Source: an uncultured Actinomycetes bacterium (lineage in GTDB: Bacteria; Actinomycetota; Actinomycetes; S36-B12). Taken from it: a stretch of DNA of 57,069 nucleotides. The DNA is taken from the NCBI GenBank assembly GCA_903832025.1, contig CAIKZY010000162.1, positions 1-57,069 of the forward strand. The letters run 5' to 3'. Made by a program: the position numbers and the translations under genes. Each line of letters starts with the position of its first letter. The first letter of the stretch is position 1. Under the pieces are notes generated by a model. That model was not told where the DNA came from. It was given only the letters and a program-made list of their open reading frames with translations, and did no database searches. Positions 1-57,069 of the stretch are shown piece by piece.

Positions 1-147
1 AATCGGGGCATCAGAGGAACGAGCAACCGCGACGACATCGCGGCGGAACTCGATCGGAAATGCTTTCGGCATGACAAACATCCTTCCAGCGAGGACGAAT
101 CCTCACAGGTCAGGAGGCAACCAAACTCGGGGCAGTCCCTTACTAGC
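1..147 (-). mobile_element. Edge of an IS3-family insertion sequence: partial orfA (first 24 codons, minus strand 72..1, continuing off the left edge) plus leader and putative terminal repeat
   Basis: Reverse complement of 1..72 reads MPKAFPIEFRRDVVAVARSSDAPI, a typical IS3-family OrfA N-terminus. GGAAGGA lies 8 nt upstream of the ATG (72..70). Further upstream, GGGACTGCCCCGAGTTTGGTTG resembles IS3/IS150-group terminal repeats. Absent from the ORF track because it is truncated by the window edge. The exact IS end is not determinable. Confidence 0.45.
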
Positions 148-299
148 GTCAACATAGGTGGACAGCATGTCCCCCGATGCCCAGGGGGTGCCCAACCAAC
201 GCAGCACCGGCCCGAATGCAATCAACGAGATGGCACACGTCAGGAGCCCGGTGGCCGCGGCCTCCAGCGTGATTGTCCGACTTGGGCGACTCAGAGGTG

Positions 300-2015
300 T
301 CACGTCACCCACGTTAGACGCGTCAGGCAAGCGTGCCCAATCGGGATATCTGCGTTTGGCCAGCTGAAGTCGTAACACGTCGGGATGCTGGCGTGAGCCT
401 GCGGAGGGAGCTCTGCCCTGAATTGCTCAATGCGGCTCACTGATGGCCCGTACATGGCAATGACCGTCGGCCGAATGGACTCCAACTCGGCCACATCACT
501 TGGAGCGAGATGTTGATCAAGGCCAATGCGATTCTCGCCCCACAACTGCATGCCTGCCACCATGTATAGCTCGCGATCACCACCCACCCAGTTGCCATCC
601 ACCCAGTCCAAGATCTGATCGTCGTCATGGGTGTGGATGAGGAGCCATTGCTCGGTGTTCACCGCTGCGTGCACTTTCGCACTGACCGAGCTACTGCGAA
701 ATGCATTGGAATACGGAGTCTGGAAGTACAGCCCGATGTGGCCTGGACGGGCATTTTGGAGGAGTTGCCCGCCGGCAATCACCAGTGCGCACACCAAGAC
801 CGGGATCGCCGCGCTGCGCAGCAGCCGCGGAACAGACAGCACCATGACGGCCGCGATCGCCAGTGCCGCGGCGATCAGCGATCCCGCTGTTAGGCCAAGC
901 ATGACGGTGCTGAATCCTGCGGTGATCACCGCGATCATTCCCGCCGCGGCGCAGATCCACGTGTCCAGCGTCCACGAACGTTCCCCGATGATCGATGCCA
1001 CCCCGAGAGTCAGCGCGATCATGGTCGCCGGGAACAGCATCGCCTGGTACATCGGCGCCTCGAGTGGGATGCCGCCCATCATCGGGTTGAAGACCAGCAT
1101 GAATGCGATGCTGGAACTGCTGATGGCGAATGCGAATTGAGCCGCGCTGTTGCGCCGGCGTGACCACCAGATGCCGACAACGATGACCAGTACGAGCACC
1201 GGCACCAGCAGGGATATGTCCTGCAGCCAGACCGGTGACTTAGACGCGAAATCGGAGTAGGTGATTCGCGCATTGGACTGCAGATAGACCTGGAACCAAT
1301 TCATCCTGGGAAAGATGAACCGCCCGAGGAGCAGAAAAACCGAGAACGAGACGACTGCACCAAGGACAGCGAAAAGAAAGTGTCGAACTGCCGTTCGTCG
1401 AAGCAGCCGAAGCACCAGCCAGATGGTGCCGGCCAGCAGCATCCCCGGCGGATTGCACATCATCAGCCAGCCCAGGACAGCCCCCGCCCCAAGGGCGCTG
1501 GCAGTGCTGTCCCGAATTGCCAACGCGAGCACGGCCGCAGTTCCTGCCATGACTGCTCCGGTCAGGTACGTATTCCCGAAGTAGCACACGATCACGGTGT
1601 TCAACGAAGCAAAGACCGTCAGCAGGGCAGCGGTCTTGGCGGAGGTGAATCGCCGAAGCAGGAAGTAGATTCCGGCAACCAGCACAAAGACCAGCAGCAT
1701 GCGATAGATCGCGAAGCCAGGCCAGGTACCGAAGGCGGTGGTCAGGCCTCGCAGCGGGGCGATGACGCCCAGCCGTGTCCAGTAGTAACTGGTGAACACC
1801 GCGCGATCGGTGACCGCACTGCCGTACAGCGACAAACTTGCGTAGAACTGTCCATCAAGCAGCGTCCCAGTCCAACGCTGCGTGATTCCTCCACAGAAAG
1901 CGGTGATGACCAATACGGTGAGCCAGTTCGCGACGAGCGGACGCCGAACGACAGAAGTGATCCGTGGGCGTTCGATGATGGTCACGGTGTCCATCTTGGC
2001 GCATGGCGCACGCAC
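300..2015 (-). CDS. Polytopic integral membrane protein with a C-terminal extracytoplasmic domain; candidate GT-C-fold glycosyltransferase
   Basis: 571-aa ORF. More than 10 hydrophobic segments are followed by a roughly 130-aa soluble tail. No specific family motif recognised. The start may be the internal MDTVTII. Confidence 0.55.
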   Translation of the reverse strand: MRAPCAKMDTVTIIERPRITSVVRRPLVANWLTVLVITAFCGGITQRWTGTLLDGQFYASLSLYGSAVTDRAVFTSYYWTRLGVIAPLRGLTTAFGTWPGFAIYRMLLVFVLVAGIYFLLRRFTSAKTAALLTVFASLNTVIVCYFGNTYLTGAVMAGTAAVLALAIRDSTASALGAGAVLGWLMMCNPPGMLLAGTIWLVLRLLRRTAVRHFLFAVLGAVVSFSVFLLLGRFIFPRMNWFQVYLQSNARITYSDFASKSPVWLQDISLLVPVLVLVIVVGIWWSRRRNSAAQFAFAISSSSIAFMLVFNPMMGGIPLEAPMYQAMLFPATMIALTLGVASIIGERSWTLDTWICAAAGMIAVITAGFSTVMLGLTAGSLIAAALAIAAVMVLSVPRLLRSAAIPVLVCALVIAGGQLLQNARPGHIGLYFQTPYSNAFRSSSVSAKVHAAVNTEQWLLIHTHDDDQILDWVDGNWVGGDRELYMVAGMQLWGENRIGLDQHLAPSDVAELESIRPTVIAMYGPSVSRIEQFRAELPPQAHASIPTCYDFSWPNADIPIGHACLTRLTWVT

Positions 2016-2050
2016 TGGCTGGGACCAGATGGGGGCTCATTCACCGCACT

Positions 2051-2078
2051 GGGTCCGTGAACCTGGGTCCGTGAACCT
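2051..2078. repeat. Perfect 14-bp tandem duplication (gggtccgtgaacct x2, partial third copy)
   Basis: Read directly from the sequence in the intergenic gap between 300..2015 and 2112..2723. Confidence 0.9.
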
Positions 2079-2111
2079 GGGCCGTTGGCCTGTGGTGATC
2101 GCGGTGGGCGG

Positions 2112-2723
2112 CTATCGAGCAGTGTTGACGGTCAGATCTGCGGTGGCGAACAGCACTGATGGGCTGAAGGCATTGGTACGCAGTGCGGCGTTGAGGAAAT
2201 CAGCGGTTTGCTGGCTATACACCCGCACCTCAAGACCCTTGGTGATTGCGGTGACCGATCGATTCGATGATTTGGGCTGTGGAGAGGGATCGGTCACGCT
2301 GAACATGTAGACGGTCTTCAGGTCCTTCAGCACGCAGTCCAGCACGTGGGCTTGGGTGTCGATGACCGGGGTCTGGCAGTTCACGAATCGATGATTCGCG
2401 CGATTGGTGAACTGGAATCCGCCCGCGGCGAAGTTCGCCGACCCGTTTTGCGCGATCACGGGCAAGGTCACCGATACGTGGGTCACCGGCGAGTCTGAGT
2501 AGGCCGCCCCGGGAGAGATGCCTGACAGCACGATGTCATTGAAGTCCAGCGTCGATGCAATGCCGTTTGCAGTGATCAGGCTGAATGATCCCTGCGCGGG
2601 AACGGTGTTGGCCGACTGCAGCGAGGCCGAGGTGTCGGCGTGTCCATTCGGGGATCCTGTCAGGACAACCAGGCCCAGGGCTGCCAAGCACGCGGCAGCC
2701 AAGGCTGGGATGCGTACGTGCAT
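2112..2723 (-). CDS. Secreted hypothetical protein
   Basis: N-terminal signal peptide MHVRIPALAAACLAALGLVVLTGSPNGHA. No recognisable domain. Confidence 0.6.
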   Translation of the reverse strand: MHVRIPALAAACLAALGLVVLTGSPNGHADTSASLQSANTVPAQGSFSLITANGIASTLDFNDIVLSGISPGAAYSDSPVTHVSVTLPVIAQNGSANFAAGGFQFTNRANHRFVNCQTPVIDTQAHVLDCVLKDLKTVYMFSVTDPSPQPKSSNRSVTAITKGLEVRVYSQQTADFLNAALRTNAFSPSVLFATADLTVNTAR

Positions 2724-2779
2724 GACTGAGGCCTCTCAGGGAAGTTGGCGCCAGGAGCGCTGTAGGCAATGATACGCGT

Positions 2780-4162
2780 GTGACCACTGGGACGACAATC
2801 CCCAATTTCCTGGCAAGTCAGCTGCGCAGGATTTGCGGGGATGGTCATGTCCTGACTGATCCGGACGTGCGTGCCCCGTTCGAAACCGACTGGACTCGGC
2901 GGTTTCATGGTCGAAGTGCCGCAGTGGTGCGCCCCGGCAATGCTCAGGCAGTCTCTGAGGTGGTCGCGGCGTGCGCGGGAGCCGGAGTCGCGGTCGTTCC
3001 CCAGGGGGGGAACACCGGACTGGTCGGTGGATCGGTGCCGGCGCTGGCATCGGGGGCCCAGGCGGCAGTTATCGTCTCCACTCGGCGACTGACCGGCATT
3101 AAACCGGTCGACCCGCTATCGGGTCAGATCACGGTTCAGGCCGGCGTGACGCTTGCCACGGTGCAGGCATCGGCCAAAGCGGCGGGATGGCTGTACGGGG
3201 TGGACTTGGCGGCGCGCGATTCGGCAACCATCGGCGGCACGGTCGCCACCAATGCCGGCGGCACCAACGTCATCGCCTACGGCATGACCCGGGCCAACCT
3301 GACGGGAATCGAGGCGGTCCTGCCGGATGGGACGGTCATATCCCACCTGCAGGGCCTGCTCAAGGACAACACCGGATATGACCTGACCTCGCTCCTGTGC
3401 GGCTCCGAGGGCACGCTGGGCATCATCACCGCGGTACGCCTGAGGCTGCATCGGCCGCATGCGCCGACCACGGTCGCTCTGATTGGTGTCTCGAATTTCG
3501 GGCAAGCGCTGGAGCTCATGGCTGCCGCCCGTGCCGGTGCGGCACCAGTGATCGCCGCTGAGGTGATCGATGCCGCAGGCATCGAACTCGTGTGCGCAGT
3601 CACTGATGTTCCGCAGCCCCTGACAACCCATCCGCCGCTGGTGGTGTTACTCGAACTTGCGGACGGTGGTGATGGACAGGGTCTGGCGTTCATCAGCGAC
3701 GACCTGGACATGGCTGTGGCTACCGATGTCGCGACAAAGCAGCGCCTGTGGGCATATCGGGAACGCCAGTCCGAGGCGTATGCATCCCTGGGCGTGATCC
3801 ACAAGTTCGATCTATCCATTCCGCTGGCCAACCTTGCGCAGTGTGCCGACGGGTTGCGTCAATTGGTCAGCACGTTCTCTTCGGTCACGCATTTCGGCAT
3901 GTTCGGTCATATTGCCGACGGCAACATGCACATCGAGATTGCCGGTCCCGCACGTGATGATCGCGATGTCGACCACGCCGTCCTGGCGTATGCGACCTCA
4001 TTCGGCGGTTCGATCTCTGCCGAGCATGGCATCGGGCGAGCCAAAGCCGATGAACTGCATCTGTGTCGCAGTGCTGCGGAGATTGGTGCGATGCGTGCCA
4101 TCAAGGACGCATGGGATCCCCGTGGACTGATGCACCCTGGTGTCCTGTTTGCTCAGACCTGA
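2780..4162 (+). CDS. FAD-binding oxidoreductase (GlcD / D-2-hydroxyacid dehydrogenase-like, FAD-linked oxidase family)
   Basis: 460 aa with a GTG start. Has a PCMH-type FAD-binding N-terminal region (AVVRPGNAQAVSEVVAACAGAGVAVVPQGGNTGLVGGSVP) and the C-terminal SAEHGIGRAK motif typical of the family. Confidence 0.85.
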   Translation: MTTGTTIPNFLASQLRRICGDGHVLTDPDVRAPFETDWTRRFHGRSAAVVRPGNAQAVSEVVAACAGAGVAVVPQGGNTGLVGGSVPALASGAQAAVIVSTRRLTGIKPVDPLSGQITVQAGVTLATVQASAKAAGWLYGVDLAARDSATIGGTVATNAGGTNVIAYGMTRANLTGIEAVLPDGTVISHLQGLLKDNTGYDLTSLLCGSEGTLGIITAVRLRLHRPHAPTTVALIGVSNFGQALELMAAARAGAAPVIAAEVIDAAGIELVCAVTDVPQPLTTHPPLVVLLELADGGDGQGLAFISDDLDMAVATDVATKQRLWAYRERQSEAYASLGVIHKFDLSIPLANLAQCADGLRQLVSTFSSVTHFGMFGHIADGNMHIEIAGPARDDRDVDHAVLAYATSFGGSISAEHGIGRAKADELHLCRSAAEIGAMRAIKDAWDPRGLMHPGVLFAQT

Positions 4163-4866
4163 CAGTCGCTTCCCAGAATGAAGTCGGCGACGTCCTGCGC
4201 AGTATGGGCACGATGCGTCGCGGGAAGTGCGTCCAGTTCACCAGGTGGCGCAAACCCCCAGTGCACAGCGATCCAATCAATGCCGTGTGCTTGAGCCGCA
4301 AGAAAGTCCACATCCCGGTCTCCGACCATGACACATCGGTGCCGGCCAGGATCAATGTCCAGCGCCTGGAACAGATGAGCGAGGACCTCAGCCTTGTCCT
4401 GCCGAGAGCCATCAGCTTGAGATCCGGCCACGTATTCGAAATCCTGACGAAGGCCTGCGTGCTCCAGAATGCGTGATGCAGACTCGTGTGGCTTGGCGGT
4501 CGCCAGAATCAATCGCACCTTGCTGTCGGTGAGGGTCGCAATCAACTCGGAAACACCGGGATAGACCTCAAATTCGTACTCGGCATCGTGGAAGTACATC
4601 TGGCAATAGGCAGCAAAGAAGACCTCGATGTCCTTGGGATCTCGTCCGAATGTCTCCACGAGGGACACGTGCAATGGCGGGCCCAAAAATACGGACATCG
4701 CATCGTCCTCAGGTTGTTCCATGCCGATTGCGTCGATGCCATGACGCAGTGAGCGCAAGATCCCTGGCTCTGAATCAATAAGCGTGCCGTCCAAGTCCAG
4801 GAGGACGACGTCGTAACGTGGGGCATCGGCTCTTGATGCAGTTGTGTGGACAGAGTCTGTGCTCAT
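4153..4866 (-). CDS. HAD-IA family hydrolase (phosphoglycolate phosphatase-like)
   Basis: DLDGTLIDS motif I and the VGDRDVD motif. Start chosen at the internal ATG (MSTDSVH); the ORF extends to 4944. Paralog of 7269..7928. Confidence 0.8.
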   Translation of the reverse strand: MSTDSVHTTASRADAPRYDVVLLDLDGTLIDSEPGILRSLRHGIDAIGMEQPEDDAMSVFLGPPLHVSLVETFGRDPKDIEVFFAAYCQMYFHDAEYEFEVYPGVSELIATLTDSKVRLILATAKPHESASRILEHAGLRQDFEYVAGSQADGSRQDKAEVLAHLFQALDIDPGRHRCVMVGDRDVDFLAAQAHGIDWIAVHWGFAPPGELDALPATHRAHTAQDVADFILGSDCQV

Positions 4867-5033
4867 TTGCCACACAGTAGGTGGCCTCAGCCTGAACTCG
4901 ATCAGCAGGTCGAAGTGCCCTGACTGCAGCTCCACCGCATGCACGGTTGACTTCGTGGTCGGGAGCCCTGCGCCCGGTGAAGCATCGCGGTATCAACTCG
5001 AATCAGCAACAGGGATGTACGTCGTCGCCGGAG

Positions 5034-7103
5034 TCAGGATCGAGCAGGAGTCGCGACGTGCGTCAGCGCAGGGATGAAGAGCGGAGCAAGCTTGGCGCTT
5101 TGTGCCACCGACAAGTGACCGAAGTCCCGATACGCCACGATGCCATCGACTGTGGTGCTGCATTGCGCATCTGTGCACATCACGGGCCATGGATCGATGA
5201 GCGTTGCGCCCGTTTGGCCGGCGACCGATCTCAGAACGTCGCGGACTGCTCCTTGCCGGGCCAATGCCGCAGACTCGGGCATGATCTGGGAACAGCCAGA
5301 GGTCAATAACGTCAGCGTGGAGCACGACGTCGGATCGTAGACATACGGCAGTCGCAGACTGGCCTGCTCGAATGGGGTTCCCACTGGATCGAATTGCGGC
5401 ACGGTCTGCATCAAAACGACCTGATTCCCGTGATTTTGCAATTGTCTAATTTGCTGCGTCAACTTGTTCCTGAGGATGCTGAGCTTGGCGGAGGTGTCCG
5501 TGGTTCGCGTTCCGCTCGGGCTTTCCAGGGAGACACTGGGATTTGACCAGTACCAATCGATATCCGAAATGATGACAGTTCCGGCCGGGGCATGAGTCAA
5601 ATAGTCCATGTTGTCGGCGACATACTGCTGGCAGGCTTGCGGCGGCCTGGTAGATCCGGACCATCGGAACTCAGCATCGACAAACGGACAAGCTTGCGTG
5701 GTCGAGATATACAGAGGTCTTCCGGTGCGCTGAGCCGCGAGGAGAAGTCCGTCTCCCAAGTGGTCTGCATTTGAGTCACCGACTACATAAATCGGCCGGC
5801 CGCTGGCTTGCGTATTCCAGCCACAACGCCCCTGCACATCCCTGAGCGATGCCCAGGCGTCGCATCCTCGGAGATCGGCGAGAAACTGTTGCCCTCGCGC
5901 AAGGTCTAGCGATCGGCCAGCCGGTCCGGTTCTCGCGAAGTGGCTGCCGAGCAGCAAAGCAAGCGCCGCCAGGACGGCGGGTACGTAGATCGCAAGGATG
6001 AGTCGACCGAACGAGCGCCCTGACCGCACACGCATGCTTCGTATCGGCTGCTCAAGCCATCGGTAGCTGGCAAGGGCCAGTGGAATCGAGGCGAGCGCCG
6101 CCAGAACTCCGGGTGCAGGCCACCGCGAAATCAGTGGCACGAGAAGAACGATGAGCGGCCAATGCCACAAGTACAGCGAGTACGACCGGTCACCGATGGC
6201 GGTCATCGGGGCACTACCAAGAACCCGACTGAGCGGGGAGGCGCTGGCAGCGGATCCGGACCAGATGACCACTGCCGTACCGAGGACAGGCAGCAACGTC
6301 CATACACCGGGATCGGGCATGCTGTCGGTGATGATCCAGTTCGAGGCAAGCAGGGCGGCCAGGCCAAGACTGCCGACGATCAGCGCTGAGTGCTTGCCGG
6401 CAAGGCGCCACCGTGCACCCAGCAGGGCAAGGGCAGCTCCAACCGCGAACTCCCACGCTCGAGTGACCGGGCTGTAGAAAATCCATTGGGGCGAAAGGTT
6501 CAGATGGAGCCAGGCGCTATCGGCGCCAACGGCTATGAGGAATGAAATTCCAGCAATGCCCACGACGGAGAGCAGGGGAGCACGTCCCAAGCGCCGGGTT
6601 CGTCTGGACAGCCACCAGCAGCCGGCCAGGAGAAATGGGAAAAAGAGGTAAAACTGCTCCTCCACCGACAGTGACCAGGTGTTGAGTAGGGCGTTGGTAC
6701 GTGCTGGTGCATCGAAGTACCCGCCGGTGGTGTGCGCGATAAACACATTCGCGCTCAGCAACAGTGCGGCGAGCCCAGTCTGCGCGGTGTTTTGCGCGGG
6801 TCCGAAAGGCGACAGGAGAAACACCGAGGCCGCTGCCGTCACGGTGATCACCGCTGCGAGCGCAGGCATGAGCCGCTGGAAGCGTCGTCGGTAGAAGGCC
6901 AGGAAATTGATCCGTCCAGAGTTTCGCAACTCACGGTGCAGCAGCTCAGTGATCACGAATCCTGAGATGACAAAGAAGGCATCGACCCCCAGGAAACCGC
7001 CTGGAACGGGAAGGCCTGCGTGATAGACGATGACCATCATGACGGCCAGCGCCCGCAACCCCTGAATGTCAGGACGGAAGTAGCCGGCGTGCTTGCCCGG
7101 CAT
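5034..7103 (-). CDS. Acyltransferase-3 family membrane O-acyltransferase with a C-terminal SGNH-like domain (OafA/YrhL type)
   Basis: N-terminus RPDIQGLRALAVMMVIVYHAG is followed by about 10 TM segments, then a soluble C-terminal domain (YVVGDSNADHLG). Start taken at ATG 7103 (MPGKHAGYF); the ORF extends to 7214. Confidence 0.85.
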   Translation of the reverse strand: MPGKHAGYFRPDIQGLRALAVMMVIVYHAGLPVPGGFLGVDAFFVISGFVITELLHRELRNSGRINFLAFYRRRFQRLMPALAAVITVTAAASVFLLSPFGPAQNTAQTGLAALLLSANVFIAHTTGGYFDAPARTNALLNTWSLSVEEQFYLFFPFLLAGCWWLSRRTRRLGRAPLLSVVGIAGISFLIAVGADSAWLHLNLSPQWIFYSPVTRAWEFAVGAALALLGARWRLAGKHSALIVGSLGLAALLASNWIITDSMPDPGVWTLLPVLGTAVVIWSGSAASASPLSRVLGSAPMTAIGDRSYSLYLWHWPLIVLLVPLISRWPAPGVLAALASIPLALASYRWLEQPIRSMRVRSGRSFGRLILAIYVPAVLAALALLLGSHFARTGPAGRSLDLARGQQFLADLRGCDAWASLRDVQGRCGWNTQASGRPIYVVGDSNADHLGDGLLLAAQRTGRPLYISTTQACPFVDAEFRWSGSTRPPQACQQYVADNMDYLTHAPAGTVIISDIDWYWSNPSVSLESPSGTRTTDTSAKLSILRNKLTQQIRQLQNHGNQVVLMQTVPQFDPVGTPFEQASLRLPYVYDPTSCSTLTLLTSGCSQIMPESAALARQGAVRDVLRSVAGQTGATLIDPWPVMCTDAQCSTTVDGIVAYRDFGHLSVAQSAKLAPLFIPALTHVATPARS

Positions 7104-7268
7104 GTGTCGACCCACCGCAGATGGCGAAGATCCGCTTCCCAGCACGGCACAGACGGTACACCGTGGGCGACTGGTCCCAGCGAGACTGGTCAGAGCGCGA
7201 AAACCTGTCCCCACCGTGTCCCGGCGTGAGGTCAGACCAGTGCGTGCGGTGCTGCAGTTGCCCAGGTC

Positions 7269-7928
7269 CTAGGACGGAAATATCAACGCGCGCAACTCAT
7301 CGGCCGTGCTGACAAGGTAATCGGCGTCCGCGGAAGCCAGTTCGCCGGGCTCTGCGTAGCCCCAGGTAGCGCCCACCGTGCGCAGGCCATGCGCCTTTGC
7401 GCCGGCGATGTCCTCCTTTCGGTCGCCCACCATCATCGCGTGAACATTTGTCAGGTCACGGCCCACATGCTCGATCGCGTAGGCGATGATGCTGGGCTTG
7501 TCCTGGCGTGACAGATCCATTTCAGAACCGGCGATGAAGTCAAAGTGCTGCAGGAGTCCTGCCTGGGTGAGCACGCGTGTTGCCGACGGGATGGGCTTGG
7601 CCGTCGCCAGAGACAAGATCACGTTCGATGCCGCGATGTCCGCAATGAGCTCAGACATTCCCGGGAACACCTCAAACTCGTATTCCCCATCGCCGAAGTA
7701 CACCGATCGATACACCCTGAGGAATTCGGCGACCTGCTCTTCAGTCTTGCCGTGTACCTCCATCAGGGAGTACTTCAGGGGCGGTCCGAGAAAGGCCCGC
7801 AACTGCTCGTCGGTGATATCGCCCAGCCCGACCGATGGCAGGGCAAATCGTAGGCAGCGATAGATCCCGGGATACGAGTCCACAACCGTGCCGTCGAGAT
7901 CAAGGAGTACGACATCGGGGGTGGACAT
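7269..7928 (-). CDS. HAD-IA family hydrolase (paralog of 4153..4866)
   Basis: MSTPDVVLLDLDGTVVDSYPGI and MVGDRKEDI motifs. Alignable by eye along its whole length with the other HAD protein. Confidence 0.85.
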   Translation of the reverse strand: MSTPDVVLLDLDGTVVDSYPGIYRCLRFALPSVGLGDITDEQLRAFLGPPLKYSLMEVHGKTEEQVAEFLRVYRSVYFGDGEYEFEVFPGMSELIADIAASNVILSLATAKPIPSATRVLTQAGLLQHFDFIAGSEMDLSRQDKPSIIAYAIEHVGRDLTNVHAMMVGDRKEDIAGAKAHGLRTVGATWGYAEPGELASADADYLVSTADELRALIFPS

Positions 7929-8117
7929 GAAGTGATCCTGGCAGGTGGTCGCATCACCGCAGCAACACCTTGGTCAGAAGTGGGCGAAGTCACCCTTCTG
8001 TGTGTCATCAAGCCCTCTGCCGGCCCTTGGAAGCCGCTGGTGCATCACGGTTTCCATGCCACGGCGCAGCGGCAAGTGGGTCGCTTGGCTGCATGGTGGG
8101 ATTGGGTATGGCACGGT

Positions 8118-8903
8118 GTGCAGGTGACGATCGTCATTGCCCACCGTGGGGCAAACGAGGAAGAGCCGGAGCACTCCCTTGCGGCCTACTTGCGCGCACT
8201 GCGCATGGGCGTTGACGGGGTGGAATGTGACATCCGCCTGACTGCTGACGGGGTCCTGGTGTGCGTGCACGATCGCCGAATCGACCGTACGAGTTCTGGC
8301 ACTGGCGTAGTCAGCGCCATGACGTTTGAGGAACTGTCCCGCCACGATTACTCCGGTGGGCCAGATCGATGGCGTGACTTTGAATCTCCCATGCATGCCG
8401 ATGAGTTGCGCAGTCAGGTGCTGACATTAGACAAGCTCCTGGAGACGATGATGTCGGAATCGGACACGATTTCCTTTTCGATCGAAACCAAGCATCCGAC
8501 CCGGTACCGACGTCGCGTGGAGCGCGCTCTGGTCGAATGCCTTGCCCGCCACGGGCTGGACCGACCTCATGCCCGTCACCGAGTGCGCATCATGAGTTTC
8601 AGTGCCATGGCGATGAGTTGGGTGGGAAAGAATGCCCCGCAATTCGATTCGGTGTTCCTGGTCGATCTTGTTCCGCCCCGATTTCGCGACGGATCCCTGC
8701 CTTATGGGGTCAACGGCGCTGGAATCTCGATCAGGTCGCTGCGCAAGCACCCCGGCTATGCGACCAAGGTCCATGCGGCGGGCGGATTCCTGCACTGCTG
8801 GACCGTCAACACCGTTGCCGACGTGGAGTACTGCCTATCGCTGGGCGTTGACGGAATCATCTCCGATCGCCCGGACATGGTGCTGGAAGTGCTCGGTCGC
8901 TGA
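8118..8903 (+). CDS. Glycerophosphodiester phosphodiesterase (GDPD family, UgpQ/GlpQ-like)
   Basis: VIAHRGANEEEPEHSLAAYLRALRMGVDGVECDIRLTADGVLVCVHD is the canonical GDPD N-terminus. The ORF is open from 7932, but the domain starts near the GTGs at 8118 and 8124, so the start is uncertain. Confidence 0.8.
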   Translation: MQVTIVIAHRGANEEEPEHSLAAYLRALRMGVDGVECDIRLTADGVLVCVHDRRIDRTSSGTGVVSAMTFEELSRHDYSGGPDRWRDFESPMHADELRSQVLTLDKLLETMMSESDTISFSIETKHPTRYRRRVERALVECLARHGLDRPHARHRVRIMSFSAMAMSWVGKNAPQFDSVFLVDLVPPRFRDGSLPYGVNGAGISIRSLRKHPGYATKVHAAGGFLHCWTVNTVADVEYCLSLGVDGIISDRPDMVLEVLGR

Positions 8904-9068
8904 GCTTCTGCACCAGCGGGTGGCACCAGGTGCTGTCCGGTGCATGGAACTCGCGGGGTACTGAGGCGACATCGAAGCTGACGGCAGAGGCGAGTGCTGA
9001 GCCAACCCGGGGTTGAGGTGCCACACCATCGGTGTCCTGCCAATGGGCTCGGGCCTTAGGCTGACGGC

Positions 9069-10007
9069 ATGGGAAAGAAGAAGGCCCCCGTGCCTGCCGC
9101 AGCGATGGCAACCGATGGCGACATCCCCGTGGTGGGAATGCGTGAACCGTGTCCGTGCGGCTCAGGTCGTCGGTACAAGGCGTGCCATGGCAGGGTGATT
9201 GAGGCCACGGATGATGCAAGACCATTCGAGGCGTTTGTCAGCGAAGCCGACCTGGTGGCGTTGAAGGAACTCGTGCCCTCCGCAACAACACCACTGAAAC
9301 TGCTGGCTGATCCGACCCGTGATGTCACGCTGGTGACGGTGCTGCCCATGGCGTACCCGGCACTTGTGCGCGCCGACGGCAAAATTCTGCTTGCCATGCA
9401 GGTCAATACCACCAGCGGCAATGCCTCTCGGGACATGGCCGCGGCGTTGGGCGATGCGCTGTTTGCAGATCCTGGGAATGCGGTGTCACCTTCGCGGGAT
9501 CTGGCGAGCCCAATTCGGCTGCACGACCTCATTGACGCAAGCACCCCACTGGACATCACGGTGCATGACAACTTCGACTTCTGGGTTGAAGGCGCTGTCA
9601 CCGATGAAGTCCGCGAGTCCCTGGAGCGCGCCAGTTCGCACGCGCACCCCACGGCGCGACTGGCCTCAGTCAGTGGTGCGTACTGGACCCGGATAGGAGA
9701 CAAAGAGCACTTGCGCTGGATGACGACCTATCCTGAGGACGCGCTGGTCAATGGCCTGGCTCGACTGCAGGTCGCCGGAGCCGACGATCTTGGTCCCGAA
9801 ACCAAGTACGTCGGAATGTTTCGTGCTCAGGGCCTTGTCGCCCCAGTGTGGGACCTGCAAGTGGGTTTTGGCGCCGATGCCTGCGAAGCGCCGATTGTGG
9901 CCTTCCAGGAGCGGCTTGAGGCGTCGATGGCACAAACGGCCCCGCTGACGGACGCAGAGCGACGTGCTCGGGCCTCGATCAACACCGGTCAAGTCACCCT
10001 TCGCTAA
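9069..10007 (+). CDS. DUF5926-family protein with an N-terminal SEC-C metal-binding motif
   Basis: The CPCGSGRRYKACHG motif near the N-terminus and a 312-aa length match the actinobacterial DUF5926 family as I recall it. Confidence 0.75.
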   Translation: MGKKKAPVPAAAMATDGDIPVVGMREPCPCGSGRRYKACHGRVIEATDDARPFEAFVSEADLVALKELVPSATTPLKLLADPTRDVTLVTVLPMAYPALVRADGKILLAMQVNTTSGNASRDMAAALGDALFADPGNAVSPSRDLASPIRLHDLIDASTPLDITVHDNFDFWVEGAVTDEVRESLERASSHAHPTARLASVSGAYWTRIGDKEHLRWMTTYPEDALVNGLARLQVAGADDLGPETKYVGMFRAQGLVAPVWDLQVGFGADACEAPIVAFQERLEASMAQTAPLTDAERRARASINTGQVTLR

Positions 10008-10109
10008 GGGCCTTCGGGCCGATCCTGATCCCGGTGACCACTGGTCTGACATCCCGGTAGCCCCTGTCGCACTGCAGGGCGAAGTCCCTGATGGGCCAGC
10101 GACTACGAT

Positions 10110-10604
10110 TTGCAGGTGCTTGCCAACGCTGCGACCCGGGACACTGTGCTGTTGGTTGCCCTGATCGTGGCGGTCGGGGCGTTGGCAGTTGCCGTCTTCG
10201 CCGTGGCACGTCTTTCCAGACTCCATCGTTCTTACGCACTCCTCCAGGCTGCCGAAGGCCGGGAGACATTCGTGGACGTTGTCGCGCGCACTCGCGAGGA
10301 TTTCGCTGACCTCAGCGCCGATGTAGCCGCGATCGGTCAGGAATTGTCGCGCACGCGCAGAGAGCTCTCAGACGCCCTGCGCCACGTCTCAGTGGTCCGC
10401 TACGACGCTTTCGGCGATATGGGCGGGCGCTTCTCGTTCTCTGCCGCTTTGCTGGATGACTCCGGTGACGGGCTGGTGCTCACCAGCATTCACGGTCGTA
10501 CTGAAACTCGCACATACATCAAGGGATTGACCTCCGGGGACAGCGACATCGAACTTTCACCGGAGGAGACCCAAGCCGTACGCCTGGCTCGAGGTGAGCA
10601 TTGA
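10110..10604 (+). CDS. DUF4446 family membrane-anchored protein
   Basis: Single N-terminal TM segment followed by VSVVRYDAFGDMGGRFSFSAALLDDSGDGLVLTSIHGR, characteristic of DUF4446. Lies upstream of pheA, as in many Actinomycetota. Confidence 0.75.
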   Translation: MQVLANAATRDTVLLVALIVAVGALAVAVFAVARLSRLHRSYALLQAAEGRETFVDVVARTREDFADLSADVAAIGQELSRTRRELSDALRHVSVVRYDAFGDMGGRFSFSAALLDDSGDGLVLTSIHGRTETRTYIKGLTSGDSDIELSPEETQAVRLARGEH

Positions 10605-11521
10605 TGCCGTCGATCGCATTCCTGGGACCTCGTGGAACCTTCGCCGAAGCGGCCCTTCGCTCATTGCCCATCAGCGATGGCGCTGAACTGATCGCTGCGC
10701 CGTCAACGCCGGCCGCACTCGACCTGGCGCGTGATGGATCGGTGGACTACGCGCTGGTGCCCATCGAATCTTCGGTAGAGGGCTCGGTTCCCCTGACGTT
10801 GGACGGCCTGGCAACCGGAAGTCCGCTGGTCATCGTCGACGAAGCGGTTCAGCATGTGTCCTTCGCGCTCATGGCCCTTCCTGGCGTGGTTCTCGGCGAT
10901 GTCCAGCGCATCGCAGCGCACCCGCATGCTCATGCGCAGGTTCGCAATTGGATTGCCGCAAACCTGCCCGATGCGCATGTGGTTGACGCGCACTCCAACG
11001 GTGCCGCTGCCGCCGGACTGCACGACCGGACCTATGAGGCGGCCATAGGCGCTGCTGTGGCTGCCGACATATATGGACTGCAGGTTCTGGCTGATGGAAT
11101 CGAAGACACCGCTGAGGCGATCACGCGCTTCGTGCTGGTCGCTCGACCGGGCATGCTGCCCGCGCCCACCGGTGCTGACAAGACCACGTTGACCTTGTTC
11201 ATCCGTCAGGACACCCCTGGTGCGCTCCTGTCGATCCTGACTGAGTTCGCTGTCCGCGGCATCAACCTGACCCGTATCGAGTCACGGCCCACCCGCAAGC
11301 ACCTGGGCGATTACTCATTCAGCATCGACATCGAGGGTCACATCGCCGATGCACGGGTCAGCGAAGCGCTGATGGGACTCCACCGAATTTGCTTGGATGT
11401 CCGATTCCTTGGCTCGTATCCCCGTCACGACGGGAAGGCACCGGTATTGCGCTCAGGCGTCACTGATGCGGACTTCGCCGAGGCACAGATCTGGATTGAT
11501 CACCTGAAGGAGAACAGCTGA
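10604..11521 (+). CDS. pheA: Prephenate dehydratase
   Basis: IAFLGPRGTFAEAA N-terminus, TRF motif region and a C-terminal ACT domain (SRPTRKHLGDYSFSIDIEGH). The start overlaps the upstream stop (TGATG). Confidence 0.9.
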   Translation: MPSIAFLGPRGTFAEAALRSLPISDGAELIAAPSTPAALDLARDGSVDYALVPIESSVEGSVPLTLDGLATGSPLVIVDEAVQHVSFALMALPGVVLGDVQRIAAHPHAHAQVRNWIAANLPDAHVVDAHSNGAAAAGLHDRTYEAAIGAAVAADIYGLQVLADGIEDTAEAITRFVLVARPGMLPAPTGADKTTLTLFIRQDTPGALLSILTEFAVRGINLTRIESRPTRKHLGDYSFSIDIEGHIADARVSEALMGLHRICLDVRFLGSYPRHDGKAPVLRSGVTDADFAEAQIWIDHLKENS

Positions 11522-12498
11522 TGCGTTTCTTCGTCACCGGCGCTGCCGGATTCATCGGCTCGCACTTCGCACGGCAACTCCTGGCCGGTGAATACGGGTT
11601 CGACGTCACCGGTGTCACTGTGTACGACAAGCTCACCTACGCGGGGAATCTGGCAAACCTCGCATCTGTGGCCTCTGATCCGCGGTATGCATTTGTCCAA
11701 GGAGATATCTGCGATGGTGCGTTGCTGGACCAGGTACTGCCAGGCCATGACGTTGTGGTGAACTTCGCCGCCGAGACTCATGTGGATCGCTCCATCAGCG
11801 GACCGCAGGCATTTCTGGTCACTAATGTCGTTGGGGCACAGACCTTGTTCGATGCGTGCCTGCGTCACCAGGTTCCGCGAACGGTCCACATCGGAACCGA
11901 TGAGGTGTACGGCTCGATCGAGACCGGCTCCTGGACGGAGACCGAACCACTGATTCCGAACTCCCCCTACTCCGCAGCCAAGGCAGCGGCGGAAATGCTC
12001 GTTCGCGCTTATCACGTCACCTATGGGCTCAACATTTCCTCGACGCGCTGTTCCAACAATTACGGACCATTCCAGTTTCCGGAAAAAGTCATCCCGCTGT
12101 TCGTCACGAACCTGATGGATGGCGTACCTGTGCCGCTGTACGGAGATGGACTGAACGTGCGGGACTGGTTGCACGTGGATGACCACTGCCGTGGCATCGC
12201 GCTCACCATTGCCAAGGGTGAACCGGGCCAGGCGTACAACATTGGTGGTGGTCTAGAACTCACCAACCGAGAACTGACCGAGCAGGTTCTGGCCGCCATG
12301 GGTGTCGGCTGGGAGATGGTGCAGCCGGTCGAGGACCGGAAAGGCCACGACCGTCGCTACAGCGTCGACGATTCCCGTCTTCGAGCCCTGGGATATGCAC
12401 CCGAGCACGCATTCTCCGACGGTTTGGCTGAGACTGTTGCCTGGTACAAAGCCAATGAGGCATGGTGGCGACCATTGAAGGCAAAGGCAGCGCTGTAG
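11521..12498 (+). CDS. rmlB: dTDP-glucose 4,6-dehydratase
   Basis: MRFFVTGAAGFIGSHF Rossmann motif, YSAAKAAAE catalytic YxxxK and a length of 325 aa. The start overlaps the pheA stop (TGATG). Confidence 0.92.
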   Translation: MRFFVTGAAGFIGSHFARQLLAGEYGFDVTGVTVYDKLTYAGNLANLASVASDPRYAFVQGDICDGALLDQVLPGHDVVVNFAAETHVDRSISGPQAFLVTNVVGAQTLFDACLRHQVPRTVHIGTDEVYGSIETGSWTETEPLIPNSPYSAAKAAAEMLVRAYHVTYGLNISSTRCSNNYGPFQFPEKVIPLFVTNLMDGVPVPLYGDGLNVRDWLHVDDHCRGIALTIAKGEPGQAYNIGGGLELTNRELTEQVLAAMGVGWEMVQPVEDRKGHDRRYSVDDSRLRALGYAPEHAFSDGLAETVAWYKANEAWWRPLKAKAAL

Positions 12499-13355
12499 TG
12501 CGAGTTCTGGTGACCGGTGCAAACGGTCAACTCGGAAGTGCGCTGGTAGACCTCCTGCAAGCACGCGGTGACGACGTCCTGGGTGCTGACCTTCCCGATC
12601 TGGACATCGTCAACCCGGTCTCCGTAGCCCAGGCCTTCCAGGCGTTTGCCCCCGAGGTGGTCATCAACTGCGCTGCGTTCACGGCCGTTGACGATGCCGA
12701 ATCGCAGGAATCCCTCGCCATGGCGATCAATGCCGAAGGCCCGCGGGTTCTGGCGACGCAGTGCCTGGTCAGCGGCGCATGGCTGGTGCACATCTCGACT
12801 GACTACGTGTTCTCCGGTCAGGCATGCACTCCCTATTCCGAAGATGCACCGGGGGATCCCAAGAGTGCGTACGGCCGCACCAAGTGGGCAGGTGAGCAAG
12901 CCGTGCGCTCCGTGCTGCCGGACGCCTCGTACATCGTCCGCACTGCATGGTTGTACGGATTGACGGGCAATAATTTCGTGAAGACCATGGTCCGAATGGA
13001 ACGAGAGCGGGATACCGTGTCGGTGGTGACCGACCAGATCGGACAACCGACGTTTGCAGCAGATCTGGCAGCGCAGATTGTCCAGCTCCTTCATGCGCAT
13101 CCACCAGCTGGGACATTTCACGCCACGAATTCTGGGCAATGCTCGTGGTTTGAGTTCGCTCAAGCGATTTTTCGTCAGATTGGCGCCGATCCAGATCGAG
13201 TCCTTCCCACAGACTCTGCATCATTCACTCGCCCGGCACCGAGGCCGAGCTACTCCGTTCTCGGACACGAGCAGTGGATCGCGTGCGGCATGCTTCCCAT
13301 GCAGCCGTGGTCGAAAGCGCTCGATGATGCCTTCGCTGCTGGCATCGGGCGCTAG
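12498..13355 (+). CDS. rmlD: dTDP-4-dehydrorhamnose reductase
   Basis: VLVTGANGQLGSAL, STDYVF and YGRTKWAGE motifs. The GTG at 12498 overlaps the rmlB TAG; the ORF is open from 12462. Confidence 0.9.
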   Translation: MRVLVTGANGQLGSALVDLLQARGDDVLGADLPDLDIVNPVSVAQAFQAFAPEVVINCAAFTAVDDAESQESLAMAINAEGPRVLATQCLVSGAWLVHISTDYVFSGQACTPYSEDAPGDPKSAYGRTKWAGEQAVRSVLPDASYIVRTAWLYGLTGNNFVKTMVRMERERDTVSVVTDQIGQPTFAADLAAQIVQLLHAHPPAGTFHATNSGQCSWFEFAQAIFRQIGADPDRVLPTDSASFTRPAPRPSYSVLGHEQWIACGMLPMQPWSKALDDAFAAGIGR

Positions 13356-13510
13356 GGACCTGCCGCCTGCGGGTGTTCACCGCAGTGGTGCTGGAACGAG
13401 ACACGTGCCGAGGATGCGCAAGTCCGGTATCGCTGCGAGGCTCGTGCCACCGTCGTTGGAGCTAAACGAACATCAGTGCAGATAGCCGTCTTCCTGCCCA
13501 GACAAACTGC

Positions 13511-14623
13511 CTAACCCCGGATCGCACCTCCGCCCTGCAGCAGCTCGTCAAGGATGAGCGACCTGAGGTCGCTCGCGAAGTCTGTCATCGTCCGCACTGG
13601 CTGATCCGCCAGCGGAATGTACGGACGTGCATGTGCGGTCAAGATCGCGCTGGCCATGTCACGGGCATTTCCTGCCGAGTACGTAACGTTCGGGTAGGGG
13701 CGCTCACGCAAGACCGGAATGTCCTGTGCTACGACCTTCATGCCCAATGACAGCGCCTCCTCCTGGAAGAGGCCGAATCCCTCGGACTGTGTCGGGATGA
13801 CCGCAATATGACTCGTCCGCGCGCGCTCCATGACGACGTGATCATCAGCGGTCTGCTCCCATGTGATCAGCGTTCCGAAGTCCTTGTGGCCGCGGATGCG
13901 TCGTGCGATCTGGTCAGCGTTCCATCCCTGACGCCCCACGATCTGCAACTCAACGGACGTTCCCCTGTCCTTGATAGCGTCGAATGCATCGAGCAAGAGG
14001 GCATGACCTTTGTACGGCGCGACAGTGGAGACATACAGCAAGCGCAAGGGATCGGAGGGGAGCGTCATCGGCACTTGCTGCCTGAATGATGTCCCGAGTG
14101 GAAGGACGTGCACTTGACCGGCGATGTTCCAGCCCAGGCCCAGGAGATCGTCTTGCACGGTAGTAGATGGGACCACCACATGATCACTCACGCGCAGCAA
14201 CTGCTGGAGATAGGCCCGAAAATGTGTCCGTCCGTGATCCAAGAACCACTCCGGATGTTTGAGAACAATCGTGTCATATATCAGGGAAATGACCGGGAGT
14301 CGGCGCCTGCGTCGTTCATTGAATATGCGAACGAAGTCCGTTCGCATATTGAGACCGAGCATGAGCAGAAGACCGATGTCCTCAAGAGGACGGAAAGCAA
14401 GGTCGTTCAGAGGATCGTTGGTGATGGATTCGGAATGAGACCTTCCCTGTGCAGGAATGCGGCTTCGGGTCGACACAGGAACGAGCTCGATCAATGGATG
14501 CGACAGTTCCTTGAGCAGCGCTGCGTGAGTTCGCACCACCACGCGGGGAATGCCGGTGAGGCCAGGCGGGGCAATCTCAAAGGGCAGTTCAGATCCGATG
14601 ACACATGCAGACAACGGTGTCAC
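13511..14623 (-). CDS. Glycosyltransferase family 4 (GT-B, group 1)
   Basis: C-terminal half carries the GT4 signature region (YVSTVAPYKGHALLLDAF ... PTQSEGFGLFQEEALSLGMKVV). Paralog of 18644..19771. Confidence 0.8.
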   Translation of the reverse strand: MTPLSACVIGSELPFEIAPPGLTGIPRVVVRTHAALLKELSHPLIELVPVSTRSRIPAQGRSHSESITNDPLNDLAFRPLEDIGLLLMLGLNMRTDFVRIFNERRRRRLPVISLIYDTIVLKHPEWFLDHGRTHFRAYLQQLLRVSDHVVVPSTTVQDDLLGLGWNIAGQVHVLPLGTSFRQQVPMTLPSDPLRLLYVSTVAPYKGHALLLDAFDAIKDRGTSVELQIVGRQGWNADQIARRIRGHKDFGTLITWEQTADDHVVMERARTSHIAVIPTQSEGFGLFQEEALSLGMKVVAQDIPVLRERPYPNVTYSAGNARDMASAILTAHARPYIPLADQPVRTMTDFASDLRSLILDELLQGGGAIRG

Positions 14624-15348
14624 GGTGAGGCGCCATCATTGGCGGATGGCAGCGATTGACCAGCTGCGGCACGAGCCTTCGATTGGGCGTGCCGACGAAC
14701 TTCGGTGAGAAGTTCGCGATGAGCCTGCTCACGGTGCACCCGCCAGCTGTTGTCAGCGTGAAGACGACGATATGTACCCACAGATGGAAGATGTGCAGTT
14801 CGAATACCTGACATCCGAGCCTGTCCCCACCACCGGTACAGCCAGGTGAAGTGTGTGCTGCCTGGATCGAGCTGTCCAAAGCGGTCAAAGGCATCCGACC
14901 GGAACGTCGTGCTGGTGAACATCACTGACTCATGTGCAGGCTGAACCACCAGAGCACCGCTGGCATCAGCGGAGAAATTTGCGGCAAGGCAGGTGGCAGC
15001 GTCCAACTGCGGGTCTTCCTGCAGCAACTGAATTTGCTGCGCTTGCTTGTTCGGCAGCCAGAGATCGTCGGCGTCGAGAAAAGCGATATATGCGCTGTCT
15101 GAAATGCTGATTCCACAATTCATCGCTGGAATCATCCCTGATCCTTGACTGTGTATCACGCGTAGGTTTGGCAGGCACTGACGGATTCGATCGAGCCAGC
15201 TCCCCGAAGGCGCGGCATCGACATCCAACACGACGTACACGACGTCCGGGAGCAACGTCTGTTCCCCGATGCTCTCTACCGCCTGCTCCAGGAATGGTGA
15301 ATCGGGCTGTGAAGCGATCACCACGGTGTACACAGTTCGCGCTCTCAA
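14620..15348 (-). CDS. Glycosyltransferase family 2
   Basis: YTVVIASQPDSPFLEQAVESIGEQT ... LDADD (DxD). 4-nt overlap with the downstream GT4. Confidence 0.8.
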   Translation of the reverse strand: MRARTVYTVVIASQPDSPFLEQAVESIGEQTLLPDVVYVVLDVDAAPSGSWLDRIRQCLPNLRVIHSQGSGMIPAMNCGISISDSAYIAFLDADDLWLPNKQAQQIQLLQEDPQLDAATCLAANFSADASGALVVQPAHESVMFTSTTFRSDAFDRFGQLDPGSTHFTWLYRWWGQARMSGIRTAHLPSVGTYRRLHADNSWRVHREQAHRELLTEVRRHAQSKARAAAGQSLPSANDGASP

Positions 15349-15449
15349 TACTTGTCAGGACCACGTGCGGGCGGCACTGGAATGGTCATTGAAACATGCT
15401 CTTAGCGTCATTGTGTCGTACACAAGCGCGAGATGTTACCCACTGAGTT

Positions 15450-15788
15450 CTACGGCGCAGGTGAGCCGGCACCTGCCGCCATGAAGACATATATCCAGCA
15501 TCCGCGTAGGACAACGAGCACCGCAAACGTGCTCACAAGGAGCCACTTGCCAGGCAGAGACCGCTGCAGCGCAGCGGAAAGGCCGGGATCGGGAACGAGT
15601 TCGCGAGCGGTGGAGAGCTGCGGGCCAACGGCAAGAAGGAAGAACGGTGCAATGAGTGAGAGCACTCGGAAGGCCAACGGGTACTGTCGGTCTCGCCAGA
15701 CGATCACTGCTGCCGCGATATAGGCAGTCATCACGACCAGGCCGATCCAGGTGTTCAAAGTAGGTGAGCAAAGGCGGATACGAACCAT
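15450..15788 (-). CDS. Membrane protein fragment; probable C-terminal part of the split GT-C-like gene upstream
   Basis: 112 aa with 3 hydrophobic segments. Overlaps the end of 15755..16582 by 34 nt in another frame. Confidence 0.4.
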   Translation of the reverse strand: MVRIRLCSPTLNTWIGLVVMTAYIAAAVIVWRDRQYPLAFRVLSLIAPFFLLAVGPQLSTARELVPDPGLSAALQRSLPGKWLLVSTFAVLVVLRGCWIYVFMAAGAGSPAP

Positions 15789-16582
15789 CGCCCAGCGTCA
15801 ACCAGCGGTGCCGAAGCCCGATTCCACGCTGACTGTGAGACAACGAATCCATTCCATTGGTGTACACGCAGGGCAATCGCCAGTGGCCATATGACAACGC
15901 CAATTGCCGACAGGCCAATCGCCACTGCTGCACGCCATCGAGGTGTCCTAGCGGGAGAGGGGCGTGCTACCGACACGAGGACGACAATCACCAGCATCAC
16001 GGCGAAGGGGACGAAACTCACCTTCGCCAGGCCCGCGAGCACGACAAATATCCCGGAGAGGACAAAGCGACTTCGAGTAGCCGCCCAGAGACAGCAAAAT
16101 GCCAACGCGGTGAAGACCCCCTCGCTGTATCCCATGAGAAGGACGGGTGTGGCAGGTAGCGCAGACCACAATGCGCTCACGGTCAGGCTTGATGTCGCTC
16201 CCAAAAACGGTCCCAGTGTCACGGTGAGCACTGCAGCCGCTACTGCTCCGCCAATCAAGTTGCTGACTACCAGACTTGGCTCGATCCATCCCGATCCGCC
16301 GACATGCCCGAAAAATCTTCCAATGCTTGGCACGAGCACGGGCCAGGGCAGTGTGCTTTGCTGCGACATGCCTGATGCTGACGTCGGAATGAAGTGAGGC
16401 CAACCATGCACGGCTGCGGACAACAACCAGCCCGAGTCCCAGCCAGTCATCAACTTCCAAATAGAGCTTCCCTTCAGGCCAGCGACTATCGCCACTGTCA
16501 ACAGATCCAGAGCACGACAAGCGAGAAACATCAATGCGCTTAGCCCAGCGAGGTTGAGGCTTTCGCGGAAACGGCCCGTCAT
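15755..16582 (-). CDS. Polytopic membrane protein, PIG-V/mannosyltransferase-like (GT-C) N-terminal part
   Basis: GWDSGWLLSAAVHGWP resembles the WDSxWYxxIAxxGY motif of PIG-V-like GT-C enzymes. Multiple TM segments. Start taken at ATG 16582 (MTGRFRESL); the ORF is open to 16636. Confidence 0.55.
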   Translation of the reverse strand: MTGRFRESLNLAGLSALMFLACRALDLLTVAIVAGLKGSSIWKLMTGWDSGWLLSAAVHGWPHFIPTSASGMSQQSTLPWPVLVPSIGRFFGHVGGSGWIEPSLVVSNLIGGAVAAAVLTVTLGPFLGATSSLTVSALWSALPATPVLLMGYSEGVFTALAFCCLWAATRSRFVLSGIFVVLAGLAKVSFVPFAVMLVIVVLVSVARPSPARTPRWRAAVAIGLSAIGVVIWPLAIALRVHQWNGFVVSQSAWNRASAPLVDAGRWFVSAFAHLL

Positions 16583-17409
16583 CGACTGTGTCTTCACCGG
16601 GTGGTGCCCGTGGTCGGGTAACCGCCTGCCAGGCACGATGGCAGGCTATCAGCGAGCCACATGTGCCTGCGCATTCCCAAGATGCCGCTGGTGCCACCAG
16701 CTATTCCTCCGAGATCACAGATCCTGGACCATCATGCGTGCATCCGGCGAAGGGAACCAGGAACAAGTTGCAGAGCATGCGAGCGCGCGATGACTCGTCG
16801 TGCGAATGTCATGTCCGAAGCATGGAACGCCCTGCTCAGCGCCATGTTCGTGCCAGGGTGCGAAGTTGTTGATTGAAACCGCCATGTGACGCTCCCAACG
16901 TAGAATTGGGGCTATGAGCGTGGACGGCCATCTACTGATGAAGTCAGTCGGTACGACGTTATGGTTCCATGCCGATTGGTCGAGTGGTTCAATGCGCCAG
17001 CGCTGGAACACCTCTTGAGTCAGACGTTGCCACCGCACCCGGTGTTCTTTGCGGTGATCGGTCTGCAAGTGATGTCCTGCGACACCTTTGCGGTCCGTGA
17101 GCCCCAGTGCCCTGCGGTGTGTCACGTCGCAATGCCGGTAGCGGACATGAGCGCGGCTTTGCATCATGAAGTGTCGCTGACGTGGAGTCCCTGCGCGGGT
17201 TTACCTGACACAGGCGAGAACCGGGCTCGATGCAGGCAGGAACTGCGAATGAAACAGTTCTCATGGCGGCGATCGCTTGACGGCTTCCCCGGTGAGGCTG
17301 CGCACACCCACATGCGTGCAGGAGGATGCTTGCTCGTCGGCACCTGCACTCTGACACGACCGCTTTCTTCTGCCCGCAGAAGGATGACCAATGCTCGAGC
17401 AGCCACACG

Positions 17410-18651
17410 ATGATCCCGCGCGCCATGATGCAGCTGCAGTCCGTAATCGCAATTGCGGAGAAATATCGCCGGACGACGGGCCCACTGTCGGTGCTGATAG
17501 TCGGCGATCCGACCGGTCGTATGCGTGATGCGCTGCTCAAAGAGCGCATCACGTGCACGGCCTGTCCCTCACTCATCGAATTGTTGCGCAACGGAAAAGG
17601 TTTGGCTGCCCAGCACGGTTCGCCATCATCCAACCAGGTGGACAGTTCAGAGCAATTCGATCTGGTTCTCGCACTGGATGGCTGGTCTCGGCTGCTTGAC
17701 GTGACGCAGGCGTCCGTGCGGGATGAAGCGCTTGCCTGGCTGGCGGATCACTGTACGTTCATGCTGACCCGAGCAGTGCGGCGCGCAATCGCACCCGACC
17801 TCAATGAGTTCGGACCGTATGACGTGCACTCGATCCTGAGACGATTTGCGTATGTGTCGGAGTTACCGGAAGCTCGCGATGAGGGCGATCCCTTTCCTCC
17901 GCTGCTGATGGCGAGTAACTGGTTCATGCGCGTTGGGCAGGATTGGATTCAGAAAGCGGACTTGGAGCGAATCGGGAATCAAGCTGACGGCCAAGGCGAA
18001 TACTCGGCTCGCACGATAATCCTGACGTCAGGTGCAGTGGTGAAAGTCGACTACGTAAGTCCGGACTATTTTGAACGAAGTCAGGTCATCGGCGAAGCCG
18101 CATTTCTCGCCGGAGCCACTCCTGCCCATCGTCGGGCGCTACAGCTTCCCGAAGTGCGTTACCTCGACCAGGGACGCGCAGTCGTCACGCTAGTCCGAGA
18201 CCAGGTGCCCGGTGATGCGGCACCCGAAATCGATCCCGTCTCCCAAGTGCACGCCGTCGTCGAGGAGGCGCGCCGATACTCGTCGCTCGGGGTGTTTCAC
18301 AACGATCTCCGCCCGTGGAACCTCCTGTGGAACAGCGGTCGGGCCCACTTGATCGACTACGCCGATGCCGCTGACGAAGACCTCGATGTTCGTGACCTTC
18401 CGCAGGTTTTGGCCTTAGCAGGAACATGTGCTGCACTCCTTACCCAGGAGATTCGAGCCGGCGTTCATTTCCATCACGATGTCTTGTCGATATCCGCGCA
18501 AAGCGGGCTACTTCAGCGATGGCCGCTTCCTCGTCAATTTGGCAGCCCATGGCTGCGTCTGTGCGGGGATCAGGTACCCCTGGCATTTCACTCGGACCTG
18601 AATGCAGCCCAGGTGATGCATGAGGTTCTGCGGGTGTGCTGCGATGCCTAG
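17410..18651 (+). CDS. Two-domain protein: N-terminal class-I methyltransferase-like domain plus C-terminal eukaryotic-like/APH-type kinase domain (WbdD-like glycan chain terminator candidate)
   Basis: N-terminal part has VLIVGDPTG (degenerate motif I) and FDLVLALD. C-terminal part has VFHNDLRPWNLLW (HxDxxxxN catalytic loop) and HLIDYADA (DFG-equivalent). Start at ATG 17410; the ORF is open from 17326. Confidence 0.6.
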   Translation: MIPRAMMQLQSVIAIAEKYRRTTGPLSVLIVGDPTGRMRDALLKERITCTACPSLIELLRNGKGLAAQHGSPSSNQVDSSEQFDLVLALDGWSRLLDVTQASVRDEALAWLADHCTFMLTRAVRRAIAPDLNEFGPYDVHSILRRFAYVSELPEARDEGDPFPPLLMASNWFMRVGQDWIQKADLERIGNQADGQGEYSARTIILTSGAVVKVDYVSPDYFERSQVIGEAAFLAGATPAHRRALQLPEVRYLDQGRAVVTLVRDQVPGDAAPEIDPVSQVHAVVEEARRYSSLGVFHNDLRPWNLLWNSGRAHLIDYADAADEDLDVRDLPQVLALAGTCAALLTQEIRAGVHFHHDVLSISAQSGLLQRWPLPRQFGSPWLRLCGDQVPLAFHSDLNAAQVMHEVLRVCCDA

Positions 18652-19771
18652 AACTCCCAGGCCGGCGCGAGCACATTCCGCATTCCTTGTGGGGAGCGAA
18701 ACGCAGAACATCGAGCGGTCCTCAGTACTGTCAGGTGTTCAGCGCGTTGTTCGAGAATCACATGCCAGCATCGCCGACACATTGGGAACTCACGGAGCCT
18801 CGCTCGTTCCGGTGCACACGCGGGGCGGACAGCGCACTGGAGCCTTCAGGAGCAACCCGTACCTGGCCTCGGATGACGTGCTGGATCTACCCCCGTACTC
18901 GCTCTCAGACATTGATGTGTTGATGCTGCTGGATTTGAACACGAATGTGGATTTCAGTGCGATCTTTCGGGAGAAGCGCAAGCGATCGCTACCCGTAGTC
19001 GCTCTGGTCCATGACATCTTGCCGCTGATACACCCGCAGTGGTGGGTCGACGATTCCCACCGAGTGTTTCGACTGTGTGTCCAGCAGGTCCTTGCAGTAG
19101 CCGACCACATCGTTGTTACTTCCGACAAGGTGCGCCAAGATCTCGTTCGCCTTGGATGGAGACACAACGCAGCGATCCACGTCATCGGACTCGGTTCACC
19201 ATTTCGGCGACAGAGGCCTGAACCTGTTGAGGATGGACGGCTTTCGATGCTGTATGTCTCAACAGTTGAGCCTCGCAAGGGCCACGACATCCTGCTGGAC
19301 GCATTCGACATGCTTGTCAACGATGGCGTGGATGTTGACCTGACCCTCATCGGGGCGGAAGGCTGGCTGAGTGAGTCGCTGATCGCCCGAATACGTGCCC
19401 ATCCTGAATTCCAGGGGCGACTGCGGTGGCTCGTCAACGCCAACGATCTCGCCGTTGCGACGATTGCTCGACACTGCTCGATTGGAGTGTTCCCAAGTGC
19501 GGATGAAGGGTTTGGCCTGTTCTTGGAAGAGGGCCTGAGCTACGGATTGAAGATGGTAGTCAGTGACATCCCCGTATTCAGAGAGCGAGCCACCGCCAAT
19601 GTCTGGTTCAGCAAGCGCACCCCCGAAGCGCTAGCAAATGCCATTCGACGAAGTCACGAAAGCGATCAGATTGTTGATCCGGTGCGCACCATTCGAAGCA
19701 TGCGAGATTTTGGGGCCGACCTATCTGACCTGCTTCTTCAGGCACTGGGAGTCGCGCAGACCTCAAAATAA
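18644..19771 (+). CDS. Glycosyltransferase family 4 (paralog of 13511..14623)
   Basis: YVSTVEPRKGHDILLDAF ... PSADEGFGLFLEEGLSYGLKMVV. ATG 18644 overlaps the upstream TAG (ATGccTAG). The N-terminus SAFLVGSE aligns with SACVIGSE of the paralog. Confidence 0.8.
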   Translation: MPRTPRPARAHSAFLVGSETQNIERSSVLSGVQRVVRESHASIADTLGTHGASLVPVHTRGGQRTGAFRSNPYLASDDVLDLPPYSLSDIDVLMLLDLNTNVDFSAIFREKRKRSLPVVALVHDILPLIHPQWWVDDSHRVFRLCVQQVLAVADHIVVTSDKVRQDLVRLGWRHNAAIHVIGLGSPFRRQRPEPVEDGRLSMLYVSTVEPRKGHDILLDAFDMLVNDGVDVDLTLIGAEGWLSESLIARIRAHPEFQGRLRWLVNANDLAVATIARHCSIGVFPSADEGFGLFLEEGLSYGLKMVVSDIPVFRERATANVWFSKRTPEALANAIRRSHESDQIVDPVRTIRSMRDFGADLSDLLLQALGVAQTSK

Positions 19772-19798
19772 GTACTTCATCCTTGCTAGTATCGAGCG

Positions 19799-20233
19799 AT
19801 GGATAGTGAAGTCGGTATGTGGAGCATTCGGGACGACTCTGTTTCAATGGAACGCCTGGATGGAGAGACCATCCTCATCAACTTCGAGACTGGTCAGTAC
19901 TTTAGCTTTCGCGGTCCATCAGCCGATATCCTGTGGCTCGTCCAAGCCGGGGTTGATCCCATGCATTGGCCTGCAACCCTAGGCGAATCATTTGAGCATT
20001 TTTCCTGGACCGACCAAGTGCAAACATCCATCATCGATTTCCTCGACAGCCTCTCCGAATTGGGTGTCATCTCGGCGATCACGGAGATGCACGGTGCATC
20101 GGTAGCGCTTCCAGATGACTATGTGCGCACGGAATGGACGGCCCCTTCGGTGTTTGCCAATGACGACCTTGCGGACCTACTAGTGATCGATCCCATCCAC
20201 GACGCGAGTGAAGATGGATGGCCTCAGTCCTAA
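19799..20233 (+). CDS. PqqD-family (RiPP recognition element-like) protein with a roughly 50-aa C-terminal extension
   Basis: LDGETILINFETGQYFSFRGPSADILWLVQAG and IIDFLDSLSELGVI match the PqqD/RRE pattern (strand-strand-strand, then winged-helix helices). Confidence 0.65.
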   Translation: MDSEVGMWSIRDDSVSMERLDGETILINFETGQYFSFRGPSADILWLVQAGVDPMHWPATLGESFEHFSWTDQVQTSIIDFLDSLSELGVISAITEMHGASVALPDDYVRTEWTAPSVFANDDLADLLVIDPIHDASEDGWPQS

Positions 20234-21284
20234 CCGGCGCCAGGCACGAGGTCACTATTTCGCCAGCCAACTTGTCGATGCTGGGAGTACTCAATCCTCA
20301 GCGTGGTTCGACGCCAGACTTGGCCCGTTCGGACTTCGGATTGGATATCGAACCCAGGATGCCTTGTGCGAACTCATCCTGGGGGCATTCATGCAACAGC
20401 GAAGTGCGAATGCGGAATTTCGGCTTTCGATAGTTCGTGCTCATGAGATGCCCCGGCTCCCGCCGATGGAGTGGGCTTCCCCGTGGACCAATGCCGGTCG
20501 CGTGGTGCCCGAGGAAATCACCTATCCGTATCGTGTCTTCATCGATCGAACGACGGGGATTGCGTACGCACTTGACCAGCAACGTGGTGTTGGCACAGTC
20601 TGGATTCGTCGGAACGGTGAACTGGACCTGCGAAGTTTTCTCACGCCCTTTCGCCTGATCCTCAGCTGGATGAGCAATCTTCGAGACGCAGAAATCGTCC
20701 ATGGGTCCGGTGCAGTGATCAATGGTCAGGGAATGGCCTTCAGCGGTGCCTCGGGATCAGGGAAATCGACCTTGGCGATCGCCTGCGGCATTCTGGGAGA
20801 GCAGGCGATTTCCGATGATTGTCTCCTCCTGTACAAGAACACGATGTTCGCCGTCTATTCACGTGCCAAATTGACCCAACACTCCCTGGCGCTGATCGGT
20901 GGACCGAGCATCCCAACGAGCGCCCTTGCACACTCCCGAGGGGCGAAGGAGTACTTCAGACTTCAGTCGCTGGGTACGGGGTACGTCAGCAGCCACGCAT
21001 TGCATCGGTGGTGCTTTCCGATCATCGACAAACGGTCCGCTGCATATGTGTTAACAAAGCGACGGGCATATCGCATGCTCAGTGTGGATTCCCTGCGGGA
21101 GGTATTCGGTGGCGGAGTCAGGAATCGAATTCGCCTCGCGCATGAGGTCGCCAAGCGCCCGTGCACGCGTCTAATGATCTCAGAGTCCATGCCCGACAAT
21201 CTTGCCTTGTTGCGTGCATTGCCCAGCAGTCAGCCAGGCATGCCGATTGCAGCATCGAACTGGAACGGTGAGCCCGATGAGTAG
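20208..21284 (+). CDS. HPr-kinase-related P-loop protein (HprK C-terminal-domain-like)
   Basis: VHGSGAVINGQGMAFSGASGSGKSTLAIAC parallels the HprK/P motif hHGvlv.v.G.GvLi.G.SG.GKSE.AL. Overlaps the PqqD-like stop by about 20 nt. Confidence 0.7.
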   Translation: MKMDGLSPNRRQARGHYFASQLVDAGSTQSSAWFDARLGPFGLRIGYRTQDALCELILGAFMQQRSANAEFRLSIVRAHEMPRLPPMEWASPWTNAGRVVPEEITYPYRVFIDRTTGIAYALDQQRGVGTVWIRRNGELDLRSFLTPFRLILSWMSNLRDAEIVHGSGAVINGQGMAFSGASGSGKSTLAIACGILGEQAISDDCLLLYKNTMFAVYSRAKLTQHSLALIGGPSIPTSALAHSRGAKEYFRLQSLGTGYVSSHALHRWCFPIIDKRSAAYVLTKRRAYRMLSVDSLREVFGGGVRNRIRLAHEVAKRPCTRLMISESMPDNLALLRALPSSQPGMPIAASNWNGEPDE

Positions 21285-22743
21285 GCCGAATGTGCTCTTG
21301 AGCACAGAAGATGTACTGGCGCTCCGCGCAGCCACATCCAGACCGGAGTCCGCGCTGGCGGCCTGGAAGGAACTGATGTCCAGTGTGGACTTCGATGCCA
21401 TTAATGAGAGCACGCAGCGCATCATGCCATCAATATTTCTCAACGTCCGCGGGCAAAATGACATCCCCGATGTCGCCCGAATGCGAGGTGCCTTCAAGTA
21501 CGCCTGGTCTCGAACGACCGAGATGTTGCACTCGGGTCGTGGGCTGTTTCTGGCACTGAATGAATCCGGAATTGACTACCGGATTCTGAAAGGAGCCGCC
21601 GTTCAGGTTGTGAGCAACCGCCTGGGCGCACGAACAATGGCGGACATCGACATGCTGATCGGTGCCAATGACGTCGAGCGAATGATCGAGATCATGAATG
21701 CCCAAGGATTTCGCCGGAGTATGCACTCTGAGTGCAGCGGCCATTCCAGTCAGTCGCACTACGATGCGATGGACTTCAACTCGGACGGCTGCCATATTGA
21801 TGTTCACGTCGCTCAATACAAGGAACCCAGCGCGCTCCTTCAGCTGATGTTGTCTGTCCCTGCGCTGCACGTGCGCGCAGCAGGAGCGCAACTTCCGCTG
21901 CCTCCTCCCGAATTGCTGCTTCTGCACGCGGCATTCCATGGAGCCCAGGCGGCGGGACCTACCGACTTTGTTCAATCGGTAGTGGACGTCCTGGCACTTG
22001 GCGGGATGGTCGATCACGAGCAACTGGTCGAGCAGGCGAGGCAATCCGGAACGCTGGAGGCGCTCCTGGCCCTAAATGCGGCTACCCAGACGGTGGACGA
22101 TGTGAGCTTACATATCAAGGTTCCGGTGAGCGCGAAGATTCGTGCCAGACTGCAGGCGCAGGTACTTCGCGGCAAAGCGCTGATATCCGAATCAAACTCG
22201 ATGTCTGCACGCATCGCAGAACGTCGTCCAAGTAAGCCGCTCGTGTCACTGATCCGAGATCGATTTCAGGGAAAGACGCGGCTCTACCTGACGTGGCTGC
22301 GTACAGGTCGCTTTGCTGTCACCGAGCGTTTTGTCGTTCGGCTCACCGGCGGCTTCCTTGAAGTGCCGCAGCACCCATGGGTATCCGGAACCACCCTGGT
22401 TGCATTCGGCAACTCGTTGCCAGGAAGCATCGTTGGCTCGACAACAGCCCGTGAAGCACTCGACTGGCGCTTTCGAGTGAGGTTTGCCACGCCGGAGGCC
22501 ATGATCAGGGTCAGGCTTATCTCTACGGCTTTCGACAGGCTGGACGCATATCTGTTTTGTAACGGCCGCGGGGTGGCTCGTGTTATTGCGGGAGATATCT
22601 CGAGCCGGAGTGTGACCATTCGTAATGTTCCAGCCAGTGCTGAGTTCTCGCTGCGGGCATTTTGGGACGTCTGCCCGCTTTGCTATCAGGGATTTGATGA
22701 CTTGCAGGTGCGAATTGATCTCGGGGACGTTGCCGGAGCATGA
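21277..22743 (+). CDS. Nucleotidyltransferase family protein (PF14907 / NTP_transf_5-like)
   Basis: GIDYRILKGAAVQVVSNRLGARTMADIDMLIGANDVERMIEIMNAQGFRR matches the characteristic core of the uncharacterised nucleotidyltransferase family. ATG 21277 overlaps the upstream stop (ATGAgTAG). Confidence 0.65.
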   Translation: MSRPNVLLSTEDVLALRAATSRPESALAAWKELMSSVDFDAINESTQRIMPSIFLNVRGQNDIPDVARMRGAFKYAWSRTTEMLHSGRGLFLALNESGIDYRILKGAAVQVVSNRLGARTMADIDMLIGANDVERMIEIMNAQGFRRSMHSECSGHSSQSHYDAMDFNSDGCHIDVHVAQYKEPSALLQLMLSVPALHVRAAGAQLPLPPPELLLLHAAFHGAQAAGPTDFVQSVVDVLALGGMVDHEQLVEQARQSGTLEALLALNAATQTVDDVSLHIKVPVSAKIRARLQAQVLRGKALISESNSMSARIAERRPSKPLVSLIRDRFQGKTRLYLTWLRTGRFAVTERFVVRLTGGFLEVPQHPWVSGTTLVAFGNSLPGSIVGSTTAREALDWRFRVRFATPEAMIRVRLISTAFDRLDAYLFCNGRGVARVIAGDISSRSVTIRNVPASAEFSLRAFWDVCPLCYQGFDDLQVRIDLGDVAGA

Positions 22744-22750
22744 GCGAACC

Positions 22751-23548
22751 ATGTTGAGCCGGGTTTATCAGAGCCGGAGTTTGGTGTGGGCCTTCATGCG
22801 GCGCGACGTGTCTGTTCGCTATAGAACGAGTGTATTGGGATGGCTCTGGTCTTTGGCTCAGCCTCTGGCCACATTGCTCCTTTTCTTCGTGGTGTTCTAC
22901 TACATCTTCCATGCCCAGGCACCACCATTAGGGAACGGACGTGGATCGTCATACCCGATCTTCATCTTCTGCGGATTGGTCACATGGAACCTGTTTGCCG
23001 GCATGCAACCGGTCTCGATTACGACCATGGAATCCTGCGCGGAATTGCTGGGAAAAGTTCATTTTCCGGGCTGGGCACCAGTCCTCGGAGCCCAGCTGGT
23101 CCAGGCACTCCAGATTCTGCTGGAATTCGTCGTCCTACTTCTTGTGCTGCTGTGCATTGGAAATGTCAGCTGGACCTGGTTGCTGGCAATACCGATCCTC
23201 CTGGGCACGGTGCTGTTCGCCATGGGAATCGGACTGCTGATCTCTGCCCTGAGCGCCCATTTCGGTGACGTGAAGGAAGGAGTCACCACTGCCCTGCTAC
23301 TTCTGTACTTCGCAACGCCCATCATGTATCCCATCAGCATGCTTCATGGCCGCAATGCGGCTCTTTCCTTCGTAGTTCACGCAAATCCCATGTCGTGGTA
23401 CGTCAATGGTGTCCACAATGTGCTGTACTCGCTGGTCGCTCCATCCGTGCCAGTGCTCATCGGCCTACTGGCTGCAGGCGCGCTCACATTCTGGACCGGC
23501 CTGGTGGTCTTCGATCGAGCAAGCAGGGACCTAGTCGAACTTCTGTGA
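22751..23548 (+). CDS. ABC-2 type polysaccharide/teichoic-acid export permease (Wzm/TagG-like)
   Basis: RSLVWAFMRRDVSVRYRTSVLGWLWSLAQPLATLLLFFVVF is the hallmark N-terminal region, followed by 6 TM segments. The ATG at 22751 lies 8 nt after the upstream stop. No adjacent ATPase gene. Confidence 0.85.
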   Translation: MLSRVYQSRSLVWAFMRRDVSVRYRTSVLGWLWSLAQPLATLLLFFVVFYYIFHAQAPPLGNGRGSSYPIFIFCGLVTWNLFAGMQPVSITTMESCAELLGKVHFPGWAPVLGAQLVQALQILLEFVVLLLVLLCIGNVSWTWLLAIPILLGTVLFAMGIGLLISALSAHFGDVKEGVTTALLLLYFATPIMYPISMLHGRNAALSFVVHANPMSWYVNGVHNVLYSLVAPSVPVLIGLLAAGALTFWTGLVVFDRASRDLVELL

Positions 23549-23720
23549 AGGCTGCGTGCCAAGCGCAGAATCTGCCCGAACATGCGTGCGGCAATGGGCC
23601 AGCCGATGCGCCCCGCAGCAATGAGCACGAACCTCTTGGCGCATCCGAATCTGCACTTTCTACCATCGCTTGAGGACATTGAGCGCACCTGCGCACTATT
23701 GCCGCACCCCAAATCTCCTC

Positions 23721-24899
23721 TCAACTGCCCGGTCCTCGATGGGTTCGATTGCGCAAGCGGATCGCAATCGCCTCCCGAATATGGTCTGTGAGCCAGCGCG
23801 CATGCGCAGCACCCTCCAGGACGGTTAGCTTCACATCTCCAATGTGCACATAGGGCCAGACGTGTGCGGGATGCCGCAGAAGTTCCCAGTGGCCACCGTT
23901 GGGTCTTAATCCACTTCGCAGAGTTCGGGTCAGATGTCTTACCCGAATGGGCTGCTGCGTCGATACCTGTCTGGGCGTCAGGACGGTCCATTGATCCAAC
24001 TGTGGCGTGGTCAGGGCTGCGGAGAAATCCACGCCGAGAGCACGCGCATATGCGTGCCAATTATTCGGTCGCATGTCAAATTCGAAAATGCAGTAACTTC
24101 CATCGTGTTGTCGAACTGTTGAGATATTGGCCAGGCCATGCATGCCGAGCTCGTGTCCGATTGCCTGAAGGTCGCAGAAGAGTTTGGGATCCTGTGCCGT
24201 GACAAACTCGCGAACTGTCGACACTCCCCAAGAACTCATCACTTCGACGATGCGACTGACCGAGGCAACGACCAACCTCCCGTAGATGTACAACGCGTCA
24301 ATGCTGTATTCATCACCGGGTACGAACTCCTCAACGAGCAGCGGCTGACCGCACTGGAAGAAGGAAGCCGGTGGAAGGTCGCATGGACTCGTCACGACGG
24401 TAATTCCGAAGCCGCCGCCGTTGTGCGCCTCTTTGACCACGGCCGGGTAGCCGATCAGCTCAACGGCCGCGGCAATTTCATGTGGTCCGTCGATGATCTG
24501 AAATCTCGGATGGTTGACTCCAGCCTGAGCGAATACCCGTGCCATGCCGATCTTTGACCCAACCGCATGAAGGTGTGAGATATCTGAGATTGGCAGGAGT
24601 GCGAGCTTGAGTTCGTCTGGAAGGGTGCTGTGTGCGACCTCACGAAGAAGCCCATCCTCGCTGAAGATCACCATGTCACTGTCACCATTGACGGTCACCG
24701 CCATGTATTCAAGTTGGCGCAATCGTTCGTGTGGCTCTTTCGAGAGCGGGGTGTATCTATCAGTGGAGTTCGACCACCGGAGTCGGGATGAAGAAGGTCC
24801 GAGGACGTCAGTCCTCATGCCCGCATCCTTGAACAGTGGTAATAGTCGAGCGATCGAGTCCGGCCGCTGGGTTACGAAGACCGCACGCTTGAGACTCAC
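23721..24899 (-). CDS. ATP-grasp domain protein
   Basis: LIGYPAVVKEAHNGGGFGITVV, LLVEEFVPGDEYSIDALY and IFEFDMRPNN are consistent with the ATP-grasp fold. Confidence 0.7.
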   Translation of the reverse strand: MSLKRAVFVTQRPDSIARLLPLFKDAGMRTDVLGPSSSRLRWSNSTDRYTPLSKEPHERLRQLEYMAVTVNGDSDMVIFSEDGLLREVAHSTLPDELKLALLPISDISHLHAVGSKIGMARVFAQAGVNHPRFQIIDGPHEIAAAVELIGYPAVVKEAHNGGGFGITVVTSPCDLPPASFFQCGQPLLVEEFVPGDEYSIDALYIYGRLVVASVSRIVEVMSSWGVSTVREFVTAQDPKLFCDLQAIGHELGMHGLANISTVRQHDGSYCIFEFDMRPNNWHAYARALGVDFSAALTTPQLDQWTVLTPRQVSTQQPIRVRHLTRTLRSGLRPNGGHWELLRHPAHVWPYVHIGDVKLTVLEGAAHARWLTDHIREAIAIRLRNRTHRGPGS

Positions 24900-25045
24900 G
24901 AGGTGAGACTAGAACAGGTCTGCATCACGACACCTGGTGGTTCGATCCGGGAAGCTTCACCGAGAGCGGCATCTCTGAAGCGCAGCACGCCACGGCAGGC
25001 TACCGTGGTGGCCGATCAGAGCTCACTGGGGAAGGGAAAGCGGCT

Positions 25046-25861
25046 GTGAATGCCGATGACGCATCTCCCCAGATTCCAGGACGGGTTGCTGTGGGCCCGG
25101 TCGCGGTCGCGGCGGGCACTCGTGAGCAAGCGGTTGAGGTCATCTGGAACTGGGCGGTGGCCTCAAGGGCTAGTGGTCGAAGCGTGCACTTTTGCAATGC
25201 GTACAGCCTGGCTCTGGCCGACAGTGACCACGGGTATGCACGGTGCCTGAATGCAGGCGATCTGACCTGTGCGGACGGGGTTCCGGTCGTCTGGGCACAG
25301 CGCTGGCTGCATGGGCTGCATGAATCACGTGCACGACGTGTCTACGGCCCTGACGTCATGGCCGATATGTTCAGTCGCAGCGATCCATTCGGCGTGAAGG
25401 GACCACGGCATTACCTGCTCGGAGGCACGCCATCCGCACTTGACGCGCTGCGAACTTCCATTGAGCGGAAGTGGCCTGGCGCGCAGATCGCGGGATCTGA
25501 ATCACCCTCCTTCAATCCTCCGACTGACGCTGACCTGGCACAGCGTGATGCGCGCATCCTTGCCAGTGGAGCACGCGTGGTCTGGGTTGGTCTTGGGACG
25601 CCAAAGCAGGATTACGAAGCCAGGCGACTGGCCTTGAGTCTTCCGGTGGTCGCACTGGCTGTCGGCGCTGCATTTGACTTCATTTCGGGCAGCAAGCCGC
25701 AGGCGCCCGGATGGATGCAGCGCAGTGGAACCGAGTGGGTATTCCGGCTCGCATCTGAGCCGCGTCGACTGGCCCATCGATATCTCTGGGGTAACCCGCG
25801 CTTTGTCGTCAGCGTCGTCAGGCAACGCATCAACAACGCGACAACGCACACGTCCGGCTGA
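25046..25861 (+). CDS. WecB/TagA/CpsF family glycosyltransferase (GT26, ManNAc/ManNAcA-transferase type)
   Basis: CADGVPVVWA, HYLLGGTP, VWVGLGTPKQDYEA and AVGAAFDFISGSKPQAPGWMQRSGTEWVFRLASEPRRL are canonical GT26 motifs. GTG start. Confidence 0.85.
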   Translation: MNADDASPQIPGRVAVGPVAVAAGTREQAVEVIWNWAVASRASGRSVHFCNAYSLALADSDHGYARCLNAGDLTCADGVPVVWAQRWLHGLHESRARRVYGPDVMADMFSRSDPFGVKGPRHYLLGGTPSALDALRTSIERKWPGAQIAGSESPSFNPPTDADLAQRDARILASGARVVWVGLGTPKQDYEARRLALSLPVVALAVGAAFDFISGSKPQAPGWMQRSGTEWVFRLASEPRRLAHRYLWGNPRFVVSVVRQRINNATTHTSG

Positions 25862-25901
25862 CGTTGAATACTTCGTACCCTTCAAACGCCATCAAGTGAA
25901 T

Positions 25902-26726
25902 TCATCCACGCCAAAGCCGGTGCACGATCGACCAGCCCGCGTACAGCGGCCATTCCCATCCTGCATGTCTGCGAAGAAATCTGACCTGAGATCGCCAGGG
26001 AAGGCCGGTCACCGGATCCTGTGAATTCCTCCAGCGCGTTCGTAGGCCGCCGGTCATCGCTGCGCGGGGAGCGTTCCTGCGGCATGTGCCGGCGAATCCG
26101 GGCGCTTGTCGTATCTGGACACCAGCCCCGGTTGCGCGCAATCCGTAGTCGAAATCCGCATACGCGTGCGCAAAATGTCCATCAATGGCTCCGACCGTAT
26201 CCCGTATGGCACGCGGGATTACAACGACATTTCCGTGAAAGGTGTCGGCGAGTTGCACGTCGTGACTGGTGGGAAGGAGCCGCACGCGCTGCGGGTGCCT
26301 GTCTCGCAATCGGACAGCCCCGTAACTGAGGTTGCCATCATCGGGATCGCATGTGGCACCGATGGCGATTCCGGGCACGGGTGAGCAGGCAATTTCGAAA
26401 AGGCGTGGCAGGCAATGTTCGTCCAGGACGACGTCATCGTTGATCCAGAGAAACAGATCAGGATCCCATGCCACCGCTGCTTGTTCCGTTTTGGCCATGC
26501 CCGCTGCCCAGTAGAGACTTCCGCTTCCGGGGATGACCAGTAAATCCTCGTAGGTTGCCCGTGCTCGGATGATCGTGTCATCCGTGCATCCGTCATCGGT
26601 CATGAACACTCGGACTTGAGATGTCGGCAGATGGTGAACGGCAGCCCGGAGTGACCGTAAGCAGCGTTGTGTCATTGCAGATCGATTGTGCACGGTCATC
26701 AGCACGGCAACTCGTACCTGATTCAT
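25902..26726 (-). CDS. Glycosyltransferase family 2
   Basis: VAVLMTVHNRSAMTQRCLRSL ... MTDDGCTDDT ... NDDV. ATG 26726 overlaps the upstream stop (ATGA). Confidence 0.8.
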   Translation of the reverse strand: MNQVRVAVLMTVHNRSAMTQRCLRSLRAAVHHLPTSQVRVFMTDDGCTDDTIIRARATYEDLLVIPGSGSLYWAAGMAKTEQAAVAWDPDLFLWINDDVVLDEHCLPRLFEIACSPVPGIAIGATCDPDDGNLSYGAVRLRDRHPQRVRLLPTSHDVQLADTFHGNVVVIPRAIRDTVGAIDGHFAHAYADFDYGLRATGAGVQIRQAPGFAGTCRRNAPRAAMTGGLRTRWRNSQDPVTGLPWRSQVRFLRRHAGWEWPLYAGWSIVHRLWRG

Positions 26727-27835
26727 GATCGAGCCTGCGCGATAAGCACCTGATCCCACAGCTCTGTCAGTGCATTCGCCTGGACATTCGGCGCCCAGGT
26801 TCGGGCTCGATCGTGGGTACTGCGGGCCGTGTCCTGGAGAAATCCGTCGTCCTGCTGGCAGGCATTGAGCAACTCAGTCAGCTCATGAGAATTCCCGTGG
26901 CGAAACACCATGGACGGATCATTCACCAAAGCGGGAAGCTCACCACTATCACTGACAATCACTGGTCGTCCGGTCAGCATGCCTTCGACGGCCACGCGTC
27001 CCCACTGTTCACGAAAGCGAGGTGTCATTTCCGTCGGCACCACCAGGACGTGGCACCATGACATCAATTTCCACACCGCGTGTGCATCGCCACCGCCGAG
27101 AAACTCAATGCGCTGGTTACAGGTCTCTGCTTGTACCGCGAGCTTCCGAAGATGTCGACCCTCACCCATGATCCGCAGGTGAACCGTGTTCGCAGGGATA
27201 TTGCTGACCGCGGTGATCAGTGTCTGCACGCCCTTTTCCGGCACGAGGCGGCCGCAATACGCAACTCGCAGGTGTCCATCGAATGGCGGCATGCTCGACA
27301 CAGGAAATTCCAGCGGGTCGGGAAGCCTGCTGGCACACAGTGTTGTCGGAGTGCTTGTCGGCAACCCGGCGTCGTGCAAGGCCTTGAGCCCGGTGGAACC
27401 CCAACTGACTGCCCCGGATGCCCGCTGAAGAACGCGTGCGGTGCCAAGCCGTCGTATGCGGTAGTGCAAAGGTGCTGACCGAATGATGTTCTCGGCCGAG
27501 TGAATGACGAACGGTGGCCGCCAGGAGGGAGCAAGTTGTGCGATCAGGGCCCAGGGCTCAGCAACCACATGGATCAGATCAGGTTGGAAATCGTGTATCC
27601 GATCTCGGATTCCATGCCAGACGGTTGATGTTTCTCCAAGGATGGATCGCGCGGGAACAAGATGAATTCGATCGCTCAGATCAGCAGCGCGCTGGCGTAG
27701 CCCAGCCTTGGCGTGTTCAATCTGACTCTTGTTGACAGGCAGGAATAGCTGAGTACTTTCCTGTGCTCGGAGGACCTCAAACCACACGGTGTTGCTCCGT
27801 GCATGTGCATCCTGTCCAAGGATGACGATGCCCAT
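26723..27835 (-). CDS. Glycosyltransferase family 4
   Basis: GRLVPEKGVQTLI ... VPTEMTPRFREQWGRVAVEGMLTGRPVIVSDSGELP. ATGA overlap with the upstream ABC exporter gene. Confidence 0.8.
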   Translation of the reverse strand: MGIVILGQDAHARSNTVWFEVLRAQESTQLFLPVNKSQIEHAKAGLRQRAADLSDRIHLVPARSILGETSTVWHGIRDRIHDFQPDLIHVVAEPWALIAQLAPSWRPPFVIHSAENIIRSAPLHYRIRRLGTARVLQRASGAVSWGSTGLKALHDAGLPTSTPTTLCASRLPDPLEFPVSSMPPFDGHLRVAYCGRLVPEKGVQTLITAVSNIPANTVHLRIMGEGRHLRKLAVQAETCNQRIEFLGGGDAHAVWKLMSWCHVLVVPTEMTPRFREQWGRVAVEGMLTGRPVIVSDSGELPALVNDPSMVFRHGNSHELTELLNACQQDDGFLQDTARSTHDRARTWAPNVQANALTELWDQVLIAQARS

Positions 27836-29712
27836 CAGGACTGGCGTCCTTCGTCGGGCACCAGTCCGAGCAGCTCGGCTTGTCGGTCGAAGGCAGGAAC
27901 CTGCGTACGCACGTGATCGAAGTTCCCGTGCGCCCGGATCGTCCCCTGTTCCAGATACACCACTGCATCAGAATTGCGAACAGTGGCAAGGCGATGCGCG
28001 ATCACGATGGCAGTCACCGTTCCGCTCAGGGCAGCGATGCTCTGGCTGATCGCATGCTCGGTTTCAGCGTCAAGTGCACTTGTTGCCTCATCCAGTACCA
28101 GGACCGACGGTCGAGTGAGCAACCCACGGGCGAGCCCAAGCCGCTGCCGCTGACCACCACTGAGTCGTAATCCGCGGTCTCCGACCAGGGTGTCAAGACC
28201 ATCTGACATCTGACGGACAAAACCATCAGCCTGCGCACGCTCCAGTGACTCCCAGACCTGATCGTCACTGACCTGGCCTCTCGGCAGTGCGAGTGCGACA
28301 TTGTCCCGGATGGTTGCGTTGAAGATCGAAACATGTTGCGGGAGGTATGCGATCTTGCCTGGCCACGTGCTGATCGCCTTCCACGGTGGAAGTCCGCCGA
28401 TGAGCACTCCACCATGCTGTGGGGAGAGCACGCCGATAATCACGTCAGCCAGTGTGGATTTTCCCGCACCTGTCCGGCCAACAATGGCCAACGAGGTACC
28501 TGCAGGAATGGTGAGGCTGATATCTGTGAGCGCCGGCGGACTTTCGGGCTTGTAGGTGAAGTGAACTCCGTCGATGGTCACGTCCGCTCGAAAACCCTGA
28601 TCGCCCGACGGTTCACCTGCCGCCGACTCGTCCGTGACCATCCATGAGGCAGGCAGGGGATCGCGAACAACCTGTGCGAGTTGCCGTGTTCGGGCAGATT
28701 GCGCGATTGAGGATCGAATATTGACCAATTGACCGCTCAGACGAAGCATTGATGGCACCAGCCGGGAACCGGCAGCGAGAAATACAACAAGGGTCGAAAC
28801 GACGTCCACCATGTTGCCGGTTCGCAATTGCAACGCGGCAAGAAGGACAGCGCCAACAACCAGAGCGCAGTCGTACACCAACTTCGGAATTTGGTTGATC
28901 AGTTGTGCAGTTGCCTGCGCCCGAGCTCCGGATTCCAGCACCGTGCTGATTGACGCGAGGTAGGGCTCTCTTCGGTCGAGTGTCCATAACTCACGAAAGG
29001 CATGCAGACCTTCTTGGACTTGCGACAACGTCTGCACGTCGGAAGCTTGGAGGATGGTTCCAGTCCGGGCCGCCCACCGAGACAGCATGAGGTGCATGAC
29101 CCAGCCGACAAGCAGGAAAAACCCAGCCATGCCCAGCGCAGCCGCCGGGGCAAAGAGAAAGATGGTGAAACCTAAGATCACGAGCAGGAATGCATCGCTG
29201 CACACGATCGCAACTGACCCCAGAAGCCCCGTGATCGTAGCCACCGCACCGGAAGTGACGGCGTACACAGTTTCCTGCGGAGTGAGTTGATACACGTCGG
29301 TAATTGGCCTGGACAGCAAGCTACTCAGGAGTCGATTGGATGTCTGGCTTTGCGCTTTGGCGAGGAATTTGTAGTTCTGTCCGATCAGGTACCCGTAGAT
29401 GACCGACTTTGCCAGGAAGAAGACTGCCGCAGCCACCGCCATGAACACGGCAAGATTCGCCGATCCAACATGTTGCAGGCCGACTGCATCGAGTACTGCA
29501 GTCAGTGAGGCCGGAGGACGTCGACCGGCTACAGCAGTCGAGGCAAGCACTCCGACTCCGCCAATCAACAGGACGCCGAGTAAGTCCATGAGGCCCGTGG
29601 CCATCTGTGCGGCGACCACGAGCCAGTAGCGAGCTCTCTCCGCAGGCGTCAGCAGCGCCAAGGAAGCGCGGATCGAAGCCAGGGTGGAACCGCGCGTACT
29701 CGTGGAGGACAT
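27835..29712 (-). CDS. Fused TMD-NBD ABC exporter (MsbA/PglK-like type I exporter)
   Basis: Six N-terminal TM segments. Walker A GRTGAGKSTL, signature LSGGQRQRLGLARGL and Walker B VLVLDEATSALD. Confidence 0.9.
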   Translation of the reverse strand: MSSTSTRGSTLASIRASLALLTPAERARYWLVVAAQMATGLMDLLGVLLIGGVGVLASTAVAGRRPPASLTAVLDAVGLQHVGSANLAVFMAVAAAVFFLAKSVIYGYLIGQNYKFLAKAQSQTSNRLLSSLLSRPITDVYQLTPQETVYAVTSGAVATITGLLGSVAIVCSDAFLLVILGFTIFLFAPAAALGMAGFFLLVGWVMHLMLSRWAARTGTILQASDVQTLSQVQEGLHAFRELWTLDRREPYLASISTVLESGARAQATAQLINQIPKLVYDCALVVGAVLLAALQLRTGNMVDVVSTLVVFLAAGSRLVPSMLRLSGQLVNIRSSIAQSARTRQLAQVVRDPLPASWMVTDESAAGEPSGDQGFRADVTIDGVHFTYKPESPPALTDISLTIPAGTSLAIVGRTGAGKSTLADVIIGVLSPQHGGVLIGGLPPWKAISTWPGKIAYLPQHVSIFNATIRDNVALALPRGQVSDDQVWESLERAQADGFVRQMSDGLDTLVGDRGLRLSGGQRQRLGLARGLLTRPSVLVLDEATSALDAETEHAISQSIAALSGTVTAIVIAHRLATVRNSDAVVYLEQGTIRAHGNFDHVRTQVPAFDRQAELLGLVPDEGRQS

Positions 29713-29971
29713 GACGTGCCCAACCCCCTTGTGCGGTCTGTCAAAGCTGTGTGCTTAAGAGAGTTCAGGCTATCGTGGAAGCACTGGTCTCCAGTCCACC
29801 CAGGAGTAGCATCCGCATGTCAGTCCAGCGATGCCAACTCCATCAGCAAGCAGGGCGTCACGGTTGTTGGTCGGTGTCACCACGAGTCTTGGGCGAGGTC
29901 ACGCCAGCGAATGGAGGTGTCAATCGTGCGGGCGATTCATCGTTCAATGCCAAGGGTAGACCAGAGGACAG

Positions 29972-31501
29972 GTGATGGTCGTTAACCGTGTTTCGGGTCG
30001 TTCGTCAAACGAAGCGCGCAGATGGCTGCCCTTATGTGCGGACGTGGTATTCGTCGCAAGTCTGTGCGTGGTGTTCCTTGAGCAGCAGTTGGTCTGGATC
30101 ACCAGTGGAGGCTTCTTCCTCCGGGCGATTCGCGTGGACTGGTATGACCTGATTGCCGTCGCCATGGTGGCTTTGGCGTTGATTGCGCGAGTGTGGACTC
30201 AGGTCCATGGTGCACGTCGCTGGATACTGGTCGTGCTGCTGCTGATTGCCGCGATCGGTGGGCTTCGCTGGGTGCAAGTGGCCGGCCTGCAACATGGCTT
30301 CAACCACGAACGACCGTGGATCTACGCGTTTGCTGCCTTGCTGTTCGGACTGGCGTGTGGGCCGATGCGTTGGCAATGGTGGCGCAAAGTCTTGGTTGTC
30401 TGGGGACTTGCGATCGCTGTCTTTCAAGCAGTTGCGCTGTTCGCCCTGGGCTGGGATCACGGATACGCCGATTCCACCCTGGTGCATGGTGATTTCTATG
30501 GGACTCGACCGTTGCTGCCACCGCTCGCCCTTGGCATGGTCCTTGCCTTGGTCATACTTGCGAGTAGCGCGTCCTGGCCATTGTGGCTGCGACTGATCGG
30601 CGGGGTTTTCCTTGGACTATCGTGCATTTGGTGCCAGGATCGAAGTGTCTGGCTTGCCTTGGTGGCCAGCTTGGTCGTTTGCGTTCTGGTCACCTGGCGA
30701 TCTTCGGATCGCTTTGCACCGGCGATCATTGCTGGTGCCCTGCTGGTGGTGATGGCGTTTGCCACCGTTCTTCCTCTTCTCACCGGCTTTGCCGTGTTGC
30801 CGACGAACATCAACGCCCTTCGGGCCTCGGTCATCACCCAGAAGTATCTCGGGCGGGTGTCGGTGCCCTGTCCAGGAACGTCACGAGCAGTGGTGAGTGG
30901 CGCGTCGACGCAGCCATCCAGCGGAGCCGGGATCTGCACGGCACTTGTTCCCGAGTCGTACACGCACCTCAGTGGCATTCCCAGTACCCCTGCCTATCAG
31001 GGCTCATCCGTACCGCGCGTGGTATCCGGTGCAGGCGGCAGTCCACTCCTTTCCACCGGAACCTTTTCCTGGCGGCTGCACGTGTGGAAGTCGCGCCTGG
31101 CAGCGAGTCGTCCAGCCTCCGCCTGGCTGGTCGGTGAGATGTTCGGACCGACGATATTGTCGCAGACTGACTCCCCGGCGATGAATGTCGACCTGACCAG
31201 TCACAGTGAGCCCATTGAGGACATCGTGCGAGGGGGGCTGATCGGCATCGGCTGCATTCTCGTGCTGTTCTGCATGGCATTGAGTCGCCGTCGGAAGGCG
31301 CCGCAGGATGCCTGGGTCTTCCTGTGGGGACTGCTTGTCTTCGGCATCGTCTACGTCTGGCCGACGTGGTCGTGGGTGTGCATAGGGCTGGTGCTGGCGG
31401 ACTCGTCCGTAGTTGCTACTGCTGCGCGGAACGGCTCGTCCCGGTCACGCGACAGTGACACGCCCGCCGTGCTTGGTGTGATGCGGGGCCCTGGCACGTG
31501 A
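29972..31501 (+). CDS. O-antigen ligase/polymerase family (Wzy_C-like) membrane protein with a long Ser/Pro/Gly-rich extracytoplasmic loop
   Basis: More than 10 TM segments. QDRSVWLALVASLVV and SHSEPIEDIVRGGLIGIG resemble Wzy_C/WaaL core motifs. Confidence 0.65.
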   Translation: MMVVNRVSGRSSNEARRWLPLCADVVFVASLCVVFLEQQLVWITSGGFFLRAIRVDWYDLIAVAMVALALIARVWTQVHGARRWILVVLLLIAAIGGLRWVQVAGLQHGFNHERPWIYAFAALLFGLACGPMRWQWWRKVLVVWGLAIAVFQAVALFALGWDHGYADSTLVHGDFYGTRPLLPPLALGMVLALVILASSASWPLWLRLIGGVFLGLSCIWCQDRSVWLALVASLVVCVLVTWRSSDRFAPAIIAGALLVVMAFATVLPLLTGFAVLPTNINALRASVITQKYLGRVSVPCPGTSRAVVSGASTQPSSGAGICTALVPESYTHLSGIPSTPAYQGSSVPRVVSGAGGSPLLSTGTFSWRLHVWKSRLAASRPASAWLVGEMFGPTILSQTDSPAMNVDLTSHSEPIEDIVRGGLIGIGCILVLFCMALSRRRKAPQDAWVFLWGLLVFGIVYVWPTWSWVCIGLVLADSSVVATAARNGSSRSRDSDTPAVLGVMRGPGT

Positions 31502-31507
31502 CGGCCG

Positions 31508-32161
31508 TCAGATCGCCCCATCGCCGCTGATCACTGCCGTGATCGTCCGCCGCAGGATTCGCAGGTCTGTTCCCAGACTCCCATGACGGGCGTAATCCAG
31601 GTCAAGTTGCAATGACGTGTCCCAGTCCAGGTTGCATCGACCGGCTACCTGCCACGAGCCGGTCAGCCCAGGGGGTACGGTCAGGCGCTCAAATGCTTCC
31701 TGGGAATAGCCTGCAACGTCATCCACGGTGTGCGGCCGCGGACCGACCAAGGACATTGATCCGCCTAAGACATTGAACAGTTGAGGAAGTTCATCCAGTG
31801 ACCATCGACGCAAGAGTCGACCAAGGCTCGTCACGCGTGGATCGTTTTCCATCTTGAACACAGGCGAGCTCTGGGCGGTCACGCCAGTGAGAGTCCGAAG
31901 CGAATCCCGCATGGAATCCGCTTCAGGCTGCATGGTGCGAAACTTCAGCATGGTGAACCGTGAGTCGTACAGCCCGACTCGCTGTTGACGAAACAAGACC
32001 GGGCGACCCAATCGCAGATGGATGATGATCGCAATCAATCCCATCAGTGGCAGGGCCACAATGAGCAGAACGGATCCAATCAGGAGATCAAGCAGTCGTT
32101 TCACCACCCGCGACCGATGGCTCTTGCCCTGCACATGGATCTGCATGCGATGCGCCATCAA
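31508..32161 (-). CDS. Small monotopic phosphoglycosyl transferase (bacterial sugar transferase family, WbaP C-terminal / PglC-like)
   Basis: KRLLDLLIGSVLLIVALPLM ... RPVLFRQQRVG ... FTMLKFRTM ... DELPQLFNVLGGSMSLVGPRP are canonical Bac_transf motifs. Confidence 0.9.
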   Translation of the reverse strand: MMAHRMQIHVQGKSHRSRVVKRLLDLLIGSVLLIVALPLMGLIAIIIHLRLGRPVLFRQQRVGLYDSRFTMLKFRTMQPEADSMRDSLRTLTGVTAQSSPVFKMENDPRVTSLGRLLRRWSLDELPQLFNVLGGSMSLVGPRPHTVDDVAGYSQEAFERLTVPPGLTGSWQVAGRCNLDWDTSLQLDLDYARHGSLGTDLRILRRTITAVISGDGAI

Positions 32162-32490
32162 TCACCTCCCAGTCACTTCGCACGTCCAGTACGCATTGAT
32201 ACGTGTGGAGAATTCTCCGCAATGCTAACCTACACAGCACCAAGTCCGGTTGGCGCTGGCTGTGACCTAGCGCCCTTGGCCGAGGGATGGCTGACTGTCC
32301 CGAACCACGGTAGGAGCTCGCAGGCCCCCGGACCGCCCTGTGGTCCGGCCAGCGCTACACGCGGGCGAGCCGCCGCATCACCGCCGAGAACTGCGCTCTG
32401 TGATCGCAGAAGCAGCTGACGAAGCACAGCTCGGCGCTACTGTGTTCTTCTTTGGACGTGACTGCAGAGATGACGTGAGAAGGGCTCGAG

Positions 32491-33225
32491 GTGGCACACC
32501 CGTCGCAACTGGCCTATTTCGAACGTGCGGTTGTCGCCTTCCCGCAACACTTCGCCGGCTCCGTACTGGATATTGGCGCGTATGACGTGAACGGAGGTCC
32601 GCACCGCTTGTTCTCGGCCGATCGGTACGTTGGTGCGGATCTCATTCCGGGGCCGAACGTGAGCGTGATCGGCGCGGGCGAGACCTTGGACTACGCGGAT
32701 GACACGTTTGACGTGACAATGTCCAGCGAATGCTTCGAGCACACCCAGAACTGGATGGCGATCGTGGACAACATGATTCGCATGACGCGACCCTCGGGCT
32801 TGCTCATCTTTACCGCGGCCGGCATAGGCCGAGCAGAGCACGGAACGCAGCGGACCGGGAGTGAATGGGCATCGCCAGGGACGATCGAACTGAAGCAGGA
32901 CTGGTATCGCAATCTGAGCTCGCGGCAAGTGCATCGCGTCCTACGTCGCGCAATGCTTGCCGAGTACTACCTGAGCGTCGACAAGGAGAACAGCGACATT
33001 TGCGTCCTGGGGATCGAGGCATCGGCGAAAGTGCAGGACCTGGCCGCTGCACGAGATGTTTGGCAATGGCACCGGGAACAGGTGCGTCACAGCCGTTACC
33101 CGGGACCGCTTCCTCGCCGACTCATCACGCAAGCGTTCGGCGATCGGGGACTGGCCGTCTCCCAACGAGCGAAGGCACTGCTTCACCCCGCTGGAGCGGC
33201 CGAACGTCAAGCGCGTAGGTCATGA
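32491..33225 (+). CDS. Class I SAM-dependent methyltransferase
   Basis: VLDIGAYDVNG (motif I) ... FDVTMSSECFEH ... RPSGLLIFT. GTG start. Confidence 0.7.
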   Translation: MAHPSQLAYFERAVVAFPQHFAGSVLDIGAYDVNGGPHRLFSADRYVGADLIPGPNVSVIGAGETLDYADDTFDVTMSSECFEHTQNWMAIVDNMIRMTRPSGLLIFTAAGIGRAEHGTQRTGSEWASPGTIELKQDWYRNLSSRQVHRVLRRAMLAEYYLSVDKENSDICVLGIEASAKVQDLAAARDVWQWHREQVRHSRYPGPLPRRLITQAFGDRGLAVSQRAKALLHPAGAAERQARRS

Positions 33226-34301
33226 CAGGCGTGGAATGCATCCACTTCTGGTGCGATCCGGATGTTCCCCTCGACATGGTGTCCGAATGGGACCCGGATT
33301 CTGAGCCCTGGAGATTTGCCTCCGGATTGGGACACAATCTCCTGGAGTTATACGTCCGGCTCCGTGATCGAGGATACCCAATCACGCTCGGTCCTCACGT
33401 GCCTCGCGATGCCGGCTTGGTGGTCGTCTATCCGTCAGGATCCATCTGGCAGTCAAGACGCCTGGCACGACTTGGATGGAGAGTTCGAAGACACCGCGTG
33501 GCGCTCCTGTGCAGTGATCTTCCGCCCCGATACGGAGCACTGATTCGCAGTGATCTCCAGATCATGCCCAATGATCGGCAGGCTTCGCGAAAGGCATCCA
33601 GCCGTTATCTGCCTCCCTTACCGCAACGTGGCGTGGTGCCTCGGGATCCGGACGTGCAAGCCACGCCATGGGTACTAGCTTTCAAGGGCAATCCGGAGAA
33701 TGCTCCGGATTACCTGCTTGACGTGAATTTTCAAGAAGCGCTCAAGAAGCTTGGCATTGAGCTGGACTTGGACACTCCAACTCGCACCGACGGTTCCGAC
33801 CAGCACTGGCACGACTACTCCAGGACCGACTGGGTGCTGCTGGATCGAAAGTATTCGTCCTACGGCAATCCAGCGTGGAAGCCTCCTACCAAACTGCTGA
33901 ATGCGTGGCATGCAGGCGTCATCCCGCTGATGGTTGCTGAGCCGGCCTACGTCGCCCTGGCTCGACCTGGCATCGATGCCCTGATGTTCGACGATGTCGA
34001 GGAGTTGCTGGCAGTGCTGGGTGAATTGTGTTCGAGTCCGGCATTGCGAGAGCAGTTGAGCGCCGGTGTCCGCGCCCGCCATGCAGTGCTGGAATCATCG
34101 CAGGAAGTGGTCGATGCGTATTGGCAGGCCTTCCAGGATCACGCCGGCGTACCGACCCGCACCCGCGCAGCGATCTCGATGCAGTGCCTTATTCGATGTC
34201 TGATCCGGGTGCGATTCGTTCGGCTCATGGATCGCCTAAATCGCATTGTGAGCGCGCGTAGTCTCAGGGTCGGCCAAACCGTTGACGTAGGGTCCGCATA
34301 G
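33222..34301 (+). CDS. Hypothetical protein; C-terminal half is weakly GT-B-like
   Basis: 359 aa. ATGA overlap with the methyltransferase stop. KPPTKLLNAWHAGVIPLM ... FDDVEELLAVLGEL is reminiscent of the C-terminal lobe of group-1 glycosyltransferases. No firm family call. Confidence 0.5.
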   Translation: MTGVECIHFWCDPDVPLDMVSEWDPDSEPWRFASGLGHNLLELYVRLRDRGYPITLGPHVPRDAGLVVVYPSGSIWQSRRLARLGWRVRRHRVALLCSDLPPRYGALIRSDLQIMPNDRQASRKASSRYLPPLPQRGVVPRDPDVQATPWVLAFKGNPENAPDYLLDVNFQEALKKLGIELDLDTPTRTDGSDQHWHDYSRTDWVLLDRKYSSYGNPAWKPPTKLLNAWHAGVIPLMVAEPAYVALARPGIDALMFDDVEELLAVLGELCSSPALREQLSAGVRARHAVLESSQEVVDAYWQAFQDHAGVPTRTRAAISMQCLIRCLIRVRFVRLMDRLNRIVSARSLRVGQTVDVGSA

Positions 34302-35238
34302 GACTGGTGATGCGCCAGGAGATCGAAGAGTGAATCTGGCCGAGCTCATGAGCCTGCCGCACAACGATGTCTCGTAGCTGCTGAACGTCGTCGACCGACT
34401 CCAGGTCCTGTTGAAGATGGTGGGCCTCAAGCGCAGGGCTGCGGTGGGCCCATATTCGCCCAAGTTCCGATCGACGCAGCAGGTCCTCTGGCAGTCCGCA
34501 ACTTCTCCACAGAGCGGGAATGATCGAGAATTCAGCAGCCACGGCGTCCTCATAGTCAATGACGGTCAGTGCCGATTGACCCAATGTCTTGGTGATGACA
34601 TCAATCAGGCTCTGGTGATCGAACAGCCACGAGTCGTCCGAGAGATTGGAGCAAGAGGACGCATAGGGACTCCACGTGCGCACCCCTGCGGCAGCAAGTT
34701 CCCTGCGCAAGGATGGCACCCAGGTGGATTGTTCCCGCCGAACCAGGATGATGTGCACCTCGCGTGAGGCGAACAGTGACCGCAGGCGATGAACCTCTGC
34801 GGTGGTGCGCATAAGGCTCAGGCCCTCGAATGAGGCGATGATCGTTGGCTCCAGCGAGTTCGACTGGCGTTCGATACTTGCTTGCGCGGCACTGAGATAC
34901 TCCGTGAGCAGGGTGTGCGGGCTGAGCTGTCGGAACCATGCATCCAGGTCACCGCGAATCACGCATGCGCCCAGAGGCAACGCCAATGTGGGCAGAGAGC
35001 TGTCGGCGATTGGGCTCTGATCCTTCAGCACTCGAATTCCGCGTGTACGCAGGTCGTCGTCAAGGTGGTTGAGCACCTGTTGAAAGGCCGTGGTTCCTGT
35101 CTTGGGCAAACCGATATGTACGTATGCATGGGCCACGACCACATGGTGACAGCATGCATCCGGCTGCCTTCGGGGACCTGCCCCACTGCCGCAACGTGCT
35201 TCATCTGGTGGTGCGCATCGCTGGTGCGGCCCATTCAC
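34264..35238 (-). CDS. Sulfotransferase-like protein (PKxGTT 5'-PSB-type loop)
   Basis: VHIGLPKTGTTAFQQVL near the N-terminus resembles the PAPS 5'-phosphosulfate-binding loop of sulfotransferases. The likely true start is GTG 35142 (VVVAHAYVHIGLPKTGTT). The product call is tentative. Confidence 0.45.
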   Translation of the reverse strand: MNGPHQRCAPPDEARCGSGAGPRRQPDACCHHVVVAHAYVHIGLPKTGTTAFQQVLNHLDDDLRTRGIRVLKDQSPIADSSLPTLALPLGACVIRGDLDAWFRQLSPHTLLTEYLSAAQASIERQSNSLEPTIIASFEGLSLMRTTAEVHRLRSLFASREVHIILVRREQSTWVPSLRRELAAAGVRTWSPYASSCSNLSDDSWLFDHQSLIDVITKTLGQSALTVIDYEDAVAAEFSIIPALWRSCGLPEDLLRRSELGRIWAHRSPALEAHHLQQDLESVDDVQQLRDIVVRQAHELGQIHSSISWRITSPMRTLRQRFGRP

Positions 35239-35256
35239 GGCAGGCCGAGGTCCTCC

Positions 35257-36264
35257 TTACGAGGCCTTGTGCGTAGCTCGACGGTGTTGCACCTGAGCCC
35301 GAGGTGGCCCGAGACCGATCCAGGAGAAGCGCCACCGCACTTGCGCCGGGGAGAGAAAGTGCATTTGCACACCGTCGCTCAGCTGAACGTTGCCCGCATG
35401 GCGAGTCCAGGGAAGCTTCATCAAGGGACGCGCCAGTCCGTACGTCCAGCGAATGTAGCCGCGAAAGCTGTCAAATTGATGTCGATACAGCAGGTATCCG
35501 GACACCATTTGCTGCAGGACCATTCGTCGGCGGCTCCAACGGTCCTGCCAGGGAGCCAATCGCTGGTTGTCGCGGTCAATGACCGATGTCACTCCGCTCA
35601 TCTCGCGCGCGACCACCGGTACCACCTGGGCGAACGTCACCGAGGAGCTGGCCGGGGGCCAGTCGATCGGCGAGCTCATGCGTCCCGACAGATACCCATC
35701 GCGCAGCATCGTTGCAGCTTGGCGATTGATGGCGTAGGCAAGCGATGACCATCCCCCGAACAGTGCTTGGTGAACGGCGACTCCATCCACTGATGCCATC
35801 GGCTCGCGCAGCAGCGGCGGCGTCCTCCGCTCGTGGGCGGACGTATTCATCTCCAGCGCACCGAGGGAGACGATGATCGGTGCTGTGCTGTCCATGCCAC
35901 AGGTTGCATCGATTGCAGAACGGAGCCCATCTTCGATGTTCACATCGTCTTCGAGGAGGACCAACCATTGATCAGAGCCGGCGAGAAAGTGGTCGTAGGC
36001 ACACAGATGACTGAGGTAGCACCCAATTTCACCATCGAGCATGGTGCGCTTGAACATCTTGCTGAAGCGTCTGGCATCCACCAGGGCATCGCGTGATTGC
36101 GGTGAATCCCTGGGGAAGGCGATGCCGCCGAGGTGGATGTCGGAAAATCCCAGGAGCCGTAGGCGCTCGACGAGTTCGACATTCCTGGGCACCGCTGCCG
36201 TGCAGATGATGTTGATCGTGCAGGCGGAAGACACCTTGTGATGGTAGTTGTGTCGTGAGTGCAC
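35257..36264 (-). CDS. Glycosyltransferase family 25 (LOS/LPS beta-glycosyltransferase-like)
   Basis: TMLDGEIGCYLSHLCAYDHFLAGSDQWLVLLEDDVNIEDG matches the GT25 core (GEiGC..SH ... lIlEDD). Confidence 0.7.
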   Translation of the reverse strand: MHSRHNYHHKVSSACTINIICTAAVPRNVELVERLRLLGFSDIHLGGIAFPRDSPQSRDALVDARRFSKMFKRTMLDGEIGCYLSHLCAYDHFLAGSDQWLVLLEDDVNIEDGLRSAIDATCGMDSTAPIIVSLGALEMNTSAHERRTPPLLREPMASVDGVAVHQALFGGWSSLAYAINRQAATMLRDGYLSGRMSSPIDWPPASSSVTFAQVVPVVAREMSGVTSVIDRDNQRLAPWQDRWSRRRMVLQQMVSGYLLYRHQFDSFRGYIRWTYGLARPLMKLPWTRHAGNVQLSDGVQMHFLSPAQVRWRFSWIGLGPPRAQVQHRRATHKAS

Positions 36265-36445
36265 ATGCCGACCGGACTGCGTGGAGCGGCATGTGTGTCA
36301 GCGTGCGGGCCGATTCGGGCACGGGAAAGCGGTATCGGATCAACCGTTGCCGCAAGCGGCCTTGACTATGCGCGGGTTCGAGCACGTGGATTGGATGAGG
36401 CAACCGTGGAGTCGATGCGGGTTGCGGTCGGCAGCGTAGGCAAGA

Positions 36446-36982
36446 ATGCATTCCATGTCGATCCAGGCGAAGATTCGCACCATTCCGGACTTCCCGAAGC
36501 CGGGAATCATGTTCCGCGATGTCACGACGCTGTTCAAGGACCCGACCGGGTTCGGTGAACTCATCGACGTCCTTGCCAAGCGATATGCCGGTGCGCGAAT
36601 CGACACGGTGGTTGGTATCGAGTCTCGTGGCTTCATCGTGGGCGCACCATTGGCTGTGCGGCTTGGCTGCGGATTTGTACCTCTACGAAAGCCCGGCAAG
36701 TTGCCCGCGGCCACCTGGGCGCAGCCCTATGAACTTGAGTACGGCACCGATGAACTGCACGTGCATATTGATGCCATTGCCGAAGGCGAGCGTGTGCTGC
36801 TCATTGATGATCTCCTTGCTACCGGTGGCACGATGCTTGCCGGAGTGGCCCTGATGCGTCGCGCAGGTGCTGAGATCGTCGAATGCACATTTGTTGTCGA
36901 CCTACCGGAGGTGGGTGGCCGACAGCGACTTGAGTCCGAAGGATTGCCCGTGCACGCAGTCTGCGTCTTTGACGGGCATTGA
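36446..36982 (+). CDS. apt: Adenine phosphoribosyltransferase
   Basis: IRTIPDFPKPGIMFRDVTTLFKDP and the VLLIDDLLATGGT PRPP-binding motif. Confidence 0.92.
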   Translation: MHSMSIQAKIRTIPDFPKPGIMFRDVTTLFKDPTGFGELIDVLAKRYAGARIDTVVGIESRGFIVGAPLAVRLGCGFVPLRKPGKLPAATWAQPYELEYGTDELHVHIDAIAEGERVLLIDDLLATGGTMLAGVALMRRAGAEIVECTFVVDLPEVGGRQRLESEGLPVHAVCVFDGH

Positions 36983-37025
36983 GCCAGCCGCGTCAAGCCT
37001 GTGAATTTCGCGGCACGCGGTTGTT

Positions 37026-37826
37026 CTAGCGGTAGAGCAAGTCCAGAACATCTGCGACAGATTCGCCGGCGACTGAGCCGGTGAGGTAGTCCGCGCAAGC
37101 AGCGGTTTCGGGATCGGCATCACCCATGGCAACTCCGATCCCGGCCCAGGACAAAGCCTGTCGGTCGTTTCGCGAGTCTCCGAAAACAAGGGAAGACCGC
37201 GGATCGATATCCAGTTGCTCGCACAGGCTGGCCAGCATCGTGGACTTGTTGACGTTTGCCGGGCCAATATCCATCCAGGCGACTTCCGAGATGCCGAAGA
37301 TCACCGAATGCAGGCCCAATTGCGCGGCCATCTCCGCGAAGCCCTCATTCACGTGAGAGTCGGATCGAACCACGAGTCGGACCACGGGCTTGGTCAGCAA
37401 GTGCTCGAAGGGGACCTCTCGCACCTCCAGGCTAATGGCCGTCATGCCGAAGCTCTTGTTCGTGCGCAGGAGTCCGTCTGCATCCTCCACTGCGTAGACC
37501 GCATCGGGTAGCACCGGAGTAATCCGCTGAATCAGTTCCGTCGGATCAAAGGTGACTGTTTCCCTGATGCTAATCGGGTTCAGGTGCGCCAAGACCGCGC
37601 CATTTGAGCACACAGCCCATTCGTTCATGCCGGCTGCGTGCGCCACGGGTGCAGTAGTGGACAGGGAGCGACCGGTGTTGGGAATCACGAGAGCGCCGGC
37701 TGCTTGGACTCGGGCGATGGATTCCGCCACCCGTTCGGAGACTGCCTCATCACGCTCGACCAAGGTGTCATCGATGTCGATCGCAATGAGTTTGGGTGCA
37801 AAGTCACGCGGGAAGGTCTCAAGCAC
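37026..37826 (-). CDS. Cof-type HAD-IIB family hydrolase
   Basis: [11 protein letters not shown] motif I, NTGRS and [23 protein letters not shown]. Confidence 0.85.
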
Positions 37827-39171
37827 GGTTCAGCGTCTCCTCACGAACTGACAGTGGGGTAAACCTGTCCTGGCCGCCGAGGAACGGACGCAAGGCGGGC
37901 GGGATAACTATTGAGCCGTCTGCTTGCTGATGATTTTCCAGGATGGCAACGATGATGCGCGGCATTGCGCATAACGTGCCGTTCAGCGTGGCAAGGGGCT
38001 TGGTACCGGCGGCGTCGCGCATCCGGATGCGCAGGCGGCGAGCCTGGAACTCGGTGGTGTTCGACGTCGAGGTGATTTCGCGGTAGGTGCCTTGAGTTGG
38101 AATCCAGGCCTCAATGTCGAACTTGCGCGCCGCACTGGAACCCAAGTCCCCGGTTGCCACGTCAATGACGCGGTACGGCAGTTCGAGGGCGTTGACAAAT
38201 TCCTCCTCCCATGCGAGCAGGCGTGCATGTTCATTCTCGGCATCAGCGGGGTCGCAGTAGACGAACATTTCGACCTTGTCGAATTGATGCACTCGGATGA
38301 TGCCGCGTGTGTCCTTACCGTACGTGCCGGCTTCTCGGCGAAAGCAGCTCGACCAGCCCGCGTATCGCCTGGGCAAGGACGCCGCATCCAAGATCTCATC
38401 GGAGTGGAATGCCGCCAGAGGCACCTCGGATGTGCCGACCAGGTAGAGGTCATCGGCCTCAAGTCGGTACACGTTCTCTGCAGCCTGGCCGAGGAAGCCG
38501 GTACCTTCCATGGCGCTGGGCAATACCAACGCCGGAGTGATCATCGGGATAAAGCCGTGCGACATCGCCTGGCTCATCGCCAGGTTGAGTAGGGCGAATT
38601 CCAATTGCGCGCCGACTCCGGTCAAGTAGAAAAATCGTGAACCGGACACCTTGGCGCCGCGAACAGTGTCGATCGCCCCGAGTGCCTCACCAAGGTCAAG
38701 GTGGTCTTTGGGCGCAAAGCCCTCAGCGGCGAAGTCCCGGGGCATACCCACGGTGGTCAGGACGGTGAAGTCATCTTCGCCGCCGATGGGAGACGCCAGG
38801 TTCACCAGGTTGGAGACTTTCAGCCACAGGGCATCAGCGACTTCACTGGCAGTATCGGCGGCTGCCTCGGCCGCCTTGGTGCGCTCCGCCAAGTCGGCAG
38901 CATCGGCCAGCAGGGCATCGAGTTCGGACTGTGCGGTGATGCGTGCTGAATCGTCGCTGGCCCGCTTCAGCGAGGCCTGTAGTGGCCCGATCTGCTTACC
39001 GATCTGCTTTTGCTGGTTTCGCAAGTCATCGAACTGCTGTGCGCTCGCCCGCTTGGCGAGGTCCGCTGCGACCAGCGCATCGACGATCGCGACGTCCTCT
39101 CCGCGTCTGCGCTGGGATTCGCGGATTCGGTCCGGGTCGGTACGCAAGATGGTGGGATCGATCACCTGCAC
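37819..39171 (-). CDS. serS: Serine--tRNA ligase
   Basis: N-terminal coiled-coil arm ([23 protein letters not shown] ...), class II motifs ([24 protein letters not shown]) and [12 protein letters not shown] start. Confidence 0.95.
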
Positions 39172-39317
39172 AGCCTACGAGCAGCGCCAACGCCTCATGG
39201 CCCCGCCATGGCTCGCATGCAGTGCTGACCGTGGCGATTTCTCTCACGGGCTGGCCTGTGTCACACTTTTTCGGTTTTCGCCGCATTCGGCATCCGGAAT
39301 GAAAGGGTTACAGACGA

Positions 39318-39821
39318 GTGGACTACAACTGGCTTACCCCCAAGGCCGTGGCAGAACCGGCCGGTGCCAAAGGATGGGGCTCATTCACGCACGAGCCGAT
39401 CAGCAAGGGCGAGACGGTCGCCGGGTTCGGTGGCTGGGTGATTGAACGCGCATTGCTGTCCACGCTGTCGGCTGACCGCCAGGCGCGTTCGATTCAGGTT
39501 GACGAGGATCTCTACCTGGTATCCGGCGATGAGCGCGAAGCCGGAGACATGCTCAACCATTCCTGCGAGCCGAACTGTGGCCTCTCCGGCAGCCAATTGC
39601 TCGTTGCGATGCGTGATATCGAGCCAGGTGAGGAACTGACCTTCGACTATGCGATGTGCGATGCATCGGACTACGACGAGTTCACCTGCCTGTGCGGAAC
39701 AGATACTTGCCGAGGCACGGTGACCGGTTCGGATTGGCGCGACCCGATTGTCCAAGCCAAATACATGGGGTACTTCTCTCCGTACTTGATGAAGCGGATA
39801 TCGGCCTTGCCGACTCCGTAG
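39318..39821 (+). CDS. SET domain-containing protein (putative protein-lysine methyltransferase)
   Basis: NHSCEPNC, GEELTFDY and the post-SET-like CLCGTDTCRG. GTG start. Confidence 0.85.
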   Translation: MDYNWLTPKAVAEPAGAKGWGSFTHEPISKGETVAGFGGWVIERALLSTLSADRQARSIQVDEDLYLVSGDEREAGDMLNHSCEPNCGLSGSQLLVAMRDIEPGEELTFDYAMCDASDYDEFTCLCGTDTCRGTVTGSDWRDPIVQAKYMGYFSPYLMKRISALPTP

Positions 39822-39950
39822 TCAGCGACCGACTGCTACCGCATTCTCGTGCGGTGACAGATCGGACTGACGGTGATGCTCAGTGTTGGCCTGCGTAAGC
39901 GTTCCTCCAGGGCCCACGCACCACCGAATGTCACCTCAACTCACGAAGTC

Positions 39951-40931
39951 TCAGGCGACAGCAAGTCCGAGCTTCCCGGTGATGGCACCCTCAGCGATGA
40001 GCGCATGCGCCAGGGCGGCGTCGGTAATGGGCAGGACACGATCGATGACCGGACGCACGATTCCAGCAGCAATCCATGGCCACACGTATTGCTGAACTTG
40101 TTCGCAGATCAGAGCCTTTTCGCTGATCGGACGTCCACGCAAACTGGTGCACGTGATGCTTGCGTTCTTGCGAAGCAGGGTATTGATATTCAACTCCGCC
40201 TTAGTCCCGCCTTGCAGGCCGATAGTGACCAGACGACCGTTTCGGGCTAATGCCGTGACATTGCGTTCAAGGTATGCAGCCCCCAGGTTATCCAAGATGA
40301 CATCCGGACCGGTGCCGCCTGTGCAGTCGATGACCTGTTCCACGAAGTCCTGCTCCTTGTAGTTGATGCACACATCTGCCCCGAGCTCACGGCATGCATC
40401 GAGCTTGGCTGCACTTCCGGCTGTCACGGCCACGTGCGCACCCATTGCACGCGCAACCTGGATGGCGAATGTACCCACGCCTGAACCGCCGCCGTGGATC
40501 AGCACCCACTCCTCTGCTTGCACATGCGCGGTCATCGCCAGGTTGGACCAGACTGTGCAGGCGACTTCGGCCACTGCGCCAGCGGTGATCAGGTCCACCC
40601 CGCTTGGTACGGCCATGACTTGCTGGACAGGAACGGCAACCCGTTGTGCGTAGCCGCCTCCGGATAGCAGCGCGACGATGGGCGTGCCCAGTGGCGGCGA
40701 GCTCACACCCGGTCCATGTCCGGCGATCATCCCCGCGCATTCCAGGCCCAGAATCGGCGATGCGCCAGGGGGTGGTGGGTAGTGGCCTTGTCGCTGCAGG
40801 AGATCAGCACGGTTCACGGCCGTTGCCGTGATGTCAATCAGTACTTCCCCGGGAGCGGCAATCGGATCGGGAACCTCATTCCAGCGCATCTGCTCCGGTC
40901 CACCGGGGACGTCAACCGCAATCGCATGCAT
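39951..40931 (-). CDS. qor: NAD(P)H:quinone oxidoreductase (zeta-crystallin/Qor, MDR superfamily)
   Basis: VNRADLLQRQGHYPPPPGASPILGLECAG and IHGGGSGVGTFAIQVA, typical of the PIG3/Qor subgroup. Confidence 0.88.
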   Translation of the reverse strand: MHAIAVDVPGGPEQMRWNEVPDPIAAPGEVLIDITATAVNRADLLQRQGHYPPPPGASPILGLECAGMIAGHGPGVSSPPLGTPIVALLSGGGYAQRVAVPVQQVMAVPSGVDLITAGAVAEVACTVWSNLAMTAHVQAEEWVLIHGGGSGVGTFAIQVARAMGAHVAVTAGSAAKLDACRELGADVCINYKEQDFVEQVIDCTGGTGPDVILDNLGAAYLERNVTALARNGRLVTIGLQGGTKAELNINTLLRKNASITCTSLRGRPISEKALICEQVQQYVWPWIAAGIVRPVIDRVLPITDAALAHALIAEGAITGKLGLAVA

Positions 40932-41071
40932 GACTGCACGGTATTGGGTGCACCCCGATCGCGGTCACGCGGACTCGATCGAGCCGGTTGAATCCTGCGG
41001 CTTGGGACTCTGGCATCCTCCGACTGCACCACGACTGTGCAGGCCGCCAGATGGCGGTGGTGCCAGCTGAT

Positions 41072-42001
41072 TCAGTCGGCCTCCGGCCATCCATGCTTCG
41101 CCCGATACTGGGCAAACTCGCGCTCGCACACCTGGGACGATGACACCCGGCCATGCTGATCCATCCAAAACCAGTCGCTAGTCAACGAGTCCGCAGCGTG
41201 CCAGTAGCCGTCAGAGGCAGTGTGGGCAACCCAGTACTTCGGAGCAATCACGTATGGGCGAGACACATTCGTCCATGCCCCCCACCAGGCGAAACTACTG
41301 TTGGCAAGGATGATCATGGGCGCCTGCTGCAGCAGGGCAAGATGCTCGGCCATCTGCCGTTTTCCGGGATGACGCTGCCAGCGATTGAGCACTCCGAGTG
41401 ATCTGGCGGGGGCAATGTCCGTATGCGGCAATAGTTGTCGCGCATGCCGATAATCATCGGTGATGATCATGAACTTCACGTCCGCGTTGTGGCGTTGCAT
41501 GGCAGCCATTGCGTTCTGGTAATACCGCCGCCCTAGCGCAAGGCCAGGCTGCCGGAGGTAATCGCCGCCACGAATTGAAACGATGCACGTGTTGGATGGC
41601 ATTGATGTCGGAATATCTACGCGAAACCAGTCTGCAATCTCCTGCTTTCGGTGCATGATGTATCTCTCGGCCTGAAAGTATCCGTCGATCTTGGTGTTGT
41701 CGTTGATGGTCGTGAGTCTGCGATCGAAGAACGGAATCAGCTGATTCGTTCGGGGATTTCTCATGTGACGCTCCGGAAAGTACGTTTCTATTCCTCCTGG
41801 CAGCACGGGGCTGAATGAGCGCGATGATGGTCCGTGCACGGGCTGCCCAAAATCCAGACGGAGAAAGCTCTTTCCCTTGAATCTGCGCGATGATTGGATA
41901 CCGAACTCGTATCCTTCATCCGCAGCGATTGTTCTGCACACTGCGTACTGCCACAGTTGGTTCCCCAGCCCCATGGCTGGATACAATTCGCAGGTGATCA
42001 T
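41072..42001 (-). CDS. Glycosyltransferase family 11 (alpha-1,2-fucosyltransferase-like)
   Basis: MGLGNQLWQYAVCR (GGLGNQmFQYA motif), SIRGGDY and ILANSSFAWWGAW are the three GT11 signature motifs. Confidence 0.75.
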   Translation of the reverse strand: MITCELYPAMGLGNQLWQYAVCRTIAADEGYEFGIQSSRRFKGKSFLRLDFGQPVHGPSSRSFSPVLPGGIETYFPERHMRNPRTNQLIPFFDRRLTTINDNTKIDGYFQAERYIMHRKQEIADWFRVDIPTSMPSNTCIVSIRGGDYLRQPGLALGRRYYQNAMAAMQRHNADVKFMIITDDYRHARQLLPHTDIAPARSLGVLNRWQRHPGKRQMAEHLALLQQAPMIILANSSFAWWGAWTNVSRPYVIAPKYWVAHTASDGYWHAADSLTSDWFWMDQHGRVSSSQVCEREFAQYRAKHGWPEAD

Positions 42002-42035
42002 CGGCGTATTGTCTCAGGCTTCCGACACCTAGGTC

Positions 42036-43124
42036 GTGAGCACCGAGGTCCTGTTACTGAATAACTCGTCAAGAGCGCTGGGCTCTGCCGGATACGAGGA
42101 TGCATTGGCAGCGCTCCAGGAAACTGGAGAAATCAGCAGGTTCCGCTCGGTGTCCGGTCGCCAATTGCTCATGGAGCATGGCGATCAGGCCCCCGACCGC
42201 CTCATTGCTCTCATGCGCGAGAGCCCAGCCGAGATTGTCCTGATCCTGTCACCGTTCTATTTGCAGACAACGCAGCAGCAGTGGGAGCAGGTGCTGGACT
42301 GCCTGGGACATCGACTCGTGGTCTACTTGGAGGGTGACCCATGGGGCCGGGGCAAGCCAATAACCACAGCGATGTCCAACTGGCTCAGCCGCGCTGACCT
42401 GGTCTTCTCAGTTGCCGGGAAGCCGCAGACGACATCTCTTCGCGCACATGGTGCTCGACGGATCTTCTTGGTACCGCACACGTACTCGCAGGTGCAATTC
42501 GCCACGGCGGAGCAGACTTGGGAACCCGTGCCTGCAACGGGGCCTGCCTGCATGATGGTTGCGAGCAACCACACTCGCACGAGAATTCCGATCCCGGGGT
42601 TGACCGGATTGCCGGGGGGATTCAACCGGTACCGACTCGCGCGAACACTTGCTCGCAGATGGGATCGAGAGGCCGAACTGTTTGGGTCGGGCTGGCCGCA
42701 ACGATGGGGAATAGGCCCATGCGCATTTGACCAACAAGCAGAGTTGATTCGCACCGCACGAGTGACTGCGAATTGGGACAATTACGCGCACTTAGCCTCC
42801 TACACCAGCGATCGACTGGCGATCTCCATGCTGGCCGGACGCGCACACGTTTCGACACGTCATCCCGCGATGGACCTGTTCCCGGGTGCGCACGAGGGTG
42901 TGTTCTTCGAAGGATCCGTTCGCGAGGTAGTACACCGCGTGGAGGAGCTGCTCGACGCTGGCGAGGAGGAACTCAACCGGCTGGGGCAAGCGGCCTGGTC
43001 GTGGGCTCGCTTCCGATTGAGCGATCGGTGCCTAATCCGCCACATGCTGTCAATCGCGCGAGAGTCCATCGCACCAGTGCGCATGGACCCGTGGGAGTCA
43101 CTCGTTCATCAGTGCACTGATTAG
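42036..43124 (+). CDS. Hypothetical protein, CgeB/DUF3880-like glycosyltransferase-related
   Basis: 362 aa with a GTG start. The C-terminal region (SDRLAISMLAGRAHVSTRHP ... FFEGSVREVVHRVEELL) resembles the Glyco_trans_1_2/CgeB family. Low-certainty product. Confidence 0.45.
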   Translation: MSTEVLLLNNSSRALGSAGYEDALAALQETGEISRFRSVSGRQLLMEHGDQAPDRLIALMRESPAEIVLILSPFYLQTTQQQWEQVLDCLGHRLVVYLEGDPWGRGKPITTAMSNWLSRADLVFSVAGKPQTTSLRAHGARRIFLVPHTYSQVQFATAEQTWEPVPATGPACMMVASNHTRTRIPIPGLTGLPGGFNRYRLARTLARRWDREAELFGSGWPQRWGIGPCAFDQQAELIRTARVTANWDNYAHLASYTSDRLAISMLAGRAHVSTRHPAMDLFPGAHEGVFFEGSVREVVHRVEELLDAGEEELNRLGQAAWSWARFRLSDRCLIRHMLSIARESIAPVRMDPWESLVHQCTD

Positions 43125-43159
43125 CTGACAGTGCGCGCTGTCTTGACTGGCCAGAAGGC

Positions 43160-44362
43160 TCAGCGAGTCGGATGCTCATCCAGTGGCACCGTAGATCGCG
43201 CGCTGTCCTGGAGATCGTGTCGTATTGCACGCGCGATGACACTGACAGTCTTGGGCCAGGTATAGCGGTCGAACACGTGGGTTCGACCATGCTCGCCAAA
43301 CGCTTTGCACAGCCCAGGAGAAGCCAGGAGAAGCCTCAGTGCCGCGGCAAGAGCCTCGACATTCCCCGGCGGAACCAAGATGCCCGATTGCCCGGCATCC
43401 ACGAGCTCAGGCAGCGCTCCGATATCAGTTGTGATGATTGGCAAACCGAGTTGCATGGCTTCCAAGATGACGATCCCAAACGGTTCGCATTGAGTCGGAA
43501 AGCAGAAGATCGCGGCATCTGCCATCTCCTGGCTGACTTGCGCCAACGTCAGGCGACCGATCCCGATAACGTGACCCGGCCAGTCTTTGCCCTCTCTTCC
43601 GACCATGCGCAATGTTGCGTTGGGAAATTCTTCGGCAATCTCACCAAAGGCTTCAATGAGGTGGGACGCGCCTTTGCGCTCCCAGTCGATGCCGACGAAG
43701 AGGATGCGCCCGGATGCATAGCGGGTCACGTCAGTATTCACCGGGATTAAAGGCGCATTGGCACCAGCACCGGCAAGGACCACTCGATCGGAAGGGATTC
43801 CGTAATCGGACTCCAGGGAACGCTGGACATTTGCGCTCATGACGAACACCCGGCGAGCGTGGCCGAATATTCGTTCTTCCGATTTCACGTATGACTTCAT
43901 GATCCGTCGGGTATCAAATCCCGGATACGTGAGGTTCACCAGATGAGTGTGGTCTACGTACAGATAGTGCCGAATTCCTGCGATGTGAGCATCGAACAGC
44001 ATCTGCGTGGAGAGCGTGAACAGGCAGGATTCCTGCCATGGCTTCGTGAACTTGAGGAACCAGCGTCGAAGCTGCCACATGCGGAAGCGACTGAGGGACA
44101 TGCACTCAGAGCGTGTCCGCCGTCGCGTCATCAGCAGCCAGGAGTGAGCGAACAGCGTGTATCCCAGATTGACGAAATTGCCGATGTGCAGTCTTGACAC
44201 GTTTCGATGAGTTGACGGATCGACGCGCACAATTCGGCAATCAGGAAAGGCCAGTTTGATTTCACGTTCGATCTGCTCGTTGATATGCGAAAAGGACCCG
44301 TTGGTGATCAGCAGGACGACCGGAGCACCATCATGTTCGCCGGAATGCGCGTGATCGTTCAT
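43160..44362 (-). CDS. Glycosyltransferase family 4
   Basis: FVGIDWERKGASHLIEAF ... FPTQCEPFGIVILEAMQLGLPIITTDIGALPELV. Start at ATG 44362; the ORF is open to 44404. Confidence 0.8.
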   Translation of the reverse strand: MNDHAHSGEHDGAPVVLLITNGSFSHINEQIEREIKLAFPDCRIVRVDPSTHRNVSRLHIGNFVNLGYTLFAHSWLLMTRRRTRSECMSLSRFRMWQLRRWFLKFTKPWQESCLFTLSTQMLFDAHIAGIRHYLYVDHTHLVNLTYPGFDTRRIMKSYVKSEERIFGHARRVFVMSANVQRSLESDYGIPSDRVVLAGAGANAPLIPVNTDVTRYASGRILFVGIDWERKGASHLIEAFGEIAEEFPNATLRMVGREGKDWPGHVIGIGRLTLAQVSQEMADAAIFCFPTQCEPFGIVILEAMQLGLPIITTDIGALPELVDAGQSGILVPPGNVEALAAALRLLLASPGLCKAFGEHGRTHVFDRYTWPKTVSVIARAIRHDLQDSARSTVPLDEHPTR

Positions 44363-44661
44363 CGACCGCCGATGCCTGAATACTGCACGCCAATCTGGGA
44401 CCACGCCAGCGCCAGACCAAAGCAGCCGTGATGTGGGTCAAGACGGCGCAATCTGCGGTGTGCGAATGCCGGGACATGTGCATTTCTGCTGTCTGCGTGC
44501 TGCGGCTGCATCACTGTGCACTGCACCTTCATGAATCAAGTCATCGGTTGGAATACGCACAATGCTAGGCGATGAACTGATGGCAGTCCTGCACACATGC
44601 TCGCCCCACGCTTCTGGGCCTGTGCCCCAGTGCCTAGGCCAGGCGGAGAGGCGGGTGTTTA

Positions 44662-45873
44662 CTAACGCGTCGAAATGATCTGAACTGTGTCGCCGCGGTA
44701 CCCGGCCCCCGGCGGAATCACGGCAATGTGGTCTGCGAGCGCCCAGCCAGTAAGTCGGGCAGGCCCTTGCTCGTCCAGAGGTCGAAGCAGTCGGACTCCA
44801 TCACGCACGGCCAGGTGCACGGGAGCCAATCGGGTGTCATCGGCGTAATCAGCGGCCGGAGCATCATCGATCAGCACTGCGGTTGGATACGTCAATTCCG
44901 CGTGTCCGCTCAAGGTGCGCAGCAACGGCGCGACGAGTGTTACCAGGCCAGCGATTGCTGCTGAAGGATCGCCAGGCAAGCCGACTAGAAAGCGACCATC
45001 GGGCAGTTTTGCCAGAAGCATTTGAGCACCAGGTGTGACGGCAACCCCATCAATGAGCCATCGTGCTCCCAGGTCAGACAGCACCGCGCGCACGTGATTA
45101 CCCGGCTCGGGAGCGGTTGATCCGGTGGTGATCAGAACATCGACGTTGGCGTCGTCGATTTCAGACAGCAACAGCTCACGCGTGTCCGGGGCTCGTAGTG
45201 CCGGGTTGCCACGACCTCCGTGGGCAGCCACGAATGCCGGGATGATCGGTCCAAGCGCATCACGCACGCGTCCGTCCCGTGGAAGGCCGTGAGCAAGGAG
45301 GGAATGACCGAGGACCAGCACGCCAACCACTGGGGGCCGCACGATGTCGATGTGATCATGTCCTGCAGCAGCAGCAAGTGCGACAGCCGCCGGAGTCAAG
45401 ACCGTACCTGCCTCGAGCAGGTGCGCTCCCGAGGCACCGTGTGCCCCGGCGCGAATGATTGCCGCCCCGATGTCGGGGCGCAGCGACTCATCGGGAACCC
45501 CGGACAGGGCGTCACATGCGGTGACGTGCACGTGGCCGTTGACGCTGGTGTGCGCCACTGAGCCCGCGAGAGCCAGGACCGCGTCAGTGTGCTCGGGGAG
45601 CGGGTCTCCCATCCGCACTGAGCAAGCCTGACCGGGCAACAAGCGAAGGGTGGTGTGGAGTTGCCACGGTCCAGGACCACAGATGGCGTATCCATTGGTG
45701 GCCGCGATGTCGGTCGGCGGGTTGTCGGCCAAGGTGTGCAGTGGGCGAGAGGTCACGGCGCCGACGGCCTCGTCGAGTCGTGCAGCGGTTCCCGGCAACG
45801 CTCCGGCGCAGTGACCGGCGATGTGGTGGGCTTGCGACCAGGGCAGGACTCCATCAAGGCCAAATGTGCTCAC
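44662..45873 (-). CDS. moeA: MoeA-family molybdopterin molybdotransferase-like protein
   Basis: TNGYAI, the LPGQACSVRMGDPLP domain II/III pattern, and an MoCF-binding domain VGVLVLGHSL ... DVLITTGSTAPEPGNHV ... VAVTPGAQMLLAKL ... GLPGDPSAA. Divergent member. Confidence 0.7.
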   Translation of the reverse strand: MSTFGLDGVLPWSQAHHIAGHCAGALPGTAARLDEAVGAVTSRPLHTLADNPPTDIAATNGYAICGPGPWQLHTTLRLLPGQACSVRMGDPLPEHTDAVLALAGSVAHTSVNGHVHVTACDALSGVPDESLRPDIGAAIIRAGAHGASGAHLLEAGTVLTPAAVALAAAAGHDHIDIVRPPVVGVLVLGHSLLAHGLPRDGRVRDALGPIIPAFVAAHGGRGNPALRAPDTRELLLSEIDDANVDVLITTGSTAPEPGNHVRAVLSDLGARWLIDGVAVTPGAQMLLAKLPDGRFLVGLPGDPSAAIAGLVTLVAPLLRTLSGHAELTYPTAVLIDDAPAADYADDTRLAPVHLAVRDGVRLLRPLDEQGPARLTGWALADHIAVIPPGAGYRGDTVQIISTR

Positions 45874-45957
45874 GAGGTCATGCTGGCATGCGGGTGGTGC
45901 ATGTGCAGTGTGCCGGGGTCAACTGAGCTGCAGAATCGGGAGCACCGACTTCTGCGG

Positions 45958-46551
45958 CTACCTTCCGCTCCGTGCAGAATTGGCTGGCAGCGTGCGCACT
46001 GTCCGGCTTGGCGCCGGTGCGGGGACAAATCCACGCACGATCAAGGCGGCGACGACCAGGGCCGTACCTGCGATGATCAACATGATGGACCACGACTGCA
46101 GGGCATCGGTGCCGGCCAGGATGAAGTGCGCCGTGGCCAACGGCCAGGCGGCGTAGGCGATCAGGTGCGTCTTGGAGAACCAGCGATTGCCGATGACGCC
46201 GAGTCTTGGGCGAAGGCGCCCAATGATGGTCACCGGAATCATGCACCAGAAGGCCAATGTCCCTAAGCCCGCGGCGAAGGCCTTCCACGGAGCTGTTCCC
46301 GGGATCAGCAACTGAGTGATCGTGAAGTGAATGTAGCTGTCTAAGAACAAGAAGAGCATGTGGATGAGCAAGAACACCACAGCCGTCGCACCGAGCCAAC
46401 GGTGCATATCGAGCAACCGCATGGGTGAAGCCAGCTTGGTCAACACGCGACTGCGCAACAAGATGCCCCACAACACCACCGCAGTCAGCAGCCCCCAGGC
46501 AGTGATACCGCTGGCACGAATGGCTAGCCAGGTCATTGACACGTTACCCAC
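45958..46551 (-). CDS. Ferric-reductase-like transmembrane di-haem protein (PF01794-like, MsrQ/YedZ-type)
   Basis: Six TM segments with four positioned His residues (DMHRWLG, LLIHMLF, KTHLIAY, ATAHFIL). 8-nt overlap with apbE. Confidence 0.72.
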   Translation of the reverse strand: MGNVSMTWLAIRASGITAWGLLTAVVLWGILLRSRVLTKLASPMRLLDMHRWLGATAVVFLLIHMLFLFLDSYIHFTITQLLIPGTAPWKAFAAGLGTLAFWCMIPVTIIGRLRPRLGVIGNRWFSKTHLIAYAAWPLATAHFILAGTDALQSWSIMLIIAGTALVVAALIVRGFVPAPAPSRTVRTLPANSARSGR

Positions 46552-47488
46552 TGTGTACTCCCGCCAGGACGTCGCTTGTCTGCATGGTCGTGCTGCTCAG
46601 CAGCAGGTACTGCAATCGGTGGTCATCAAGCCATGATGGCGCCTGTGCTGATCCGGCGATCAAAGCGGTGGTTGCCGCGACCTCGGCCCACCAGCCGGAA
46701 TTTGCACTGATGGTGACCTGGACTAAGTCCGATTCGGCGCACTGACTGGTGCGTGGATCGATGACGTGGTGGCGTGTTCCCCACACTCGACCTAGCGTCG
46801 TGGACGTGGCGACTCCAGCGTGGGCAATGCCGGCAGGAAATGTCATCGATGGCAGGGATGCGTGACGTTGGAGATCGCGCTCGTCGACCACATCAATGTT
46901 CCAATGCGGATCCGTGCCAGGAAGTCCACCCAGTGCAATGTCCCCACCGAGGTTGATCAGCACCCCGTCTGCTCCTGCGGCGAGAAATTCGTCGACCATG
47001 ATGTCGGCGCCCAGCCCCTTGCCGATCGCGCCAGGATCCAGTCCGACACCGACAGGCAGGCTCACCGTCTGCATCGACGCATCAAGGATCACTGATCCCA
47101 TGCCAGGAACGGGGCTGACCCTGGGCATACCGGCGTAGAAAAGCGCATCGCGGGCGATCACCGCGGCGTAATCGACGTCGTAGCCAATGGCCCGCATATT
47201 CGCCAGGACCGTCGGGTCGAAGAGTCCGCCGGTAAGCGCGCAGGCTTCGGACATGGCCTCAACCAGGGTGAAGAGGTCGTCGCTGACCTCAACGGGTCCG
47301 GCACCGGCCTGCTCGTTGAGCCGACTCAGTTCACTCGACGGGCGAAATCGGGACCAGCATTGCTCCAGTATCTCGACACGTTGAATGGCCAGGTCGCACA
47401 GTTGCCCTCCGAATACCTCGCTTGCGGCGAAGATCAGGACCGAGCAATCGGTACCCATGGCGCGAAATTCACGCCGATGGCTGGACAT
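46544..47488 (-). CDS. apbE: FAD:protein FMN transferase (ApbE family)
   Basis: FRAMGTDCSVLIF, DPTV, LDPGAIGKGLGADI, LINLGGDI and VATSTTLGRVW motifs. True start at ATG 47488, 1 nt after the upstream stop. The ORF-track N-terminal extension runs through a tandem repeat and is an artefact. Confidence 0.88.
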   Translation of the reverse strand: MSSHRREFRAMGTDCSVLIFAASEVFGGQLCDLAIQRVEILEQCWSRFRPSSELSRLNEQAGAGPVEVSDDLFTLVEAMSEACALTGGLFDPTVLANMRAIGYDVDYAAVIARDALFYAGMPRVSPVPGMGSVILDASMQTVSLPVGVGLDPGAIGKGLGADIMVDEFLAAGADGVLINLGGDIALGGLPGTDPHWNIDVVDERDLQRHASLPSMTFPAGIAHAGVATSTTLGRVWGTRHHVIDPRTSQCAESDLVQVTISANSGWWAEVAATTALIAGSAQAPSWLDDHRLQYLLLSSTTMQTSDVLAGVHSG

Positions 47489-47489
47489 G

Positions 47490-48043
47490 TCAACTGCTAT
47501 GGCTGGAGGAGTGACCGCCACCGCCACTTGTGATGGTGCTGTTGCTCCAGTTCTGCGGAAGCGGAGCCTGCTGCACCGGAGCCTGCTGCACCGGAGCCTG
47601 CTGCACCGGAGCCTGTTGCTGCGGCGCCGGTGTGGCACTGGTGGTCCGACGGGAGTGGTGCTTGCGCTTATGAGCGACAGTGACCTTGGCAGGTGCTGAT
47701 TTTGCCAGGGAGGAGGCAGTTGCTCCGCTGGTTGCCCCCTGCTGCAATTGGGCAGCAGCAGCCTCGAGCTGATTTCGATAGGCGATCAAGGCCTGGCGCT
47801 CAGCGGCAAGTTGCCCGGCATAGGCGTCCAACTGCGCCTTGGTCAGACCCGATGAGGAACTGACCGGCGTTGTGCTGGCTGTCGTCGTACGTGTGGCAGC
47901 TGAGGCGCTTTGCTCGGAACGGACGGCGATCAGTCCGACCACTCCGACACATGCGACCCCAGCCAGCGAGGCGGAAATCACCTTGTCGGTCGCGGTTCGG
48001 TGGCGTCGAGCTGGGCGCCGTAAACGGCTGTTAGTCATCATCG
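47490..48043 (-). CDS. Membrane-anchored coiled-coil protein with a C-terminal (QQAPV)n repeat and a TSGATAS motif
   Basis: MMTNSRLRRPARRHR, then a TM segment (ISASLAGVACVGVVGLIAV), a Ser/Thr linker, a predicted helical region (AQLDAYAGQLAAERQALIAYRNQLEAAAAQLQQ) and repeats. The start overlaps the upstream stop (ATGATGACTAA). Confidence 0.55.
47563..47622. repeat. 15-bp tandem repeat (ggagcctgctgcacc x3 perfect plus 1 degenerate copy)
   Basis: Read directly from the sequence. In-frame (5 codons); encodes QQAPV repeats on the minus strand. Confidence 0.95.
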
Positions 48044-48726
48044 CGATGTCCTCCATTGGTGCCTGGAACAGTGGATTGGCGATCGTCGCCGGTGGACTGA
48101 GGCCCGGTGGCGTTGTCGTGGTCAGATTTGACAGGCGTCTGGGGTGTTCCGACTGCAGCTGCTGCCGGAGCAGGCGGTGCACTCTTGAGTAACTGCCATG
48201 CAACGATCTGCGCTTGCGGGCCGATCTGCGGCACGAAACCAACCACCTGAGCGCCATTTGCTGCAGTGACGGTTACCGCCCAGACCAGCTGTCCGTTCAG
48301 CGTTTGTGATGCCACTGACGTGGATGCCACCGCAACACCTGCCTGGCTGCTCACCAAGGCAACCGCTTGGTCACTGGAGACGGTTGCCGGTGCTTGCGCC
48401 GTGGCAGTGCTGGACGAAGTCACGTCAGGCCGCGTATGCGCTTGAGATGGTGTATCGGACGGGGTAGCACGATCGGTGGAGTCACGATGCGCTATCGGCG
48501 CCACCGGCAGCGGATTCGTGGACAGTGTCGGCACCGTGATGGGCGGTAGGTCGGTCGCCAGGGGAGATGGTTGCAAGTCACCCACTCCTGCGGCAACCAC
48601 CGGAGTAGACACGTGCTCACTGTCAGAGGTGGAAGCTGAATTGATGGCCGCCAAGGCCGCCCCTGCGCTCGCCGCCAGGAGAATGGCTCCGACCCCGATG
48701 AACAGTGCAGTAGTAGTCACTTTCAT
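48031..48726 (-). CDS. Secreted Ser/Thr/Pro-rich protein with a possible PepSY-like domain
   Basis: Signal peptide MKVTTTALFIGVGAILLAASAGAALA. GGAGG lies 8 nt upstream of ATG 48726. LNGQLVWAVTVTAANGAQVVGFV is reminiscent of PepSY. Low-complexity flanks. Confidence 0.55.
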   Translation of the reverse strand: MKVTTTALFIGVGAILLAASAGAALAAINSASTSDSEHVSTPVVAAGVGDLQPSPLATDLPPITVPTLSTNPLPVAPIAHRDSTDRATPSDTPSQAHTRPDVTSSSTATAQAPATVSSDQAVALVSSQAGVAVASTSVASQTLNGQLVWAVTVTAANGAQVVGFVPQIGPQAQIVAWQLLKSAPPAPAAAAVGTPQTPVKSDHDNATGPQSTGDDRQSTVPGTNGGHRDDD

Positions 48727-48923
48727 CCCGTATACCTCCATCCTGTCCGGTGGTGATGCCCTCTGCGGTTGCCAAGCCGTTTTGCTTCGTAACGAACGTA
48801 ACTCCGCAAGTCACAAGGGCCCACCAAGGCCAGGTAAGGAGAGGGTTAATCTGTGCCGGTTGGCTCGCTGTTTGGTCCGAGCGCTGCGTGCGAAGGTGCT
48901 CAGGCGTCCCTGGGTCTGACACC

Positions 48924-49586
48924 ATGGGTGTTGTGAAGGTTCTCGTAGTCGATGACGATCCCGCCATCATCCAGCCGCTGGTTGATGGGCTTAAGCGAAA
49001 TGGCTTCGAGGTGGAGTCAGTCTCCTACGCATCTCAAGTCCTGCCCGCCGCTGGGGACGTGGACGTGATCCTGCTCGATCTGGGCCTGCCTGATGGCGAT
49101 GGCATAGATGTGCTGCGCGAATTGCGGCGAACATCTGACGTTCCGGTCATCATCACAACCGCGCGCGGGGAAGAGACCGACCGCATCGTTGGATTGGAAC
49201 TCGGGGCTGACGATTATGTGGTTAAGCCCTTCAGCGTTCGAGAGTTGTCCGCCCGGATACGGGCCGTATCCCGCCGAAGGCGATCGGATCCGACGCTGTC
49301 GACCGAGCGAGTGATGGTGGACAGGTCGCGGCATGTGGTCATCGTTGATGGTGCGGAAATTGACTTGACCGCGAAGGAGTTTGACCTGCTGGCGGTGTTA
49401 GCCGAGGAGCCTGGTCGTGCCGTGCCGCGCCAGGAACTGTTTTCTCGCGTCTGGGATCCTGTCTGGATTGGCACGGGCAAGACACTGGATGTGCATGTGG
49501 CGACACTGCGCCGCAAGTTGGGCGACGCTGAGCTGATTGAGACTGTGCGTGGTGTGGGCTATCGCTTGGCCACAGACCGCTCATGA
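48924..49586 (+). CDS. OmpR-family response regulator
   Basis: VLVVDDDP, DVILLDLGLPDGDG, the receiver KPF motif and a C-terminal winged helix (LTAKEFDLLAVLAEEPGRAV ... VRGVGYRL). Start at ATG 48924. Confidence 0.9.
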   Translation: MGVVKVLVVDDDPAIIQPLVDGLKRNGFEVESVSYASQVLPAAGDVDVILLDLGLPDGDGIDVLRELRRTSDVPVIITTARGEETDRIVGLELGADDYVVKPFSVRELSARIRAVSRRRRSDPTLSTERVMVDRSRHVVIVDGAEIDLTAKEFDLLAVLAEEPGRAVPRQELFSRVWDPVWIGTGKTLDVHVATLRRKLGDAELIETVRGVGYRLATDRS

Positions 49587-50926
49587 CTCGACGCCTGGTG
49601 CTGGCAATGACAGCGCTGGCCGTGGCCGTGGCGCTGGCCCTGGCGGTGCCTCTTGCCCTGGTCGTGGCGAACGACCAGCGCGCCGCGTTCTTATCCAGAC
49701 TGCAGCTTTCCACCCTGAGCGCTGCTTCGGTGCTGTCCAGCATGCCGCAGTCCGAGTGGCAGGGTGAGGTACGTCAGGTTGCAAGCGATACCGGTGCCCG
49801 TGTCATCGTGGTAAGTGCAAGCAAGTCACTGCTGGCAGATTCATCGAATTCCAGTTTGGATCGCAGCTTTTCACGACCTGAGATCACCGCGGCCTTGGCC
49901 GGATCGTTGACATCCAGTGTCCGCCATTCATCGACCCTGTCCACTGATCTTCGGTTCGTGGCTGCACCGATCGTGAAAGACCAGGCGGTTGCCGGCGTCG
50001 TGCGATTGACCCTTCCGGAAAACCAGGTGACCCACGCTGTGCGGGTGACTCAGGCCTGGCTGGCTGCCTTCGTTCTGGCCGTGATGCTGGTTGCCATTGC
50101 ACTTGCCGTGCTGCTGGCGCGATCGGTGGCATCGCCCTTGCGGCGGTTGGCGTACACCGCGCGGACGCTGCCCGAGGATCTTGACTTGCGTGCTGATGAG
50201 TCTGACGGCCCGTTCGAGGTGCGCCAGGTAGCACACGCGCTGAACCAGACTGCGTCAAAGTTGCAGGGCATCCTCAGTCGCACACAGCGAGTGGCCGCCG
50301 ATGCGTCGCATCATTTGCGCACCCCATTGACTGGAGTGCGCTTACGGCTGGAAGCAATTGAGGACATCTCCAGTGAGCCGGAGGTGGCGGCCGAAGCCGC
50401 CGCCGCGACCGCTGAGGTCGATCGGCTTACCCGACGGATCGAACAGGTGCTCATCCTGGCGCACACGGACACCGGCACCATGCCCCGCGAGCACTGTGAT
50501 GCATCAGCAGTGATTGCAGCCAGGGCTGAGGAAGCAGTGCTGATTGCAGACGAGCGTGACCTGCACCTGTCGACAGAGCTCTCCCCGAACCTGCGCGTTT
50601 CGGCTGGAGCGAGCACGGTGGCCAAGATCATTGATGAGCTGATGGGCAACGCCATGCAATACGCGCAGACCACAGTGCTTGTCCGCTGCCTTCGCAGCGG
50701 GCGCTCAGTGGAAATTTCAGTCTCGGATGATGGCCCAGGTGTCGATGAGTCCGAGTGGCAATCAATCTTTCAGCGTTTCAGCCGAGGCAGTGCCGCCGCG
50801 CCCGGCGGGTCGGGGCTTGGCCTGGCATTGGTTCAAGAAAGCGCCCGTGAGGCTGGCGGGGATGCATATGCTGAGCGCTCTGAACTTGGTGGCCTGAGCG
50901 TGCACGTACTGCTTCCCGCCGAGTAG
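49583..50926 (+). CDS. Sensor histidine kinase (two TM segments, HAMP, HisKA, HATPase_c)
   Basis: H-box ADASHHLRTPLT, N-box ELMGNAMQYA, and G-boxes DDGPGV and GGSGLGLALV. 4-nt overlap with the regulator gene. Confidence 0.88.
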   Translation: MTRRLVLAMTALAVAVALALAVPLALVVANDQRAAFLSRLQLSTLSAASVLSSMPQSEWQGEVRQVASDTGARVIVVSASKSLLADSSNSSLDRSFSRPEITAALAGSLTSSVRHSSTLSTDLRFVAAPIVKDQAVAGVVRLTLPENQVTHAVRVTQAWLAAFVLAVMLVAIALAVLLARSVASPLRRLAYTARTLPEDLDLRADESDGPFEVRQVAHALNQTASKLQGILSRTQRVAADASHHLRTPLTGVRLRLEAIEDISSEPEVAAEAAAATAEVDRLTRRIEQVLILAHTDTGTMPREHCDASAVIAARAEEAVLIADERDLHLSTELSPNLRVSAGASTVAKIIDELMGNAMQYAQTTVLVRCLRSGRSVEISVSDDGPGVDESEWQSIFQRFSRGSAAAPGGSGLGLALVQESAREAGGDAYAERSELGGLSVHVLLPAE

Positions 50927-50973
50927 TTCAACGTGACCGGTGCCTTTGGCGACGGGGTGTTGGCAATGAAGGA

Positions 50974-51636
50974 TCAGGACTGGGGAATCAGGCGTCCAAC
51001 GCCGGAGAAGGTATGCGACCACCAGGACCCGAACGCTGGAGTGATGCGAACCCCGGCACCGTAGCCAACCGCGTTGACCATCTTGCCGCTGCCAATATAA
51101 ATACCTACGTGATGGGCGCCATGCCTGAAGTAGAAGACCAAGTCGCCCGGCTGTAATTGCTTGACCTTTTCGCGAACCACTGCGTGAAACTGCAGGTGCG
51201 AGGTGTGCGGCAAGTTCTTGTGCAGCACCTCCTTGTACACGTAATAGGCCAACCCAGAGCAGTCAAAACCACGACGTGGGCTGACACCACCGGCCACATA
51301 GCGAGATCCGATCTGCTTCTTGGCGAAAGCCACAAGCCGAGATCGCAATCGATGCAGCGCTGCAGCGCGCATCTGAGCGTGGGTTGGGCGCACGCGAGTG
51401 TGCGCTGCATGCAGGGAAGGCTTTGCGGCATGCCTGTGCGGCCCGGCGCTGGACTGGTGAACGAGGCCGATGGCCTGCGGATGCTGGGTGTGCACTGATG
51501 CGTGGGCTGGGGTAGAAACCGCCGTGAGTACGGCGATCACCATTCCGGCTATCGCGAGGATCAGCAGCAGGAGCATGCCGGGGTGATTGACCGAGTCGGC
51601 CACGAACTCAGATGTGGAGCGCAAATCCGTACGCAC
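50974..51636 (-). CDS. NlpC/P60 (C40) family peptidoglycan hydrolase
   Basis: Signal anchor, then GSRYVAGGVSPRRGFDCSGLAYYVY ... GDLVFYFRHGAHHVGIYIGSGKMVNA (Cys-His catalytic pair context). GTG start. Confidence 0.85.
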   Translation of the reverse strand: MRTDLRSTSEFVADSVNHPGMLLLLILAIAGMVIAVLTAVSTPAHASVHTQHPQAIGLVHQSSAGPHRHAAKPSLHAAHTRVRPTHAQMRAAALHRLRSRLVAFAKKQIGSRYVAGGVSPRRGFDCSGLAYYVYKEVLHKNLPHTSHLQFHAVVREKVKQLQPGDLVFYFRHGAHHVGIYIGSGKMVNAVGYGAGVRITPAFGSWWSHTFSGVGRLIPQS

Positions 51637-51649
51637 GCGGTGCCCTTTC

Positions 51650-51810
51650 AGTATCGCTTCCCGGGTGAGCTGACGGGCTCGGGCCTGAAGGTCGCCCTAC
51701 GTCGCCGAATTGCTTCGGCTTCGATTCGCCCCATGGACCAACATTCGGTCCGGTGGTTCCCCGGTACGGAGTGGCAAGCCGCTCCGATTCAGCGTGCTTC
51801 CGGTGGTCCG
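51650..51810 (-). promoter_or_regulatory. Cyclic-di-AMP riboswitch (ydaO/yuaA motif) in the 5' leader of the NlpC/P60 gene
   Basis: Minus strand reads CACGCUGAAUCGGAGCGG ... CCGGGGAACCACCGG ... AUGGGGCGAAUCGAAGCCGAAG ... GGCCCGAGCCCGUCAGCUCACCCGGGAAGCG. This matches the conserved blocks CGCUnAAUC / GGGGAnCCA / GGGGUGAAUC / CCCGAnCCCGUCAGCUnACC..G.AAGCG of the B. subtilis ydaO element as recalled. GAAAGGG RBS and the GTG start follow immediately. Confidence 0.82.
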
Positions 51811-52139
51811 CGGGTGCAGTCCATTGGCCGGCAGCACGTTGACGGTAGGCAACGCAACACGTTCAGGCGAGTTAACTGTCCAGTAATCGGACATTGACTA
51901 GAGGGGCTGTGGGATGGACCACACCTTCCCATGCGCCACTTGCGTCACAAGATGGGACGATTCAGGCACATCGACCTCCCCGGAACCACAATGGTGTCAT
52001 TCGCCGGTGAGCGCCGGCACAACCAAATTCTCGGTATTTGTCTTCTGCGAGGCCTTCCCTGGCCGAGCCCGCTGGGGTAGCGTCTCGCGCTCGAGCACTG
52101 ACATGAGGGTGAGTGCATCGGCTTCAGGAAAGGCTCGCC

Positions 52140-53516
52140 ATGGATGATGCAGTTCGCCAGCACAAGTACGTGATCAGCGAGGATCAGATGCCCACCACCT
52201 GGTACAACATCATGGCGGATTTGCCGGTACCGCCACCGCCGCCACTGCACCCCGGACGCATGGATCCCGTTGGACCTGATGATCTGGCACCACTGTTCCC
52301 AATGGACCTGATCCTGCAAGAGGTCTCCACTGATCGGTACATCGATATCCCCGGTGGCGTGCTGGACGTGTACCGGCAATGGCGCCCATCGCCGCTTTTC
52401 CGGGCGCACCGCTTGGAGCAGGCGCTGGGCACCCCCGCACGCATCTACTACAAGTACGAGGGCGTGTCCCCGGCCGGCAGTCACAAGACGAACACCTCTG
52501 TGCCGCAGGCGTATTACAACAAGAAGGACGGCACCAAGAAGCTCACTACCGAGACCGGTGCGGGTCAGTGGGGCACTGCCTTGTCGTTCGCGTGCGCGCT
52601 GTATGACCTTGAGTGCGAGGTGTGGCAGGTCGGTGCGTCCTATGACGCCAAGCCATACCGCCGGCTGATGATCGAGGCCTTCGGTGGCACTGTCCATCGT
52701 TCGCCGTCGGACGTCACGGCGATCGGTCGCCAGCTGGCACAAGATCCCAAGAACTGGTCAGGTTCACTGGGCATCGCCATCTCCGAAGCGGTGGAGATCG
52801 CAGCCACTCACGAGAACGTGCGCTATGCCCTGGGCTCAGTGCTGAACCACGTGCTGCTGCATCAAACAATCATCGGCCAGGAGGCGCTCCTGCAACTGCA
52901 GATGGCCGGGGATACCCCGACTCACATCGTTGGCTGCACCGGTGGCGGATCGAACTTTGCCGGCCTGTCCTTTCCGTTCTTGAAGGAGAAGATGGACGGC
53001 AAGATCAATCCGCGCATCATTGCTGCCGAGCCGGCAAGCTGCCCATCGCTAACCCGCGGGGTGTATGCCTACGACTTCGGTGACACAGCGGGCATGACTC
53101 CATTGATGAAGATGCACACCTTGGGTCATGACTTCATCCCTGATCCGATTCATGCCGGTGGTCTGCGCTACCACGGTATGGCACCGCTGATTTCCCACAT
53201 TTACGAGTTGGGACTGATGGAAGCCGAAGCCGTGCCGCAGACCGAGTGCTTTGCCGCTGCTGTGCAGTTCGCCCGCACCGAGGGCATCGTGCCGGCTCCG
53301 GAGCCAACGCACGCATTGGCGCTTGCGGTGCGCGAGGCACTGAAGGCCAAGGAGACCGGTGAGGAAACGGTCATCTTGACCGCTCTGTGCGGACATGGCC
53401 ATTTCGACCTCGCTGCGTATGACAGCTATCTATCCGGCTCCATGGTTGACGAGCAGGTATCCGACGCCCGATTCGCAGAAGCCCTGGCAACGATTCCTGA
53501 GGTCGCGTTCGGCTGA
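52140..53516 (+). CDS. trpB: TrpB-like PLP-dependent enzyme (tryptophan synthase beta chain type 2, TrpB2)
   Basis: MPTTWYNIMADLPVPPPPPLHP, YYKYEGVSPAGSHKTNT (PLP lysine) and GCTGGGSNFAG. A length of about 458 aa is typical of TrpB2 rather than TrpB1. No trpA adjacent. Confidence 0.88.
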   Translation: MDDAVRQHKYVISEDQMPTTWYNIMADLPVPPPPPLHPGRMDPVGPDDLAPLFPMDLILQEVSTDRYIDIPGGVLDVYRQWRPSPLFRAHRLEQALGTPARIYYKYEGVSPAGSHKTNTSVPQAYYNKKDGTKKLTTETGAGQWGTALSFACALYDLECEVWQVGASYDAKPYRRLMIEAFGGTVHRSPSDVTAIGRQLAQDPKNWSGSLGIAISEAVEIAATHENVRYALGSVLNHVLLHQTIIGQEALLQLQMAGDTPTHIVGCTGGGSNFAGLSFPFLKEKMDGKINPRIIAAEPASCPSLTRGVYAYDFGDTAGMTPLMKMHTLGHDFIPDPIHAGGLRYHGMAPLISHIYELGLMEAEAVPQTECFAAAVQFARTEGIVPAPEPTHALALAVREALKAKETGEETVILTALCGHGHFDLAAYDSYLSGSMVDEQVSDARFAEALATIPEVAFG

Positions 53517-53538
53517 TAAGCCAGGAGTTGAAGACCGA

Positions 53539-53584
53539 GAACACCACTCCGCCGGATCGGATTCGGACTGGCGGAGTGGTGTTC
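53539..53584 (+). terminator. Stem-loop downstream of the trpB2-like gene (candidate intrinsic terminator)
   Basis: GAACACCACTCCGCC(gg atcggattcgg act)GGCGGAGTGGTGTTC forms a 15-bp perfect stem 22 nt after the stop. There is no strong U-tract, which is common in high-GC actinobacteria. Confidence 0.6.
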
Positions 53585-53755
53585 GATTGCAGGCCATGAG
53601 ATGGGGCAATTCGGAGCATGGTGGCTGTGTGCTCGGCCAAGTCAAGTCTCCGGCGTGACGTGAGCGCACGGGTGTCATCGCAAGGGTGACTCTGCGCGGC
53701 CTCGCACGTTCTATCCGATCGTGTCTTCGCTTTCGCGCACGCCTAGGCTCTGTAC

Positions 53756-54349
53756 ATGACCTTGCACCGCCAGATCACTCCCGACCGCCCGCTCATCGTG
53801 TGCGCACTCGAAACCGAGGCCGAGCATCTGCACGCCGGCGAGCTACCGGTACTGGTGACCGGCGTGGGCAAGGTCAATGCAGCCATCGCGGTGACCGCCG
53901 TACTGTCGCAGTGGAGGCCATCACTGGTGGTCAACATGGGAACGGCGGGGGCATTGCGCGATGGCATTGTTGGCACTCACGTGGTGTCGTCGGTAATGCA
54001 GCACGACCTCAACGACGCCTCAATCGCCGAATTGACCGGAATGCACTTCGGGTTACCCATCGCACTGGGGCACGGGCAGTCGTTTGAAGCCGGCGGGCTC
54101 GTTCTGGCCACCGGAGATCGATTCATCGCCCGGCCGGAGGTCAGGCAGCGACTGGCCGAGCATGCGCATCTGGTTGACATGGAGGGCTACGCCGTCGCCA
54201 AAGCCGCAACCCTCGCGGGAGTTCCGGTGGTCTGCGTCAAGGACGTGTCTGATTCGGCCAGTGAGGACGCCGGCAAGAGCTGGTCACAGACCCTGGCCGA
54301 ATGCGCTGAGCGATTGGGTGCATGGGCTGATGCGCACCTGCATCGATAG
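53756..54349 (+). CDS. Nucleosidase (PNP_UDP_1 family, MTA/SAH nucleosidase-like)
   Basis: VLVTGVGKVNAAIAV, NMGTAGAL and VDMEGYAVAKAA motifs. Confidence 0.7.
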   Translation: MTLHRQITPDRPLIVCALETEAEHLHAGELPVLVTGVGKVNAAIAVTAVLSQWRPSLVVNMGTAGALRDGIVGTHVVSSVMQHDLNDASIAELTGMHFGLPIALGHGQSFEAGGLVLATGDRFIARPEVRQRLAEHAHLVDMEGYAVAKAATLAGVPVVCVKDVSDSASEDAGKSWSQTLAECAERLGAWADAHLHR

Positions 54350-54424
54350 GCGCACAGGAAGTGGCCTCCGCCTGTACGGCCTTGCACCCCAGGTTGTGCT
54401 GCTCCTGCATCTAGGGTCACTGGT

Positions 54425-55666
54425 ATGAGCAATCAGCGGCGCACGCTGGCTACCGGACTCATTGTCGTCGGCGCAGCAACGTTGATCGGCAATGGCGCCG
54501 GGTACTTGCTGTCCATGATCGCTGCTCGGGCACTGATCCCAGCGCAGTTCGGGGCGCTGGGCGCCTTGCTTGCCATCCTGGTGATCATCGCCACCTTAGG
54601 CATCTCCATGCAGACGCTGACCGCCCGCCGTGTTGCCGTTGCAGGTGCTGAGGCCACCGCGGCCAAGCAAGCCGAAGCTGAGGGACACGCGGTGCGGCTT
54701 GCGTCCTACATCGGTGCCGCAATCTTCCTCGGCGCCATCGTGGCCTGCTGGCCGCTGGGAACCTTGTTCTCCATCCCCGTACTGGCCGTGTTCCTGGGCA
54801 TCGCATCAATCGCGTTCGTGGTGATCGGCTCTGCGGCGATGGGGATCTCTCAGGGGCGGGAGCAGCATCTGCGCCTGTCAGTAGGTTTCATCGCCAATGG
54901 CGGACTGAGGGCATTGTTCGGCATCGCGGGGGTTGTCGCTCTGAAATCCGTGGATGGCGCGGCGCTGGGCATTGCGGTCGGTTGCGCGGCTGGCGCCCTG
55001 GTGAGCTATTGGATCTGCTGCCCCAGGACGTGGTCGTCATCAATCGGGCGTGGTGGTGCCGCAGAGTTCGGCCACATTGCGCACGCATTGCTGGTGTTGT
55101 TCACGTTGACCAACGTGGACGTGCTGATGGCGCGACTGTTCTTGTCCAACTCCCTGTCCGGTGAGTACAGCGTTGGGGTGCTGCTGGCGAAGATCGCCTT
55201 CTTCCTGCCGAACGCCATCATCATCGTGCTCTTCCCTAAGATGACGTCAGGAAATGCGCGCCGAACGGTCTTACTCGCCACTGCCCTGACGGCGATCATG
55301 GGCGCGCTGATCACCGTGTTCTCCGGAGCGTTTGGAGAGATTGTCGTGAAAATTCTGGGCGGCAAGCAGTATGCCGGCCAGCTGGAATCAGATGTGTGGC
55401 TTTTTGCCCTGGAAGGCGCTGCGTTCGCGCTGGTCCAGGTGCTGCTGTATGCGCGCCTTGCGGCGCAAGACAAACGAGCGGCAATTTCGGTGTGGGTGGC
55501 CCTGGGCATCCTGGTTGCCGCAGTGAGCCTGTGGCGCCATGGATCGGTGGCACAAATTGTCACCACCGTGGTCGCAGTTTCCCTTGGCCTGACAGCGGTA
55601 GGCCTCATCCTGGACTATCGCCATGGCACCGGTGGTGAGCTCGAACCGATCGAAATGGTCGAGTAG
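54425..55666 (+). CDS. MOP-superfamily polysaccharide biosynthesis/flippase-like membrane protein (Wzx/MurJ-like)
   Basis: 413 aa with about 12 TM segments. The N-terminus TLIGNGAGYLLSMIAARALIPAQFGALGAL is typical of oligosaccharide flippase family proteins. Confidence 0.6.
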   Translation: MSNQRRTLATGLIVVGAATLIGNGAGYLLSMIAARALIPAQFGALGALLAILVIIATLGISMQTLTARRVAVAGAEATAAKQAEAEGHAVRLASYIGAAIFLGAIVACWPLGTLFSIPVLAVFLGIASIAFVVIGSAAMGISQGREQHLRLSVGFIANGGLRALFGIAGVVALKSVDGAALGIAVGCAAGALVSYWICCPRTWSSSIGRGGAAEFGHIAHALLVLFTLTNVDVLMARLFLSNSLSGEYSVGVLLAKIAFFLPNAIIIVLFPKMTSGNARRTVLLATALTAIMGALITVFSGAFGEIVVKILGGKQYAGQLESDVWLFALEGAAFALVQVLLYARLAAQDKRAAISVWVALGILVAAVSLWRHGSVAQIVTTVVAVSLGLTAVGLILDYRHGTGGELEPIEMVE

Positions 55667-55741
55667 TCGTGGGCGACGACCGACGTAGTGCTGTGGCTGC
55701 GCTGGAAGCGATGACATTCGAGGGTAGGGTGTGCGCCTGTA

Positions 55742-55829
55742 GGCGAGGTGGCAGAGCGGCCGATTGCAGGCGCCTTGAAAGCGCCCGAGGGGAAACTCTC
55801 CGGGGGTTCAAATCCCTCCCTCGCCGCCA
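55742..55829 (+). tRNA. tRNA-Ser (anticodon UGA)
   Basis: Acceptor stem GGCGAGG/CCTCGCC with discriminator G and an encoded CCA. Anticodon stem GGCGC/GCGCC with loop CT-TGA-AA. Long variable arm (CGAGGGGAAACTCTCCGG). T-arm GGGGGTTCAAATCCCTC. 88 nt. Confidence 0.9.
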
Positions 55830-55838
55830 GGAGTCGCG

Positions 55839-56297
55839 GTGGCGATGAGTCAGTGGGTTCGGCTCATCGCCATCGACCTCGTGGTCATTCTCTTGTGGTC
55901 GGTGGCAGTGGGAGCCAGTGCGCCCTATTGGCCAAGTCGCTGGCTGGTCACGGACAGATTTCCCCTTCGCCTGACGCGGTGGGACTCGGTGTCGCTGTAT
56001 CGATCGGTCGGGATCATTGCGCTCAAGGACCACCTGCCAGAGGCCGGTGCGATGTTTGGTGGGCAGTCCAAGCGCTCGCTGCGTGGCACTGATGCGGCAG
56101 CCCTGCGCGTCTACCTGACTGAAGTGCGCCGTGCTGAGTGGGTGCACTGGATTTCGATGGCGAGCTGGATCCCACTGGTCTGGTTCAATCCATGGCCACT
56201 AACTGCGGCATTTGCCATCGTGGTGATTGGCGTCAACGTGCCATTCATTCTCACTGTTCGCTTCAACCGCATTCGCTTGCTCCGCCTCGTGCGCTGA
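55839..56297 (+). CDS. Small membrane protein of the glycosyl-4,4'-diaponeurosporenoate acyltransferase (CrtO-like) family
   Basis: LPEAGAMFGGQSKRSL ... YLTEVRRAEWVHW ... NVPFILTVRFNRIRL matches my recollection of the family core (ETrRAE..HW ... QRYNR.R). 3-4 TM segments. Confidence 0.6.
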   Translation: MAMSQWVRLIAIDLVVILLWSVAVGASAPYWPSRWLVTDRFPLRLTRWDSVSLYRSVGIIALKDHLPEAGAMFGGQSKRSLRGTDAAALRVYLTEVRRAEWVHWISMASWIPLVWFNPWPLTAAFAIVVIGVNVPFILTVRFNRIRLLRLVR

Positions 56298-56389
56298 GTG
56301 AGCCCGCGCGCTGTCGCAAGCATGCCACGCTTGACCTGTCTGGTGCCGGCCCGTTCAGTGCAGGCCCGTTGGACGCATTCGCCAGCGAG

Positions 56390-57069
56390 TTAGCCTGCCA
56401 GCGAGCTGATGTCGATCACGAAGCGATAGCGCACGTCAGAGGCAACCACACGATCCCAGGCCGCGTTGATCTGTGGAGCATCGATGACCTCAATGTCGCT
56501 GACGATGCCGTGGCTGCCGCAGAAGTCGAGCATCTCCTGCGTGGCGGCAATGCCACCGATGCTCGATCCGTTGATGCTGCGGCGCTGATCGACCAGGGAG
56601 AACGTTCGAATCGACAGCGGTTTGCTGGGCAGTCCGACCAGCGTCATCACCCCGTCGAGGTCCAGCAGGGACAGGAAGTGGTTGAGATCAACGTCTGCTG
56701 ACACGGTGTTGATGATGAGATCCATGCTGCGCACGGCAGCTTTCATCGATGCCCGATCCGCGGAGTTCACGAAGGACGTCGCACCAAGTCGTTCGGCATC
56801 GGCAGCCTTGGCCGGCGAGTGGGAAATCATCGTGACGTGTGCGCCCATGGCGGCCGCCAGCTTGACTCCCATATGCCCGAGTCCGCCCAAGCCCATCACG
56901 CCCACGCGAGTGCCCGGGCCAACACCCCACTTGCGTAGCGGTGTCCACATCGTGATGCCGGCGCACAGCAAGGGGGCGGCAGCATCCAGTGGCAGCGCAT
57001 CGGGAAGTCGCAGCACGAAGTGCTCGGTGCACACGATGTAGGTGGAGTAGCCCCCGTACGTCTGGGTGA
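56390..57069 (-). CDS. Zn-dependent NAD(P) alcohol dehydrogenase (CAD/YahK-like), N-terminally truncated by the window edge
   Basis: PLLCAGITMWTPL and VGVMGLGGLGHMGVKLAAAMGAHV. The frame stays open to the right edge (..TQTYGGYSTYIVCTEHFVL). Confidence 0.88.
   Translation of the reverse strand, partial: TQTYGGYSTYIVCTEHFVLRLPDALPLDAAAPLLCAGITMWTPLRKWGVGPGTRVGVMGLGGLGHMGVKLAAAMGAHVTMISHSPAKAADAERLGATSFVNSADRASMKAAVRSMDLIINTVSADVDLNHFLSLLDLDGVMTLVGLPSKPLSIRTFSLVDQRRSINGSSIGGIAATQEMLDFCGSHGIVSDIEVIDAPQINAAWDRVVASDVRYRFVIDISSLAG

What the first reader, a model, noticed from the sequence alone, without database searches (positions are those of the whole stretch)
19799..22743. PqqD-like RRE + HprK-like kinase + PF14907 nucleotidyltransferase trio embedded in a glycan export operon, with no RiPP core machinery
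Seen in the sequence: three + strand genes with overlapping stops and starts. They are (i) a PqqD-like protein, (ii) a protein with the HprK C-terminal-type P-loop SGASGSGKSTLAIAC preceded by VHGSGAVINGQG, and (iii) a 489-aa PF14907-like nucleotidyltransferase. The trio is sandwiched between a GT4 gene and a Wzm permease whose ATG is 8 nt after the trio's last stop.

Established knowledge: PqqD-like domains are peptide-leader recognition elements. HprK-like kinases phosphorylate the C-terminal Ser of lasso peptides (paeninodin). A paired nucleotidyltransferase extends that phosphate with sugars (pseudomycoidin). As I recall, PGAP/TIGRFAM lists an 'HPr-rel-A system' (HprK-related kinase A plus a PqqD-family chaperone) purely from co-occurrence, with no known substrate or function.

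Inference: the window has no lasso cyclase, leader peptidase or obvious precursor. The trio also occupies the slot where a Wzt ATPase/recognition module would normally sit. This may therefore be an uncharacterised system that phospho-glycosylates a peptide or protein acceptor. Alternatively it may recognise and tag a glycan intermediate, coupled to ABC-2 export. This is my top candidate for the novel system in this window.
Basis: partly seen in the sequence, partly recalled or inferred. Interest (0 to 1): 0.85.

Follow-up and report, generated by a model that had tools for sequence, protein, structure and literature searches.

The report
Self-leadered RRE with kinase and nucleotidyltransferase
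The three genes are real and form the core of a widespread, unstudied enzyme set related to those that add phosphate and sugars to ribosomal peptides. Its peptide-binding protein carries its own "leader" sequence as a tail, which may explain why no separate peptide gene is found.

Summary
Three overlapping + strand genes encode a lasso-type RRE (PqqD fold), an HprK-like P-loop kinase and a PF14907 nucleotidyltransferase. They sit between a GT4 gene and a Wzm gene. The window holds no lasso cyclase, leader peptidase or free precursor.

- The genes are not members of the NCBIfam "HPr-rel-A" system.
- The Wzm/Wzt link is not conserved.

The trio's steady partners in the window's actinobacterial relatives are GT2, an ePK/APH-like kinase and GT4, forming a six-gene cassette.

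The RRE protein has a 45-residue tail. It carries the lasso/LPP leader motif (W113-x-x-P116-x-V118) and then an invariant D-P-x-H…G-W-P peptide. AlphaFold2 places the motif region at pLDDT above 90.

About 2,470 protein clusters (50% identity) match the whole RRE-plus-tail profile. In 119 of 120 genome hits across about ten phyla the protein is real. An HprK-like kinase usually follows it, with GT2 and PF14907 genes nearby. Fusions of RRE-tail to the kinase or to GT4 also exist.

The closest known system is the linear polyphosphorylated peptide (LPP) family (2026) and paeninodin/pseudomycoidin tailoring.

My best reading is an RRE-guided phospho-glycosylation module whose "precursor" is fused to the RRE. 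The acceptor residue is not identified.

The parts
19799..20233 (+). RRE-tail protein (144 aa). Residues about 8-93 form a lasso-type RRE (PqqD fold); a conserved 45-residue C-terminal tail follows.
   Evidence: The family profile hits TbiB1 at 2e-8, plus PbaB1, TfuB1 and LppB. The AF2 model has pLDDT 84.5 and superposes on TbiB1/TfuB1 with TM-score 0.82-0.84. There are 91 close homologs of 131-167 aa and 2,473 clusters at E<=1e-10.
20108..20152 (+). Leader-like segment L104-P-x-D-Y-x-R-x-x-W113-x-x-P116-x-V118. It matches the [Y/W]xxPx[L/V/I/F/A] motif that lasso and LPP RREs bind.
   Evidence: The motif is present at the same position in 88 of 91 close homologs. In 145 wider-family representatives the aromatic is F/W/Y in 143, P is present in 138, and the next hydrophobic position is L/I/F/V/M. 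AF2 gives pLDDT 90-93 for residues 101-120, with a beta-bridge at 120-121. The motif definition comes from PMC13381572.
20174..20224 (+). Invariant tail peptide D126-L-L-V-I-D131-P132-I-H134-D-x4-G140-W141-P142. Its last codons overlap the kinase start.
   Evidence: D131, P132, H134, G140, W141 and P142 are invariant in alignments A3, A6 and A7. 145 of 149 HMM-found representatives carry the motif. AF2 pLDDT here is about 50, with a short helix at 123-129.
20214..21284 (+). HprK-like P-loop kinase (356 aa; alternative GTG start at 20208). It has a family-specific N-terminal domain of about 150 aa.
   Evidence: Scores are PF07475 2.4e-4 and TIGR04355 7e-8, both below threshold. The family profile hits HPrK/P structures at 4.7e-6. 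H163, G178-T186 and D201-D202 are invariant.
21277..22743 (+). PF14907 nucleotidyltransferase-fold enzyme (488 aa). It has a helical middle part and a C-terminal beta-sandwich (roughly 22384-22731).
   Evidence: PF14907 scores 4.8e-24. G..R..D-x-D, the DVH motif and C-domain motifs are conserved. The AF2 model has pLDDT 80.4. Foldseek finds MenT1, ANT(2'')-Ia, LnuA and FKRP for the catalytic part, and weak CBM36/CBM35 matches for the beta-sandwich.
17407..18651 (+). ePK/APH/RIO-like kinase of the actinobacterial cassette (the ORF opens at 17326).
   Evidence: Scores are PF01636 3e-5 and RIO1 2e-3. WbdD, RIO and LegK4 are only weak PDB hits (E 0.2-0.8). Homologs sit at the same position in 9 loci (E 2e-100 to 8e-13).
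18620..19771 (+). GT4 glycosyltransferase immediately upstream of the RRE gene.
   Evidence: Pfam assigns Glycos_transf_1 and GT4-conflict. A GT4 gene sits directly upstream of the RRE gene in 10 related loci. A natural GT4 + RRE-tail fusion exists (P0146).
16904..17410 (+). Truncated, diverged remnant of the cassette GT2 gene.
   Evidence: It matches only positions 2-141 of the 224-position cassette GT2 profile, at 24.6 bits. The gene is intact in L001, L006-L008, L010 and L012-L014.
15453..16645 (-). Homolog of a conserved cassette-associated protein of about 370 aa with no known family. It is split by a frameshift near 15773-15797.
   Evidence: tblastn gives two adjacent pieces in different frames. 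Profile positions 13-268 and 269-374 fall on two separate ORFs.
13511..15348 (-). Divergent GT4 (13511-14623) and GT2 (14620-15348) pair that accompanies the cassette.
   Evidence: Pfam assignments are. They are strong matches to the cassette GT4 and GT2 profiles (386 and 261 bits). The same pair occurs in L001, L007, L008 and L010.
22751..23548 (+). Wzm-type ABC-2 permease. It is context, not a conserved partner.
   Evidence: PF01061 scores 9.6e-20. It has an ortholog in L008 at 65% identity. Wzm-like genes occur near the RRE gene in only 3 of 120 wider-family loci.
27835..29712 (-). MsbA-like fused TMD-NBD ABC exporter (625 aa). It may be the counterpart of LppD and is variably present.
   Evidence: It has ABC_tran at residues 395-545 and a hydrophobic N-terminal half. 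It is 43% identical to the gene that follows Wzm in L008. L010 has an ABC_membrane + ABC_tran gene beside the cassette. MsbA-like hits occur in 19 of 120 wider loci.

Best explanation
**Shown.**
- The trio is the conserved core of a widespread, uncharacterised gene set: an RRE protein with a special tail, an HprK-like kinase, a PF14907 enzyme and glycosyltransferases.
- In the window's lineage this is a six-gene cassette: GT2, ePK-like kinase, GT4, RRE-tail, HprK-like kinase, PF14907.
- It is an evolutionary sibling of the RRE/HprK/NTP-transferase module of LPP and paeninodin-type RiPPs.
- ORF1 is a lasso-type RRE. Its own C-terminal tail carries the leader motif WxxPxV and then an invariant D-P-x-H...G-W-P peptide.

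**Inferred mechanism.**
1. The RRE clamps its own tail in the leader-binding cleft. Recognition element and "precursor" are therefore one polypeptide, and no separate precursor, leader peptidase or cyclase is needed.
2. The docked RRE-tail presents the conserved C-terminal peptide to the HprK-like kinase, which is translationally coupled and in some organisms fused.
3. It also presents the peptide to the PF14907 enzyme. The one tested relative of that enzyme (PsmN) is needed to put hexose on phosphoserine phosphate.
4. The neighbouring GT2/GT4 enzymes and the second kinase extend or decorate what is built.
5. The product would be a phospho-glycosylated carrier protein or primer that feeds or decorates the cell-wall glycan made by the surrounding locus.

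The modified residue is not identified.
For: **RRE identity.** The profile and the predicted fold both match lasso RREs.

**Cis leader.**
- The motif is present in 88 of 91 close homologs and about 95% of wider-family members, at a fixed distance from the domain.
- F81, the Phe that divides the leader cleft in PbaB1 and LppB, is invariant among the 50 close homologs and 78% F in the wider family; the PbaB1/LppB role of this Phe is.
- AF2 gives pLDDT 90-93 for residues 101-120. A beta-bridge falls on the residues just after Px[V], where crystal leaders pair with the RRE sheet.
- In tandem-RRE proteins a leader-like motif follows several of the RRE copies: both copies in P0145 and the first two of three in P0140.
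- The strongest RRE-tail covariation pairs are 88-120 and 45-121. The 77-113 pair links the aromatic residue to the position equivalent to PbaB1 Q79. This is suggestive only.

**Functional linkage.**
- The RRE and kinase genes overlap in all the close relatives examined; the one exception is L012, whose kinase is frameshifted.
- The kinase is immediately downstream in 73 of 97 wider-family loci. GT2 occurs in 80 of 103 loci and PF14907 in 49 of 103, within +-4 kb.
- Fusions exist: 3xRRE + kinase, and GT4 + RRE-tail.

**Self-containment.** L012 carries the six genes alone. No conserved small-ORF family was found in 131 loci.

**Enzyme precedent.** LppK polyphosphorylates one Ser of an RRE-bound precursor, and PsmN is required for hexose on the phosphate.
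Against: - No Ser or Thr is conserved in the tail. Position 136 is S, G, D or T. The position 9 residues before D-P is T/S in 52% and D/E in 32%, and looks like a helix N-cap. LppK accepts only Ser.
- The tail is far more conserved than a typical RiPP core. That fits a docking element better than a substrate.
- I could not inspect model coordinates, so cis docking rests on pLDDT, the DSSP pattern and sequence logic.
- No protease or exporter is consistently linked to the cassette.
- In this window two accessory genes are damaged, so the cassette may not be fully active here.
- The Asp triad of the PF14907 enzyme is degenerate in L001, L007 and L012.
Confidence: 0.4

Rival explanations
1. Adaptor model. 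The RRE-tail protein is never modified. With its cleft permanently filled by its own tail, it acts as a scaffold or activator subunit. Its D-P-x-H...G-W-P peptide docks the HprK-like kinase and the PF14907 enzyme. These enzymes then phosphorylate a glycan or lipid-linked intermediate made by the adjacent glycosyltransferases and add a sugar-phosphate or phospho-alcohol group to it.
For: - GT2 genes are almost always adjacent, and the cassette often lies inside polysaccharide loci.
- The tail is hyper-conserved and lacks any hydroxyl acceptor.
- Structural neighbours of the PF14907 model include FKRP, an NTase-fold enzyme solved with CMP. From my own knowledge it transfers ribitol-phosphate to glycans.
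- The C-terminal beta-sandwich weakly resembles CBM35/CBM36.
- The second kinase is ePK-like, with WbdD among its weak hits.
Against: - RRE domains are known only as peptide binders.
- The characterised relatives of the kinase and the PF14907 enzyme act on peptides.
- The CBM and WbdD similarities are weak (E 0.02-0.8).
- L012 has no polysaccharide locus around it.
Confidence: 0.3
2. Classical RiPP tailoring module (LPP-like or lasso-like) whose precursor peptide, and perhaps peptidase, are encoded elsewhere in the genome. The tail would only autoinhibit the RRE until the real leader displaces it.
For: - The three enzymes are those of LPP and paeninodin clusters.
- An MsbA-like exporter lies 4 kb away.
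- Short RiPP precursors are easy to miss.
Against: - The window has no precursor, cyclase, B2 or SpI peptidase. Gaps are at most 329 nt and no intergenic ORF carries the motif.
- The precomputed Pfam lists for the 10-kb flanks of the related loci show none of these genes either.
- No conserved small-ORF family was found in 131 loci.
- The MsbA-like gene is present in only 19 of 120 wider loci.
- Popov et al. describe LPP and paeninodins as restricted to Bacillota.
Confidence: 0.12
3. One reading: the trio replaces a Wzt ATPase/recognition module. It recognises or tags the finished glycan so that the ABC-2 permease can export it.
For: - The Wzm ATG lies 8 nt after the trio.
- No Wzt-type NBD gene is present in the window.
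- L008 has the same trio-Wzm order.
Against: - Wzm is next to the trio in the window and in only 3 of the 11 related loci searched, and in 3 of 120 wider loci.
- L014 has a normal Wzm-Wzt(Wzt_C) pair as well as the cassette.
- L001, L007 and L012 have no transporter nearby.
- None of the three proteins has an ABC NBD.
Confidence: 0.05
4. In this genome the cassette is a decaying remnant with no current function.
For: - The cassette GT2 is a 24.6-bit truncated remnant, and the conserved gene of about 370 aa is frameshifted.
- L012 shows a frameshifted kinase.
- Some relatives have lost NTase catalytic Asp residues.
Against: - ORF1, ORF2, ORF3, the ePK-like kinase and the GT4 are full-length, with every family-invariant residue intact.
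- The start-stop overlaps are preserved.
- The frameshift could be an assembly error.
Confidence: 0.1

Closest known systems
Linear polyphosphorylated peptide (LPP) clusters of Bacillota (Popov et al., Nat Commun 2026, PMC13381572)
   Same: [quoted passage not shown]
- They have no cyclase.
- They are embedded in polysaccharide loci rich in glycosyltransferases.
- The RRE binds a [Y/W]xxPx[V/L] motif.
   Different: - LPP has a separate 35-200 aa precursor (YxxPxVLxHQxIxFETxxS) and an SpI-type leader peptidase. Neither is present here.
- Here the leader-like motif is fused to the RRE and is followed by an invariant D-P-x-H...G-W-P peptide with no conserved Ser.
- The exporter is only sporadic here.
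- GT2 (and GT4 plus an ePK-like kinase in actinobacteria) are core partners here.
- The distribution spans about ten phyla rather than Bacillota only.
Paeninodin/pseudomycoidin lasso-peptide tailoring (HprK-like kinase PadeK/PsmK and NTP-transferase PsmN)
   Same: The same two enzyme families sit next to a B1-type RRE. PsmK phosphorylates a Ser, and PsmN (D134/D136 needed) is required for hexose on the phosphate.
   Different: - No lasso cyclase, B2 protease or precursor is present here.
- The acceptor here is unknown.
- The PF14907 protein here has an extra helical region and a beta-sandwich domain.
NCBIfam HPr-rel-A system (TIGR04352 HprK-related kinase A + TIGR04353 PqqD-family chaperone), GAK-type HprK-related kinase B (TIGR04355) and SynChlorMet cassette ScmC/ScmD
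   Same: They pair an HprK-like kinase with a PqqD-like protein and are defined by co-occurrence. They give weak sequence hits here. Homologs of the kinase carry a faint or weak PF27840 (ScmC) mark.
   Different: - All scores are far below the curated cut-offs (15.8-36 bits against 200).
- ORF1 does not hit TIGR04353.
- None of these models covers the tail.
Lasso B1 proteins TbiB1, TfuB1 and PbaB1 (solved RRE-leader complexes)
   Same: They share the winged-helix RRE fold (TM-score 0.82-0.84). The cleft Phe is conserved. The bound motif has the same spacing.
   Different: In those systems the leader is a separate peptide handed to a B2 protease. Here the motif is on the same chain, about 20 residues after the domain.
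FKRP/LicD-type NTase-fold phosphotransferases and ANT(2'')/MenT nucleotidyltransferases
   Same: These are the fold neighbours of the PF14907 catalytic domain.
   Different: The resemblance is in fold only (11-18% identity). The chemistry of PF14907 enzymes is not established.

Membership tests
PqqD/RRE fold (PF05402; lasso B1 type) | Sequence match to the PqqD profile at Pfam's gathering score | tested here: not met
   The window protein scores 14.1 bits against 23.4 (E=0.06), although it covers the whole profile. Fourteen of the 91 close homologs carry a precomputed PF05402 hit.
PqqD/RRE fold (PF05402; lasso B1 type) | Winged-helix RRE fold: a three-stranded sheet plus three helices, with a cleft-dividing Phe | tested here: met
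   The family profile hits TbiB1 (2e-8), PbaB1 (2.6e-5) and TfuB1 (3e-4). Foldseek gives TM-score 0.82-0.84 to TbiB1 and TfuB1. F81 is invariant among the 50 close homologs.
HPr kinase C-terminal domain family (PF07475) | Profile match, plus the catalytic His, the P-loop GxSGxGKS[ET] and the DD motif | tested here: inconclusive
   The window protein scores 21.1 bits against 33.3. Many homologs carry PF07475. The family profile's best PDB hits are HPrK/P (4.7e-6) over the His/P-loop/DD stretch. H163, G178-T186 and D201-D202 are invariant. Kinase activity was not tested.
PF14907 (NTP_transf_5) | Profile match above the gathering score; NTase Gly...Asp-x-Asp motif | tested here: met
   It scores 85.7 bits against 31.2. 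G117, R119, D123-I-D125 and the DVH motif are present. The predicted fold matches NTase-fold proteins.
NCBIfam HPr-rel-A system (TIGR04352 + TIGR04353) | Kinase and PqqD-like protein both reach the curated cut-offs | tested here: not met
   ORF2 scores 15.8 bits against 200. ORF1 gives no hit. Wider-family kinases score 22-36 bits.
LPP RiPP family (Popov et al. 2026) | Discrete RRE + HprK-like kinase + NTP-transferase | tested here: met
LPP RiPP family (Popov et al. 2026) | Archaeal-type SpI (SipW-like) leader peptidase in the cluster | tested here: not met
   No peptidase family appears among the window ORFs scanned. There is no room for an unannotated gene between 10.6 and 36.3 kb. None appears in the Pfam lists of the related loci.
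LPP RiPP family (Popov et al. 2026) | Separate precursor of 35-200 aa with N-terminal YxxPxVLxHQxIxFETxxS | tested here: not met
   No such ORF is present. The only [W]xxPxV motif lies in the RRE protein's own tail.
LPP RiPP family (Popov et al. 2026) | MsbA-like exporter | tested here: inconclusive
   One is present 4 kb away on the other strand and in L008 and L010. It occurs in only 19 of 120 wider loci.
Lasso peptide cluster | Asn-synthase-like macrolactam cyclase (C) and transglutaminase-like B2 protease | tested here: not met
   Neither was found in the window or in the related loci (13, 14, 21-23, 33, 50-52).
ABC-transporter-dependent glycan export (Wzm/Wzt) | Wzm permease paired with a Wzt NBD | tested here: not met
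   Wzm is present. No separate Wzt NBD is present in the window. The only ABC_tran domain belongs to the fused MsbA-like protein.
WbdD-like chain terminator kinase | ePK-fold kinase domain homologous to WbdD, usually with a methyltransferase and a coiled coil | tested here: inconclusive
   The APH and RIO profiles give weak hits. WbdD is a PDB hit at only E=0.7. No methyltransferase domain was detected.
Known anti-phage defence systems (PADLOC) | Match to any PADLOC model | tested here: not met
   No significant hit for six proteins; the only match is E=0.0097 for the ePK-like kinase.

The most novel reading that the evidence does not exclude
The RRE-tail proteins form a large, unrecognised class in which a RiPP recognition element is permanently loaded with its own leader and presents an invariant D-P-x-H...G-W-P peptide.

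The protein would be a self-primed carrier. A phosphate-linked glycan is built on it by the HprK-like kinase, the PF14907 enzyme and the GTs. Alternatively, the invariant Asp-Pro bond is cleaved or activated to couple the protein or peptide to a glycan.

If so, this would be a protein-primed or peptide-anchored route of glycan assembly or decoration in many bacterial phyla. It would also give PF14907 and the "orphan" HprK-like kinases a natural substrate.
Probability: 0.3. Interest if true: 0.85.

Novelty: new variant of a known kind. Interest (0 to 1): 0.68.

Why it matters
- RREs are the standard handle for RiPP genome mining, on the assumption that a separate precursor exists. A family of roughly 2,400 protein clusters in which the RRE carries its own leader would change how such "orphan RRE" loci are read.
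- It could explain why HprK-like kinase and PF14907 pairs keep turning up in polysaccharide loci without peptides.
- It offers a defined, soluble candidate substrate (a 144-aa protein) for working out the still unknown chemistry of PF14907 enzymes. LppN could not be activated heterologously.
- It also points to a possible link between peptide-guided modification and cell-envelope glycan synthesis.

Tried and rejected
- **Profile-guided locus search with the kinase alignment.** It was swamped by P-loop matches and returned one distant relative. I replaced it with hand-made degenerate DNA patterns.
- **The search for related loci with the diverse RRE alignment.** It failed because no stretch was conserved enough.
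- **Searching PDB chains with the tail alone.** It gave only a chance match.
- **The tail as a classical Ser acceptor.** This is not supported. No conserved Ser or Thr exists, neither position 136 nor the C-terminal residue. The T/S-or-D/E position 9 residues before D-P is best read as a helix N-cap.
- **All-against-all clustering of ORFs from 131 loci.** It found no conserved small-ORF family. Single linkage merged the overlapping RRE, kinase and GT2 ORFs, so it is a coarse test.
- **Mutual information between RRE and tail columns.** It gave some pairs in sensible places, but subfamily structure dominates. I treat it as suggestive only.
- **HPr-rel-A, GAK and SynChlorMet membership.** Rejected on curated cut-offs.
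- **Defence system.** Rejected.
- **Literature searches** for ScmC, PF14907, HPr-rel-A and PqqD + HPr kinase + exopolysaccharide found nothing on this family beyond the lasso and LPP papers.
- **Model coordinates** are not exposed by the tools, so I could not measure tail-to-cleft contacts.

Full report
**1. The observation**

- ORF1 runs from 19799 to 20233 (144 aa).
- ORF2 runs from 20208 (GTG) or 20214 (ATG) to 21284. It overlaps the end of ORF1 by 20-26 nt.
- ORF3 begins at ATG 21277, inside ATGAGTAG, which also holds the ORF2 stop. It ends at 22743 (488 aa).
- The next gene, an ABC-2 permease, starts at 22751.
- The GT4 gene upstream ends at 19771.

Both quoted kinase peptides are present.

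PF14907 is a clear Pfam match (4.8e-24). The other two assignments fall below the curated thresholds when the window proteins are scored alone: PF07475 scores 21.1 bits against 33.3, and PF05402 scores 14.1 against 23.4.

Family profiles settle both.
- A 22-sequence alignment of the kinase has HPrK/P crystal structures as its best PDB matches (4.7e-6). The match covers the His / P-loop / Asp-Asp stretch, and those residues are invariant.
- A 50-sequence alignment of ORF1 hits the lasso RREs TbiB1 (2e-8), PbaB1 and TfuB1, and LppB more weakly (E 0.012).
- The AlphaFold2 model of ORF1 (pLDDT 84.5) superposes on TbiB1 and TfuB1 with TM-score 0.82-0.84.

**2. The surroundings in the window**

The window comes from an uncultured actinobacterium. 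Its seryl-tRNA synthetase is 70-72% identical over its full length to those of lake actinobacterial and Nanopelagicales MAGs. GC content is about 60%.

The trio lies in a cell-wall glycan locus. The locus contains:
- rmlB- and rmlD-like genes;
- several GT2 and GT4 genes;
- a WecG/TagA-type transferase and a Bac_transf initiating transferase;
- a Wzy_C-like membrane protein;
- a methyltransferase and a sulfotransferase.

I found no lasso cyclase, B2 protease or signal peptidase among the 47 window ORFs scanned against Pfam. Gaps between genes from 10.6 to 36.3 kb are at most 329 nt. None holds an ORF with a leader motif.

The only ABC ATPase gene found is a 625-aa protein with a hydrophobic N-terminal half, that is, an MsbA-like fused exporter. 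It lies 4 kb downstream on the other strand. No Wzt-type ATPase gene is present.

**3. What travels with the trio**

Close relatives of the kinase are rare. There are 29 clusters in the large protein collection. Only three representative genomes carry its signature motif, all actinobacterial MAGs.

Their contigs show a recurring six-gene order: GT2, an ePK/APH/RIO-like kinase of about 400 aa, GT4, the RRE protein, the HprK-like kinase and the PF14907 enzyme.
- The order is strict in L001, L006, L007, L008, L010, L012 and L013, and in L014 and L009 with rearrangements.
- The contig carrying P0006, for which no DNA was returned, has the same genes in a different order.
- A divergent GT4-GT2 pair and a protein of about 370 aa with no known family often accompany it.

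In L012 the six genes stand alone between unrelated genes. Wzm is adjacent only in the window and L008, and lies within the retrieved flanks of L004 and L014. L014 also has a normal Wzm-Wzt pair.

In the window itself the cassette GT2 is a truncated, diverged remnant (16904-17410). The gene of about 370 aa is split by a frameshift near 15.78 kb. The five genes from the ePK-like kinase to PF14907 are intact.

**4. The tail of the RRE protein**

Ordinary lasso B1 proteins are 90-120 residues long. ORF1 and all 91 of its close homologs are 131-167 aa, apart from one 101-aa fragment. The extra C-terminal 45 residues are better conserved than the RRE domain.

The tail reads L-P-x-D-Y-x-R-x-x-W113-x-x-P116-x-V118, and then A-N-D-D-L-A-D-L-L-V-I-D131-P132-I-H134-D-x4-G140-W141-P142.

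The first part is the [Y/W]xxPx[L/V/I/F/A] motif through which lasso and LPP leaders bind their RREs, as defined crystallographically (PMC13381572). It is present in 88 of 91 close homologs.

AlphaFold2 gives residues 101-120 pLDDT of 90-93. It places a beta-bridge at 120-121, the residues right after P-x-V. In the crystal complexes the leader extends the RRE sheet at that point. The last 24 residues have pLDDT around 50 with one short helix, as expected for a peptide that folds on a partner.

F81, the counterpart of the Phe that divides the leader cleft in PbaB1 and LppB, is invariant among the 50 close homologs and 78% conserved in the wider family.

In natural tandem-RRE proteins a [F/Y]xxPx[L] motif follows several of the RRE copies.

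A mutual-information scan puts the strongest RRE-tail pairs at 88-120 and 45-121. It also links the aromatic residue to position 77, the equivalent of PbaB1 Q79. Subfamily structure dominates that analysis, so I count it only as suggestive.

I could not read model coordinates. Cis docking is therefore well supported but not demonstrated.

**5. Size of the family**

An exhaustive HMMER search with the RRE-tail profile against 1.84 billion representative proteins gave 2,473 proteins at E<=1e-10.
- A lone RRE such as TbiB1 would score only around E=1e-4 on that scale.
- The best 150 hits all align across the tail.
- 145 of the 149 sequences I examined carry D-P-[IV]-H-[DE]-x4-G-W-P.

The wider consensus is [F/W/Y]-x-x-P-x-[L/I/F/V]-x-x-[Y/F/H]-[T/S/D/E]-D-[M/L]-Q-[D/E]-L-L-L-[L/I/V]-D-P-[I/V]-H-[D/E]-x4-G-W-P.

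They include Alphaproteobacteria (Bradyrhizobium, Xanthobacter, Roseobacter, Sphingosinicella), Cyanobacteria, Acidobacteriota, Verrucomicrobiota, Planctomycetota, Chloroflexota, Bacteroidota, Actinomycetota and others.

Of these places, 119 encode a genuine RRE-tail protein. The neighbourhood counts are as follows:

| Feature | Loci |
|---|---|
| HprK-like kinase immediately downstream | 73 of 97 with enough sequence |
| GT2 genes within +-4 kb | 80 of 103 |
| PF14907 within +-4 kb | 49 of 103 |
| Kinase, GT2 and PF14907 all present | 41 of 103 |

The ePK-like kinase was found in none of these wider loci and the cassette GT4 in only 2, so both belong essentially to the actinobacterial branch. 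MsbA-like genes occur in 19 of 120 loci and Wzm-like genes in 3 of 120, so both are sporadic.

Fusion proteins exist. One type has three RREs plus an HprK-like kinase (about 785 aa). Another has a GT4 followed by RRE-tail (509 aa).

NCBIfam models cover only the RRE domain and give sub-threshold scores. The kinases reach 22-36 bits on TIGR04352 against a cut-off of 200. This is therefore not the curated HPr-rel-A system.

**6. The PF14907 protein**

Its AlphaFold2 model (pLDDT 80.4) has three parts: an NTase-fold domain, a helical region and a C-terminal beta-sandwich.
- Foldseek neighbours of the catalytic part are MenT1, ANT(2'')-Ia, LnuA and FKRP.
- The beta-sandwich gives weak matches to CBM36 and CBM35 (E 0.02-0.04).
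- The C-domain carries conserved motifs: DWRFR, NG, EFSLR and CxxC.
- In three relatives (L001, L007, L012) the catalytic Asp residues are partly lost.

**7. Comparison with what is known**

Three facts come from the literature.
- HprK-like kinases of paeninodin-type clusters phosphorylate a Ser of the precursor.
- PsmN, a PF14907-type enzyme, is required for adding one or two hexoses to that phosphate (PMC6993621).
- In 2026 Popov et al. described LPP clusters in Bacillota.

LPP clusters contain an SpI-type peptidase, a discrete RRE (LppB), the kinase LppK, the NTP-transferase LppN, an MsbA-like pump and a 35-200 aa precursor with a YxxPxV leader. They are often embedded in capsule loci.
- LppK polyphosphorylates Ser3 of the core.
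- LppN was inactive in the heterologous host.
- LppB was insoluble without its leader.

The present system shares the RRE, the kinase and the NTP-transferase. In this window it also shares an MsbA-like pump and the glycan context. It lacks the peptidase and the free precursor, and the leader motif is fused to the RRE.

My full-text searches found no paper on this arrangement.

**8. How it most likely works**

Shown:
- the fold and family of the three proteins;
- the conserved tail with a leader-type motif;
- the tight genomic and physical (fusion) coupling of RRE-tail, kinase, GT and PF14907.

Inferred: the RRE binds its own tail and presents the invariant C-terminal peptide to the kinase and the PF14907 enzyme. 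The protein thereby takes the place of the precursor. The glycosyltransferases and the second kinase build on what is made.

The weak point is the acceptor. No Ser or Thr is conserved in the tail. The only nearly conserved hydroxyl residue in the whole protein is S36, in the strand that pairs with the tail (83% Ser).

I therefore give the "fused precursor/carrier" model 0.4. The [quoted passage not shown] model gets 0.3. A precursor encoded elsewhere gets 0.12. The Wzt-replacement idea gets 0.05. Local decay, at 0.1, is a non-exclusive caveat.

An untested thought from my own knowledge concerns the invariant Asp-Pro followed by His. It recalls the self-cleaving Asp-Pro sites of mucin GDPH, of inter-alpha-inhibitor DPHF and of the FrpC self-processing module. 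Those sites create a reactive Asp that becomes ester- or isopeptide-linked to a glycan or protein.

**9. Verdict**

The finding is real, and more interesting than a stray RiPP remnant.

It is a new variant of a known kind, namely RRE-guided phosphorylation and glycosylation. Its defining feature, a self-leadered RRE with an invariant terminal peptide, appears in none of the family libraries or papers I could search. It occurs in thousands of protein clusters across bacterial phyla.

Noticed in passing
window 15453-16645 (-): This is a homolog of a conserved cassette-associated protein of about 370 aa with no Pfam family. It is split into two ORFs by a frameshift near 15773-15797, so it is either a pseudogene or an assembly error.
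   Followed up: partly
window 16904-17410 (+): A truncated and strongly diverged remnant of the cassette GT2 gene sits just upstream of the ePK-like kinase. The gene is intact in related loci.
   Followed up: partly
window 22751-23548 (+) and 27835-29712 (-): The Wzm-type ABC-2 permease has no Wzt ATPase gene anywhere in the window. The only ABC ATPase gene found is a fused MsbA-like exporter. In L008 the orthologs of these two genes are adjacent, which is an unusual pairing.
   Followed up: partly
window 23721-24899 (-): An ATP-grasp enzyme (best Pfam match ATPgrasp_Ter, also D-Ala-D-Ala-ligase-like) lies between Wzm and the WecG/TagA gene. No ATP-grasp gene appears in the Pfam lists of the related cassette loci. 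It might add an amino acid to the glycan.
   Followed up: no
window 20208-20233; also L001, L006-L008, L010, L013, L014: The last 7-10 codons of the RRE tail overlap the first codons of the kinase (conserved N-terminus M-D/A-G-L/P-S/R) in another frame in the close relatives examined (not in L012, whose kinase is frameshifted). The two proteins are therefore translationally coupled, and this stretch is under a double constraint.
   Followed up: partly
P0138, P0142, P0143, P0150, P0174 (about 785-850 aa); P0146 (509 aa); P0140, P0145 and others: Natural fusions occur in the wider family: three RRE copies plus an HprK-like kinase, GT4 plus RRE-tail, and two or three tandem RREs. Only one copy per protein keeps the D-P-x-H...G-W-P peptide.
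   Followed up: partly
L001:11151-12488, L007:11085-12509, L012:11480-12964; L012:10206-11490: In these relatives the PF14907 enzyme has lost one or more of the catalytic Asp residues. In L012 the kinase is also frameshifted, which suggests that the cassette decays in some lineages.
   Followed up: no
window 19799-20233, residues D131-P132 and H134: The only absolutely invariant residues of the whole protein family are D-P-x-H and G-W-P in the tail. Asp-Pro followed by His recalls known self-cleaving, cross-linking Asp-Pro sites (from my own knowledge; untested here).
   Followed up: no
window 34264-36264 (-), 41072-42001 (-), 5034-7214 (-): Further glycan-decorating genes lie in the window: a sulfotransferase, a GT25, a GT11 (fucosyltransferase-like) and an AT3-SGNH O-acyltransferase. 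Together they suggest a heavily decorated wall polysaccharide.
   Followed up: no
L060 (labelled Klebsiella pneumoniae MAG) and L040 (labelled Akkermansia muciniphila MAG): Contigs filed under these species carry a typical RRE-tail/kinase/GT2 locus. This may reflect mis-binning and was not checked.
   Followed up: no
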